Virus record (IMG/VR): IMGVR_UViG_3300033141_002573
Location: 1-42,725 of that record
DNA length: 42,725 nucleotides
Strand: one strand, 5' to 3'
Origin: a virus
The translations under genes and the position numbers were made by a program. The notes under the pieces are model-generated. The model worked only from the letters and a program-made list of their open reading frames with translations, was not told the DNA's origin and ran no database searches. Shown piece by piece: positions 1 to 42,725 of the stretch. Positions within the stretch are counted from its first letter, which is position 1, and each line of letters opens with the position of its first letter.

Positions 1-110
1 AGGCGATGGATATGCAAGCGTTCAGGGATGTGGATAACCGATATGCGTAACGGTGTAAAACAGGCACGATGGTGTAGCTACTACGAGGACACAGGTAAGT
101 AAGCAGAGGG

Positions 111-353
111 TTGGCAACGATAATGGAGAAAGACAGCCACTTCCCGTTGGAGCATATCAAGTATGGCTTCCGCTGGGGGCCGATGACCGTCGAGCGGGTG
201 ATAAGCGACCCTGAATGGGGTGTGGTGGTGCGCATTAGCACCCCAGACAGGGCGCTTGAGATACGAGCGTCGCCAGCGGGCCGGAAACTGGTTGCGACCC
301 CGATACCGGTATATAAGATACCGGACGAAAACCCTGAAGGGGAGGAAGATTGA
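111..353 (+). CDS. Hypothetical phage protein
   Basis: 80-aa ORF whose acidic tail overlaps the RBS/start of the next gene; fits the + strand gene tiling. Confidence 0.55.
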   Translation: MATIMEKDSHFPLEHIKYGFRWGPMTVERVISDPEWGVVVRISTPDRALEIRASPAGRKLVATPIPVYKIPDENPEGEED

Positions 354-646
354 TGGAAGACATTGTTGGTGGTATTCTGTTTGGGCTGTTGATCGGCACG
401 GTTGTGTTTCTAGGTATTCAATCATGTCTGCATGGTGATGCCCTACCACCGGGTGCTGTGGTAGAGGTGACCTTTCCAGACGGTCATGTTCAGCAACTGG
501 TGGACCCCGGTTGGATGAACTATCAGCCGCCTTACTCGCAGGGCATCGCGTTCGGCACTAAAGACGAACGCAGAGTCTATGCGCTGGAGGACATCAGCGA
601 GTACCGCGTGATTCTGAAGAAGCAGAAGACGGAGGGGGAACAATGA
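350..646 (+). CDS. Hypothetical membrane-anchored protein
   Basis: N-terminal hydrophobic segment IVGGILFGLLIGTVVFLGI; GGAGG RBS upstream; stop overlaps the next start (ATGA). Confidence 0.65.
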   Translation: MMEDIVGGILFGLLIGTVVFLGIQSCLHGDALPPGAVVEVTFPDGHVQQLVDPGWMNYQPPYSQGIAFGTKDERRVYALEDISEYRVILKKQKTEGEQ

Positions 647-801
647 CCGCAAATGTCAGATTGAGGCCGCACGAGATAGCACTGGTCGGCATCGCCTACG
701 GCATTCTGCGCTCGCTAACATTCGGCGGTGACTTCCCAGGCTGGGCTGCGGGCCGTTTAGCTGACTGGCTTGAGAGACGGGGATGTGGCGAAGCAGTATG
801 A
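643..801 (+). CDS. Small hypothetical protein (52 aa, not in the ORF track)
   Basis: Hand translation MTANVRLRPHEIALVGIAYGILRSLTFGGDFPGWAAGRLADWLERRGCGEAV; GGAGGGGG RBS; ATGA overlaps at both ends (643-646 and 798-801). Confidence 0.6.
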   Translation: MTANVRLRPHEIALVGIAYGILRSLTFGGDFPGWAAGRLADWLERRGCGEAV

Positions 802-1229
802 AAATAGACGAACCCTTCGTGCGTTGCTTTGAAGCTGCCCTGCGTAGGCAGGTGTTACTTATGCCCTCACCACTTGTGGGCACTTGGGTGTCTCACCGCG
901 TTAATGCAGACATCAATGAAATCTGCGATTGTATCGCAGAGGCCTCAAGGAATGCCAGTCTACTTCGTCAGTATTTACAGGAGGAGGTGGCGTCAATGGA
1001 TAACTCTGCTATTCTACTGCGAGCACTTCATTTGGCATGTCGTGTTGCGGTAATGGAAAGGGCAGAGCGACTAGCAGTTGAAACCGGTACTGTTCCTAGT
1101 GAAGACGTTGTAGGGGCAGCAGTAGATGCTATGATGGAAGATGCTGTGGAAGTTGCTGGTGGAAGCCCAGAACTACTTGTTGGTTTTGATACAGATGATA
1201 CTTCGGTTGCCCTAACTATACAGTTGTAA
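798..1229 (+). CDS. Hypothetical protein
   Basis: In-frame ATG at 798 coupled to the upstream stop; helical, acidic C-terminus. Confidence 0.6.
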   Translation: MKIDEPFVRCFEAALRRQVLLMPSPLVGTWVSHRVNADINEICDCIAEASRNASLLRQYLQEEVASMDNSAILLRALHLACRVAVMERAERLAVETGTVPSEDVVGAAVDAMMEDAVEVAGGSPELLVGFDTDDTSVALTIQL

Positions 1230-1267
1230 CCAACTATAAATGTACACAATGACTGGAGGTGATTTTC

Positions 1268-2611
1268 ATGCAGGCTAACCACCACATAATGTTCGGAAAC
1301 GTAGAAGATGTTCTTGGTTCACTAGAGACAGAAAGTGTGGACTGCTGTGTTACATCACCTCCTTATTGGCGACTCAGAGCGTACTCCGATGACCCTCGCG
1401 AGATTGGCAGGGAAGAAACACCGGAGGCCTATGTGGAGCGGCTGGTCGGTGTCTTCCGCGAGGTACGGCGTGTGCTCAAGCCGACGGGCACCGTCTGGCT
1501 GAACCTGGGAGACTCGTACGCGCGCGCAGGAGGTTGGTCTGACAACAGTGGGCTAGACGGCTTGCCGCGAGGCGAATCTGGACGGCCTATCTCGAACATT
1601 CCTAACAATGGAGGCATGTCGCAGAAGCTCGCGCCTGGCGTGAAATCGAAGGACCTTCTAGGAATCCCGTGGATGGCGGCTTTCGCGCTTCGGGCGGACG
1701 GCTGGTATCTCCGCCAGCGCATCGTGTGGGCGAAGGGCATATCCGGCGAAGCGTGCAGGCCTTGCCCCCAGTGCGGGCACAAGGCCTGGCACGGGAGCAA
1801 TATGCCCGAAAGCCCGAAGGACAGGCCTACGACCTCCTGCGAGGAGGTCTTCCTCCTGAGCAAGGAACCGCACTACTGGTATGACTACTGGGCGGTGCGC
1901 GAGGAGGGCGCGGAACCGGCAGGCACCAAGGGCGGTAAGGGTAGTGCCCGAAGGCTCGCCGAGGAGGGTGTCAATGCGAGACCACTGGAATACGCCGAGT
2001 ACGACGGCAAGCGCAACTGGCGGTCGGTATGGACTATCAGCCCAAAGGGTACTAAGTATGCGCATTTTGCAGTTTTCCCTCCGGCGTTGGCGGAGAACTG
2101 TATAAGGGCTGGGTGTCCACCACTGGTCTGTGCGGAGTGTGGGGCACCGTGGGAGCATCGGGTAAAGCGGACCGCGGCCAGGTCAAAGCTATGTCCTAAA
2201 ACCCAGGCGGCTCACGAGGCTCGCGGTGGTACTGGTAAACCTTCGGGCACGCTTGGGAAGTCAGGTGGCGGACGTGTAAACCCGACGATTATAGACCTCG
2301 GCTACCATCCCACTTGCTCTTGCGGCACTGAGCATCCCATACCGCAGGAGGAACTTGAGGCCGACCCGTCGCTCATAGATGACTTCGAGATAGAGCCTGC
2401 GCCGACCGTACCCGGTCTAGTTCTTGACCCCTTCTGTGGGTCGGGTACGGTCACCCAGGTCGCACGTAGGCTGGGCCGCCGTAGCATCGGTATTGAATTA
2501 CAGGGCAAGTATGAGCCTATAATACGACAACGTATTGTCGGTGGCTGTCTTTTTGACAGTCCGGGTGGACTGAGACGGTTGCCATCTAGGTTTGCCGCAG
2601 GGGAGCGGTGA
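1268..2611 (+). CDS. DNA methyltransferase, N4-cytosine/N6-adenine family (beta-class motif order)
   Basis: Catalytic TSPPYW near the N-terminus, RVLKPTGTVWLNLGDSY, HFAVFP, SAM-binding VLDPFCGSGT...GIEL at the C-terminus; Cys-rich insertions; GGAGGT RBS. Confidence 0.93.
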   Translation: MQANHHIMFGNVEDVLGSLETESVDCCVTSPPYWRLRAYSDDPREIGREETPEAYVERLVGVFREVRRVLKPTGTVWLNLGDSYARAGGWSDNSGLDGLPRGESGRPISNIPNNGGMSQKLAPGVKSKDLLGIPWMAAFALRADGWYLRQRIVWAKGISGEACRPCPQCGHKAWHGSNMPESPKDRPTTSCEEVFLLSKEPHYWYDYWAVREEGAEPAGTKGGKGSARRLAEEGVNARPLEYAEYDGKRNWRSVWTISPKGTKYAHFAVFPPALAENCIRAGCPPLVCAECGAPWEHRVKRTAARSKLCPKTQAAHEARGGTGKPSGTLGKSGGGRVNPTIIDLGYHPTCSCGTEHPIPQEELEADPSLIDDFEIEPAPTVPGLVLDPFCGSGTVTQVARRLGRRSIGIELQGKYEPIIRQRIVGGCLFDSPGGLRRLPSRFAAGER

Positions 2612-2655
2612 CGTACAGTACTTCACATGTGGATATTGTGTTTAGGAGGCACAAA

Positions 2656-3246
2656 ATGAAACAGGAAGAGTTGCCGAAGGTTGTTAGAGTCGAACAAGTC
2701 CCGTTTTGTTACTTTGGGGAAGCTACTGGGAAAGTGCGTGCTGCTTATGCTGTACGCATCGACAACCTCCAAGATGGGACATGGCGGGAAAACGGGCTAT
2801 GGGGTCTCTCGCCAGAGATGTGCAGCCAGATAGTAGACGCACGGTTTGTTATTGATACCTACGGCAGGGTAGCATGTGCGCATCTCTGGCACGAGGGTCT
2901 CGGTTTGTGGAATGACCCCTTATTGAAGCCGTTCGACACGATGGTGCGCGATATGCTCTTAGCTCCGGCTGTCAGCGCAATATGGTCAGGCTTCTATTTG
3001 CTTGCCGATTACCTGTATGACCCGGCTACGGAATCCTACGACCGAAAACGCAAACAAATAATAGCACGAATTATGGCATACGCTTGGTGGTGGAAGAAGA
3101 CTGGCCGTGGCTGCGTTGCTGAACATGCGCGGCTAAACGATAAGCGGACCCCTGAAGTTGTTGAGTTGTACTCACAGGTTCGTTCTCGCGAAATAGCATT
3201 GGCAGCACAGAACCGTATCGAGGTTGAGGCGGAACCAGATATGTAG
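2656..3246 (+). CDS. Hypothetical protein
   Basis: AGGAGG RBS before ATG 2656; long ORF in tiling; no family recognised. Confidence 0.65.
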   Translation: MKQEELPKVVRVEQVPFCYFGEATGKVRAAYAVRIDNLQDGTWRENGLWGLSPEMCSQIVDARFVIDTYGRVACAHLWHEGLGLWNDPLLKPFDTMVRDMLLAPAVSAIWSGFYLLADYLYDPATESYDRKRKQIIARIMAYAWWWKKTGRGCVAEHARLNDKRTPEVVELYSQVRSREIALAAQNRIEVEAEPDM

Positions 3247-3298
3247 GGTATGCCAAACAGACGGTTGCCCCCAACAGCAACTGAAAGGATAACGTGCT

Positions 3299-3538
3299 GT
3301 GGATGTAACACTCGAACAACAGTTGAGGCGGGATGCGATAGACTTTCTCGAAAGTGAACATCTCAATAATGTTGCTAAGATAGAACTGGAACGCAGGCTA
3401 AATGCTCGTGCGGAACGTGCTGCCAAACTAGAGGCTGCGCTTGCAGAGGCTGAGGCCCGACTTCGACACTACATGGCTGTGGCTAAGACCAAAGAGTCTC
3501 CTGAGTGCGGTTCCGGTAAGGAGAGTATTGTAAGATGA
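3299..3538 (+). CDS. Small coiled-coil protein, paralogue of the N-terminus of 4770-5966
   Basis: TLEQQL..D..DFL.S.HL..V.K.EL.RRL.ARA.RAAKLEA is shared with the ORF at 4770; ATGA overlap with the nucleotidyltransferase. Confidence 0.65.
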   Translation: MDVTLEQQLRRDAIDFLESEHLNNVAKIELERRLNARAERAAKLEAALAEAEARLRHYMAVAKTKESPECGSGKESIVR

Positions 3539-4323
3539 ATGGAATTGCTCAGTTGCGCGTTGAGGCGAAGGAGCAGTTTGGAAAAGAGCATGGTCTTCAG
3601 TTTTTGTCTTTTCGAGGAAGTGTTGCACACGGTACATACATTCCAAGTGACGACCCTTCTTCGGTTGATGATGTTGACCTTATTGGTTGGGTAACTGCCC
3701 CTTTGGATTGCTACTTCGGTCTTCGTGAATACGGTAGCCGAGGCACCAGAGAACTCAAGCACGGGCGGTGGGATGTTGTTCTGTATGAGGCAAGAAAACT
3801 CGTGAGCCTTTTGGCAAAAGGGAACCCAAATGTACTCTGTACTTTGTTTATGCCATCAGAGTTTGTGTTGGTACACAATTGGGCGCATGAACTGCTTGTG
3901 GTGAATCGTGACCTCTTTCTTACCCGTGAACTGTATACGTCGTTCATTGGTTATGCGTATAGCCAACTCAAACGAATGGAGCACCACGCATCTAAGGGGT
4001 ATATGGGTGCAAAGCGAAAGATTCTTTTGGAGAAACATGGATACGATACTAAGAATGCGTCGCATCTGATACGACTTCTGCGGATGGGTATTGAGTTGTT
4101 ACAAACCGGTAAGCTTAACGTGTGTAGGACAGGGCTCGATGCCGACGAGCTTATTGCTATCAAGCGGGGGGAGTGGACACTTAAACGTGTAAAGAAAGAG
4201 GCTGACAGGTTGTTTGAAGAATGCAATATGGCTTACGAACGTTCGCAGTTGCCTGACAGTATTGACAAAGAGGCCATCAATGAACTTTGCATTGATGTTT
4301 TAGAGACAGGAATATGGGGCTAA
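3535..4323 (+). CDS. Pol-beta-superfamily nucleotidyltransferase (YcgL/RlaP/T4 NrdC.11-like)
   Basis: GSVAHGT...SVDDVDL motif, LLAKGNPNVL, YDTKNASHLIRLLRMG and LIAIKRGEW are typical of this family. Confidence 0.88.
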   Translation: MNGIAQLRVEAKEQFGKEHGLQFLSFRGSVAHGTYIPSDDPSSVDDVDLIGWVTAPLDCYFGLREYGSRGTRELKHGRWDVVLYEARKLVSLLAKGNPNVLCTLFMPSEFVLVHNWAHELLVVNRDLFLTRELYTSFIGYAYSQLKRMEHHASKGYMGAKRKILLEKHGYDTKNASHLIRLLRMGIELLQTGKLNVCRTGLDADELIAIKRGEWTLKRVKKEADRLFEECNMAYERSQLPDSIDKEAINELCIDVLETGIWG

Positions 4324-4362
4324 CAGTAGAGCAAAGGTACACCACAGAAAGGGTGAGTTGCT

Positions 4363-4740
4363 ATGACCGAATACGACGTGACATACCCAGACAGCCGCGA
4401 GCTATGTACAGAGTTACAAAAACTCGCCGACGACTGTGGTAAGTGGGGGGCAAGGCGTGCCCAGAGTCTTGTGGCAAGGGCACGAGCACGTATCATCGAC
4501 CTTTGGGCTGTCTTGGAGAATGGCGTTGAACTTGCGGACCTCGATGCAGCACAGTTCGTGGTGAACCAGCTAACTATGGAGTTGAAGCGCGAGCGCGAGA
4601 AGAGAGAGCAACTTGAACTTGAGATTTGGAGGTTGCAGGAGGCGCTGTCTGATAGTGATATTGAGGCTGATAGAAGAGAGGCGGCTGGTTATGACCGTGG
4701 ATTTAAAGCAGGAAGCAGGTGTGCATCCGAGCTTAAGTAG
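4363..4740 (+). CDS. Hypothetical coiled-coil protein
   Basis: 125-aa ORF with RBS-like AAAGGGTGAG and a heptad-rich C-terminal half. Confidence 0.6.
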   Translation: MTEYDVTYPDSRELCTELQKLADDCGKWGARRAQSLVARARARIIDLWAVLENGVELADLDAAQFVVNQLTMELKREREKREQLELEIWRLQEALSDSDIEADRREAAGYDRGFKAGSRCASELK

Positions 4741-4769
4741 GGGTGGTCGGGATTAAGGAGGGAAATAAC

Positions 4770-5966
4770 ATGGGCACGACGCTTGAGCAGCAGTTGCAGC
4801 AGGATGGGTTAGACTTTCTAGGGAGTAATCATCTCGATGACGTAGGTAAGCGAGAATTGGGGCGGAGGTTGAAGGCTCGCGCAAAGCGTGCCGCGAAATT
4901 GGAGGCCGAACTCGTTAGGGTTCGCGAGTGGGCGGAGCAAGGAGAGAGATTGCGGGAGGCCGTGACCGACCATGGCTTCTACAGTAGTTCCAACTGGCGG
5001 ACGCTGATGGTGTGGGCCAACAGGGAGGGCCGTGGGATACTCGCGAATCGCTGCGCCGCAATTGCCAATGCGCTCGAAGTGGAGGAGCAGGAGGCTCCCG
5101 CAGAGTCAGACCAGGGTACTGAGAACACGGAGGAAAGCGCAATGAGCGAAGGGGGGGAAGTGACTATGCAAGATGATCTCAAGCGAGGATCGGAGGTCGC
5201 ATCGGAGGAGGCTAGGCAAGAGTTGCTCAGCATGATTCGCCGCCACCTCGCGGAGGTCTGCTATAACGCGAATGCCCTTGCCGACGAGCTAGAGTATGCT
5301 CAAAGTGAACTCGTGGCAGAGTTGCTGGGGCGCGAGCCAAATAGAATTAGTGGGGATAGCGCCGTGAAGCAGTTCAAGCTGATAAGGTCGCGGCTTGGCC
5401 GCGCCCAGAGGAGAATCGCCGAGATGCGGAATCGCTGCGCGGCCATTGCGGACGCGCTCGAAGCGCAGGAGGCCGAGACTGGCACGGAAACCGAACCGCC
5501 AGAGGGGGAGGGCGACTCGACCGCCGACCTGGACGACGTGGCGAACGAGATTATGCTCTCGGATATGGAGCGGCGTGGCGTTATACCCCCCCTGGAGGTC
5601 CCATCCGAGCAGGAAGCCGATGCCAAGCAACCCTGCCCGCACGAGCAGGCAGAGTGGGACGATAGCCGGGCCGTATGGGTGTACGAGAGCCGGTCTCACG
5701 AGATAGAGTATGCGAGCGAGCCGAGTACACCTTGCCACGTCTGCGGCAAGCCGCTGCCGCCGAAGCCTGTTGAGTTTCTCACCTGGGAGGAGTGCTGGGA
5801 ACGGCTGCCCGCGTCAGTTTGTATTGACCGTCACCCTGATGGCTCATATTGGGCATACGGTCGGGATGATGATGACTGGTCAACCTATCAGGCAACCGGA
5901 CAGTCGGTACTCGCTGCCCTCCGCGCCCTCGTGGCCGTTATGGAGGAGGCTAAGCATGGCGACTAA
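4770..5966 (+). CDS. Mosaic multi-module hypothetical protein with an internal repeat and a Zn-finger-like CPHE...CHVCG
   Basis: AAGGAGGG RBS before ATG 4770; NRCAAIA(N/D)ALE occurs twice; in-frame internal RBS+ATG at 5142 and 5166. Confidence 0.7.
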   Translation: MGTTLEQQLQQDGLDFLGSNHLDDVGKRELGRRLKARAKRAAKLEAELVRVREWAEQGERLREAVTDHGFYSSSNWRTLMVWANREGRGILANRCAAIANALEVEEQEAPAESDQGTENTEESAMSEGGEVTMQDDLKRGSEVASEEARQELLSMIRRHLAEVCYNANALADELEYAQSELVAELLGREPNRISGDSAVKQFKLIRSRLGRAQRRIAEMRNRCAAIADALEAQEAETGTETEPPEGEGDSTADLDDVANEIMLSDMERRGVIPPLEVPSEQEADAKQPCPHEQAEWDDSRAVWVYESRSHEIEYASEPSTPCHVCGKPLPPKPVEFLTWEECWERLPASVCIDRHPDGSYWAYGRDDDDWSTYQATGQSVLAALRALVAVMEEAKHGD

Positions 5967-6171
5967 CCCCAGCACAAAGGTCCGCAACCTGCAAGCCGAG
6001 ATAAAGTCGGCTTTGGGGGAGGCGGAAGGCACACGCGAGAGGGAGTTGGAAATCTCGCATGACGTGCTGGAAGATTGGATCTGGCGACTCGAAAGCATTC
6101 GCTGGGATTGTCTTCACCTGGAGAACGACGGCACGGTTCCTGAGAATTGGGAGGAGTTTAGCCAATGTTGA
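5956..6171 (+). CDS. Hypothetical protein
   Basis: GGAGGAGG RBS, ATG 5956 (MATNPSTK...), overlaps its neighbours. Confidence 0.6.
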   Translation: MATNPSTKVRNLQAEIKSALGEAEGTRERELEISHDVLEDWIWRLESIRWDCLHLENDGTVPENWEEFSQC

Positions 6172-6407
6172 TCCTAAGGATGGTAGCAACTAGCGGCAGC
6201 ATCGTATGTCCGTATCCGTACTTCGCCGTATCCGATAAGAATACATCATTCTGGCCGCTCTTGGAACTCAACGGGGGGGAGCAGCACCTCCGCATTCACA
6301 TCGCACCGTATCTTGTAGATGCGCTATACGCCGAGCTTGGGCAAATTCGTACGCGGCTAGAGGCTGCTGCGGAGAAGATGGCCGAGGAGGGACGTAAGAA
6401 TGGATAG
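6165..6407 (+). CDS. Hypothetical protein
   Basis: GGAGGAG RBS, tiling. Confidence 0.55.
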   Translation: MLILRMVATSGSIVCPYPYFAVSDKNTSFWPLLELNGGEQHLRIHIAPYLVDALYAELGQIRTRLEAAAEKMAEEGRKNG

Positions 6408-6612
6408 GTTTGAAATGGAGAAACTCCTGGCCGGAATGAGCGATACGGAAATACATGAGTTACGGTATCTTCTCGGATTGGAAACGCACAGGCGCTGGGT
6501 CATAAGAAATGCTTTTGATGTTACCGACTCTGGGACATTGCGCCCCATACCTAGACAGGTCAGAACCAAGTTGGAGGACATCGCAGAAGAGGATAGTACA
6601 AATGGAACGTAA
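6400..6612 (+). CDS. Hypothetical protein
   Basis: GAGGAGGG RBS, tiling. Confidence 0.55.
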   Translation: MDRFEMEKLLAGMSDTEIHELRYLLGLETHRRWVIRNAFDVTDSGTLRPIPRQVRTKLEDIAEEDSTNGT

Positions 6613-6763
6613 CTATTTAGGATGTCGGAAGGATAATGTCGTGCAGATGCCGCCCAAGCGGACAATGCGCGTGTGGGTGCGTGTACGGTACGTGAGGAAG
6701 GCGAAGCCGTTAGTTGTAGAACCTATAACCGAGGAGGACGATGATAGCAATGAAGAGGCTTGA
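6602..6763 (+). CDS. Small hypothetical protein
   Basis: ATG 6602 after AGAGGA, in the frame of ORF 6509-6763. Confidence 0.4.
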   Translation: MERNYLGCRKDNVVQMPPKRTMRVWVRVRYVRKAKPLVVEPITEEDDDSNEEA

Positions 6764-7037
6764 ACCGCAGGACGCGCCGTTGGGTATCGTTGCAATGAAG
6801 CCTGAGGGTCCGTGGCATGTGCTCTACGCCGAAGACGCCTCTACGCCTGCTGGTGATACATCTCACCATGATGGTGAACGCTGGTCATTCTGGGGCGACA
6901 TATTGTGCCGAGGGGACGATGCACCCTATCTCAACTTTCATTACCTACGCATCCCGGCCGACCTGCCGCCGGGAGCGCGATTGTGTAAGAAGTGTGAGAT
7001 GGTACTTAGAAGGAGGAAGAATACAAGTGGAAACTAG
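6741..7037 (+). CDS. His/Cys3 zinc-finger-like protein, paralogue 1 of 3
   Basis: DAPLGIVAMKPEGPWHV...W.FW...C...LRIPADLPPGARLCKKCE. Confidence 0.75.
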   Translation: MIAMKRLEPQDAPLGIVAMKPEGPWHVLYAEDASTPAGDTSHHDGERWSFWGDILCRGDDAPYLNFHYLRIPADLPPGARLCKKCEMVLRRRKNTSGN

Positions 7038-7323
7038 CAGGACACTCGATGCACCGTTGGGCATCGTAGCAATGCAACCTGAGGGTCCGTGGCATGTTGT
7101 AGCTATTCATGAGGAAAAGGCACTTCCTGCTGGTGAGGTCTGGCATGGCAATGGGATTGCCTGGACGTTTTGGGCGGACACTCTTTGCATAAACACCGGT
7201 ATGGACAGGGAGTGGGTCTTCTGGCCTTATTTTAGGTTCCCAGCCGACCTACCACCGGGAGCACGATTGTGTAAGAGGTGTGAGATGCTACTTAGAAAGG
7301 GGAAGCGAAAGAATGAAGACTGA
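7027..7323 (+). CDS. His/Cys3 zinc-finger-like protein, paralogue 2 of 3
   Basis: GTG 7027 after AGGAGG; DAPLGIVAMQPEGPWHV...FRFPADLPPGARLCKRCE. Confidence 0.75.
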   Translation: METSRTLDAPLGIVAMQPEGPWHVVAIHEEKALPAGEVWHGNGIAWTFWADTLCINTGMDREWVFWPYFRFPADLPPGARLCKRCEMLLRKGKRKNED

Positions 7324-7585
7324 CAAGAAACTCGATGCGCCGTTAGGTATAGTAGCAATGAAGCCAGGGGGGCCGTGGCATGTCGTTGAGGCTATCTCGC
7401 CCTATATGACAGCAGCGGAGGGCCATAAGTATAGCGGCGAATGGGTTTTCTGGGCTACCGCACGGTGTGGTCCGTATGGGGGCTTCAGGGGTTGGTGTTA
7501 CCTGCGCATCCCCGCAGACCTGCCGCCGGGGGCGCGGCTGTGCAAAAAGTGTGAGAAGGCGCTGAAAAAATGGGAGGAGGGATAG
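7313..7585 (+). CDS. His/Cys3 zinc-finger-like protein, paralogue 3 of 3
   Basis: ATG 7313; DAPLGIVAMKPGGPWHV...LRIPADLPPGARLCKKCE. Confidence 0.75.
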   Translation: MKTDKKLDAPLGIVAMKPGGPWHVVEAISPYMTAAEGHKYSGEWVFWATARCGPYGGFRGWCYLRIPADLPPGARLCKKCEKALKKWEEG

Positions 7586-7588
7586 CAA

Positions 7589-7798
7589 ATGGGTATGCCA
7601 ATCTACACGGGTAGTGTACTGGATGTTGACCCAGACGCGGTGTACCAGGAGATTGCTCAGGTGCGTATAGCATTTGAGCACCTCGTACCGGCAGATGTGC
7701 TGGCAGAGGGCGACACCGTAGCCGTGATTCCGCTGGGGGACGGCAGGTACGAGGCATTGCTGGCGCTGGCCGCACAGGAGGATGAGGCAGATGACTGA
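7589..7798 (+). CDS. Hypothetical acidic protein
   Basis: GGAGGAGGG RBS, tiling. Confidence 0.6.
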   Translation: MGMPIYTGSVLDVDPDAVYQEIAQVRIAFEHLVPADVLAEGDTVAVIPLGDGRYEALLALAAQEDEADD

Positions 7799-8060
7799 GA
7801 AACGGAAGTGGAAGCTTGTAGAGTGCGAGTACCTGGAAGATAGCTACCGCGAATTGTATGTACACAAGAGGACAGGTATATTGCGGGAGATAACAGAGCC
7901 TTGGGCTACGCCAGCAGTATGGTACTGGCACCCACAAGATAAGAGCAACGGCGCACCCTACGTAGCCTTTGCAGATGCCTTACAGCAAGCGGTAGACTTG
8001 GGGCTAGTGCCGGAGGAGATAGAGCTAGAGGAATTGGGAAAGGGGCCTACGGGTGACTAA
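7791..8060 (+). CDS. Hypothetical protein
   Basis: ATG 7791 after GAGG, tiling. Confidence 0.6.
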   Translation: MTEKRKWKLVECEYLEDSYRELYVHKRTGILREITEPWATPAVWYWHPQDKSNGAPYVAFADALQQAVDLGLVPEEIELEELGKGPTGD

Positions 8061-8316
8061 CAGCAGGCGCTACACAGTCAAGAGTACAAGGTACTACCGC
8101 CGCGACCTCATGCGCGTCTTGGAGGGCAAGCGGCCAGACCGCCTGGCCGTAGCAGAGTTCGCCCTGCTCTATTTCGGCGGGGGCACCTGCATTGCCCTCT
8201 GGCGGGGTCTTCGCCGACTGGCGCGGAGGGCCTGGAGCGCGTTGCAGACGCTTGGAGTGCTGGCGGCCTGCTGGTGGTGGGTCTTGTGGGAGAGGAAGCG
8301 CGTTAGTCGGAGGTAG
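8053..8316 (+). CDS. Hypothetical basic, possibly membrane protein
   Basis: GTG start after AAGGGG; Trp-rich hydrophobic C-terminus. Confidence 0.45.
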   Translation: MTNSRRYTVKSTRYYRRDLMRVLEGKRPDRLAVAEFALLYFGGGTCIALWRGLRRLARRAWSALQTLGVLAACWWWVLWERKRVSRR

Positions 8317-8322
8317 AGCACG

Positions 8323-8520
8323 ATGCCTGCGGACGGATGCGCCGTAAGCAGTCGGCCTGATGCGGAGTTCGTATGCAGGTTTTGCGGGCATAAGCTGGTG
8401 CCTGATATGGCAGGTAGCCATTACCCAGGCCTGTACTTTTACGTTTGCCTCAGGTGCCAGAACTGGGTGCGCGACGGAATGCACATGCGTGACGAGGAAA
8501 AGGCGAACGATGAAAATTAA
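8323..8520 (+). CDS. Small Zn-ribbon protein
   Basis: GGAGGT RBS; CRFC...CLRC. Confidence 0.6.
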   Translation: MPADGCAVSSRPDAEFVCRFCGHKLVPDMAGSHYPGLYFYVCLRCQNWVRDGMHMRDEEKANDEN

Positions 8521-8540
8521 GAAACGTGTCACGAAGGATC

Positions 8541-8626
8541 GGAGAGGTATGCAAGTGGCAAAGCAAGCGGTCTGTAAAACCGCTGGCCTGAGGTCTTCGC
8601 AGGTTCGAGTCCTGCCCTCTCCACCA
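8541..8626 (+). tRNA. trnY: tRNA-Tyr(GTA)
   Basis: Acceptor stem GGAGAGG/CCTCTCC + A73 + encoded CCA; D arm; anticodon stem GCGGT/ACCGC with loop CTGTAAA (GTA at 8574-8576); long variable arm; T arm GCAGG-TTCGAGT-CCTGC; bacterial-type G1-C72. Confidence 0.96.
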
Positions 8627-8645
8627 GACGAGCAGGAGGCCGAAG

Positions 8646-8960
8646 ATGAGCGATGAGCGGATATTCTGCGGGGGGATACTACCCGATGGGAGCACGTGTC
8701 ACGCTACTGAGTTCCGCGAACGTCTTCCCCAAGGGAGCACCAAGCGGCCTCAACAACGGCGTATGGGCTGGTACTACATCGAGGGCAACTGTTGGGTAGA
8801 TTACTGCCCCAAGTGTGGAACGAAGCTCGGTGTCATAGATGGGTGGGAACCTATTACGGATGCGATGGTGCCGAAGAATGAGTCCGATCAACTAAAAGCT
8901 GCATTGGCGCAAATGGTTATGGACTACTTGGAGGGCTTACTCAATGGAGGAGAGCGATAG
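8646..8960 (+). CDS. Zn-ribbon protein
   Basis: GGAGG RBS; FCGG...C...YCPKCG. Confidence 0.65.
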   Translation: MSDERIFCGGILPDGSTCHATEFRERLPQGSTKRPQQRRMGWYYIEGNCWVDYCPKCGTKLGVIDGWEPITDAMVPKNESDQLKAALAQMVMDYLEGLLNGGER

Positions 8961-8962
8961 GG

Positions 8963-9439
8963 ATGCCTAAGAAGGTTGTTGTACCCGGTACGTGGGGAAA
9001 ATGTACCTGTCAGGGCTGCGCCTGGAATATCGGCGACGAGGTGTGGCAGTGTTGTTATCTCAGCAAACCTATATCTGAAACAGGTTTTAGTTGGTTGTAT
9101 TGCCCTTGGTGCGGCGACCTCTGCGGCGAGGGCGGTCACATTCGTCCGAACCTGAGACGGTTGGTAGAGGCAGACGTGCTAGAGTTTGCAGACGAACTGC
9201 TATCCCACGAGCTTGACTGGCGGACGGAGGTAGATTTCCGCGACTACCTGGCCCGCTTGCGGGGTTTGCTGGCGGTCGGGTGTCCAACGTGTGGCGGTAC
9301 GGGGTACATTCAGCAGGAGGGCATGAAGGACTTTGAGTCCGGCAGCGTGATAGACGACATCTTCACGCAGTATGAGTTGCCTTGCCCGGACTGCCAGCCG
9401 GATGGAAGGGAGGCCGAAGATAATGAGGGACGTGGTTGA
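8963..9439 (+). CDS. Cys-rich protein with a Zn-ribbon and DnaJ-like CxxCxGxG
   Basis: CTC..C, YCPWCG, CPTCGGTG...CPDC. Confidence 0.65.
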   Translation: MPKKVVVPGTWGKCTCQGCAWNIGDEVWQCCYLSKPISETGFSWLYCPWCGDLCGEGGHIRPNLRRLVEADVLEFADELLSHELDWRTEVDFRDYLARLRGLLAVGCPTCGGTGYIQQEGMKDFESGSVIDDIFTQYELPCPDCQPDGREAEDNEGRG

Positions 9440-9758
9440 GGGGAAGTGCGGCTGTGGCTACGCCAAGTGGCATAGTGATAGGCAACAGTGGTACACAACA
9501 CACCAAGTTTGGCACTCCGAGGTATCTAGCAACCCCTTGTGTTTTGAAAGCATTGCTATAACTGTCTACCTCGATGGGGGCTATTGCCCACGTTGTGGGT
9601 ATCGCCTCGACCCTGATGGCTTCGCCCGGCGCATGGTGGACATTACCGTAGAGGAACTGCGGGAGAGGGTTGGTGTTCTAGAAGAGAACTCGAAGTTGTA
9701 TACATTTCTGACCGATGCGATGAGCCATGTTGCTAAACCAAAACACTTGATGGCCTGA
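9423..9758 (+). CDS. Zn-ribbon protein
   Basis: GGAGG RBS, ATG 9423; GKCGCG...YCPRCG. Confidence 0.65.
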   Translation: MRDVVEGKCGCGYAKWHSDRQQWYTTHQVWHSEVSSNPLCFESIAITVYLDGGYCPRCGYRLDPDGFARRMVDITVEELRERVGVLEENSKLYTFLTDAMSHVAKPKHLMA

Positions 9759-9769
9759 GGAGAAGACCC

Positions 9770-10075
9770 GTGCGAACCGATTACGCCGCTGAGGATTTCC
9801 CATTGTGCCTGCCCTGGGGCGGGTGTGGCCCGTTTATAGGTGCCATGCAGGATGCTGCACACCTAGCGGGTATAGAACTCACTATTCTCAGCAAGACCGC
9901 AGATTGGAGTGTATTTGCAACACACTATCAAGTGCGGATACGAGGGCCTGCGGTGAACCGCAATCAATTCAAGCGTTGGCTCATAGCGGCTATTGCCGCA
10001 GCGAACGACGCGATGGAGCATGGGCGTAACACAGTCCATCAGGGAGGTGCAGACAATGGAAGACCTATTCGATAG
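9770..10075 (+). CDS. Hypothetical protein
   Basis: GAGGAG RBS, GTG start. Confidence 0.55.
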   Translation: MRTDYAAEDFPLCLPWGGCGPFIGAMQDAAHLAGIELTILSKTADWSVFATHYQVRIRGPAVNRNQFKRWLIAAIAAANDAMEHGRNTVHQGGADNGRPIR

Positions 10076-10298
10076 CCCCGAACAGGCGATGGACACGTTG
10101 ATGGAGGAGGCCAGCCTTGCGGTCACAGATGCCGCCCGCGCTTACCTACTCAAGTGGGCGAACTATGGCCTGAGGTGCTCAAGGGAAGCGAAGGCCATAG
10201 AGAAGAGGGTGCGTGAGCGCAATGCTTGGTTGGCGAAGATGGAGGAAGACCTTAAGAGGGAATGGGCCGAGAAGGAGGTGGAGGAGCACGGACAGTGA
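10056..10298 (+). CDS. Hypothetical protein
   Basis: GGGAGGT RBS, ATG 10056 (MEDLFDSPEQ). Confidence 0.6.
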   Translation: MEDLFDSPEQAMDTLMEEASLAVTDAARAYLLKWANYGLRCSREAKAIEKRVRERNAWLAKMEEDLKREWAEKEVEEHGQ

Positions 10299-10320
10299 GT
10301 ATGAGTCCAAGGCTGTTGAA

Positions 10321-10494
10321 ATGGTCAATCGGTTCTGGGAGATAGCATGGTGGTCTGGGTACAAGCATGAGAAGCGGTCGGCCTTGGATGAATATGACAA
10401 GGAGGATTACGAGATTATGGAGAATGCGCTTGCCTATGCTCTTGAACACGGATGGGAGCCTACCGAGAACGCCGAACGGGAGGTGAAAGCCTAA
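10321..10494 (+). CDS. Hypothetical acidic protein (start uncertain)
   Basis: Frame of ORF 10213-10494; TAATG coupling to the next gene. Confidence 0.45.
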   Translation: MVNRFWEIAWWSGYKHEKRSALDEYDKEDYEIMENALAYALEHGWEPTENAEREVKA

Positions 10495-10775
10495 TGCCAT
10501 TCTACACCACGGCGCAAGACCGCGACCGTGCCGTACTCTCCTGCGATTGCGCGGGCGAGTGTACCCAGATTCTGCTTATGTGGGACGAGGAATACGGGGT
10601 ACTGTACCTTAGCCCTCGGCCAGAGAAGCTATGCTGGCGGGAACGGTTGCGGCGGGCATGGCACCTGCTCGTTGCGGGCGAACCGTGGCCCGATTCGATG
10701 ATATTGGGGCGCGAGACGGTGCGGGCGCTTACCGAGTGGATAGCCGAACGGGAGGCAAGCAGGGGTAAGGGTTAA
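10494..10775 (+). CDS. Hypothetical phage protein (CxC motif, WRERLRRAW)
   Basis: GGGAGGTG RBS, TAATG overlap. Confidence 0.6.
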   Translation: MPFYTTAQDRDRAVLSCDCAGECTQILLMWDEEYGVLYLSPRPEKLCWRERLRRAWHLLVAGEPWPDSMILGRETVRALTEWIAEREASRGKG

Positions 10776-10849
10776 GGCACTGTCGTGTGGCCCATATATG
10801 GGCCAAACAAACAATGCCGGTAGGCCAGCTACCGAGGAGGTTACAAGAC

Positions 10850-11161
10850 ATGACCGAAGTTTTGGCGGACCATATCGCAGGAGCGCTGAGGGGCGTCGGG
10901 ATAGACCCTGCGAGTCGGGAAGCGAATCCCTACACAGTCTGGTATGATAGGCCTGGTATGGAGACACCTGTGCCGATGCTGAGACAAGTATATCTGGACT
11001 CGGTGAGTCTATGGCGTTGGTGGGACCGAGCGAGACGGATGGAGGAGCAAATGGAAATTGACAAGGCGCGGGTGAAGGCACTGTACGAGGAGGTCTGCGA
11101 GTTGCGGGCGTTGCTTGTGGGAACACCCTTACCTGATTGGGCCTCCTGTAATCCAAATTGA
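10850..11161 (+). CDS. Hypothetical protein
   Basis: GAGGAGG RBS before ATG 10850, in the frame of 10787-11161. Confidence 0.55.
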   Translation: MTEVLADHIAGALRGVGIDPASREANPYTVWYDRPGMETPVPMLRQVYLDSVSLWRWWDRARRMEEQMEIDKARVKALYEEVCELRALLVGTPLPDWASCNPN

Positions 11162-11224
11162 GGTGAGCCACAATATCAAACAGGTTATGTGTTAGAGCAC
11201 GTGGACGGTTATTTGTAATCACCC

Positions 11225-11253
11225 TTGACTCCGAAGCTAATATGTGGTATGAT
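11225..11253 (+). promoter_or_regulatory. Sigma70/sigmaA-type promoter (extended -10) for the replication operon
   Basis: TTGACT (11225-30), 17-nt spacer, TGnTATGAT (11245-53) in the largest + arm intergenic gap; followed by palindrome GATACAAGTGTATC (11266-79) and RBS TAAGGAGGT. Confidence 0.85.
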
Positions 11254-11303
11254 GATGGGGTCAGAGATACAAGTGTATCCAAACAGACATAAGGAGGTAA
11301 GCA

Positions 11304-12266
11304 ATGGCAGACCAAGAAGTTGTTCCGTACAAGACGGAGGAGGTAGTAGTTTCCCCTCAGAGTACCCCATCAGGGACGTTCATCCTTAACGCCGATCGCA
11401 CAGCCATCATCAGGGTGGATGGGTGGAACGTTGATGGCACCGAGATTGGTGTGTCCGTATGGGTAACGAGCGATCTTGACACCGTAAGGTCGACGGACCC
11501 TGCTGTTACTATGGAGATAGGTAGCGGTATGGCTGATGGGATAGTGGGTGCCAAGGCATACAAGATACTTCTCCCACAGGAGAACGAGGTGGAGGCAGAT
11601 GAAGCACAGGGTCTTTCCATTGATGCCATCATGGCAGGAATGGACAAAGCAGAACCTCATGTGGAGGAGAAACCTCAAACTATAATTCCTCCTGCCCAAC
11701 CGCAGCCTGTAGCTACACCTGTGACTGAGCCTAAGGTAGAACCTGAGCAAGAATCTCCACCAGAACAGAAAGTTTCACCACCGACACCTGATGATGTAAT
11801 ATCAGGCGAATCAGATGATGGAATGAAAACCGGACCCTATGATGGTAATCTGGAGACAAAACGTGCGTGGATGTACACAACTGTATGGGAATCTGATGAC
11901 CACTTCATTACGTTCGATGGGCTTGCTGAGCGGGCTGTTAGTGAGGGCAAGTGGGAAGATAAAGAATCGTTCTACAAGATACTGCCTGCGATGGTGGGAG
12001 GCCTGCGGAGTGCTGGTTGGGACATACGGGGGAGCGAAGATCCTCCCGGCCTACGTGTAGGTGGGCCTCCGATTAGGCCAGGGGAGAACCCAGGAGCTAT
12101 TCGACATCTACTTCCTGGATCACCAGGTAGCCACGGTCCGACCACCACCCCACTGCCGGTTCAGGTGGATAATCCCTCAGATACACTAAAGGAGTCACTG
12201 GTCTCTCTTGCCGATAATCTCATTGATGCGCTAACATCGTTCGAAGAATCAATCAAACAGGGATAA
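11304..12266 (+). CDS. Acidic/Pro-rich protein with a possible winged-helix domain (putative regulator)
   Basis: Perfect RBS; Pro/Glu linker; KRAWMY...ITFDGLAERA...MVGGLRSAGWDI resembles wHTH topology (inference). Confidence 0.7.
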   Translation: MADQEVVPYKTEEVVVSPQSTPSGTFILNADRTAIIRVDGWNVDGTEIGVSVWVTSDLDTVRSTDPAVTMEIGSGMADGIVGAKAYKILLPQENEVEADEAQGLSIDAIMAGMDKAEPHVEEKPQTIIPPAQPQPVATPVTEPKVEPEQESPPEQKVSPPTPDDVISGESDDGMKTGPYDGNLETKRAWMYTTVWESDDHFITFDGLAERAVSEGKWEDKESFYKILPAMVGGLRSAGWDIRGSEDPPGLRVGGPPIRPGENPGAIRHLLPGSPGSHGPTTTPLPVQVDNPSDTLKESLVSLADNLIDALTSFEESIKQG

Positions 12267-12268
12267 AG

Positions 12269-12598
12269 ATGAATAAGGTGGTATTTCGTGTAAGGGGTAC
12301 GTCCTCTTGCGCCGACGTACTTCCCCATGTTTGTGTTGGTCAGGATGTGTGCCTCGAACCCTCAGGCACTGAGGATCTTCCCGATGCAGTAGAGGTGTGG
12401 GTGAGAATAAAGGGCCAGATGGTCCGCGTTGGGTACGTTCCAGCCAATCTATGCGCACATGTACGGGAACTACTCGATAACCGTTGCGGCGCTGGGATAT
12501 GGAACACACGTGTGGTGTCTGTAGATTCTGGACTCCATGTCGCCTACGAGTATAATGATGCCTATGGAAACAGTAGTGAATACAGAGGCTACAGGTAA
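12269..12598 (+). CDS. HIRAN-domain protein
   Basis: FRVRGTS...GQDVCLEP...DAVEV...VGYVPAN matches the HIRAN pattern. Confidence 0.7.
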   Translation: MNKVVFRVRGTSSCADVLPHVCVGQDVCLEPSGTEDLPDAVEVWVRIKGQMVRVGYVPANLCAHVRELLDNRCGAGIWNTRVVSVDSGLHVAYEYNDAYGNSSEYRGYR

Positions 12599-15134
12599 GC
12601 CAGACGCCAACCCTTTTCCTATTTCACGGGATGAAAGTGTGTGCAAGGATTGTCCATGGTACACACCAGAATCTGTGATGATAAGCCACAGAGGCCCCAT
12701 CGACGCCGAGGTGGTTGTTATCGGCCAATGCCCTGGGGCAGAAGAGGCCCATAGAGGTGTGCCGTTTGTAGGCCCATCTGGCAGGCTTCTTGTCCAAGCC
12801 TTGGGGGATGCTGGTTTTGATACTAACAAGATACTGTTCACTAACGCTGTGTGGTGCGCAGGACAGGAGAAGCCTCCAAAGGAGACCCTTGATAGATGTA
12901 AAACCTATGTTCAGCGTCTTCTTAAGCTGTCAAAAAGAAGGCTTCTCATCCTTCTTGGAAATGAAGCGCATTACGCCATACATGGGGGCAGTGTCTCTGG
13001 TGTTCTTCAGAACCAGGGTAGGGTAGAGCAGGTTGGTGATGCTCTGTCTGTGTGGTTGCTTCATCCCGCTTACATCCTGCGGAATCTTGCTGCCAAAGGC
13101 AGATGGGTATCCGAGCTTCAACGCGCCTTTGCGCTGATAGAAGGGAAACTTGTCCAACCGGAGTTCGAGTTAGAAATAGTTGGTCCTGGCTTCATGGACG
13201 CTTCTGTGCTCACCGATGAGCATTGGATTAGAAACGCAGATACTATAGCAATGGATATTGAAACAACCGGACTTGATTGGACAAAGGATAAGATACTGGG
13301 GGTTGGGCTGTCTAGTGGGAAAAGGGCTATCTACCTGGTATTTAGACATTCGCTTCATGCTTTTCCTGGTCTTGAGTCGCTCGGTACACTTGGCCTCAAG
13401 GACAACCCTGACCTCCCTCAGATAGTGGAATGGCTTCGTTCCACTATTGGCCCCGATAGAAGACCTGGTGTGTCCATAGTAGGCCACAATTTGAAGTTCG
13501 ACAATAAGTACCTTTATCATGAGGTCGGCTTTACCGCACAGCCTACGGCCATCGATACCATGGTGCTTCACCACCTTGTTGATGAAAACGAACCGCATGG
13601 TCTTAAGGCCTTGGCTCGGACGTGGCTGATGGTTGATGATTGGGACCGTGACACTAGAGAGGTTATGATAAGCAAGACAGGTCACCTGGGTCATCTTCCC
13701 ATTGCAGATGTTGCCAATTACTGTGCATCTGACTGTGTAGCAACGGAGGCGTTGTCTGACCTCTTCAGGCAACGTGCGATTGATGAGGGCTACTGGTCTC
13801 TCTACAAGGACCTTGTTGGTCCACTATCGGATGAGTTGCTTTGGATTGAGGTACGTGGGCTTCTGGTTGACATAGATGCCTACAATGAACTCGACAGGCG
13901 GCTGAGTGAGCATGTAACACGTCTCAGGGAACGGGTGCGGGATATTAGCGGGTATGGGACTGGAACTACCTGTCCTTGGCGTAAAGACAAGCAGGATGGG
14001 ATGAATCCAGATAGCAATAGCCAGGACCTTCCGGCGCTTCTCTTTAGCCATGAGTACGGTTGGGGTATTGAACCCCCATTCAGCACAGAGACAGGGCGTC
14101 CGTCCGTCGATGCAAAAGCTCTTGCAGCCATTCTGGAAGGGAACATACCAACTAAGGCAAAGAGGTTTATCAACGCACTTTTGGACTACAAGCATGTGCG
14201 TACATGGTACACCACGTTTGTTAAGGGGTTGCGTGATCACATACACGAGGATGGGACTGTCCACACTACCTATATGTTTGATCCTGTTAAACACGAACAG
14301 GCACCCCGTACCGGGCGGCTATGTAGTAGCCGCCCGAACGTTCAGAACGTGCCGCCTGAAATCAGACCTGTCTACAAGGCACGTGACGGTTATGTCTTCG
14401 TGGAGTCCGACTATTCCCAACTTGAGGCAAGGGTATGGGCGCATCTATCTGGCGACCCACTGTTGATCAAGATATTCGAACGAGCAAATGTTGACCCCGA
14501 GTTCGACTTCCATAGGATAATTGCTAGTGTCGCATTCGGTGTTCCACCTGACGAGGTTACCAAGGACCAGAGAAATGCTGCTAAGGTGATACTCTTTGGA
14601 GGAGTAATGTACGGTGGTGGTGAGTACATCGTCTCAGAACAACTTCATAAGCCAGTTTCCGAGGTAGAGGATCTGATGCGGCGTTTGTTCTCGTACTTCC
14701 CCACAGGTCAGGCATGGCTTCACAGACAGGTAATGGAGGCCCACAGAAATGGCTTCGTTAGAAGTACAATAGGAAGACGGAGGAGGCTGCCGGACATTCA
14801 AAGCTCAGACCGACGTATCCGCAGTGGGGCTGAGCGGCAGGCCAGGAACAGTGTCATACAAGGACTGGCATCTGACATCAACAACATGTCTCTCATTAGA
14901 ATAAACCGATGGCTTAGAGGTGACGGTTCTAATTTCGATGCCAAAGCGGTTAATCTTGTCCATGACAGCCTTCTCTACGAGGTGAGAGACGACCAGGTTG
15001 ATGATTACCTACCGAACCACGAGGCGCTTATGACAGTTGAGCCGTTTGAGGGATTTGGGGTTCCTCTTCAGGTTAAGTCTAAGGTTTCAACACACTGGGG
15101 AGGCAAACTAGACATTGATGCCATCTGCGATTAA
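12537..15134 (+). CDS. polA: Family A DNA polymerase with N-terminal family-4 uracil-DNA glycosylase and a 3'-5' exonuclease domain (start uncertain)
   Basis: UDG4: CKDC, IGQCPG..E...G.PFVGPSG, TNAVWC, HPAYILR. Exo: DIETTG, HNLKFD, YCASD. Pol: TGRLCSSRPNVQN, DYSQLEAR, RNAAKVILFG, NSVIQG, VHDSL. Confidence 0.96.
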   Translation: MSPTSIMMPMETVVNTEATGKPDANPFPISRDESVCKDCPWYTPESVMISHRGPIDAEVVVIGQCPGAEEAHRGVPFVGPSGRLLVQALGDAGFDTNKILFTNAVWCAGQEKPPKETLDRCKTYVQRLLKLSKRRLLILLGNEAHYAIHGGSVSGVLQNQGRVEQVGDALSVWLLHPAYILRNLAAKGRWVSELQRAFALIEGKLVQPEFELEIVGPGFMDASVLTDEHWIRNADTIAMDIETTGLDWTKDKILGVGLSSGKRAIYLVFRHSLHAFPGLESLGTLGLKDNPDLPQIVEWLRSTIGPDRRPGVSIVGHNLKFDNKYLYHEVGFTAQPTAIDTMVLHHLVDENEPHGLKALARTWLMVDDWDRDTREVMISKTGHLGHLPIADVANYCASDCVATEALSDLFRQRAIDEGYWSLYKDLVGPLSDELLWIEVRGLLVDIDAYNELDRRLSEHVTRLRERVRDISGYGTGTTCPWRKDKQDGMNPDSNSQDLPALLFSHEYGWGIEPPFSTETGRPSVDAKALAAILEGNIPTKAKRFINALLDYKHVRTWYTTFVKGLRDHIHEDGTVHTTYMFDPVKHEQAPRTGRLCSSRPNVQNVPPEIRPVYKARDGYVFVESDYSQLEARVWAHLSGDPLLIKIFERANVDPEFDFHRIIASVAFGVPPDEVTKDQRNAAKVILFGGVMYGGGEYIVSEQLHKPVSEVEDLMRRLFSYFPTGQAWLHRQVMEAHRNGFVRSTIGRRRRLPDIQSSDRRIRSGAERQARNSVIQGLASDINNMSLIRINRWLRGDGSNFDAKAVNLVHDSLLYEVRDDQVDDYLPNHEALMTVEPFEGFGVPLQVKSKVSTHWGGKLDIDAICD

Positions 15135-15393
15135 CGATGATTTCGAGCGGTTGGTAGAGGAGCATATGGAGTACATTCATCTTACGGAGTACGACATACT
15201 CCATACACTCTCTGACCTTGAGTTGGCCGTCTGGGTGCCATGGGCTATAGGGGGGTTGTCGGTTGAGGAGATAGCATTAAAGGTAGAGAGGGATGTGAAT
15301 GTCGTATCTCAAGTGCTATCCAGGGCTAGGGGAAAACTCAGGAAAACTGTACTTGAGCGCCCACGTCGACTAGACATTAGTGAGGAGCAGTAG
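15118..15393 (+). CDS. Small sigma70 region-4-like HTH protein
   Basis: LSDLELAV...GLSVEEIA...VSQVLSRARGKLR. Confidence 0.75.
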   Translation: MPSAINDDFERLVEEHMEYIHLTEYDILHTLSDLELAVWVPWAIGGLSVEEIALKVERDVNVVSQVLSRARGKLRKTVLERPRRLDISEEQ

Positions 15394-15394
15394 G

Positions 15395-16009
15395 ATGCTG
15401 GGGCCACACCAGTTAACAGATCTCGGCGAACTACGTGCCCTTGAGCTTCTAACCCCGTCACAGCGCGGACCAGACGACAATGCCCGTATTGTAGCGCTTC
15501 GGGAGAGGGTTACGCGGAACGCGCTTGATAAGTTTCTACATATCGTACGTGAAAGAATGGGTGAATTGGCGCTTTTGCCACCTATCAACTACAGAGAACG
15601 GGAACGACTGGTGGATGATCTCCAAGTCAAACTTGATACCGATTATGTTGGGTCCTACATTGATCCTGTAAGAGGCCAGAAATTACTAATACAGGCCAGC
15701 GGGAATCGTGTAGCTATCAACGCTATGTACCGGCAAGCGCAGCGACGCGCCGATACCCTAACCGATGCCTTGGACGAGATGGAATTGCTGTGGGCAGGAA
15801 TGGGGCCTGAGCAGGTTGAATGGCGTAATAGGGCGTTGGCTGAACCACTGCTGTGCAGTATGCGTAGGATGGTCAATGAGGCGGTACGCCACGCTAAGTA
15901 CTGCGAAAACGCTTTTTGGACCATACAAAATACGTGCAACGAGATAGTTGAGTTGGTCAAAATGTATGACCGTGCAGCCCAATTAGGGCCACCAGTAGGC
16001 CCTGACTAA
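15395..16009 (+). CDS. Helical hypothetical protein (possible recombination mediator)
   Basis: GAGGAG RBS, ATG 15395; long helices; lies before the SSB-like and RecA-like genes. Function is inference. Confidence 0.6.
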   Translation: MLGPHQLTDLGELRALELLTPSQRGPDDNARIVALRERVTRNALDKFLHIVRERMGELALLPPINYRERERLVDDLQVKLDTDYVGSYIDPVRGQKLLIQASGNRVAINAMYRQAQRRADTLTDALDEMELLWAGMGPEQVEWRNRALAEPLLCSMRRMVNEAVRHAKYCENAFWTIQNTCNEIVELVKMYDRAAQLGPPVGPD

Positions 16010-16022
16010 AGGAGGAGCATCT

Positions 16023-17042
16023 ATGCTTAAGTTCTCGCGTCACAAGTCGTCGTGGTATCTACAAGGACCCACACCGGAGGTCCACGAAACGTGGAGGCAC
16101 AAAGTTCAGTTTGTGCAGCCCCAGGACCCATGGCTTTACACACAGCATACGTTTCCTGTTAAGGATGGACGTGCCTTTGTGTATTGCCTAGGGTCACCAG
16201 CCGACGGACATCGTATGAAGGACGATCCCTATGTCCTATCTGAGGAGGGTGTCGCAGCGTGTAGAAGCATCACCATAGGAACCACGCCGTTGCATGACAT
16301 CGACGATGGTGGTCAGTTGCAAGCCCACTTTCTCGTCTGGGTATGGGAATCGTGGGAGGATGGAGGATGGAGGCCTGTTAATGCCCTTCGTGTCATCAAC
16401 ACCAAAGCAGATGGTACATGGTATGAGGCCATATACAGTCTCTATCAGAACAACGGGGCATTTACTGGTTACGATGTGGTTCTGGACACAGTTTCCTTGG
16501 GGTCGGCTTTCAGGTACGTAATCCAGCCTCTCCAGTCGCCTTGTGGGAACATACAGGACTGGCAGGAGAAGATACAGTCAGATTGGAATGGAACAGCGGA
16601 CGAACCCGGATGTGGTGCAGCTTACGATCCTACACGTACACGTCAGCAGATTGAGGAATATCTAGCTACACTCCAGCCTGCGGGTCTAATGTCGGCTGCG
16701 CCTGGAGGCAGGCAGGCATCGTCGGTGGCACCACCTCCTGTTCTGAATGTGGGTAGTGCCCAAGCAACCCCAGCACCCACACCCACACCAACACCTACCC
16801 CAGTACCCGCACCAGCACCTACACCTACCCCAGCACCCACACCGCAGGTAGTGCCGCCATCGACACCAGCCCCGCCTGCCCCGGCCCCTTCTACTCAAGG
16901 AGTGCCCGATTTCGAATCCGGCATCAGTGCTCCCAATGAGACACCACCTCAACAACTTCAGGTTGAAGAGAACGCAGCGCCTACGCAGCCAGGGCCAACG
17001 GCAGAGGACATCATTGCACAGATAACAGGGAACAAGGGGTAG
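16023..17042 (+). CDS. Probable single-stranded DNA-binding protein with a Pro/Thr/Ala linker
   Basis: AAAGGAGG RBS; beta-rich N-terminal domain, long (xP)n linker, acidic tail ending AEDIIAQI; replication-operon context. Confidence 0.55.
   Translation: MLKFSRHKSSWYLQGPTPEVHETWRHKVQFVQPQDPWLYTQHTFPVKDGRAFVYCLGSPADGHRMKDDPYVLSEEGVAACRSITIGTTPLHDIDDGGQLQAHFLVWVWESWEDGGWRPVNALRVINTKADGTWYEAIYSLYQNNGAFTGYDVVLDTVSLGSAFRYVIQPLQSPCGNIQDWQEKIQSDWNGTADEPGCGAAYDPTRTRQQIEEYLATLQPAGLMSAAPGGRQASSVAPPPVLNVGSAQATPAPTPTPTPTPVPAPAPTPTPAPTPQVVPPSTPAPPAPAPSTQGVPDFESGISAPNETPPQQLQVEENAAPTQPGPTAEDIIAQITGNKG
16765..16890 (+). repeat. Degenerate hexamer repeat encoding a (T/A)P linker
   Basis: ACCCCAGCACCCACACCCACACCAACACCTACC... 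= TPAPTPTPTPTPVPAPAPTPTPAPTP. Confidence 0.7.
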
Positions 17043-17048
17043 CGGAAA

Positions 17049-17693
17049 ATGGTGTTTAAGACAGGAACGGCAATCGACGAGCAGAAGGACTTCGATGGCC
17101 TTACGATTGGAGGCCTTCGATGCGGGTTGGTTGGTGTCTACGATGAATCACCAAGCCAAGTGGCAGCCACAGAGTTCGTTGCTAGAGTGGCAAATGCTAA
17201 CCCTGATGCGTCTGTGTGGTGGGTGGATGGGATTTCGGCATTTGGTGGTTACCTCCCGTTTTACGTTACAGAGCCGTTCCCGTCAATAGAGGAGAGGTCA
17301 CTCATCGTCTCATCGAAGGGGGTGGGTGACCTCTACGACTTTATACGTGTAATAGAACACCCAGGTAGTGTGGTTGCAGTTCTCAGCCTGATGGCGTTTC
17401 GCGACGTTGACGAGCAGTCATCTATGATAGGGCCGATTTTCACAGAGATGGCATCCAAGGGTGAGGAACTTGATATGCTTTTCCTTGTGACTACATATGC
17501 GGTAGGAGGGCGAGCAATGGGGAGGTGGCGGCCAAGGGCATATGGTGGGAGGGAACTGAATGAGAGAGGCCACACCATACTTACCGTAACATACAGGAAA
17601 GGTCGTTTCGGTATCCGGGTTCCAATCTCGCGGTTTATGCCACCGTTGCTGGAATGGATATGGGACGATGGTTGCTGCACAGTCGGCCAGTAG
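17049..17693 (+). CDS. RecA/RadA-fold protein with a degenerate Walker A
   Basis: FDGLTIGGLRCGLVGVY..., VWWVDG, LFLVTT and YGGREL...TILTV follow RecA topology, but there is no GxxxxGKT. Confidence 0.55.
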   Translation: MVFKTGTAIDEQKDFDGLTIGGLRCGLVGVYDESPSQVAATEFVARVANANPDASVWWVDGISAFGGYLPFYVTEPFPSIEERSLIVSSKGVGDLYDFIRVIEHPGSVVAVLSLMAFRDVDEQSSMIGPIFTEMASKGEELDMLFLVTTYAVGGRAMGRWRPRAYGGRELNERGHTILTVTYRKGRFGIRVPISRFMPPLLEWIWDDGCCTVGQ

Positions 17694-18387
17694 CCTATGG
17701 GATATTGCTCGACTCGCCGAGTGTAGGATCGGTCACTATCCAGAGGTGTTGGGTTACCTGAGAGCAAGAGGGTTGACAACCGAGGACATCCAGGTATGGC
17801 ACATAGGCTATCTAGACAAAATCAAGCGCGGAGTTGGAGGACTGTATGGACGTATTACATTTCCTGTGTTCGGACACTCTACGGATAGGGTAATAACCAT
17901 TTCAGGGAGATCCTTCTGGGGCGATACACCAAAGTACTGGCACCCGTCGTTTGAGAAAGGAAGATGGCTGTACGGTCTGTGGCAGCCAATGGTGAGCATT
18001 CCTATTATCGTAGAAGGTATGTTCGACTGTATTGCCCTACGGCGGTTGGGCTACTTTGCGTTGGGCACGATGGGAACGGCCTTACGGTCATGGCAGGCAG
18101 CCCATGTTGCCCTGTACTCGGACCAGGCTGTCGTTCTGCCTCATGCAGATGCGTGGTACACGGTTCCGCGTTGGAAAAGTGCTCTTGAATCTGTTGGCAT
18201 TGAAACTGCCGCTCCTGTGGGCCTTTACCCTAAGGATGCGCCACCAGATGCTGATCCAGATTGGCTTGCCATTCACTACCCCGAACATTTGATACGTATT
18301 ATCAACGGGGTGATAGAAAGCCTCAGTCCTAAATCCAGTCCGTATGCTGGTCTGGAGGCTAAGTTGGAAGAAATGGTAGAGGGGTAA
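17668..18387 (+). CDS. DnaG-like primase (catalytic/TOPRIM core, no Zn-binding domain)
   Basis: YLRARGL...IGY, GRITFPV, SGR, PKY, LYG, IIVEGMFDCIAL, MGTAL, DPD. Confidence 0.85.
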   Translation: MVAAQSASSLWDIARLAECRIGHYPEVLGYLRARGLTTEDIQVWHIGYLDKIKRGVGGLYGRITFPVFGHSTDRVITISGRSFWGDTPKYWHPSFEKGRWLYGLWQPMVSIPIIVEGMFDCIALRRLGYFALGTMGTALRSWQAAHVALYSDQAVVLPHADAWYTVPRWKSALESVGIETAAPVGLYPKDAPPDADPDWLAIHYPEHLIRIINGVIESLSPKSSPYAGLEAKLEEMVEG

Positions 18388-18392
18388 CACTA

Positions 18393-19571
18393 TTGATAAC
18401 CAGGGTAGACATAAACGGGTTCATGTCGTATGACAAGGCGTCACTGGATCTCGCCGATGGCGTTAATCTTGTTGCTGGTGAAAACAGATCTGGAAAGACG
18501 AATCTCCTAAGGGCTATCAAGTGGGTACTGCTGAATGTGGGTCCACCCTATAATGATGACCCTGAACTTGATCGTCTAAGGCATGGTGTGGGGGAAGCGA
18601 AGGCTGGTGAGGCTGTAGTCCGTGTAACGTTCGGTGACGGGGGGTGGGTAGAAAGGCGGAGGTCCAAGGGGGAAAACGCATACATACTCCACTTCCCCGA
18701 TGGGCGGGAGGAACGACACGATGGTCCTGGAACTGGTTTCTACGAGCCTGTGTCTCTTGTAACCCGTTTCTTTCCTGTTGATGTCGGGGGGACTGAAACA
18801 CTTATAGGATGGCAGGGTGTCCACGATGCCCATATGCTTGTTACCGACACACCGACACAACTGGACAAGCGTATAACCAGGCTTGTGGGAAGCAATACGA
18901 TAGAGGATGCTGTTTCTATCGGTGAGGCATCATATAGAAAGTTGTCGCAGGAAGCAGCACGTTTGAGAGCAGAGGCTGAAGAGAAGGAAGCGGAGGCTGA
19001 AGGTTACGAGGGGATTGACGATGCCCTTGATGCTGCCATGGCAGCCAGAGACGCGGAGTCAAAGCTTAAGGACGCTGCGTCATCATTAACCCAAGCGAAG
19101 ACCGTGGTGGAGGGATTTGGGAAAGCCAGAGTGCTACTCACATCCCTTGGGGCATCTGTAGCTGATGCGGAGTCGAAACTGTCCAAGGCGAGGGAATCCG
19201 TCGACAATGCACTAGGTTTCTACGAGACCATTCGAAAGGCAGACGACCTCGCCAACCAATACATAGCGCAGCGCGTCCTGGCAGACCGTGGTGGTTCTGT
19301 GATAGACTCTGCTGTATCTACTCTCAGGGAAGCATCCGTTGCAAGGGACGCGCTCAAGGATGTGTCTGACAACCTGAATGCAGTGACACGGGTTGCATCG
19401 GCGTATACCCAGGCTAAAGAACTCCTTGTAACGGAAACTACCAACTTGGACGCTGTTGAACAAAAAGTGTCGAGTGTGAAGTCTAAAAGGAAACATTTGA
19501 TGGATGAGCTCGATATTTGTCCTCACTGCGGAAGACCTGCCATATGCCCACATTGTGGACATAAACTGTAA
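18393..19571 (+). CDS. sbcC: SbcC/Rad50-like ATPase, N-terminal half
   Basis: ITRVDINGFMSY, Walker A GENRSGKTN, Q-loop-like WQG, coiled coil, terminal CPHCG x2; no Walker B. Confidence 0.88.
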   Translation: MITRVDINGFMSYDKASLDLADGVNLVAGENRSGKTNLLRAIKWVLLNVGPPYNDDPELDRLRHGVGEAKAGEAVVRVTFGDGGWVERRRSKGENAYILHFPDGREERHDGPGTGFYEPVSLVTRFFPVDVGGTETLIGWQGVHDAHMLVTDTPTQLDKRITRLVGSNTIEDAVSIGEASYRKLSQEAARLRAEAEEKEAEAEGYEGIDDALDAAMAARDAESKLKDAASSLTQAKTVVEGFGKARVLLTSLGASVADAESKLSKARESVDNALGFYETIRKADDLANQYIAQRVLADRGGSVIDSAVSTLREASVARDALKDVSDNLNAVTRVASAYTQAKELLVTETTNLDAVEQKVSSVKSKRKHLMDELDICPHCGRPAICPHCGHKL

Positions 19572-19588
19572 AGAAAGGAGATGCCGGT

Positions 19589-19792
19589 ATGCTTACTAGA
19601 AGAGGTCAAGGAAGGATGGGTGGTCCATATGCAGCAGGCCCAGGAGGAACATGCGTGTGCCCTAAATGTGGGGCCACAGTTGCGAAAATAACTGGTCGCC
19701 CTTGCACAGACATAAGGTGTCCTCGTTGCGGAGCAGCTATGCTCCGAGAAGGTACACCCCCTGCTAGTCAGGTAACAACTGAATGGAGATAG
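19589..19792 (+). CDS. Small Cys-rich Zn/Fe-binding protein (GRMGGP..AGPGG.CVCPKCG family)
   Basis: AAGGAG RBS; CVCPKCG...PC...CPRCG..M.RE. Confidence 0.75.
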   Translation: MLTRRGQGRMGGPYAAGPGGTCVCPKCGATVAKITGRPCTDIRCPRCGAAMLREGTPPASQVTTEWR

Positions 19793-19795
19793 AAA

Positions 19796-20803
19796 ATGCG
19801 TCTAATGCGTTTGGACAATAGTGAGCAAGAGGCAGACATTCGGTCGGGAAAGGCCCCATCCGATGTCTACGGGGGAATCGGGCGTGTCAAAACGTACGTA
19901 AAACTCCAGGATGTAAACGGATGTTTTGATAGCCCTAGAGTTCTCGAATTTGATCAACCCTATCAGGTTGCAGCAGATGCTCTAGGGTGTACTTGGAATG
20001 AGACAAACCCTGTGTTCGTGATTGAGTTGGCTGGATGCAACCTTAAGTGTCCTTACTGCTTTATCGGGGACTACACCACTGTCGACGTCGATGTGGAAAC
20101 TGTCATAAGTGTCTGGATGAACTACAGGCTTGATGGTAATCCATCTAAGGTGTTCCGTATTAGTGGTGGGGAGCCGATGATGCAGGAGAACGCAGTGTCG
20201 GATCTGGTATCCGTTTTGGGAAAGTCTCAGGATCCTAAGAACCCCCACACATATATCTGGGTGGATACAAATCTGACACTACTGCCCAGCACCGATACAC
20301 TATCTGTGCTGTCTCAAACCCCTCACCTGTCTGTGTGTGGATGTTTCAAACCACTATCAGGGCTTCTGTCTGAACAGCTATCCAACGCGAAGGCGTACAT
20401 CGATGCGGGGGTTGACATGTTTTTCTACTGGCCTACCGCGTTAACCGACAGAGACGTGGAAGCCTCCTTATCGTTGGATAGTAACGCACCACATCTACAC
20501 TCATATGACAACAAATCGACAGTATGGCGTAGAGCAGCAGCCAGTGCCTGTGAGATAATAGCAAACGAGGTTCACCCGCTTGCTCCGCTAAGGACTACGT
20601 TCATTAGGATCAAGTACCACTACAACGTGGTAGTAAACCGGATGGGGCTATCAGAGGAGGATGTGGATAACGTGGACATGGTAGCACAGATGAAATGGCG
20701 GGTCATGCAAGACGCCCATCTTGAGTATTTGTCGCATAAGTATGATCCCAAAATCTGGTGGCTTCCTAGTCATAAGGTCGAGCTTAACGGAGCACAGACA
20801 TGA
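19796..20803 (+). CDS. Radical SAM enzyme
   Basis: GCNLKCPYC (CxxxCxxC), RISGGEP, VDTN. Confidence 0.9.
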   Translation: MRLMRLDNSEQEADIRSGKAPSDVYGGIGRVKTYVKLQDVNGCFDSPRVLEFDQPYQVAADALGCTWNETNPVFVIELAGCNLKCPYCFIGDYTTVDVDVETVISVWMNYRLDGNPSKVFRISGGEPMMQENAVSDLVSVLGKSQDPKNPHTYIWVDTNLTLLPSTDTLSVLSQTPHLSVCGCFKPLSGLLSEQLSNAKAYIDAGVDMFFYWPTALTDRDVEASLSLDSNAPHLHSYDNKSTVWRRAAASACEIIANEVHPLAPLRTTFIRIKYHYNVVVNRMGLSEEDVDNVDMVAQMKWRVMQDAHLEYLSHKYDPKIWWLPSHKVELNGAQT

Positions 20804-21744
20804 AGATAATTCACGTCACGGATACCCACCTGGCCCCTGTAGGCACTCGCTACAGACAGGATAACTACGAAGATGCGATTTTTGCAAAGTTGTCACAGGT
20901 AGCGGCAGCCGCTAGGGAACTCGAGGCCCTCGTCATCCACACGGGTGATGTTTTCGACCTTCAAAACCCACAAGGAGTGCCCAGGGAACTCATCTACCGA
21001 TTCTCGGAGTTCATTGCTGAGTCGGGTGTAGGCTGGGTCCTCTTGGCAGGCCAGCATGACTTCCGTGGGAGAGACCCTAGCGGTGGAAGGTACTCCCCCC
21101 TTGGTCTGCTTAAGCACCACAGAAACGTAGTGTTTTCAGATCCCACACTCCCTGTTGCACGGTTTTGCTTCTCGTGGGGTAGCCTCATATGTGTCCAGTA
21201 CCATAACGGAATAATGGGAACATTGCAGCGGCTTGGGGAGGCCATAGACGAGCGTGTGTCTATAATAGCAGTACATGCTATGCTAACGGATATGCCAGTG
21301 CCGTGGGACCACCTACTGCTTGATGATCTCACAGACCTTCCTGCCCAGATGGTTCTTAGTGGTGATTACCATGCAGGATTTGCGTTTACCACACGCGAAG
21401 GACCCGCAGGACCCATTCACTTCTGTAATCCTGGTGGGCTAGGGCGTGTAGACAGAAACGAGGCGGAACGCACCCCCCAGTACGCTATAGTGGACCCCTT
21501 GGAGGGGACAGCTACGTATGTCAAGGTAAACGCCTCCCCAGGTGCGGAGGCGTTCGATCTGATAAAGGCAGAAGATGACGTGGCGAAGACCAACACACGG
21601 TCCGCGTTCGCTGAGAGAATCGGATCGCTGGACATTGGGCTAGAGATGTCGTTTGACCGCCTAGTACAGCAGTTACCGAAGGAGGATGAAAGAATTGTCG
21701 AACGAGCAAGGGAGTTCTATCAGCAGGCCTCCGTACCGTCCTGA
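20800..21744 (+). CDS. sbcD: SbcD/Mre11-like metallophosphoesterase nuclease
   Basis: IIHVTDTHL, TGDVFD, GQHD, VH, SGDYH, NPGGLGR. Confidence 0.9.
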   Translation: MKIIHVTDTHLAPVGTRYRQDNYEDAIFAKLSQVAAAARELEALVIHTGDVFDLQNPQGVPRELIYRFSEFIAESGVGWVLLAGQHDFRGRDPSGGRYSPLGLLKHHRNVVFSDPTLPVARFCFSWGSLICVQYHNGIMGTLQRLGEAIDERVSIIAVHAMLTDMPVPWDHLLLDDLTDLPAQMVLSGDYHAGFAFTTREGPAGPIHFCNPGGLGRVDRNEAERTPQYAIVDPLEGTATYVKVNASPGAEAFDLIKAEDDVAKTNTRSAFAERIGSLDIGLEMSFDRLVQQLPKEDERIVERAREFYQQASVPS

Positions 21745-21751
21745 TCTTGTT

Positions 21752-22342
21752 ATGGGAGGGAGGGATAGCATAGGTGCCGAAGTTGCGGCGCTTGGGATAC
21801 GCCCCAGCAGCCCACTATTTGACGCCACAGTAAGTGTTATCGTGGCGCTAGAGGGGGACCATCTGGTAGCGTGGTGCGGGAATGGAGGTAGTGCATCCCA
21901 AGCGAGCCATTTCTCTGCTGAACTGATGGGAAGGTTTCGTTTGAATCGTCCACCCCTGCGCTCAGTTTCACTTGCTGCATGTCCTGTGGTGCTCACAAGC
22001 ATAGCTAATGACTACGGGTACGATTGGGTCTTCGCTAGGCAGGTTCAGGGGCTAATGCGTCAGGGCGATGTGCTGATAGGACTTACGACAAGCGGTACAA
22101 GTCGTAGTGTTGTCAATGCAATGAAGGTAGGGGGTGCAATAGGTGTAACTCGTATAGTATTCACCGGGGATGTTGACCCTACAACTGTGGCTGGCATGGG
22201 ATTTCCCGATGTAGTTGTGCCCGTACCTGGTAATAGTTCCATTGCCCATATACAGGAAGAGCATACTAAAATGTGCCACACTCTTTGTGCTGTTGTTGAG
22301 GATGTGTTGTTTCGACCCAAGAATGAAGGTGAGACCAAATGA
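21752..22342 (+). CDS. gmhA: Sedoheptulose-7-phosphate isomerase (SIS domain)
   Basis: CGNGGSASQASHFSAELMGRF, TSIANDYGYDWVFARQV, GDVLIGLTTSGTS, IQEEH...H.LC..VE. Confidence 0.92.
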   Translation: MGGRDSIGAEVAALGIRPSSPLFDATVSVIVALEGDHLVAWCGNGGSASQASHFSAELMGRFRLNRPPLRSVSLAACPVVLTSIANDYGYDWVFARQVQGLMRQGDVLIGLTTSGTSRSVVNAMKVGGAIGVTRIVFTGDVDPTTVAGMGFPDVVVPVPGNSSIAHIQEEHTKMCHTLCAVVEDVLFRPKNEGETK

Positions 22343-22608
22343 CGGGAAAGGGTATTGAGGAAATAGACGCGGAACTGTCCTACCTGGAAACCCAGGTACT
22401 TCCTGCCCAGCGTCAGAAACTTGAACAAGCCCGCGCTGCCGTCCAGGTGGCTGAGCAGCAGCTTAAGGGTCTTGGGTGGGATGGAAAGGCTGACATTGAT
22501 GCGTGGTTGAAAGCATTGAGGGATAAGTACGATACGCTTCGTGCCGATGCAGAAGCGAAACTCACAAGTGCAAAGGCAGCAATAGATGCCATAGCCAATA
22601 CTGAGTAG
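22339..22608 (+). CDS. Small coiled-coil protein (possible middle piece of split SbcC)
   Basis: ATGA overlap; entirely heptad-like helix. Confidence 0.65.
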   Translation: MTGKGIEEIDAELSYLETQVLPAQRQKLEQARAAVQVAEQQLKGLGWDGKADIDAWLKALRDKYDTLRADAEAKLTSAKAAIDAIANTE

Positions 22609-22615
22609 CTTTCCT

Positions 22616-22969
22616 GTGGAGGTGGTAATCATAAACGAGTGGTCGGAGTACGACGAGTCTGACAGGAACGCCGAACTGGAGAGAAAACGTGAGCTTGGAG
22701 GTCCTCATTACCCACCAGATCCTGTTGACCCTGTAAGTCTACGATGCGATGAGTGTGGAAGGGTTGTCAACATCGAACGGGATGTTGTCGAGTACCGGAA
22801 ATCCAGAGGTTACAGGTTCCATCTATGTAGACTCTGTGCTGCTCGGAAAGGCGAAAACCCATGGGTGTTGACAGATGCAGAACGTGCGCGTTTGGCTGCT
22901 GAGGGTGCAAATTACATAGAGGAACTTAGAAGGGAGCGAAGGGAGAGGTTATGGACGCAGACGAGTTAG
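22616..22969 (+). CDS. Zn-binding hypothetical protein
   Basis: CDECG...CRLC. Confidence 0.6.
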   Translation: MEVVIINEWSEYDESDRNAELERKRELGGPHYPPDPVDPVSLRCDECGRVVNIERDVVEYRKSRGYRFHLCRLCAARKGENPWVLTDAERARLAAEGANYIEELRRERRERLWTQTS

Positions 22970-23595
22970 TGGTGAAAGCAACACGTCTTAAGGCACAAAG
23001 GGACCTCCTTTTGGATCAAGCAAGAAGCGCAAGGATGGCTGCCGACAAACAGGAGGCTGCTGCTGAGGTAGACAAATTGGCTACCCAGTTGCTTAGGTCT
23101 CTTGGGGAAAACCTTCGCGGTCGTCTGAAGTCGCTCTTAGAACCTCTATGCACAGATGCGCTACGTGACATATACGGCCCAACCGCACGTTTCGAGATTA
23201 ACTTCCGCCAAACAGCCTCTGGCAAGCACCGTGCTGAGATACTTACAGCAGGGGAGGATGGATTCCTTGGACCTCCGGCTACAACAGATGGCGGTTCTGT
23301 GTGCGAGGTTCTGTCACTTGTGTTGAGGGTATCCATGCTTATGATACACTACCCTCGTCTTCGGCCCGTGATTATTCTTGATGAGCCACTTTCTACGCTC
23401 GACGAAAACAAGATACCTGCTCTGGGTGGATTCATAAGGTCTGTGGTGGACAGGTTAAGCGAAACCGGTATTCGGTTACAGATGATAATGACAGCACACC
23501 ACTTAGCTCGCGAGTTAGCTCCCTACGCCGATAATTGCTGCCTAACGCGGATGGTAAATGGGAGGACCGTTATTGTAGAAGAGAAAGGTGGTTAA
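22951..23595 (+). CDS. sbcC: SbcC/Rad50-like ATPase, C-terminal half
   Basis: Coiled coil, then signature-like DGG...LSLVLR, Walker B/D-loop VIILDEPLSTLD, H-loop IMTAH. Confidence 0.88.
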   Translation: MDADELVVKATRLKAQRDLLLDQARSARMAADKQEAAAEVDKLATQLLRSLGENLRGRLKSLLEPLCTDALRDIYGPTARFEINFRQTASGKHRAEILTAGEDGFLGPPATTDGGSVCEVLSLVLRVSMLMIHYPRLRPVIILDEPLSTLDENKIPALGGFIRSVVDRLSETGIRLQMIMTAHHLARELAPYADNCCLTRMVNGRTVIVEEKGG

Positions 23596-23600
23596 GTCGA

Positions 23601-24044
23601 GTGGCAAAGAAGCACAAACAGGCAGAAACGGAGGTTGTAAAGTACCTCTGGCCGGACCACCCTTGTGATGAGACAGGTTCAATCAGGGATTGGAAGGAAC
23701 TCCATGACGCCTCAGGCCCTGGCCGTGGCGATCTTACCACCTACTTTTTGGAGATCAAGTCACAGAGACTACCTCCAAACCTAAAGGCAATGCGTAGGGT
23801 ACTTGCGAGCGCATTGGACCAGCTTCGACATGCCAGGTCTGTCACCTCTCCAAAGAACATGGGGATAGAGCATTTAGTGGTTGTTTGGCGTCCAACAGGA
23901 TTACGGGGCATCGAAAACGCCCTTGCGTACTGGGAGGAGGACTCTCATCCTGTAATGCAGTTTCTCTCAGACTTCAGGAGCAGGTACATCGAGGGCTACG
24001 ATATGGAAAGGTGGATAGATAAGTACTGGACAACCCGTGAGTGA
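23601..24044 (+). CDS. Putative Holliday-junction resolvase-like PD-(D/E)xK nuclease
   Basis: K.KQAETEVVKYL...GDL...FLEIKS...LVVVWR pattern. Confidence 0.6.
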   Translation: MAKKHKQAETEVVKYLWPDHPCDETGSIRDWKELHDASGPGRGDLTTYFLEIKSQRLPPNLKAMRRVLASALDQLRHARSVTSPKNMGIEHLVVVWRPTGLRGIENALAYWEEDSHPVMQFLSDFRSRYIEGYDMERWIDKYWTTRE

Positions 24045-24064
24045 CAGCCTTGGTGGTAGGGATT

Positions 24065-24100
24065 GAAAAAGAGACCGGCGTAGGTGCCGGTCTCTTTTTC
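24065..24100. terminator. Bidirectional rho-independent terminator
   Basis: GAAAAA-GAGACCGGC-G TAGG T-GCCGGTCTC-TTTTTC: A-tract before and T-tract after a GC stem, exactly between the convergent gene arms. Confidence 0.92.
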
Positions 24101-24132
24101 TGGCGGCATGGGAGCAGAGGGTTTGTAACCTC

Positions 24133-24606
24133 TTAGTGGCAATACATTCCTGCATCGGGCACCAACCAGTGCCAGGAGGCACGTACCACCCCATCTGGGT
24201 CCAATCGATAGCACGCAGTAACACGCACAAGTTGTCGATACACAACGCCGTCCTTTGGATACCACATCGGGCCTGTTCCATACGGGACCGCATAGAGAGT
24301 GGTACTGGTAACCCTTGTAGCGGTAGTTTCCCCGTTTACAACCGTGCAAGAACAGGTCTGACGCTGAAGAAGGTAACCTCGCTCGACACTACCTCCTTTG
24401 ATTTCCACTAGGCTCTCAGTTGGGGGAGGTGACGTTGCTGGGCCTATTACCTGGCCGTTTTCCCCGACCCAGTAGTCATGTGAGCACATCCACGTTCCGT
24501 TTGCACCGAGAACGTACTGGCTGTTGGGCAGGGCCATGTTACCCGCTGCAACAGCCACCCCCAGTGAAAGGAACGCTACCACAAATACAACTCCGATTCT
24601 CTTCAT
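24133..24606 (-). CDS. Exported protein with a signal peptide
   Basis: MKRIGVVFVVAFLSLGVAVAA signal peptide; AAGGAG RBS; five Cys. Confidence 0.7.
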   Translation of the reverse strand: MKRIGVVFVVAFLSLGVAVAAGNMALPNSQYVLGANGTWMCSHDYWVGENGQVIGPATSPPPTESLVEIKGGSVERGYLLQRQTCSCTVVNGETTATRVTSTTLYAVPYGTGPMWYPKDGVVYRQLVRVTACYRLDPDGVVRASWHWLVPDAGMYCH

Positions 24607-24645
24607 TACAACCGTCTCCTTTCTGCCTACACTGTGTGGTGTGGC

Positions 24646-24957
24646 TTATTGGGTGTTAGTAAGGGCCATCACAAGCTTAACTATTACAGCCACCTCTCCA
24701 AGTACCATAGCAGCTAACCCGTAGATGGCACGGACTATCATTGTTTCCATCTTAGACTGGAACTCCTGACGTTCCATTTTGCTGTCAAGTACTGCCTTGT
24801 CCACCTTTGAGTGGAGGTTGTTGAGACACTCTGTCTGGGCATTGTTACTGTCTACTAACTCAGCAAAGCGTTCAGCAATGGCCTGACTGAACTCCCCTTG
24901 TTCCCTGGCCGCATTAATAAGGGCCTCGATGTCACGGGCATTTATGGTATCCGACAT
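24646..24957 (-). CDS. Coiled-coil protein with a C-terminal TM helix (holin-like)
   Basis: Coiled coil followed by IVRAIYGLAAMVLGEVAVIVKLV. Confidence 0.6.
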   Translation of the reverse strand: MSDTINARDIEALINAAREQGEFSQAIAERFAELVDSNNAQTECLNNLHSKVDKAVLDSKMERQEFQSKMETMIVRAIYGLAAMVLGEVAVIVKLVMALTNTQ

Positions 24958-24959
24958 GT

Positions 24960-25172
24960 TTAGTCAACCCCCACAGGAACCAATGGTGGGACGTTATCTA
25001 ATGTCTGTTGGGCCAGTCGAATCTGTGTTACCAATCGTCCGATAGCAGCGGTGGGTGATTCGTCTATTGGGTTTTGGACAGTTTCTGGTTGTGCTTTGCT
25101 TCTTATTACCCGACAATAAGCAGGGAACTCGATTTCTCTAGCAAGGATATGTTCCATCTGGAGGTCGTTCAT
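24960..25172 (-). CDS. Hypothetical protein
   Basis: AGGTGGGG RBS before ATG 25172. Confidence 0.45.
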   Translation of the reverse strand: MNDLQMEHILAREIEFPAYCRVIRSKAQPETVQNPIDESPTAAIGRLVTQIRLAQQTLDNVPPLVPVGVD

Positions 25173-25235
25173 CCGGTTTCCCCACCTGTTACCCCGTAGC
25201 ATATGGAATTACGTTGTTGTTTCCTTTCATTACCT

Positions 25236-26984
25236 TTAATCCTGAAGGTCTTGTCCTACATCATAGGTGTCTGCGTCTGGGACAGCGATGTCCCTGTAGA
25301 CAGTGCGCCCTCCTTGTGGTTTACCTGTCCACGTAGCCTTTACTCGGACCTTCGCTCCTCGGACAATATCTACGTACACGTATCCGTTGGCATCTGTTTC
25401 CCTGGCAGCTACACCGTCGCCAAAAACCACATTGGTGTCACTTGGTCGTGATAGCACATTTACAACATCAAGACTTCCATCCCCAACACCGAGACTCTGG
25501 CCGCCAGCAATTTCCTTGAGGAAAGCGTACACTCGACAGAGAGATGGATCATCTGGCGCGGAAGGCCCAGATGTTCTCACGAGGGTAATAATGTTCGTGC
25601 TATTCCCACTAACCGTGATCTCTGTGTTGCTGCCCTCATAATTCACTGTGCTTGGTGTCACCAGGTGATAGGTGCCGCTATCGAGGTTGAATGTTACACT
25701 CCCACTACTATCAGTACTCCGTGTTGCAATAATTGCACTTTCATCGGAGTCCTTACAGGTGACCTTTAGATTTGCTACTGTGTTCCCTTCTTCATCCTTA
25801 AAGATGCGCGTGACGGTGTAACTACCACTACCAAATATATCGGCCTGTCTTAACGCAGGGTCGATAGCGTACCCAGACCACGCATTGCTGTCGCCGTTGT
25901 CCACCGCTTCTCCGTCAGAACCGCCGCTTGAACAGAATGCAAACGTGTTCTGGTCGGCACCGTTTACTATCTCAAAACCAGCGGTCGTATTGCCTATACT
26001 CGTACAGTTGAGTAACTGATTGAAATCGGCACCTGAGTTGCTTAAGTAAAAACCCCTCACAGCAGCCCCCGCTCCAACCGCCTTGCACCTGTCGATACGG
26101 TTGTAAGGACCCAATACGTCAAAACCAGTTTCTGTGTGTTCGATGCTCCTGGAGTTCTTAATCCAGCCCGCATTCCCATCGATACTGAAGCCTACGGAGC
26201 ACTGACAGGCGCAGCACCCATCCACAATAACGTAGTGTGCCCCAGCCCGAACATCCAGCCCGACACTTGGGCTACTTGGGTGAAATACAGCCCCCTTTAT
26301 CTCACAGGACGATGCGCTAATTGTAAAACAAGCAGACGCACCAGTACCGTCGATGATGGTTCCTGGTTCGCAGATAACTATTACCCCTGAGGTGTCCAAA
26401 TCAAGGTTACTTTCACTGTAGGTTCCTGGGGCTACAACAACATGATCACCCGAAACAGCCGACGATAATGCCTTTGCAATACTAGCAAATGGTACATCAG
26501 GCGCATCCCCATCGTTGCTGTCATCGCCTGTAGCTTTATTAACGTAGTATGTGGTGAAGAATGGGTCCATGTTTACCTGGCGCAACCTCCTACCAGCAGA
26601 CGTGGGGATGTTGTGAGTAGCCCCCGTAAGGCGTTCATCCCACACCCCGTCTGCTATTTCTTCCGCCAGAGTACCACCCACGTTGAGCTTGTCGAGGTAA
26701 CCAGCACGCGCTGGCGTGTAGTCTGCCTCCGTATAGAAGACCTGCACCTGGTCTTCAAGGTTGTCCGAAGCAATCTTCACCGCACCGTAATCACAGTCAG
26801 CCTCCGTTGGCGTTAGGTCCAGGGTAACAAGACCACTGCCTACAACTGTGGGCGTATTGGTGGCCCCAGCAAAGGCTCCACCATCTTTGCTTATCGTTGC
26901 TACAGGATTCGTAGGGTTTGTGGGTACACCACCGTTGTAGCAGACGATTTCGATGGTCTGGGCAATACCTTTTGGGAAGACCAC
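25236..26984 (-). CDS. Virion/tail-spike-like protein with a right-handed beta-helix (pectin-lyase-like) and C-terminal Ig-like domains
   Basis: ISKDGGAF and IADGVWDE phage structural motifs; YYVNKATGDDSNDG..P..PFASI.KA..G..V.V.PGTY.E beta-helix cap; Asn/Cys-ladder repeats; TDSSGSVTFNLDSGTY. Confidence 0.8.
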   Translation of the reverse strand: MVFPKGIAQTIEIVCYNGGVPTNPTNPVATISKDGGAFAGATNTPTVVGSGLVTLDLTPTEADCDYGAVKIASDNLEDQVQVFYTEADYTPARAGYLDKLNVGGTLAEEIADGVWDERLTGATHNIPTSAGRRLRQVNMDPFFTTYYVNKATGDDSNDGDAPDVPFASIAKALSSAVSGDHVVVAPGTYSESNLDLDTSGVIVICEPGTIIDGTGASACFTISASSCEIKGAVFHPSSPSVGLDVRAGAHYVIVDGCCACQCSVGFSIDGNAGWIKNSRSIEHTETGFDVLGPYNRIDRCKAVGAGAAVRGFYLSNSGADFNQLLNCTSIGNTTAGFEIVNGADQNTFAFCSSGGSDGEAVDNGDSNAWSGYAIDPALRQADIFGSGSYTVTRIFKDEEGNTVANLKVTCKDSDESAIIATRSTDSSGSVTFNLDSGTYHLVTPSTVNYEGSNTEITVSGNSTNIITLVRTSGPSAPDDPSLCRVYAFLKEIAGGQSLGVGDGSLDVVNVLSRPSDTNVVFGDGVAARETDANGYVYVDIVRGAKVRVKATWTGKPQGGRTVYRDIAVPDADTYDVGQDLQD

Positions 26985-27041
26985 ATCACATCACTCCCAT
27001 TGCCACAAGTATGAGACCACGCCACATTCCTATTGTCGTAT

Positions 27042-27404
27042 TTATGTAGCAGACGGTGTGGCAGATGGTACAACGGTTACCTTTCCTCCGATGGGGAAAT
27101 CATCCAGTCTGTTTCCATCCCCATCCTCTGCCAGTTTCACGTGCATGTCCCACACGTAGTCCCCCTCATCCAAATCAACATCACCAAGTCGGATTCTAAC
27201 CTTGTTGTTGTCAGGTGTGTCAACAATTGTAAATGTTGCACTGACTACGGTGCTGCCCCATGCAGGTCGGATCTGCGCCTTAATGTCAGCACCTGTTAGG
27301 TCAACTGGGTTTCCCTCTGAGTCCACCAGTGTGGATGTTGTGTAGTCGATGTCCCCACCAATACCCACAACGAAGTTAACGATACGACCCACATGCTCAG
27401 ACAC
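27042..27404 (-). CDS. Phage baseplate/adaptor Ig-like domain protein (BppU-N-like)
   Basis: GNPVDLTGADIKAQIR...YVWDM...GKVTV; GGAGG RBS before GTG 27404. Confidence 0.7.
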   Translation of the reverse strand: MSEHVGRIVNFVVGIGGDIDYTTSTLVDSEGNPVDLTGADIKAQIRPAWGSTVVSATFTIVDTPDNNKVRIRLGDVDLDEGDYVWDMHVKLAEDGDGNRLDDFPIGGKVTVVPSATPSAT

Positions 27405-28629
27405 CGATCCTCCTCCTTTCTCCGTCACCCGATGCAGTTATTCCTGTACGGGTTTGACCCGTACAGATGATTCTATTCTGTGTTCCATCCCCTGTAAGGT
27501 GTAGTGGTGGTATGGTGGCGTGCAACTCCTCTAAGTTCCCCACCGTCCAGAAGCCGTCGTTGTCGGACTGGCAGTTGAACATAGTGGAAATCCTGTCGGC
27601 TGACCACGCCACCTTCCATTGATGGGTCTCGTCTTGATGCCCGTAAAGGCCAGCAACATTTTTCCACCGTCCATGACCTGCCGGAGACATATGGTAGCTG
27701 GTGCTCGGAGTAACATCACCAGTTGGGGACAACGACCTACCGAGCGGCACACCGTCAACGTATATCAGTACCTCGGTGCCGTCGTACACGAACCCAAACT
27801 GGTGCCAAAGACCGTCACCCAGGTCGGCATAGTACGCGTCCGTCGTGAAGTCGCCCGCCGTAGTTGCCAGATGCACCCCGACTCCATAAGGGTCGTCTCT
27901 GCCACTCACCCACATGTCCCAACCCCCGTGGCCTCCTTCACGCCAGTTGCCAAACAGCCATTGCCAGCCATTGTGGTCGTCAACACGTTGGTCAACTCTG
28001 GCCCACGTAAATGCGCTCAGCGCAGCACTCATTGCGCCATAGTCCAAAGGCCATCGGCTACCGTAGATGTAGTCTCCGTCGTCCCTATTACGCTCCACTC
28101 CACAGCCTACCTGGCCTGTTTGGTCAACCTTGTCTATGTAGTCATTGCCGTGGTCGTGGAGTGCGCACCAGTCCTTGTAGACCTGTGGTGTGCCCGTTCC
28201 TGGGGCACTCTCCTCCAGCGGCCAGTAACCAATACATCCGTCGCTTATCGGCACCACGCCTTCTCGGTTCTCAAACGGCCCACCAGTGCATCCCCTATAG
28301 AGTCGGTAGGTAGTGGGCGCACTGGCCGACAGCGCGGGCAGGCCCAGGCCCAGCACGAGCTTGCGGCTCCCAGAAGTCTGCGAGAATTGCTTCAGTCCCC
28401 ATGCCACCTCGGTGCTGTCGTCGGCTGTGAATACCCGCAGGTCGCTCAGGTCTGCTGCCAGCCCGTTAATGAAGCTCTGCGCTCCGCCCTCCCAGTTGGT
28501 CCCCAGGGCTTCGTCAATCACCAGGTCGGCGGCGAACACGGACGAGCCGTCGTCCGGCATATCCGCAGGGACTTTCTCTGGATTACTGTGGATAGTTAGG
28601 CGGTGTGTAGCACCAGATGGTTCAGCCAA
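27397..28629 (-). CDS. DUF2341-like + LamG/concanavalin-A-like domain virion protein
   Basis: SDLRVF..D, GYWPLEE, GQVG, WHQFGFVYDG..V.IYVDG, DE..W..A.S.D.I...NCQ; TTG start with GGGGAGGT RBS. Confidence 0.82.
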   Translation of the reverse strand: MAEPSGATHRLTIHSNPEKVPADMPDDGSSVFAADLVIDEALGTNWEGGAQSFINGLAADLSDLRVFTADDSTEVAWGLKQFSQTSGSRKLVLGLGLPALSASAPTTYRLYRGCTGGPFENREGVVPISDGCIGYWPLEESAPGTGTPQVYKDWCALHDHGNDYIDKVDQTGQVGCGVERNRDDGDYIYGSRWPLDYGAMSAALSAFTWARVDQRVDDHNGWQWLFGNWREGGHGGWDMWVSGRDDPYGVGVHLATTAGDFTTDAYYADLGDGLWHQFGFVYDGTEVLIYVDGVPLGRSLSPTGDVTPSTSYHMSPAGHGRWKNVAGLYGHQDETHQWKVAWSADRISTMFNCQSDNDGFWTVGNLEELHATIPPLHLTGDGTQNRIICTGQTRTGITASGDGERRRIGV

Positions 28630-28663
28630 GATATACCTCCCCTATCCCATGTATCGTGAAAAG

Positions 28664-28692
28664 AGTATATCACACTTTTCAAGCATAGTCAA
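28664..28692 (-). promoter_or_regulatory. Sigma70-type promoter (extended -10) overlapped by an inverted repeat
   Basis: Minus strand TTGACT, 17-nt spacer, TGaTATACT; imperfect palindrome TGAAAAGAGT-ATATC-ACACTTTTCA (28657-28681) over the -10 box. Confidence 0.8.
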
Positions 28693-28714
28693 CAAGTGTC
28701 GCCACAGCAACGTC

Positions 28715-30454
28715 TTAGGGTTCTGCTCCCGTTTTGGTCATCACGTAGTACGGTTCAACAAGGCCACGGCTGGCGTGTTTCGCACCCATGAAGTGTTCAG
28801 CACAGTTAGGATCAATCGTGCGCATAACAGCGCGTACATCTCTGAGAGGCTCCAGTCTGACAATTTCCCCGTGCGGACCACGGTTATGTATGCGTTCACC
28901 TTCAGCTACCGCTCGCTGGTGAACAACAAGCCAGCGCCTTGTCACGCGCCATAGTTCCTGCAAGGCTGGTTCACTCTCAGGAAGATGATGCAGCACGTTC
29001 GTACAGAAAACCAAGTCGAAACTCCCATTGTCAAATGGTAAACGTGCCCCATCCATGCTATCGAGCGGCAGGCGAGCTCGATAAATTGTAGCACCTGGCG
29101 CATACTCACGTGCAAGCCTAACCATCTCCTGGGAGTTGTCACAGCCTGTGTAGACCATCCCCCGTACTTCCATAAAGTAACGATAGTAGTTGGCGTTGCC
29201 GCAGCCTACGTCGAGTACACTTTGCCCCGGTTCACCAGGTAACCAGTCCACGTTTCTCCATTGCTCTATCCGTGTTTCATGTCGGCTCCATGGCTTGTTT
29301 GCTATGTGTTCCGCCACGGACTTACCAGCATAGTCGCCGAAGGTACAGGTCGTATCCCAGATTTGCCCGTCCGCCCTTAGTTGTGCATCATCGTCATTGT
29401 GCGTCACGCCCAACTCTGCTACCTGATCGTTAATCTCACTATGATCTCCCATCTTTTCAGCCCTCCCGGCTAAACGTCTATAGGTATTAGCGTACGTCGC
29501 GGCCATCCTGTCATTGTCCCACGTAGCGATTGCACGGTCTGCTATCTGCCGCCGCTTACCTCTGAGATTGTTGTCTGTGAGTGCCCTCTGCACTGCATCA
29601 GCCACCGCTTCCGGGTTTGGTGCGGTCATCACGCCTAGTTTCCCGTTGGCTGCCAACTGTGGCCCGTAGTGGCTATTGGGGACCACAGGAATTAGGCCCG
29701 CAGTTAGTGCCTCAGCCACACCAGTTCCCGAACCCTCAGGCCAGGGGGCACAAATCACGTCCCCCTCAGCAATAAGTGCCATGGCCTTCGGATGGGGCAC
29801 TGTACCGAGTGCCTCGGCGATGCCAATCAGTCCACGGCGGTGAAGTTCTTTGTGTATCTGGATGTGGCCTGAGGGGGAGCCGCCGATAATGCGCAGTGAG
29901 AACTTCTCCCCCCGCTTGTGCAGTATTTCCATTGCCTCCAGAAACAGAAGAGGGTTACGGTCAGGGTCGAGCCTACCAAGCCAGACCACTAACCCCTCCC
30001 GCCTCTCCTCCGCCCATGGCACAGGGTCAACACCGAACAGGTTTATAGGTGCGTCGCCGGGGACCGCAGGTGACACACGGAAGGTTACGTCTGCCCATTC
30101 ACTCCCATTTGCTTCTATCCCTTCGAGACTGCCTGACTTTGTGACCGAAGGTATACCCAACTCCTTTGCAACCTTTGCTGCGTACTTGGTGTTTGCCTGC
30201 ACTACGTCAGGTTCCAAGGTAATCATCGCTGCCCGCAGTCCGGCAATGTGTTGCTCAATAGGCTTCCCCTTGGGAACCTGGACGACCTCCCCCCATTGTT
30301 CCATCTCCGCGAGACCACTCGGTTTCGCATTAATGTAGGTGCAGCAACACTCAAACTCCTCAGGTGGCAACCTCCGAATGACCGCCAGGGCATTGACCAT
30401 CCCTCCACCCCACCAGAGGTTCGGCACATTGAAAAGTATCTTGATTCGGTTCAA
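28715..30454 (-). CDS. GT4 glycosyltransferase + class I SAM methyltransferase fusion
   Basis: WWGGG, LGRLD, EGSGTGVAEA.. (E-x7-E); VLDVGCG, GCDNSQEMV, LPFDNGSFDLV, VLHHL, ELWRV. Confidence 0.9.
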   Translation of the reverse strand: MNRIKILFNVPNLWWGGGMVNALAVIRRLPPEEFECCCTYINAKPSGLAEMEQWGEVVQVPKGKPIEQHIAGLRAAMITLEPDVVQANTKYAAKVAKELGIPSVTKSGSLEGIEANGSEWADVTFRVSPAVPGDAPINLFGVDPVPWAEERREGLVVWLGRLDPDRNPLLFLEAMEILHKRGEKFSLRIIGGSPSGHIQIHKELHRRGLIGIAEALGTVPHPKAMALIAEGDVICAPWPEGSGTGVAEALTAGLIPVVPNSHYGPQLAANGKLGVMTAPNPEAVADAVQRALTDNNLRGKRRQIADRAIATWDNDRMAATYANTYRRLAGRAEKMGDHSEINDQVAELGVTHNDDDAQLRADGQIWDTTCTFGDYAGKSVAEHIANKPWSRHETRIEQWRNVDWLPGEPGQSVLDVGCGNANYYRYFMEVRGMVYTGCDNSQEMVRLAREYAPGATIYRARLPLDSMDGARLPFDNGSFDLVFCTNVLHHLPESEPALQELWRVTRRWLVVHQRAVAEGERIHNRGPHGEIVRLEPLRDVRAVMRTIDPNCAEHFMGAKHASRGLVEPYYVMTKTGAEP

Positions 30455-32730
30455 CGTGTAAGCTCCCTATAGACCTTAGCGTACTCGGCGCTGAAACGTT
30501 TTGCATCGTACCGTTGTCCCGCCCACTCCTTCATCGTGGTGCGTTTACCACGCAGTTCGGTGTTGTCGAGCGCCTGTGAGAGGCCATCTGCAATCTTCTC
30601 AGGTTCACTCCCAACGGTGACACCGTACTCCCCCACCAGTCCCGGTCCGAAGCCACCTGTTGAGACAACAGGTATAGCTCCCCCACGCATCCCCTCGGCG
30701 ACACCGAGGCCAAATCCCTCCGGCCACGGCGCGGTTACCACATCAGCCTCAGCTACCAGTTCAAGCGCCTTGGTGTGGGGCACAAGTCCGCTTAGTTCGA
30801 CTCGCTCCTTAAGACCATCCACCCAGGGAAACTGCTTGGGGTCGAAGCTGCCATCCATGTTGGCACCGATGATGCGTACTCTGAAGTCCTGCCGTCGCCT
30901 CCAGAGTACATTAAGGGCGTTGAAGAAGACTTGTGGGTTCCTGTCGTGGTCGAGGCGTCCAAGGTAGGTGATAAGGTGGTCCACTCGGTCCCGAACAGGA
31001 GGCGCATCCACACCATTGAGTATCATAGGTTGGTCTCCCGGAATAGCGGGGGAAACACGGAACACACAATCAGCGAACTCAGCGCCATTTGCCTTCGCAC
31101 CGAGCATACTGTGGCCTGTTGTGACACAGAGGATACCCATATCGTGGGCCACACAGGCCATCTCAACCGTATTCGCCTGGACCACATCCGGCTTGGTCTC
31201 TGACAGCACCTCACGAATTGCTTCAGGCAATTCCTCCTCTGTATTTGGCGTAATCCGGTGTACAACGCCATACTCACGGAGGGCTTCATCAGCGCCTTGC
31301 CTTACGCGACGTATTAAGAAATGTACGTCGAATTCGTTGCGCGGTAGGTACTTCACCAGGTAATTCGTCCAGTTGTGTAAACCTCCCCACCAGGCATTTG
31401 GAACGAAGAAGAGGATTCGAGGCACATTCCTTTTGGGCGAAGGGGCCTTCACACGCCGAATGCCCGCTTTTGTCCATTTGCGAGCAAAGGCCGCATCCGC
31501 CCGGCGCATCCCGTCGGTGTCGCCTACTCGCCGCGTGAGACCCTGCGGCATATCACCATGTAGTGGGCCTCCCAGGTGTCGCAACTGTACAGTGCCGTCA
31601 ATCCAGAGTGTGTATCCTGCCTCTTTAATCCGCCAGAGGAGGTCGCGATCACTCTGACCCTGCAAACTGCGGAACGGTTCGGGGTGTAGTTGACCAGGTT
31701 CCTCCTCGGCATTGCGTACAGCCTCCATGCGGAAGAGGTTGTTGCTACCCGTAATGTCGAATGGCTTCGCGGGTTGGCCGCGCAAGCTCGGCCAGTATAT
31801 GTCTGTCCAAGGTGCAATTGCACCGATGCGGGCATCCGTGTGCATCCGTTGCACAAGCGGTCCTAGCCAACCAGGCGGGGTAAGCATATCGTTGTCTATC
31901 CACGCAAAGTATTTGCTTGTTGTGTGGTCATACGCTAACTGCCGCCCACCAGGGCAGCCAAGGTTCTTGTCGGACTCTAGTACCAGGCAACGGTCGTCAC
32001 CAAGCATCTGCCGCACCGAATAGAAAAACTTCCCAACCGGCTCTGTGCTGCCGTTGTCCACCAAGATCAGCCTGTATGGTGCCCAAGTATTGGCAATAAC
32101 CTGTGCCACGCAGGAACGGGTGACCTCGAGCTCGTTGTGAGCAAGTATAACAATGTCTGTAACAGGCCACATGACCTTATGGTAGCGCACCAGGTAGTTC
32201 TCTACTGCTTGGTTCCCATCCGCTTCCATGTGGATACACGGGAGGCCTGCCCTTGCAGCGAACCGTGCGCAGCGATCACTGTCCGTATGGACAATGTGAG
32301 GCCGGAAGTCGAGAACAACCCTGAGGAATGCCCACCATTCATCATCTTGAGGGAGAAATCTAACTCCTCCATGTTTACACATTTCTGTAGCGTCAGTTGC
32401 TGGATTGCCTTCCTCAACAATGAAGTACCACTCAACAGTATTGGAGGGCATACCTTTGGCTAGATAACTCGCAAATGTTTCTTGGTCTCCTCCACGGGCC
32501 ACACGTGTGCAAAATAGAACACGAATAGGTTCACCATTAGCAGGGGGATAAGCGGGGCCTGGGTAACCATACCACGTGTCAGGGGGTGTGGCCGGACGGG
32601 CATTCCGAGGACTCTGAGGTGGCTCCTGGGGCACAATGCTGATTAACCTCCGTTTCCCCTCCAGCCTCTCGGTTTTGATTACCCTACCTCGCTCGTCCAC
32701 TACCTCGTGAACAACAGCCATGGAAACCAC
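30451..32730 (-). CDS. Multidomain glycosyltransferase (partial GT-B N-domain + GT2 + GT4)
   Basis: GT2: IVILAHN, LVDNGST, NLG, WIDND, DRDLLWR. GT4: LGRLD, EGFGLGVAEG. Confidence 0.9.
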   Translation of the reverse strand: MVSMAVVHEVVDERGRVIKTERLEGKRRLISIVPQEPPQSPRNARPATPPDTWYGYPGPAYPPANGEPIRVLFCTRVARGGDQETFASYLAKGMPSNTVEWYFIVEEGNPATDATEMCKHGGVRFLPQDDEWWAFLRVVLDFRPHIVHTDSDRCARFAARAGLPCIHMEADGNQAVENYLVRYHKVMWPVTDIVILAHNELEVTRSCVAQVIANTWAPYRLILVDNGSTEPVGKFFYSVRQMLGDDRCLVLESDKNLGCPGGRQLAYDHTTSKYFAWIDNDMLTPPGWLGPLVQRMHTDARIGAIAPWTDIYWPSLRGQPAKPFDITGSNNLFRMEAVRNAEEEPGQLHPEPFRSLQGQSDRDLLWRIKEAGYTLWIDGTVQLRHLGGPLHGDMPQGLTRRVGDTDGMRRADAAFARKWTKAGIRRVKAPSPKRNVPRILFFVPNAWWGGLHNWTNYLVKYLPRNEFDVHFLIRRVRQGADEALREYGVVHRITPNTEEELPEAIREVLSETKPDVVQANTVEMACVAHDMGILCVTTGHSMLGAKANGAEFADCVFRVSPAIPGDQPMILNGVDAPPVRDRVDHLITYLGRLDHDRNPQVFFNALNVLWRRRQDFRVRIIGANMDGSFDPKQFPWVDGLKERVELSGLVPHTKALELVAEADVVTAPWPEGFGLGVAEGMRGGAIPVVSTGGFGPGLVGEYGVTVGSEPEKIADGLSQALDNTELRGKRTTMKEWAGQRYDAKRFSAEYAKVYRELTR

Positions 32731-32736
32731 ACCCTC

Positions 32737-33615
32737 CTACATACGCGGTGATCGAACATAGGATGAAGCAAACTGTAAGGCATCACTTACAGCCTTACGG
32801 CTGTAACCGCAAGTAGCCCATGCCTTTGCCAGTCCAACAAGAAATGCGTCACCTGCTCCAATAACCTGTGGCTTATCGACTCTGGGGGGTTCCACATGCC
32901 ACATACCGTCCATATCGGAGGCCTCAATATGCTTGTCTGCATTTGTTACAACAGCCAGTGTAACATTGAGAGACGAACGTATCTCTGATGCCAAGGACTT
33001 TCCATCTAGGCCGAGCACATTTGCTATTCCCGCAGCTTCAGACCAATTACACACAAGCGCATCTACCCCCGAAAACATACCTACTATCTTTGACGGTTTT
33101 GTGTTAACTATTACAGGACAGTCAACTTGGTGTAACGTTTTCATCAGCGGCTCAATTGTGTGTTCACTGACTACACCCTTATTGTAGTCGCTAACCACGA
33201 AAATGTCAAGGTCACCAGAAATCATTAATGCTGGTGACAACACGTTGTTACCCAAAAACGTTTCCTCCACATCAGTTCTTGAAACACAGTCAGTTTCCGA
33301 CGTGAAAGACCTAAACTTCAATGTTGTAACAGAAAGTTCACGAGAAAGGAAATATGAGATATGCTCGCGTCTGCACACATCCTCTATTAGCGACCCCCAC
33401 ACATCATCCTTTCCAATAGCACCCCACAACGTCACATCGAAACCTTCCCGTGCTGCAAGGGCTGCAACGTTACCAGCACCACCAAGCCGGTATGTCAGAT
33501 TGTTACCCCGCAGAATAAGTATCTCGTCATTCTCTGGGGAATAACGCTCGAACCTTCCATACACTGATACGTCAAGCATGACATCTCCGACTACACCCAT
33601 TCTAACCTTATCCAT
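32737..33615 (-). CDS. hldA: PfkB-family heptose-7-phosphate kinase (HldE/RfaE domain I-like)
   Basis: VGDVMLD...R.SPE, LGGAGNVA, TTLKFR, R.D.E, SDYNKGVV, GAGDAF; GGAGAG RBS before ATG 33615. Confidence 0.85.
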   Translation of the reverse strand: MDKVRMGVVGDVMLDVSVYGRFERYSPENDEILILRGNNLTYRLGGAGNVAALAAREGFDVTLWGAIGKDDVWGSLIEDVCRREHISYFLSRELSVTTLKFRSFTSETDCVSRTDVEETFLGNNVLSPALMISGDLDIFVVSDYNKGVVSEHTIEPLMKTLHQVDCPVIVNTKPSKIVGMFSGVDALVCNWSEAAGIANVLGLDGKSLASEIRSSLNVTLAVVTNADKHIEASDMDGMWHVEPPRVDKPQVIGAGDAFLVGLAKAWATCGYSRKAVSDALQFASSYVRSPRM

Positions 33616-35398
33616 TACTCTCCTTCTCCATAGTAGTGATGAGTGGTGTGAAGTAAGGTATACGCCCTCCCTCAAATCTTTCCCTAAGATGATGTGGTAA
33701 GGCATCAGCAAGTGTGGTGCTACCCTCACGGGTTGTCCAGTCACACCCCCCGACAAACCTCAAGCCACATTGGGCCGCCATGTCCTCCAGTGATCTTCTT
33801 CCAACAGTAGTAAGTTTCAACTCAGGTATGTGTTCCTCACCACCTGGGCTGTATTCTACTGTCATTACCAGACGCCCACCGGGCCTAATAGCTTTAGCGA
33901 ACGCCTCCATAAAGGCTCTTCTGTTAGGAACATGTTCCAGAACAGAGATACTTACACCTATATCAAACGATTCGGGTGTAAGTTGCGCACGTTGAATATC
34001 TGAACATATGTAACACGGACCATCCGGCCACGTGGTGACCAGACCATTTGGCGGATCGTTGACAATAGTTTTGGATGGGCTTTCGAACCACCACGCTTCA
34101 GTAAATCCAATAGGATCAACACAGGTCACATTTTCACCAAAGGTTCTACAGAGAGACAGCGCAAGAAGATCGTTGTTCGCTCCTACAACAAGAATCTTAG
34201 CGGTATCTATGTCGATGTTTGTATTGCTCATTTCTACAAGTGCCGCAGGATATTCCCAATCCCGAAAGAAACCTTTACCCTTGAGCATCCACTCCCCCCT
34301 TAGGGTGCTGTATAGTGGGGAGTTCATCTCCTTCTTACTGAGACACCGTGTCCTCGCGGGGTTGCCTCCATACCAAGTTCTCACTGACGTGTAGTGAAGT
34401 GGGGCAGAAAGTTCCCTGTATACAGATGAGTACCTGGCGGCAATGTTGCGCCAGGTAAATGGAAGAGACATAGTTCTACTGCTCGCAATCTGAGGCTTCG
34501 ACCCCCACCAACCACCGTCGGCTATGTCATTGAGGGCCGAAACCGCACCCTTAGGATCATTAAACCTGTAGAATATTCCAGTGCTCCCATCCACAACCAT
34601 GTCCTTCGCCATACCTGTAGGTGTGGTAACAACAGGGAGACCTGATGCCATTGCCTCAAGGAGGCTTGCGGGTCCTCCCTCCGACCTACTTGTAATAAGA
34701 TAGACATCACAACTACGGTAGACTTGAGGGTAATCCTCGTATGCCAAGTCCATTACTGTACAAACGAGTCCATTAGATTCTGCAACAGATGTTTCAACCT
34801 CCCATGTGTCATCACCACCAGCAAGAAGAACCACCTCAAATCTTTCTGGGTCCAGTAGCTCTATTATCTCACAGAATGTAGCTGCTCCTTTGTTTTCCAT
34901 GGAGAATGGCGTATCCCGCGTACCATTTGGAAGGTATCTCTTGCCGACACGTAGGACACGACACCTTTTATGTTTGACCTCTAGTGGGGCTGGGTAAAAT
35001 CTTTCTATGTCTACACCATGAGGGATGTACCTACACTTATCACAGTCAACACCCGCTTGGGCAAGCTCCCCAATGTCGCTTGTGTTCAAAACAGCAATAA
35101 TGTCAGCATCTCTGAACACATCCATGGTGGCATTACCATACATCAGGTTTCCGTTACGTATGCCCTGACCATGATGGCTTACAACACAGGGGTGAGGAAT
35201 TGAAAGTCCACGCTCTGCTGCCCAGTTAGGTCTAAGGATATGGTAAACGTCTGCGTCTACAGGAAGTTCACTGCGCACAAAGTCCATGTTGGAATGGTTT
35301 GCTATCTGGGATGCTATATCTCCCAGAACCCAACCTTGGTGCCCGTAGAACACAAAGTTTACTAACACAACCTGCCTCCTATGCGGCGTAAGCCTCAT
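33608..35398 (-). CDS. GT4 glycosyltransferase + SAM methyltransferase fusion
   Basis: IPHGVD..RF.P, NKG, SRSEGGPASLLEAMASGLPVV; RDWEY, SFD..SISVLEHV, RPGGRLV. Confidence 0.9.
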   Translation of the reverse strand: MRLTPHRRQVVLVNFVFYGHQGWVLGDIASQIANHSNMDFVRSELPVDADVYHILRPNWAAERGLSIPHPCVVSHHGQGIRNGNLMYGNATMDVFRDADIIAVLNTSDIGELAQAGVDCDKCRYIPHGVDIERFYPAPLEVKHKRCRVLRVGKRYLPNGTRDTPFSMENKGAATFCEIIELLDPERFEVVLLAGGDDTWEVETSVAESNGLVCTVMDLAYEDYPQVYRSCDVYLITSRSEGGPASLLEAMASGLPVVTTPTGMAKDMVVDGSTGIFYRFNDPKGAVSALNDIADGGWWGSKPQIASSRTMSLPFTWRNIAARYSSVYRELSAPLHYTSVRTWYGGNPARTRCLSKKEMNSPLYSTLRGEWMLKGKGFFRDWEYPAALVEMSNTNIDIDTAKILVVGANNDLLALSLCRTFGENVTCVDPIGFTEAWWFESPSKTIVNDPPNGLVTTWPDGPCYICSDIQRAQLTPESFDIGVSISVLEHVPNRRAFMEAFAKAIRPGGRLVMTVEYSPGGEEHIPELKLTTVGRRSLEDMAAQCGLRFVGGCDWTTREGSTTLADALPHHLRERFEGGRIPYFTPLITTMEKESNG

Positions 35399-36575
35399 TA
35401 TAGGCTATAGCAATACGTGCAGATAACCTTGGCTCTGACCTGTCGGCTAGATAGATAAACACTATCCAATACAGAAACCTCAAAAGTCTCTCCCAATCAT
35501 AACCCTCAATCCGAGGGTTAGCCTCCAAAGACCTGAGGCCATTCCGCAACCCCTTAGGTGACCTAACGTCGATTGTCCAACCTTCCCCCGAATAAAAGGA
35601 CTCCCCCAGCGTCAGAACTCTTCTTCCGAGAGCGAGAGATTCGATACCTACAGTGCTGTTTATCGTCACGACACCATCGCTATTCCCAATAAGGTCGTGG
35701 ATGTTAGCAGATGTAACAATGGCATAGCTATTGGGGTCGGCATCGCACATGTAGGACTCTACGGGTGTCCTGTCACGTGGGTGACGCTTGAACACAGGAA
35801 ACCATTCAGGTGTGGCCTCATGGACAACAAGTTCTACTAGATCCTTAGGTCGGTTTACTACCGTTTCCGGCCACCACATCGTACCGTCCGATGGTGTCTG
35901 TAAAGGAACAAACAACATAGGCTTACCATGGGTATTCGGCAAAGGTTCCCATCCCTGGTCATACTTACTAGTACGTCTGCGTGACCATTGCTGGATGAAT
36001 GCAGTAATACTTAACATTGCACGGTCCGAAAGTGGGTGGTCCCTTCGTACCATCCACCCACTTTTTAGCCATGATCTACCCTGGAAGTACAGCCCAATTG
36101 GGTCAATGATGTGCATGTGATACCATGTTCTTGGGCTACAGAAAAAGGCCCCCTCGAAGTACAACACAGGAATATTGAGACGTTTAGCTATAATGGATGC
36201 CGCACGGCATTGGGGTGTAGTATTGCTCCAGATACAAAGAAGTGCTGGACCATCCTTTCTTATCATCTGCTCCAAATAACCAATGGTGGACCACACCCGA
36301 TGGTCAACCTGCCCAACCTTGATGTATCGTACACCGTCACCACCATTACCGCGCCACTTAGCGAATGCAACTATGTCGTAAATGTCATAATCACCCGATG
36401 GCATCGGGCCGCGAGGAAAGGCATTCGCCCAGTCGGTGCCCAGACTGTGCCATTTCGAATCTATCCCCCATTTCTGGAATATCGGAATCCACTGCGACGG
36501 CCAGTCGCGCTTGATAGAATCCACGCCAAGAAACAGCACATGCTGGCTGGTAGGGATCATAGTTTTTCTATTCAT
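35379..36575 (-). CDS. KpsS/KpsC-like capsule biosynthesis protein (putative CMP-Kdo beta-transferase, GT107-like)
   Basis: YFEG.F, DP.G, FVPLQTPSD, KRHP, IHDLI, VVTINSTVGIESL..G..V.TLG.SFY..GWT. Confidence 0.82.
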   Translation of the reverse strand: MNRKTMIPTSQHVLFLGVDSIKRDWPSQWIPIFQKWGIDSKWHSLGTDWANAFPRGPMPSGDYDIYDIVAFAKWRGNGGDGVRYIKVGQVDHRVWSTIGYLEQMIRKDGPALLCIWSNTTPQCRAASIIAKRLNIPVLYFEGAFFCSPRTWYHMHIIDPIGLYFQGRSWLKSGWMVRRDHPLSDRAMLSITAFIQQWSRRRTSKYDQGWEPLPNTHGKPMLFVPLQTPSDGTMWWPETVVNRPKDLVELVVHEATPEWFPVFKRHPRDRTPVESYMCDADPNSYAIVTSANIHDLIGNSDGVVTINSTVGIESLALGRRVLTLGESFYSGEGWTIDVRSPKGLRNGLRSLEANPRIEGYDWERLLRFLYWIVFIYLADRSEPRLSARIAIAYNEAYAA

Positions 36576-37746
36576 TTTCGTTAGGATTACTACGCGGAGC
36601 CATAAGCATCAGAGGCCATGCCATCCGCTTTGCGTCCATTGCCTTCATACATTCACGTCCGCATCTACCTGTAAACGTAGGGTCATCTCCACAAGGACAA
36701 CATTCTATCTCACTTGCAATCATAGCACATGAGTTCTTATACCACTTCATTCGTAGTTCAGGAGCAATGACAGAAAAGACCACTCCAATGAATGGTCTAC
36801 CATTCTTCTGAACACCAGCAGCTAAGTGGTACAGCCCGCTGTCCGTAGAGAGTAGAGCATTACATAGAGAAAGAATTGCAGCTACCTGACGGATCTTCAA
36901 CCCTATTGCAAGGTGGACCCCTTTTAAGCCCCCAAAGAGTGGCTCAGCGGCATCCCCGGAGTCGAATACAATACAGTCCCATCCCTCAGACACTCTGTCC
37001 CGTATGAAGTCTGAAACATTATCTGGCTCCAACGTCCTACGTGGGTCAGTCGCAAACGGAGCAATGCCTATCCTATTATCCCCTATACCTCTGTCCTCCA
37101 TCCACCTCTTTGCCCAGGCTACTTCATCGTTACGGAGGAAATAGTCCACAGAACCATCCTCGATGTTCAGCCCAAATGCCTTTCCAAAAAGACTAGTCCT
37201 GTCCACATCGTTACGGAGCGGGCTTCGTTCAACGTAGTGGTTAACATCAAGTTCAACATCAAATGCCCACTCAACGTAATCCTCCATAGGCGCGGCCTTA
37301 TGAACATAGGGGTTCCCATCGAAAATGGGGACAAGGTGTCTTGCAACATAGAGGTATATGTCGAGATGATCATACTCCTTCTTGAGGGCACGTATGGAGG
37401 CGGTTAACATGAGCAGATCGCCCAGCCCTCCACTACGAAGAATGGCAACAGAGCGAGCCATCCTAAGATCCTGCTCGCTCATTATCTTTGTAGAGAACGG
37501 TTTGCGGTATTGCCGAAGCAACTCTACAGAACGCCCAACACCATCAACCTGAGATACATGGATAACAGGACGAGAAAGACGCTTTGGTTGCAACGCAGCA
37601 ACAGTATCACTTGTACGGACATGGGCACGCTGATCTCTAATACCACTATGCCCTGTGTCAGCAGGTCTTGGGAGTCTACTAGGTTTCTCAGGGAGAACAG
37701 CACTTGGTATTTGTTGTTTGTTGTCTCCTACATCCATCTGTGGCAT
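36568..37746 (-). CDS. GT9 heptosyltransferase-like glycosyltransferase with an N-terminal extension
   Basis: RSGGLGDLLM, NPYV, IGIAP.A...R, LLSTDSGLYHLAA, VVF, C.PC...C...CM; AAGGAGG RBS. Confidence 0.88.
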   Translation of the reverse strand: MPQMDVGDNKQQIPSAVLPEKPSRLPRPADTGHSGIRDQRAHVRTSDTVAALQPKRLSRPVIHVSQVDGVGRSVELLRQYRKPFSTKIMSEQDLRMARSVAILRSGGLGDLLMLTASIRALKKEYDHLDIYLYVARHLVPIFDGNPYVHKAAPMEDYVEWAFDVELDVNHYVERSPLRNDVDRTSLFGKAFGLNIEDGSVDYFLRNDEVAWAKRWMEDRGIGDNRIGIAPFATDPRRTLEPDNVSDFIRDRVSEGWDCIVFDSGDAAEPLFGGLKGVHLAIGLKIRQVAAILSLCNALLSTDSGLYHLAAGVQKNGRPFIGVVFSVIAPELRMKWYKNSCAMIASEIECCPCGDDPTFTGRCGRECMKAMDAKRMAWPLMLMAPRSNPNENE

Positions 37747-37769
37747 TGCCTCCTTGCTGGTTTGGTTCA

Positions 37770-38747
37770 TCACAGATATACCCACTTGCGACCCATACGA
37801 TAACCGCTGTAACTTACCGTGCCTGCGTAGTTACCATCATTCGTCACACGCACCTTAATGCTTTCAGCATCATGTGTCTCAAGGATAGAGTAACTGAAAA
37901 GCTCGCTGTCTAACGTCAGCGATATTGGTCCGAAGAGGATAAGTTTTGTGTGGGGAATAGTAATATCAACAAACGCCCCAGACTCAAGACCACTAATAGT
38001 GCCGCTGAACCTTACGGTATGAACCGCACCAGCACCTGTCCACAAGTTTCGGTCGTGTCCATATGGAGCATTGTTGGCAGAGGTAACGTTTCCTGCGGCG
38101 TCTAACACCATGCTGGCTACAAGAATATCTCCCTCTGCGGGCGAAGATGATGTACTCGCAACCCATTGGATTATCCCATCTCTGGTAGTCCTACCCATTG
38201 TGCGCCCGAAAACATAGTTGGTGGTCCCATTAGTAAGACCCTGTATGTAAAAGAAACTTACAACAAACTTGTCTCCAGACGTAATGGCACTTCCAAGAGG
38301 AGCAGACCATTCTATCCTACCCTGAGTTTGATCATACGCCGTTACCTCCCGCACAGCGCCGTTGTTTGCCCCAGATGTAATGATAACCCATGCCGATACC
38401 CAAAAGTCATCCTCCTCTGACAGCGAGGATGATGTTAGATACGTTGTCCCTCCTCCATTTGCAGTCCCAGAAACCTCAAGCCCCGATGACATAGAAAACC
38501 CACGACCGCGTATAACACCAACAATGGGTTCACCCGCATCGGGACGAGCAATACGGCCCGTAGATGTATCTATGACACACTGATCTGGATCTCGGTTGAT
38601 TAGCCCATCCTCAACCAACTTACCCAAAAGCACGTTACCAATTGTGTGCTCGAGGTAGTGGGCAACCGTGTTATGGTCTGATGGGAGTACAGGGTCGGCT
38701 TCTACCCTCTCCCACGGGATACCAAGTATAGGACTTGTATCTGACAT
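37770..38747 (-). CDS. Tail/virion structural protein
   Basis: LPSDHN; L.E.DDFW...VIITSG.N.G.VR.VT.Y motif seen in phage tail proteins; Ser/Thr/Gly-rich. Confidence 0.65.
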   Translation of the reverse strand: MSDTSPILGIPWERVEADPVLPSDHNTVAHYLEHTIGNVLLGKLVEDGLINRDPDQCVIDTSTGRIARPDAGEPIVGVIRGRGFSMSSGLEVSGTANGGGTTYLTSSSLSEEDDFWVSAWVIITSGANNGAVREVTAYDQTQGRIEWSAPLGSAITSGDKFVVSFFYIQGLTNGTTNYVFGRTMGRTTRDGIIQWVASTSSSPAEGDILVASMVLDAAGNVTSANNAPYGHDRNLWTGAGAVHTVRFSGTISGLESGAFVDITIPHTKLILFGPISLTLDSELFSYSILETHDAESIKVRVTNDGNYAGTVSYSGYRMGRKWVYL

Positions 38748-39001
38748 TATGAATCCTCCGCGTACACGTCATCCCCACCGTAAGTGGAGATGCCATAGAG
38801 TGCGTAATTCGTCTGAACAGGAAGCCCATCGTCGCCCAAACTATAGGTACTCCAAAACCACGGCAGGGACTTGGTGAGAGCCGCCCGTGTAAGGAATACG
38901 TGCCCAACCGTGGCTTGTGATTCGCGCCCAGGTCTTCCAATGGCATCAATATGGAACTGTCTTGCCCTGTGCAAATTACGGCGCTCGATGTCCCTGTCCA
39001 T
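38747..39001 (-). CDS. Small hypothetical tail-module protein
   Basis: TAATG overlaps on both sides; YG...YGG.DVY motif. Confidence 0.6.
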   Translation of the reverse strand: MDRDIERRNLHRARQFHIDAIGRPGRESQATVGHVFLTRAALTKSLPWFWSTYSLGDDGLPVQTNYALYGISTYGGDDVYAEDS

Positions 39002-41736
39002 TACGATCCTACTCCTCCTATGTAGCGACAGCGAAGTGTTGTAGCCGCAGGACCTGTTGCCTGACTTATGTTATGGGTTATCCCAACAACACGCCACCTT
39101 TTACCGTTGCCGTATATGAAGCTGGGAGCATTCCCGTATATCGCCATCACGTCTCCCATCAAAATGTTTGGTGCGAACGGGATGGTAACATTGATATAGA
39201 TAGGCGCACAAATGCTCCTTTTGAAAAGAGCATATCCAATGCGGTTCAGCGTAGGCCTTGTGTTCGCCCATTCATACGTCTTTGTTAACGTCTTCTTGTA
39301 CCCTAAAGCGTAAGGGACCGACGGGTCACCATGAACGGATGCCCACCAGGTAAACTCCGACGAGATGGGGTCCTCCTCCCCCATACGCTTCGCCCCGGTC
39401 ACCACCACATGGTTAAAAAACTCCTCCTCAATAGCAATGTCCTCGAGCGACCAACTGGTAACCTCGTAGGACATCGATTCCGCCACCCCGCCCATCACCT
39501 CAAACATAGCCTCCGCATTAAGGGCAAGCCAGCGATGGACACCCCATTCATTCCCCGCATTTATCTTGTCCTGTTCATAGCAGGCTGTACCGTACCAACC
39601 TCCGTTCACGTGCAAGGGTGCATAATCGGGAGAGTCAGGGTCCTTGGACCGGAGAGTAGAGCAATAAGGGCACGACTTATAGACAACCCCGTCGGGACCT
39701 ATACGGATTGCCGCCAGGTAGTCGTAGGTGCATATCTCCTTTAGCATGTCGCTCCAGGATCTTCCCTTTTCGGCATACCAGTAAGGGTGACTTGTCATCG
39801 GAGCAACGCTAAGGTGGAGGCCGGTGTCCTCGATAGTGGTCTCGTCGGCGTAAACACCAAGGTGGTCGAGTATCCAGAAAACAGCATCTCTTACAAGCCA
39901 CCCATCAAACGGAGGAACCTGCCCATCACTTTTTGCCTCAAGCAACCTTAATGTATTGTCCTGGAACTCACTTGTTAATCTAATGGATGAATTGGGGGTT
40001 ACATCCATTTGAGGAATACCAAGTTGGCCGGTATAGAGATAGCCTGAGGTCCCATCCACACTGCTACCCGTCTCATCGCACCAGTCTCCAAGCATTACAA
40101 CATGAGGAGGTTGGGTTGTCTTGAAAAAGTCCTCCTTGTGCTGGGCTACCATGTTGTCGAGAACTATGTTGCCACGAAGGCTCATATCCCCATCCGTCTG
40201 GTTGGCTGACACAGAAACTCCCGTATCGATTGCCTTCGGGTTTGTGAGGGTTATTCGCTTGTCGGTAGGCCAGTTCCAATAACGCACACCAACGACCTCT
40301 GGTGTCATACCATGTATGTACATCAGGTACTCATTTTCCACGGTTCTCCTTTGTAGCACAGACATTCTCTTAAGAACAAAGAAAGTGTCAGTGTGGTATT
40401 TTGGATACAGTGTAAGTCGCCACTCAAAACCGCGTCCGCTGTCAGGCACTCTGCTGTATGGTTGACCGTTGGTTGGCCCAACATCCCAGAGTTTAACATC
40501 CTCAGGGTCATTGGTGTCGATAGGTATTGGGTTTTGATCTCTATCCCGCATTACATGACCTTTAACCTGTATCCTTACTCCTCCCCCGTATCTAGGAGTA
40601 CCACCACTACAATCAGCATACTCGTCCCACTTGTACGGTAGCGAAAGCACAGGACCATCCAAATGAACAAAATCCGGGTAGATAATGGGTATCCACGAAA
40701 CTGCCCATTGGCCTGCATTGTGGAGGAACTCAACCTTACCAGACAGAATATGTGCGGCCTCCCCCTCGGAATACTCAGACGGTTCTGTAACCGTTGTCGG
40801 CCAGAAGAAAGTGCTTCCCTGGAACCCATCCCCCGAAACAGCGATTCCGTTTCCAGTAAACATAACCCAGATGTAGTTGTACCTCACATCCGCACCTGCA
40901 CGGTACTGTTGGGTCCTTAGATCCATCGTCCTTAGACTACCGCTGGTGCTTGCTCTAAGCTTTTTCCATCGATTACCTGTGTACTGCTCATCCCTCCAGT
41001 AAAGGGAGGGGTGCCCATTGTATGGGATGTCCAAGGAGAACGCACGTTCAGCACGGATACCGAAACTAAATCTTGTGCTGTAACTTATAGGCACATCAGA
41101 CCCAGTTATACCTGCATCGGAAAGCATCTCCGTATCCGGTGGATCAGTACGCCATAGTGCAAAGCACATTACAGGGTTATGAGGGAGAGTAAACCTACTT
41201 TGAAGACCAGTATACTCACCGCGCTTAAGAGGAGAACCGTTTGTCATATAGAGAATAGGCTGAGGGAGACCTGGGAGATCGAGTACGTCCGTCCAATAGT
41301 CATTCGTTGGAAAGAACGCATCGTCGGAGGTCCACTTCCCCAATGGTTTGAAGTAGTTAAGGTCAACATCGTAATACGTCCAGAAAAGGGGAGTTAGAAT
41401 TACCTGACCCCAGGGCTTCGGTATGTACATCGCACCATCTGGAAGAGTTTCAGACGTATCCCCAACTGTTGGACCCCCAAACGGCCATATGACATCATCG
41501 TTGTATTCGATGTCGACCTTACTTACACGAAGAACACCACTACCCTTTTTGTTCTCAGTTTCTTCCCCGCCTTCTCCAGGTTTACCCCGCTGGTCCCAAA
41601 GTTGCTTCATGCTGTCCTCTCTACCGAAACCCTGGTACACGTTTTTATACCAGGGTCCTTGGCCTGTATATAAGTAGGCGGACACACGAGGTCGTTGTGG
41701 CGTACCTGAACCTGGCATTACGTCAAATCCCTCCAT
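39001..41736 (-). CDS. Large minor tail/baseplate-hub-like protein
   Basis: 911 aa; C-terminal FNHVVVTG...VTIPFAP.I..GDV..I...WRVVGITH resembles the ends of tail hub proteins. Confidence 0.6.
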   Translation of the reverse strand: MEGFDVMPGSGTPQRPRVSAYLYTGQGPWYKNVYQGFGREDSMKQLWDQRGKPGEGGEETENKKGSGVLRVSKVDIEYNDDVIWPFGGPTVGDTSETLPDGAMYIPKPWGQVILTPLFWTYYDVDLNYFKPLGKWTSDDAFFPTNDYWTDVLDLPGLPQPILYMTNGSPLKRGEYTGLQSRFTLPHNPVMCFALWRTDPPDTEMLSDAGITGSDVPISYSTRFSFGIRAERAFSLDIPYNGHPSLYWRDEQYTGNRWKKLRASTSGSLRTMDLRTQQYRAGADVRYNYIWVMFTGNGIAVSGDGFQGSTFFWPTTVTEPSEYSEGEAAHILSGKVEFLHNAGQWAVSWIPIIYPDFVHLDGPVLSLPYKWDEYADCSGGTPRYGGGVRIQVKGHVMRDRDQNPIPIDTNDPEDVKLWDVGPTNGQPYSRVPDSGRGFEWRLTLYPKYHTDTFFVLKRMSVLQRRTVENEYLMYIHGMTPEVVGVRYWNWPTDKRITLTNPKAIDTGVSVSANQTDGDMSLRGNIVLDNMVAQHKEDFFKTTQPPHVVMLGDWCDETGSSVDGTSGYLYTGQLGIPQMDVTPNSSIRLTSEFQDNTLRLLEAKSDGQVPPFDGWLVRDAVFWILDHLGVYADETTIEDTGLHLSVAPMTSHPYWYAEKGRSWSDMLKEICTYDYLAAIRIGPDGVVYKSCPYCSTLRSKDPDSPDYAPLHVNGGWYGTACYEQDKINAGNEWGVHRWLALNAEAMFEVMGGVAESMSYEVTSWSLEDIAIEEEFFNHVVVTGAKRMGEEDPISSEFTWWASVHGDPSVPYALGYKKTLTKTYEWANTRPTLNRIGYALFKRSICAPIYINVTIPFAPNILMGDVMAIYGNAPSFIYGNGKRWRVVGITHNISQATGPAATTLRCRYIGGVGS

Positions 41737-42698
41737 GTAACACCAAGGTTATCGCTGTATCTAACGGCGAAATCACCATTGTGAGGTATTGTAACTACCT
41801 GAACTTCGCGCCCATCTATATCGAAACCGATGTCGCCGTTAAACTTACTCCCAACATCAGTCGGGCCAATCAACCAGGTAATATCCCCTTCCGAAGACCG
41901 ATACCCATGAACAAATTGCCATACGTTATCATTCAGCCCCACAAGCCCAAACCTATCCCCCTTGGTCCTACCTCTTATGTTGGACCAGCCTTGCTCATCG
42001 CAATGGCCCGCATACTCCCAACTTGACCCCCAGTCATAAGAGATATAAACACTATCATCGCCTATGATAATAAGCCTATGGTATCGGTCGCTCAGGAAAA
42101 CGGCATCGTTAGATTGACCAAGATCCTCGATAACAACCTCCGTAGGATCGTCCTCTCCCTTCATACTAGGGAACTGGAGCCAATTGAACGTCTTATCGTC
42201 CGCAAGCCTGACCTTAAGACGCCATGCGTCATCGTAATAGCCAAGCGTAAACCAAAATCGCGATGCGACAACATGACGAACTGTAGACCACTTCATATCT
42301 GCGGTATAATGGGCACCGATTGTTACCCCCAAATCCTCTGTCCAAGCAAAGTGAACTACATCACCACATCTCCAAGACATGTAAAGCCTTGGGGTTCCAT
42401 GTCTACCACCAAGAAACAAGTCGTCAGCGCCACTAGCAGCACATATCCTAACAGGATCGCTCCACGATAATCTCGGCCAGGGGAGCCATCGCAGCAATAT
42501 GTCATCATCGTCCAAATACAACTGGTGAAGAAGCCCAAACGACCCAAACCATATTGTTTGATGCACTGCACCATAGGTGTATCCTACAACATACTCTCTA
42601 GTGGCAAAATGCCCAACGTCATTTACGTCATTCACCGACCACCCTACACCGTAGTCCCAATAGAACGCTCTGTCGAAGAGATAACTACGAAAAATCAT
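41718..42698 (-). CDS. Asp-box (BNR)-containing beta-propeller-like virion protein
   Basis: SYDWGSSW, SDNLGVTW and TEDLGVT Asp-box motifs; ATGA overlap with the upstream partial gene. Confidence 0.65.
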   Translation of the reverse strand: MIFRSYLFDRAFYWDYGVGWSVNDVNDVGHFATREYVVGYTYGAVHQTIWFGSFGLLHQLYLDDDDILLRWLPWPRLSWSDPVRICAASGADDLFLGGRHGTPRLYMSWRCGDVVHFAWTEDLGVTIGAHYTADMKWSTVRHVVASRFWFTLGYYDDAWRLKVRLADDKTFNWLQFPSMKGEDDPTEVVIEDLGQSNDAVFLSDRYHRLIIIGDDSVYISYDWGSSWEYAGHCDEQGWSNIRGRTKGDRFGLVGLNDNVWQFVHGYRSSEGDITWLIGPTDVGSKFNGDIGFDIDGREVQVVTIPHNGDFAVRYSDNLGVTWRDLT

Positions 42699-42725
42699 CT
42701 TGCTGGAACTGTGAAAGTGACCATG

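Follow-up and report, generated by a model that had tools for sequence, protein, structure and literature searches.

A tandem triplet of orphan phage genes with conserved ends and divergent centers, one of which differs between sister phages

The window that we analyzed, a stretch of 42,725 nucleotides, covers the initial 42.7 kb of an IMG/VR phage record of 108,503 bp that has direct terminal repeats and is rated complete; the phage itself is uncultured. Three genes, here called A, B, and C, follow one another on the + strand 6.7 kb from the left end (6750-7585), and are listed along with the ribosome-binding words that connect them:

6750-7037, + strand: copy A, 95 aa; an alternative ATG at 6741 would give 98 aa
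7011-7016, + strand: AGGAGG, ribosome-binding word for B, within the tail of A
7027-7323, + strand: copy B, 98 aa, GTG start; the sister-contig gene call P0004 has the same start
near 7300, + strand: GGGGAAG-type ribosome-binding word for C, within the tail of B
7313-7585, + strand: copy C, 90 aa, ATG start
GGGAGGAGGGA, + strand: ribosome-binding word for the downstream gene (start 7589), within the tail of C

For copy A, orthologs on other contigs begin at the position equivalent to 6750. The A/B and B/C junctions each overlap by exactly 11 nt, and the Shine-Dalgarno-like word for the next gene sits within the basic tail of the gene upstream. An 11-nt overlap of this form (start codon, 5 nt, stop codon) is seen three times in 720 bp, at 6602-6612, 7027-7037, and 7313-7323, one of them outside the triplet, which suggests a favored coupling geometry in the operon. 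No sigma-70-like promoter or terminator was found between the three genes. A, B, and C are translationally coupled, and are thus likely produced together in approximately equal amounts. Furthermore, the junction unit is itself duplicated: 149 nt at 6952-7100 match 7238-7386 at 80% identity, a repeat that fits head-to-tail duplication of a unit of ~286 bp.

The triplet lies within an unbroken run of packed or overlapping small genes on the + strand (~4.3-11.2 kb), which is flanked by a DNA methylase and an RlaP-like nucleotidyltransferase and, on the opposite side, by a replication module that includes PolA with a UDG-like domain, SbcCD, and a radical SAM enzyme. The main features of these surroundings are as follows:

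1259-2611: N6/N4 DNA methylase, upstream of the small-gene run
3535-4323: RlaP-like (Pol-beta superfamily) nucleotidyltransferase, upstream of the small-gene run
4743-5966: orphan ORF of 407 aa with an internal repeat and a Cys/His-rich C terminus, no Pfam match
8323-8520, 8646-8960, and 8963-9439: Cys-rich ORFs with CxxC pairs (65, 104, and 158 aa)
8541-8626: tRNA-Tyr (GTA), amid small orphan genes
12537-15134: family A DNA polymerase with an N-terminal uracil-DNA-glycosylase-superfamily domain fused to exonuclease and polymerase

The immediate neighbors of the triplet are all orphans with no family assignment, several of them Cys-rich mini-proteins. Zinc-ribbon matches of the three Cys-rich ORFs downstream are sub-threshold (E ~0.02), and these ORFs are unrelated to the triplet family. 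The best phage match of the DNA polymerase is 29% identical, and the phage is without a cultured relative. Elsewhere in the window, the 407-aa orphan contains two acidic segments, each following a near-identical NRCAAIA.ALE stretch; the tRNA-Tyr is 75-82% identical to the tRNA-Tyr of large Xanthomonas, Ralstonia, and Bacillus phages; and a minus-strand arm (25236-42698) carries a beta-helix tail-fiber-like protein together with glycosyltransferase, methyltransferase, PfkB-kinase, and capsule-synthesis genes.

Aligned pairwise, A, B, and C are ~53% identical in protein sequence and share 39 invariant columns, most of them toward the two ends, that fall into three blocks: an N-terminal DAPLGIVA followed by GPWH, a short internal W.FW...LC, and a C-terminal PADLPPGARLC..CE. 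Each copy can accordingly be divided into framework and center:

6771-6820 (A), 7048-7097 (B), and 7334-7383 (C), + strand: N-terminal framework block (DAPLGIVA..P.GPWH), DNA identity 86-88%
6941-7011 (A), 7227-7297 (B), and 7498-7568 (C), + strand: C-terminal framework block (Y.R.PADLPPGARLC..CE plus helix start), DNA identity 82-83%
6821-6940, + strand: variable center of A (loop 1, WxFW..LC, loop 2)
7098-7226, + strand: variable center of B
7384-7497, + strand: variable center of C, 22% identical in the sister contig, flanks conserved
6816-6818 (His) and 6906-6908, 6984-6986, and 6993-6995 (Cys), + strand: candidate zinc ligand codons of copy A

When a profile of the three copies was run against the 108.5-kb genome, it matched only these three places, with E values of 1e-48 to 1e-56. 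Since this is far beyond chance, we regard A, B, and C as paralogs of one orphan family, and the original prediction of three overlapping genes with shared ends is borne out. So is its view that conserved codons differ mainly at synonymous sites. In Nei-Gojobori comparisons of the A/B/C codon alignment, framework codons gave a pS of 0.58-0.85 and a pN of 0.09-0.12, and center codons gave a pN of 0.57-0.66. The framework is under strong purifying selection, and the center is the part that differs, between the paralogs and, in copy C, also between sister phages. A framework pN of ~0.1 at saturated synonymous sites indicates that the triplication is old and that none of the three copies has decayed or escaped selection since the duplication. 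For the loops, dN/dS is not estimable because dS is saturated.

Center identity between the paralogs is ~18-29%. As predicted, the loops differ in sequence, but their difference in length had been overstated (loop 1 has 18-20 aa and loop 2 has 7-10 aa across A, B, and C). The same is true of their supposed richness in aromatic residues, which is a mild rise (W, Y, F, or H at 3 of the 18-20 positions of loop 1). The internal WxFW...C motif occurs in A, B, and C alike; the wider family keeps just the first W and the C nearly invariant. Loop 1 varies more in that wider family, from almost nothing in P0014 to 37 aa in P0009. The isoelectric points are 6.9 (A), 6.3 (B), and 9.1 (C), with C', P0009, and P0010 above 9 and with A, B, and P0006 at 5.3-6.9, so the copies are without a common electrostatic signature.

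The clearest evidence on how these genes change comes from sister contigs, which we compared at the protein level. A neighboring gene (6165-6404) is 89% identical on contigs of 5269, 5624, and 2888 bp, and the gene downstream of the triplet (7589-7795) is 90% identical on the 5269-bp contig. On that same contig, A is 98% identical with an unchanged center (38/38), and B is 99% identical, also with an unchanged center (41/41). Copy C is 59% identical overall; its ends are conserved at 85% (46/54), whereas its center falls to 22% (8/37), as low as between paralogs. The contrast between the center of C and those of the other copies is strong (Fisher p = 2e-20). Given that the center of C is at 22% while B is at 99% and the downstream gene at 90%, the center is the unit that changes. 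That the centers of A and B are frozen while that of C has changed argues against unconstrained linkers and against general hypermutation. We read the alignments as evidence that the center of copy C was locally replaced, or diverged in a burst, between close phages, and as an argument against general hypervariability. The framework blocks are 82-88% identical in DNA and contain exact matches as long as ~20 nt, and exchange of a central segment by recombination within these conserved blocks would fit the case of copy C.

The variation in loops that the original prediction proposed to look for among relatives is therefore found in copy C and is missing from A and B, and its description of antibody-like hypervariable loops was too strong. 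Besides the fully identical centers of A and B, there are neither spare cassettes nor a reverse transcriptase. Specifically, PF00078 was not found in the complete 108.5-kb genome at E values up to 1, and a DNA search of that genome with 6741-7585 returned the region itself and two 17-nt chance matches, with no full or partial copy. A more distant comparison is offered by P0006, on the 5624-bp contig. Its head (22/25) and its center (15/38, 39%) are nearest A, and its tail is slightly nearer C and C' (21-23/32, against 19/32). An array collapsed by recombination between A and C would look like this, as would a protein that resembles the unduplicated ancestor.

The candidate ligand set His-Cys-CxxC, which had been proposed from the three copies, extends to the wider family. 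Every intact member keeps the GPWH His, the internal Cys, and the CxxC, even P0010 and P0014, which are the most distant, and this invariance fits a zinc site. One natural variant of copy A, P0013, is without four residues (CRGD) that include the internal Cys (the equivalent of 6906-6917 in the window); it may represent a true allele, a copy in decay, or a misassembly. Structure prediction, which had been suggested as a check, succeeded in part. With 8 sequences, the AlphaFold2 model of copy C reached a pLDDT of 72.9 and a pTM of 0.62 and has six short strands and a C-terminal helix, whose first turn follows immediately on the first Cys of the CxxC; the loops are modeled with lower confidence. 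For copy A (7 sequences), the pLDDT was 41 and the model was unusable, and ESM Atlas models were also poor (pLDDT 0.52-0.55). Foldseek searches with the copy C model found nothing at E < 0.1 in the PDB or BFVD. PDB entry 3rms_A, which is 24% identical over 62 aligned residues, was rejected as a candidate, with a Z of 2.6; it also comes up weakly with the DUF3039 profile (E 0.62).

The family is very sparsely represented in sequence databases. Two word-indexed searches (5.8 billion clusters) and one full HMMER pass (1.84 billion representatives) yielded ~10 distinct relatives among ~15 billion proteins, all of them metagenomic. These include:

P0005, P0004, and P0007: the triplet on the 5269-bp JGI contig
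P0013: variant of copy A on the 2888-bp JGI contig
P0006: sole family member shown on the 5624-bp contig
P0008, P0009, and P0010: further relatives, P0010 being distant (E 8.5e-7)
P0014: marginal relative (E 0.056)

No fused or longer form of the family appeared in a length-unrestricted search. A, B, and C had no match in Pfam (hmmscan to E 10), PHROG, NCBIfam, or PADLOC. With respect to anti-defense functions, the absence from PADLOC and PHROG is a weak negative, since those libraries hold few anti-defense proteins. Further afield, tblastn with P0002 against 50,697 phage records gave no match, scans of IMG/VR (protein profile, exact 29-mer, and P0014) found no relatives, the family was absent from 185,579 species genomes, and we found no description of it in the literature. 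Several candidates were rejected along the way. The tblastn matches of P0014 in phage records lie on the antisense strand of capsid protease genes and are due to chance, as is its match among the species genomes (L005), which falls inside a membrane-protein gene of an Agromyces MAG. P0011, a protein of 700 aa that the search of representatives also returned, is repetitive and eukaryote-like, and this match is spurious.

A scan of metagenomes had among the matches listed a 1128-bp contig (L004), which carries a single family copy (gene 478-810) with unrelated ORFs on either side. On this contig, a 57-nt direct repeat (341-397 and 811-867, 77% identical) brackets the family gene. P0006, P0008, P0010, and P0014 are likewise each the sole family match of their contigs. 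Because each member outside the phage lineage is the only family match on its contig, the triplication is lineage-specific, and because these other members are single-copy, recognition of three targets is not a trait of the family. Taken together, the searches indicate that the family is new and extremely rare.

Comparison with known proteins provides leads but no assignment. In the ESM Atlas, the named structural neighbor closest to copies B and C was DUF3039 (TM 0.49-0.57). Like the triplet proteins, it is small and has ligands in the order His...Cys...CxxC, and alignments with DUF3039 sequences taken from actinobacterial genomes show the same P-x3-P-x5-C-x2-C spacing before the C-terminal helix. 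In hhalign, the E value was 0.033 for a single comparison, with a probability of 1.5%, over 32 columns that pair the Cys and the CxxC and leave the His outside. Unlike the triplet proteins, DUF3039 is shorter between the ligands, has no DAPLGIVA/GPWH block, and is cellular, not viral. Its Pfam model did not match A, B, or C at E values up to 10, and the same model works on actinobacterial genomes. We therefore treat this marginal similarity as a lead and not as membership. DUF3039 (PF11238) is an actinobacterial signature protein whose function is not known (SCO2947/ML1016; PMC4255298), and it is listed as such in both PMC4255298 and PMC13118837, so it allows no functional transfer. A second lead, zf-HC3 (PF16827), came from an Atlas cluster (cosine 0.79-0.80) in which 23% of members carry that family. 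No match to it was obtained in the A, B, and C proteins or in the six-frame genome at E values up to 10, and it was not found in 81 actinobacterial genomes or controls.

Sequence comparison with solved structures yielded one weak resemblance (E ~0.04), between the C-terminal motif and the second zinc-ribbon knuckle of ribosomal protein eL40, where P..GA..C.KC also follows a beta strand. In the triplet proteins, however, the positions of the first eL40 CxxC are Tyr and Ile, and the other candidate ligands are ~25 and ~55 residues upstream. With one CxxC and with Tyr and Ile at the first-knuckle positions, these proteins are not classical C4 ribbons. At the level of fold, SH3-like barrels of the Royal family (PWWP, chromo-barrel, Tudor, and MBT) fill nearly all top structural rows for the copy C model; domains of this class are small beta-barrels followed by a helix. 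The best of these has a Z of 4.4 and an rmsd of 4.0 over 77 residues, below the level that the aligner calls common for unrelated folds; Foldseek E values are at least 1.2, and identities are 5-13%. We know of no zinc site in SH3-like Royal family domains.

Among phages, small zinc-binding accessory or regulatory proteins include Ogr of P2, Delta of P4, and Ea8.5 of lambda. They are 70-100 aa long, have one Cys/His zinc site, and are encoded among nonessential early or accessory genes. In P4 Delta, an Ogr-like unit has been duplicated in tandem. Ogr and Delta have C4 sites and Delta's units are fused, unlike the separate genes of the triplet. None of the three phage proteins has a sequence match here (Pfam), and the triplet has no known link to RNA polymerase. 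Finally, the targets of diversity-generating retroelements and other fixed-scaffold binders resemble the triplet in combining a conserved framework with a variable exposed segment. Retroelement targets differ in that the triplet is accompanied by no reverse transcriptase, template repeat, or adenine-specific pattern.

The explanation that we tentatively prefer is that A, B, and C are small zinc-stabilized accessory proteins, produced together, whose diverged central surfaces bind different partners. According to this proposal, they would be cytoplasmic paralogs of ~90 aa belonging to a new and very rare phage family, each folding into a compact beta-rich domain closed by the C-terminal helix. 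The fold would be stabilized by one zinc ion, with the GPWH His, the internal Cys, and the CxxC that opens the helix as its ligands. The conserved ends would build the core, leaving 35-40 residues in the middle, made up of a beta-hairpin loop and a second, shorter loop, as an exposed surface specific to each copy. Through coupling of the genes, the three proteins would be made together in about equal amounts, and each may have its own binding partner among host or phage macromolecules and act as an accessory factor of the takeover or counter-defense type. We infer such an anti-defense or host-takeover role from the position of the genes among small orphan genes alone.

Other explanations account for parts of the same evidence. 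It is rather unlikely, for example, that the proteins are small zinc-dependent regulators that bind DNA or RNA, with each copy recognizing a different site. The eL40-like C-terminal motif points in that direction, as do the basic tails, the pI values above 9 of C, C', P0009, and P0010, the nucleic-acid binders among the weak SH3-like structural neighbors, and the phage zinc-finger precedents Ogr and Delta. Yet A, B, and P0006 are neutral to acidic, there is no helix-turn-helix and no match to a DNA- or RNA-binding family, the eL40 and fold matches are below significance, and the tails owe part of their basic character to the Shine-Dalgarno words that are encoded there for the next gene. A different use of the shared ends would be as the interface of one hetero-oligomer in which A, B, and C are subunits and coupling ensures equal amounts. 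The 11-nt overlap with coupled starts is kept at both junctions, all three copies have been retained across saturating synonymous divergence, and the triplet is also kept in the sister contig. We consider this assembly unlikely, however, as a single copy is found in other phages (L004 and the contigs of P0006, P0008, P0010, and P0014), and tight overlaps such as that at 6602/6612 are the rule for genes throughout the stretch.

The centers may also have no particular role. If they were weakly constrained linkers and the copies were redundant, serving dosage, then the pattern would be that of any small metal-binding domain. A center pN near saturation would be expected from such linkers, and the extremes of loop 1 in P0014 and P0009, the dips in confidence in the copy C model, and the existence of the 4-aa deletion variant are all compatible with them. 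What makes this reading doubtful is that the centers of A and B are 100% conserved in the sister contig while flanking genes are ~10% different. Nor are the centers free-running, since those of A and P0006 share more (39%) than any pair of paralogs (18-29%). In addition, redundant copies seldom all stay intact once synonymous sites saturate. At the other extreme, active diversification, by a diversity-generating retroelement or by silent-cassette conversion, could rewrite the loops. Just the fixed-frame, variable-center layout and the sister difference in copy C speak for such a system. It is highly improbable, given that the complete genome contains no reverse transcriptase, no further DNA copy of the region, and only three profile matches, that the differences are not limited to particular bases, and that the A and B centers of the sister contig match those of the window exactly.

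A more far-reaching reading is that the family is a natural modular binder. In it, the conserved ends of a zinc-clamped framework would double as recombination handles, and phages that infect the same cell could trade the central cassette that sets specificity, as seems to have occurred in copy C. Such trading would let the phage redirect a small inhibitor against changing host proteins, defense systems among them. We regard this reading as distinctly unlikely.

New inhibitors of host machinery and of defense systems come mainly from small orphan proteins of phages, and tandem paralogs of small Cys-rich ORFans are common in large phages. The triplet is familiar in kind, being a set of tandem paralogs of small Cys/His ORFans among phage accessory genes; the localized replacement in copy C is the feature worth pursuing. 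Here, a scaffold of ~90 aa, probably with one zinc ion, exists in three natural versions within one genome, and the apparent natural center swap between sister phages makes specificity directly testable with chimeras. Should the center not set the target, then the triplet would be one more lineage-specific duplication of an ORFan. If the center does set the target, then the scaffold would be of interest both for the arms race between phages and their hosts and as a minimal binder framework.

Follow-up and report, generated by a model that had tools for sequence, protein, structure and literature searches.

Paralogous GT9 enzymes in the head and tail modules of an uncultured phage and a neighboring candidate heptose/Kdo glycan gene cluster

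Results

Six glycan genes are embedded in the late virion operon

The window analyzed here, a 42,725-nt stretch of DNA, is part of a record that represents the complete 108.5-kb genome, with terminal repeats, of an uncultured phage. Since the genome is complete and carries terminal repeats, it is unlikely that the genes described below are a bacterial island joined by mis-assembly, a possibility raised in a preliminary description of this DNA. The minus strand between positions 28715 and 37785 is occupied by six contiguous genes (Table 1), which overlap their neighbors or are separated from them by at most 8 nt once the start of the kinase gene is corrected. This arrangement and the enzyme families had been proposed in the preliminary description, and both are borne out, the families by Pfam and NCBIfam domain assignments. 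The cluster also lies, as had been claimed, between tail genes on the same strand, with the tail hub, BR0599-like and tape-measure genes upstream, and the lectin-like and β-helix/Ig fiber genes downstream. Structural matches of the hub are to gpD, Gp44 and VgrG, and it has orthologs in two distant relatives, G001 and G002.

Table 1. Cluster genes, flanking genes and two related genes lying apart from the cluster (window coordinates unless indicated)
Feature	Coordinates	Strand	Evidence and remarks
GmhA (sedoheptulose-7-phosphate isomerase)	21752..22342 (longest ORF from 21686)	+	Replication/repair arm
β-helix + Ig-like tail fiber/spike	25236..26984	-	DUF1565, Beta_helix, Big_1; weak tail-fiber phrog_32409
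Lectin-like (ConA/LamG-type) protein, probably tail accessory/fiber part	27397..28629	-	Laminin_G_3 1.8e-4, below cut-off
GT4 + class-I SAM methyltransferase fusion	28715..30454	-	Glycos_transf_1 2.4e-16; Methyltransf_11 2.6e-19
759-aa multi-module enzyme (N-terminal 190 aa, GT2, GT4)	30451..32730	-	Glycos_transf_2 3e-21
HldA-type D-glycero-β-D-manno-heptose-7-phosphate kinase (PfkB family)	32737..33615	-	TIGR02198 3e-32
GT4 + class-I SAM methyltransferase fusion	33608..35398	-	Glyco_trans_1_4 5e-19; Methyltransf_11 1.4e-8
GT107-like (KpsC/KpsS-type) retaining ulosonic-acid transferase, single module	35379..36575	-	PF05159 (Capsule_synth) 9e-15
GT9#1, heptosyltransferase-family GT-B enzyme	36568..37785	-	PF01075 6.6e-9
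BR0599-like tail protein, 325 aa	37770..38747	-	PF09356 weak; Atlas structure row BR0599; directly upstream of GT9#1
Tail/baseplate hub (gpD/gp44/VgrG-like), 911 aa	39001..41736	-	Atlas tail-protein clusters 0.95
GT9#2	Genome 54081-55316, outside window		Between major capsid and head-tail adaptor genes

The cluster forms part of the late virion operon, and glycan genes are found within both the head and the tail modules. Its genes run in the same direction as the tail genes and overlap with them, the start of GT9#1 overlapping the upstream BR0599-like gene by 16 nt, and they are translationally coupled to the late head and tail genes. Promoter- or terminator-like sites are not enriched at the cluster; the 85-nt gap upstream of the lectin-like gene holds a promoter-like site. 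Altogether, about eight units for sugar transfer and two for methylation are encoded by the phage, along with two heptose-precursor enzymes. None of the six cluster enzymes has hydrophobic segments. Moreover, no multi-pass membrane protein is encoded in the phage genome, which is thus without flippase, polymerase or transporter, and no capsule-export matches were found among its other ORFs. The genome carries a tyrosine recombinase and five N6/N4 methyltransferases. Thymidylate-synthase-type hydroxymethylase, TET/JBP dioxygenase and C5 cytosine methyltransferase (PF00303, PF12851 and PF00145) are all missing from the complete genome, so that a hydroxymethyl acceptor base is not detectable.

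The GT9 type of the phage keeps the catalytic motifs of its family

GT9 membership holds at the profile and fold level. Against a PF01075 gathering cut-off of 22 bits, GT9#1 scores 35.9 bits and GT9#2 56.7 bits. Both bear N-terminal extensions of 110-130 aa; in GT9#1, residues 1-66 are predicted to be disordered and are followed by a β-hairpin. When the AF2 model of GT9#1 (pLDDT 83.2) was compared with known structures using Foldseek, the leading matches, down to at least rank 18, were all GT9 enzymes and were followed by a large gap. They include 3tov, 1psw (WaaF), 2gt1, 6dfe, 4rap, 2h1h, 2h1f and 4rb4, structures of WaaC and TibC being among them. While GT9#1 matches TibC as well in fold (TMq 0.55) as it does WaaF, sequence places it outside the TibC/AAH clade, since the GT9 subfamily profile gives 5.5e-26 for 3tov, 2e-23 for WaaF and 8e-20 for WaaC vs 1.5e-3 for TibC. 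Residues D123, D315, G317 and H320 show no variation among 28 diverged GT9 homologs and align to 3tov and WaaF. These GT9 motifs are an N-terminal G-D, which contains the catalytic Asp, and a C-domain D-(S/T)-G-x-x-H donor motif; we take their Asp residues to correspond to Asp13 and Asp261 of WaaC. Four C-terminal Cys are likewise invariant across the GT9 homologs.

The second gene encodes a KpsC-like enzyme lacking one conserved Asp

KpsC is the best match of the GT107-like enzyme both by sequence (6mgd, 3.5e-11 in a PDB search) and by fold. Q226-x3-D230 and H265-P266 align to the QXXXD motif, which holds the nucleophile Asp, and the HP motif of KpsC, as these are defined for GT107 in PMC10148158, and all four residues are invariant in five homologs. 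Trp42, Glu66 and Asp67 are absolutely conserved in both modules of KpsC homologs, and Asp67 binds the Kdo acceptor (PMC10148158). In the phage enzyme, W116 is present and E141 matches the general-base Glu, but Gly (G142) stands at the position of Asp67, within a "FEGAFF" motif found in all four full-length homologs. The Trp-Glu-Asp signature of GT107 is therefore incomplete, and no residue could be assigned to the general-acid His94. KpsC and KpsS act together with KpsMTED export on a (lyso)phosphatidylglycerol acceptor; neither KpsMTED nor KpsF/U nor a lipid-anchor context was found in the phage, although the host might supply such a system. Family membership of the enzyme suggests that the sugar it adds may be Kdo. 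Close homologs were found on metagenome contigs only, mostly marine, and in none of the 185,579 species genomes scanned. On the marine contigs, the KpsC-like gene is adjoined by HIRAN (DNA-binding; on two contigs), radical-SAM and methyltransferase genes, with virion genes not among the neighbors.

The phage encodes the first two heptose-precursor enzymes

The start of the kinase is most likely ATG 33615, which has an AAGGAG site upstream and gives a protein of 292 aa rather than the 339 aa of the longest ORF (to 33756) taken previously. The HldE-type assignment made at the time stands at the family level, since HldE domain I (TIGR02198) is the best family and the next, ribokinase (2e-10), is 22 orders weaker. 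However, the TIGR02198 score of 111.9 bits is below the equivalog cut-off of 345. In the PDB, the kinase matches HldA (4e84, 3e-10) alone, with the GGAGNVA and GAGD motifs aligning. By sequence, the kinase thus resembles HldA specifically.

The gmhA gene sits, as the preliminary description had it, in the early/replication arm, apart from the late genes. Its product matches PRK13936 (2e-41) and TIGR00441 (5e-38), both under the NCBIfam equivalog cut-offs, and its best PDB matches are GmhA structures. Alignment with 5i01 and 1x92 shows that the catalytic E79, Q190 and H198 are kept, together with H75. GmhA can be told from DiaA by the catalytic residues, which are Glu65, Gln172 and His180 in E. 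coli GmhA, the Glu being replaced by Ser in DiaA and by Gln in the DiaA-like 5by2 (PMC4697000). Judging from sequence, a GmhA with intact catalytic residues, an HldA-like kinase and GT9s in one genome form a coherent heptose logic, from which we infer that ADP-L-glycero-D-manno-heptose is the donor of the GT9s. The pathway is incomplete: no GmhB, HldC/HddC-type nucleotidyltransferase, KdsB or WaaA was found in the phage genome, and a CMP-sugar synthetase (PF02348) is absent. The donors would consequently have to come from a host producing both ADP-heptose and CMP-Kdo, the CMP-β-Kdo having to be host-derived since PF02348 is absent. The heptose/Kdo assembly line originally proposed thus stands as to the heptose families and the kept QXXXD, HP and Glu of the KpsC-like enzyme, whereas the pathway is incomplete and Asp67 is replaced in that enzyme.

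Three further multi-domain proteins complete the cluster. The 759-aa enzyme was previously read as half a GT-B fold followed by GT2 and GT4; the GT2 (residues 193-327) and GT4 (Glyco_transf_4 and Glycos_transf_1, 448-728) modules are evident, but the N-terminal part gives a marginal GT4-N match (E 0.03). The two GT4-methyltransferase fusions are not close paralogs (pairwise E-value just 3e-5). The one next to the KpsC-like gene has a 56%-identical homolog on a marine contig (L007), two methyltransferase genes downstream of a KpsC-like gene.

The GT9 genes occupy conserved slots in head and tail modules

The major capsid protein of the phage (phrog_1623, 9e-38) is homologous to the products of Streptomyces phage capsid genes. 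In Streptomyces phage Coruscant, the head genes follow the same order, but no glycosyltransferase lies among them. G001 and G002 share 33-37% identity with our phage in TerL, 31-34% in portal and 29-30% in capsid, and in both of them the two GT9s occupy the same two slots. The head slot reads capsid-small ORF-GT9-adaptor in both relatives. The tail slot reads hub-BR0599-like-GT9, directly in G001 and after a four-gene cassette in G002 (GT4, FkbM methyltransferase, PF01663 enzyme and a 141-aa ORF), so that the BR0599-like orthologs (35-41% identity) are adjacent to GT9 in the former and four genes upstream in the latter. The cassette by the tail GT9 is thus absent in G001 and comprises six genes here. 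On more remote viral contigs (L015, L017, L018 and L020/L021), the same GT9 type is likewise found just downstream of capsid genes, either immediately or with one or two small ORFs in between, and pyruvyl-transferase or O-methyltransferase genes often come after it.

Both GT9 genes thus belong to what is conserved in the head and tail modules of this lineage, and only the tail cassette is variable. The earlier view of a cluster inserted among virion genes accordingly does not fit the GT9s. Similarly, the synteny that the preliminary description had suggested looking for in viruses exists for the GT9 slots, but hardly for the other genes: among 14 related GT9-bearing viral records, the kinase was found in one, and GmhA and PF05159 in none. 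What sets this phage apart is that it combines linked heptose-precursor genes with a Kdo-type transferase. Ser runs and Pro-Ser/Pro-Thr tails, which are possible acceptor marks, were not found in the virion proteins.

Discussion

We propose, at roughly even chances, that the phage glycosylates its own virion proteins late in expression, using host ADP-heptose, the supply of which it would boost, and probably CMP-Kdo. In this cytoplasmic system, the two GT9s would first modify structural proteins by attaching or extending heptose, the head GT9 being encoded between capsid and adaptor and the tail GT9 at the end of the tail-hub genes. GmhA and the HldA-type kinase, corresponding to the first two steps of the pathway, would raise heptose supply, with GmhB, adenylyltransferase and epimerase provided by the host. 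The variable cassette beside the tail GT9 would then elaborate the glycan: the KpsC-like GT107 may transfer an ulosonic acid from a CMP-activated donor, Kdo drawn from the host pool being the simplest candidate. More sugars may be supplied by the three GT4 modules and the single GT2 module, and the two methyltransferase domains may methylate them. The benefit might be shielding or altered adsorption. The more specific version, in which protein heptosylation at two sites, with one GT9 each for head and tail, is followed by a swappable cassette that builds a methylated heptose/Kdo glycan, so that the particle would bear sugars of the LPS-inner-core type, is put forward tentatively and is the less probable of the two statements.

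Whether the target is the virion or the host envelope had been left open; the virion is now favored because gene order is conserved across relatives, with the envelope an improbable but real alternative. There, lipid A-core or a KpsS-type glycolipid would gain heptose, Kdo, hexoses and methyls on the cytoplasmic side of the inner membrane, and host transport could carry the product out, possibly masking receptors and leading to superinfection exclusion or keeping progeny off debris. KpsC/KpsS and WaaC/WaaF are peripheral enzymes of the cytoplasmic face, and host MsbA or KpsMT could export their lipid-linked products, so that the lack of phage transporters would be no obstacle. The GT9 profile is nearest to WaaF/WaaC-type LPS enzymes, the recombinase makes lysogeny possible, and LPS/cell-wall gene sets of cyanophages are usually read in this way (PMC12801897). 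Against this stand the translational coupling to late head and tail genes, unlike an independent moron near an integrase, and the capsid-adaptor GT9 slot, which is kept across deeply diverged phages. Relatives with GT9 and little else would, furthermore, pointlessly compete with host WaaC/WaaF, and the KpsC-like enzyme is without the conserved Kdo-acceptor-binding Asp. Several observations count, for their part, against a virion target: a GT9 profile far closer to LPS heptosyltransferases than to TibC, virion proteins free of Ser- or Pro-rich acceptor marks, marine neighbors of the KpsC-like gene that are not virion genes, a gmhA in the early arm, a donor supply that is assumed, and the scarcity of kinase, GmhA and PF05159 in GT9-bearing relatives.

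DNA hypermodification, a third target not raised in the preliminary description, in which heptose/Kdo glycans on modified phage bases would evade restriction, seems very improbable. Phage pathways that place heptose, di-heptose or a Kdo-like sugar on 5hmC have been reconstituted, and such clusters were seen near structural genes (Pyle et al., 10.1101/2023.12.21.572611; Cell Rep 2024); both the location of gmhA in the replication arm and the HIRAN genes next to KpsC-like genes would fit. Yet our complete genome is without enzymes for a hydroxymethyl base and has N6/N4 methyltransferases instead, its roughly eight transferase modules are more than the known DNA glycans, of one to three sugars, would call for, and the DNA enzymes described resemble T4 β-GT or GT-A rather than GT9/GT107 (10.1101/2023.12.21.572611). 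It is also quite unlikely, if less so, that the product is a free or lipid-linked glycoconjugate outside virion and LPS, such as a methylated oligosaccharide or glycolipid serving as decoy, signal or metabolic sink, or that the GT9-like proteins have turned structural and non-enzymatic. The former could be reconciled with the marine KpsC-like homologs, whose neighbors, B12-radical-SAM and methyltransferase genes, recall natural-product clusters, but a diffusible product would hardly account for conserved placement in head and tail modules. For either version, the GT9 N-terminal extensions that are disordered or without domain assignment could be invoked; catalytic motifs invariant across the diverged homologs nevertheless argue against loss of activity.

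How does the virion glycosylation proposed here compare with known systems? To our knowledge, the bacterial autotransporter heptosyltransferases (BAHT: TibC, AAH; PDB 4RAP/4RB4) are the sole GT9-fold enzymes that transfer ADP-heptose to protein Ser in the cytoplasm. Theirs is the mechanism suggested here for the phage GT9s, which match their fold, but the sequence match to TibC is marginal, and neither an autotransporter-like acceptor nor Ser-rich repeats could be found. As in LPS inner-core assembly (GmhA, HldE/HldA, WaaC for HepI, WaaF for HepII), the precursor families and the GT9 fold and motifs are the same, but the phage pathway is truncated (no GmhB, HldC or WaaA) and its GT9s are N-terminally extended and lie inside head and tail modules. 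Kdo2-lipid A is probably not their acceptor. KpsS/KpsC are retaining β-Kdo transferases of ABC-transporter-dependent capsules (PMC10148158), with which the phage enzyme shares PF05159, the QXXXD Asp, HP, general-base Glu and conserved Trp; it differs by its single module, the Gly in place of Asp67 and the lack of KpsMTED context. DNA-glycan systems resemble ours in using host heptose/Kdo-type donors and in clusters at times near structural genes, but need 5hmC-generating enzymes, which are missing here (10.1101/2023.12.21.572611). Cyanophages P-SSM2, S-SCSM1 and S-SCSM2R similarly combine many glycosyltransferases with LPS-precursor genes (KdsA, KdsB and epimerases in S-SCSM2R), which have been read as host-surface modification; unlike our GT9s, they are not reported as conserved capsid-adaptor or tail-hub occupants (PMC12801897).

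PMC12619734, citing Freeman et al. 2023 (Cell Host Microbe), reports virion glycosylation by structural-operon glycosyltransferases in mycobacteriophages. These systems (Che8, Corndog and Myrna) reportedly place glycans on cytoplasmically made subunits of capsid and tail tube, with methyltransferases in some phages. Our phage likewise has glycosyltransferase and methyltransferase genes inside its structural operon. However, the enzymes are GT9, GT107 and GT4-methyltransferase fusions, sugar-precursor enzymes (GmhA, HldA) are encoded, and the implied sugars, heptose and ulosonic acid, point to a host making ADP-heptose and CMP-Kdo. A tblastn search of 50,697 deposited phages with GT9#1, the KpsC-like enzyme and the kinase returned almost nothing and, in keeping with the preliminary description, the literature searched contained no virion glycosylation combining heptose, Kdo and methyl groups.

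We know of experimental evidence for glycosylation of phage particles in just a few actinophages. If the more specific version of our proposal is correct, virion glycosylation would for the first time be described outside actinophages, and no virus would previously have been known to carry a Kdo-type sugar linked to protein. The GT9s would represent a new class of protein glycosyltransferases distinct from TibC/AAH, and a second known protein-directed GT9 branch. The phage is a good test case because the GmhA and the HldA-type kinase that it encodes suggest which sugar is the donor. Both ADP-heptose and CMP-Kdo are made by E. coli, so the system could be rebuilt from synthetic genes without the native host. 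Given that the same GT9 type lies behind capsid genes in many uncultured phages, virion glycosylation would then be widespread, and adsorption, immune recognition and stability of such phages could hinge on glycans whose genes are annotated as "LPS biosynthesis" or auxiliary metabolism.

A glycan gene cluster embedded in the late genes of a complete phage genome

The source record is a complete viral genome of 108,503 bp with direct terminal repeats, the window being its first 42.7 kb. The left arm carries replication and repair genes on the plus strand, including an N6/N4 DNA methylase, a PolA with UDG-like and exonuclease domains, a primase-like protein, a split SbcC/SbcD, and a radical-SAM enzyme. 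The late genes form a single minus-strand block from ~24.1 kb to 66.0 kb, transcribed in the order large terminase, portal, a 604-aa protein, major capsid protein (phrog_1623, 9e-38), a 138-aa ORF, a GT9 gene (GT9#2), head-tail adaptor, tape measure, proteins of 430 and 776 aa, a 911-aa hub resembling gpD/gp44/VgrG-type proteins, an 84-aa ORF, a 325-aa protein resembling the BR0599 domain, the six-gene glycan cluster, a lectin-like protein, a 128-aa ORF, and a beta-helix/Ig fiber. The major capsid protein is 25% identical to those of Streptomyces phages such as Coruscant, whose head module shares with this phage the order protease, capsid, small ORF, and connector. However, the Coruscant module has no glycosyltransferase, whereas this phage has GT9#2 there.

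All six cluster genes were found as the preliminary description had them, with the same domain content, except that in the gene read as a GT-B half plus GT2 and GT4, the latter two domains are borne out while the N-terminal 190 aa are only marginally GT4-N-like. The genes overlap or abut one another and the upstream tail gene, and promoter- or terminator-like sites are not enriched among them. For the kinase, ATG 33615 is the most likely start, with an AAGGAG site ahead and an 8-nt overlap with the preceding stop. Hydrophobic segments are absent from all six proteins. The G+C content is uneven, at 55–57% in the left half (28–32 kb) and 47–49% in the right half (33–38 kb), which would fit a cassette assembled from two sources. 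The sole real gap, of 85 nt, lies beyond the end of the cluster; within it, a good sigma-70-like site (TTGACT-17-TATACT plus a TG upstream) points at the lectin-like gene.

Elsewhere in the genome, five separate N6/N4-type methyltransferase genes (PF01555) amount to a large commitment to base methylation, presumably as a defense against restriction. A plus-strand ORF of 448 aa interrupts the otherwise minus-strand structural block; it contains two hydrophobic segments, one strong and the other marginal, and matches nothing in Pfam or PHROG. A tyrosine recombinase adjoins a ComM/Mg-chelatase-like ATPase, which could reflect a temperate lifestyle or a role of the recombinase in resolving dimers.

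Coordinates of the glycan genes and other features (window and genome numbering coincide; L-numbers are loci or contigs, L002 and L004 being further parts of this genome)
Feature	Position	Strand	Evidence or remark
GT9 (GT9#1)	36568-37785	-	PF01075
KpsC/KpsS-like	35379-36575	-	PF05159, 9e-15
GT4 + class-I methyltransferase	33608-35398	-	domain search
PfkB kinase	32737-33756 (longest ORF)	-	HldE domain I best family, 3e-32; ribokinase second, 2e-10
GT2 + GT4	30451-32730	-	
GT4 + methyltransferase	28715-30454	-	domain search
Gap beyond cluster	28630-28714		
GT9#2	54081-55316 (L002:13081-14316)	-	411 aa; PF01075, 2.9e-15; between major capsid gene and head-tail adaptor
N6/N4-type methyltransferases	1259-2611; 65008-66030; 96674-98395; 102490-103281; 103563-104321		PF01555
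448-aa ORF	51438-52784 (L002:10438-11784)	+	
Tyrosine recombinase	88915-89748 (L004)		Phage_integrase, 3e-34
ComM/Mg-chelatase-like ATPase	87362-88891 (L004)		
Neighbors of closest KpsC-like homologs	L006:42-521, 1720-2706; L009:1505-1984; L007:3-524, 1684-2993		
Polysaccharide pyruvyl transferases	L018:10345-11463; L020:12061-13137		loci where they follow a capsid- or terminase-linked GT9
Capsid- or terminase-linked GT9 fused to TylF-type sugar O-methyltransferase	L014 (9791-13466)		
HldA-like kinase of another GT9-bearing viral record	G007:C1:54469-55299 (L028:6284-7315)		TIGR02198, 6e-26

Two GT9 genes keep their places among head and tail genes

GT9#1 and GT9#2 are paralogs (28% identity, 4e-25). 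Searched against 1.84 billion representatives, a profile built from both retrieved 249 proteins at E ≤ 1e-30, and many of these are tandem or fused forms. With the subfamily profile, 3tov, WaaF, and WaaC give strong matches and TibC no more than a marginal one; membership of the BAHT group is thus not supported. The structural model of GT9#1 is confident from residue 110 on, with residues 1–66 disordered, and its leading structural matches are GT9 enzymes throughout, TibC included.

Almost no close relatives came from single-protein IMG/VR scans or from tblastn on deposited phages, and only profile-based scans recovered any. The GT9 profile found 14 viral loci, two of which come from true relatives, G001 and G002 (the latter a complete 93.9-kb genome), which are 33–37% identical to this phage in TerL, 31–34% in portal, and 29–30% in capsid. 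Both have the order capsid, small ORF, GT9 (36–38% identical to GT9#2), and adaptor, and both have hub, BR0599-like protein, and then a GT9 (31–37% identical to GT9#1), which follows directly in G001 and after a short cassette in G002. The genes beside the tail GT9 differ from genome to genome: G001 has none, G002 has a GT4, an FkbM methyltransferase, a PF01663 phosphodiesterase-like enzyme, and a 141-aa ORF, and the window phage has the five other cluster genes. The suspicion that the cluster might be a bacterial island joined by mis-assembly, raised in the preliminary description, is dispelled by the complete record with its terminal repeats, the overlaps with tail genes, and the same-slot GT9s in two relatives.

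More distant viral contigs likewise tie this GT9 type to head genes, as in portal, capsid, GT9 (L015); capsid, GT9 (L017); a protease/capsid-like gene with GT9 two ORFs downstream (L018); and protease, capsid, a 189-aa ORF, and a tandem GT9 (L020/L021). The small ORFs that separate capsid gene and GT9 resemble, by BLAST, neither one another across phages nor the GT9 N-terminal extensions. Polysaccharide pyruvyl transferases often follow the GT9 on these distant contigs, and in one contig the GT9 is fused to a methyltransferase; sugar-tailoring chemistry seems to differ from phage to phage. The other components are rare: an HldA-like kinase (30% identical to that of the window phage) is present in only 1 of the 14 GT9-bearing records, itself without GmhA, and GmhA and PF05159 in none.

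Heptose-precursor enzymes and a KpsC-like transferase

Among solved structures, phosphoheptose isomerases are nearest to the phage GmhA, and DiaA follows closely. The published rule is based on a catalytic Glu-Gln-His set retained by GmhA; where GmhA has the Glu, E. coli DiaA has Ser and a DiaA-like protein from Colwellia has Gln, and changing Glu to Gln abolishes activity (PMC4697000). Glu79, Gln190, and His198 occupy the corresponding positions in the phage protein; we therefore reject a DiaA identity, and an active isomerase appears the better reading. As for the kinase, its description as HldE-type is upheld by its best family and by its sole solved relative, heptose-7-phosphate kinase HldA, with the GAGD motif kept. 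It falls below the NCBIfam equivalog cut-off, as does GmhA, and by that standard both are divergent family members rather than orthologs. The complete phage genome has no cytidylyl/adenylyltransferase (PF01467), NTP_transferase (PF00483), CMP-sugar synthetase (PF02348), or GmhB (TIGR00213). The phage therefore provides only steps one and two of the heptose pathway, and it must depend on a host making ADP-heptose and CMP-Kdo.

The KpsC-like protein matches solved KpsC modules in sequence (3.5e-11), and KpsC is the best structural match to its model, which is of moderate quality (pLDDT 73.6). The QXXXD nucleophile (Q226, D230), HP motif (H265-P266), general-base Glu (E141), and conserved Trp (W116) are all kept, and are invariant in its few homologs. 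In contrast, Asp67, which binds the Kdo acceptor in KpsC and is conserved in every KpsC homolog, is Gly in the phage protein, and the position of the KpsC general-acid His could not be mapped in it. Judging from these residues, the enzyme resembles a Kdo transferase in its donor half-site but probably acts on an acceptor other than Kdo. Only four close homologs exist among 5.8 billion proteins, the closest (60% identity) being encoded on a 54-kb contig. Profile scans of JGI metagenomes found relatives only on short contigs, presumably marine. One of these keeps the GT4-methyltransferase gene downstream of the KpsC-like gene, beyond two methyltransferase genes; the other neighbors are HIRAN, B12-binding radical-SAM, and methyltransferase genes, not virion genes.

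No particular host emerges from the comparisons. GmhA homologs are about equally distant (~40–50% identity) from many Gram-negative lineages, the TerL and KpsC-like profiles matched nothing among 185,579 species genomes, neither a spanin nor a lipobox was seen in the phage, and the capsid offers only its low likeness to Streptomyces phages.

Likely target of the glycan

Across phages only ~30–37% identical in core proteins, both GT9 slots are conserved, one between capsid and adaptor and the other after the tail-hub genes; the best explanation is that the enzymes act on virion proteins. The exchangeable tailoring genes, soluble enzymes, late co-expression, lack of export genes, and precedent of mycobacteriophage virion glycosylation (cited in PMC12619734) fit such action, and we therefore favor virion glycosylation, with about even confidence. 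Heptose would be the GT9 donor, as supported by the phage's own GmhA and kinase, and a CMP-ulosonic acid, most simply Kdo, that of the KpsC-like enzyme. Virion proteins have no Ser runs or Pro-Ser/Pro-Thr tails that might serve as acceptor tags.

A serious rival, although one to which we give a rather low probability, is remodeling of LPS or capsule: by sequence the GT9s lie nearer WaaF/WaaC than TibC, and lipid-linked products could be exported by host systems. The phage genome itself encodes no multi-pass membrane protein. Glycan hypermodification of DNA is a real phenomenon involving heptose and Kdo-like sugars (Pyle et al.), but is unlikely here because hydroxymethyl-base enzymes were not found in the phage.

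The literature we searched contains no description of a phage virion-glycosylation system based on GT9 or GT107, in agreement with the preliminary description's claim of novelty, nor any report of a link between virion genes and heptose-precursor genes in phages. Chloroviruses encode capsid glycans bearing methylated sugars. Heptose nucleotide-sugar enzymes have reportedly been found in viruses (by Tang et al., in Science in 2024). What is distinctive about this phage is its linked GmhA and kinase, pointing to the donor sugar, its KpsC-type transferase, and clear evidence for a conserved head-plus-tail GT9 pair accompanied by a variable cassette.
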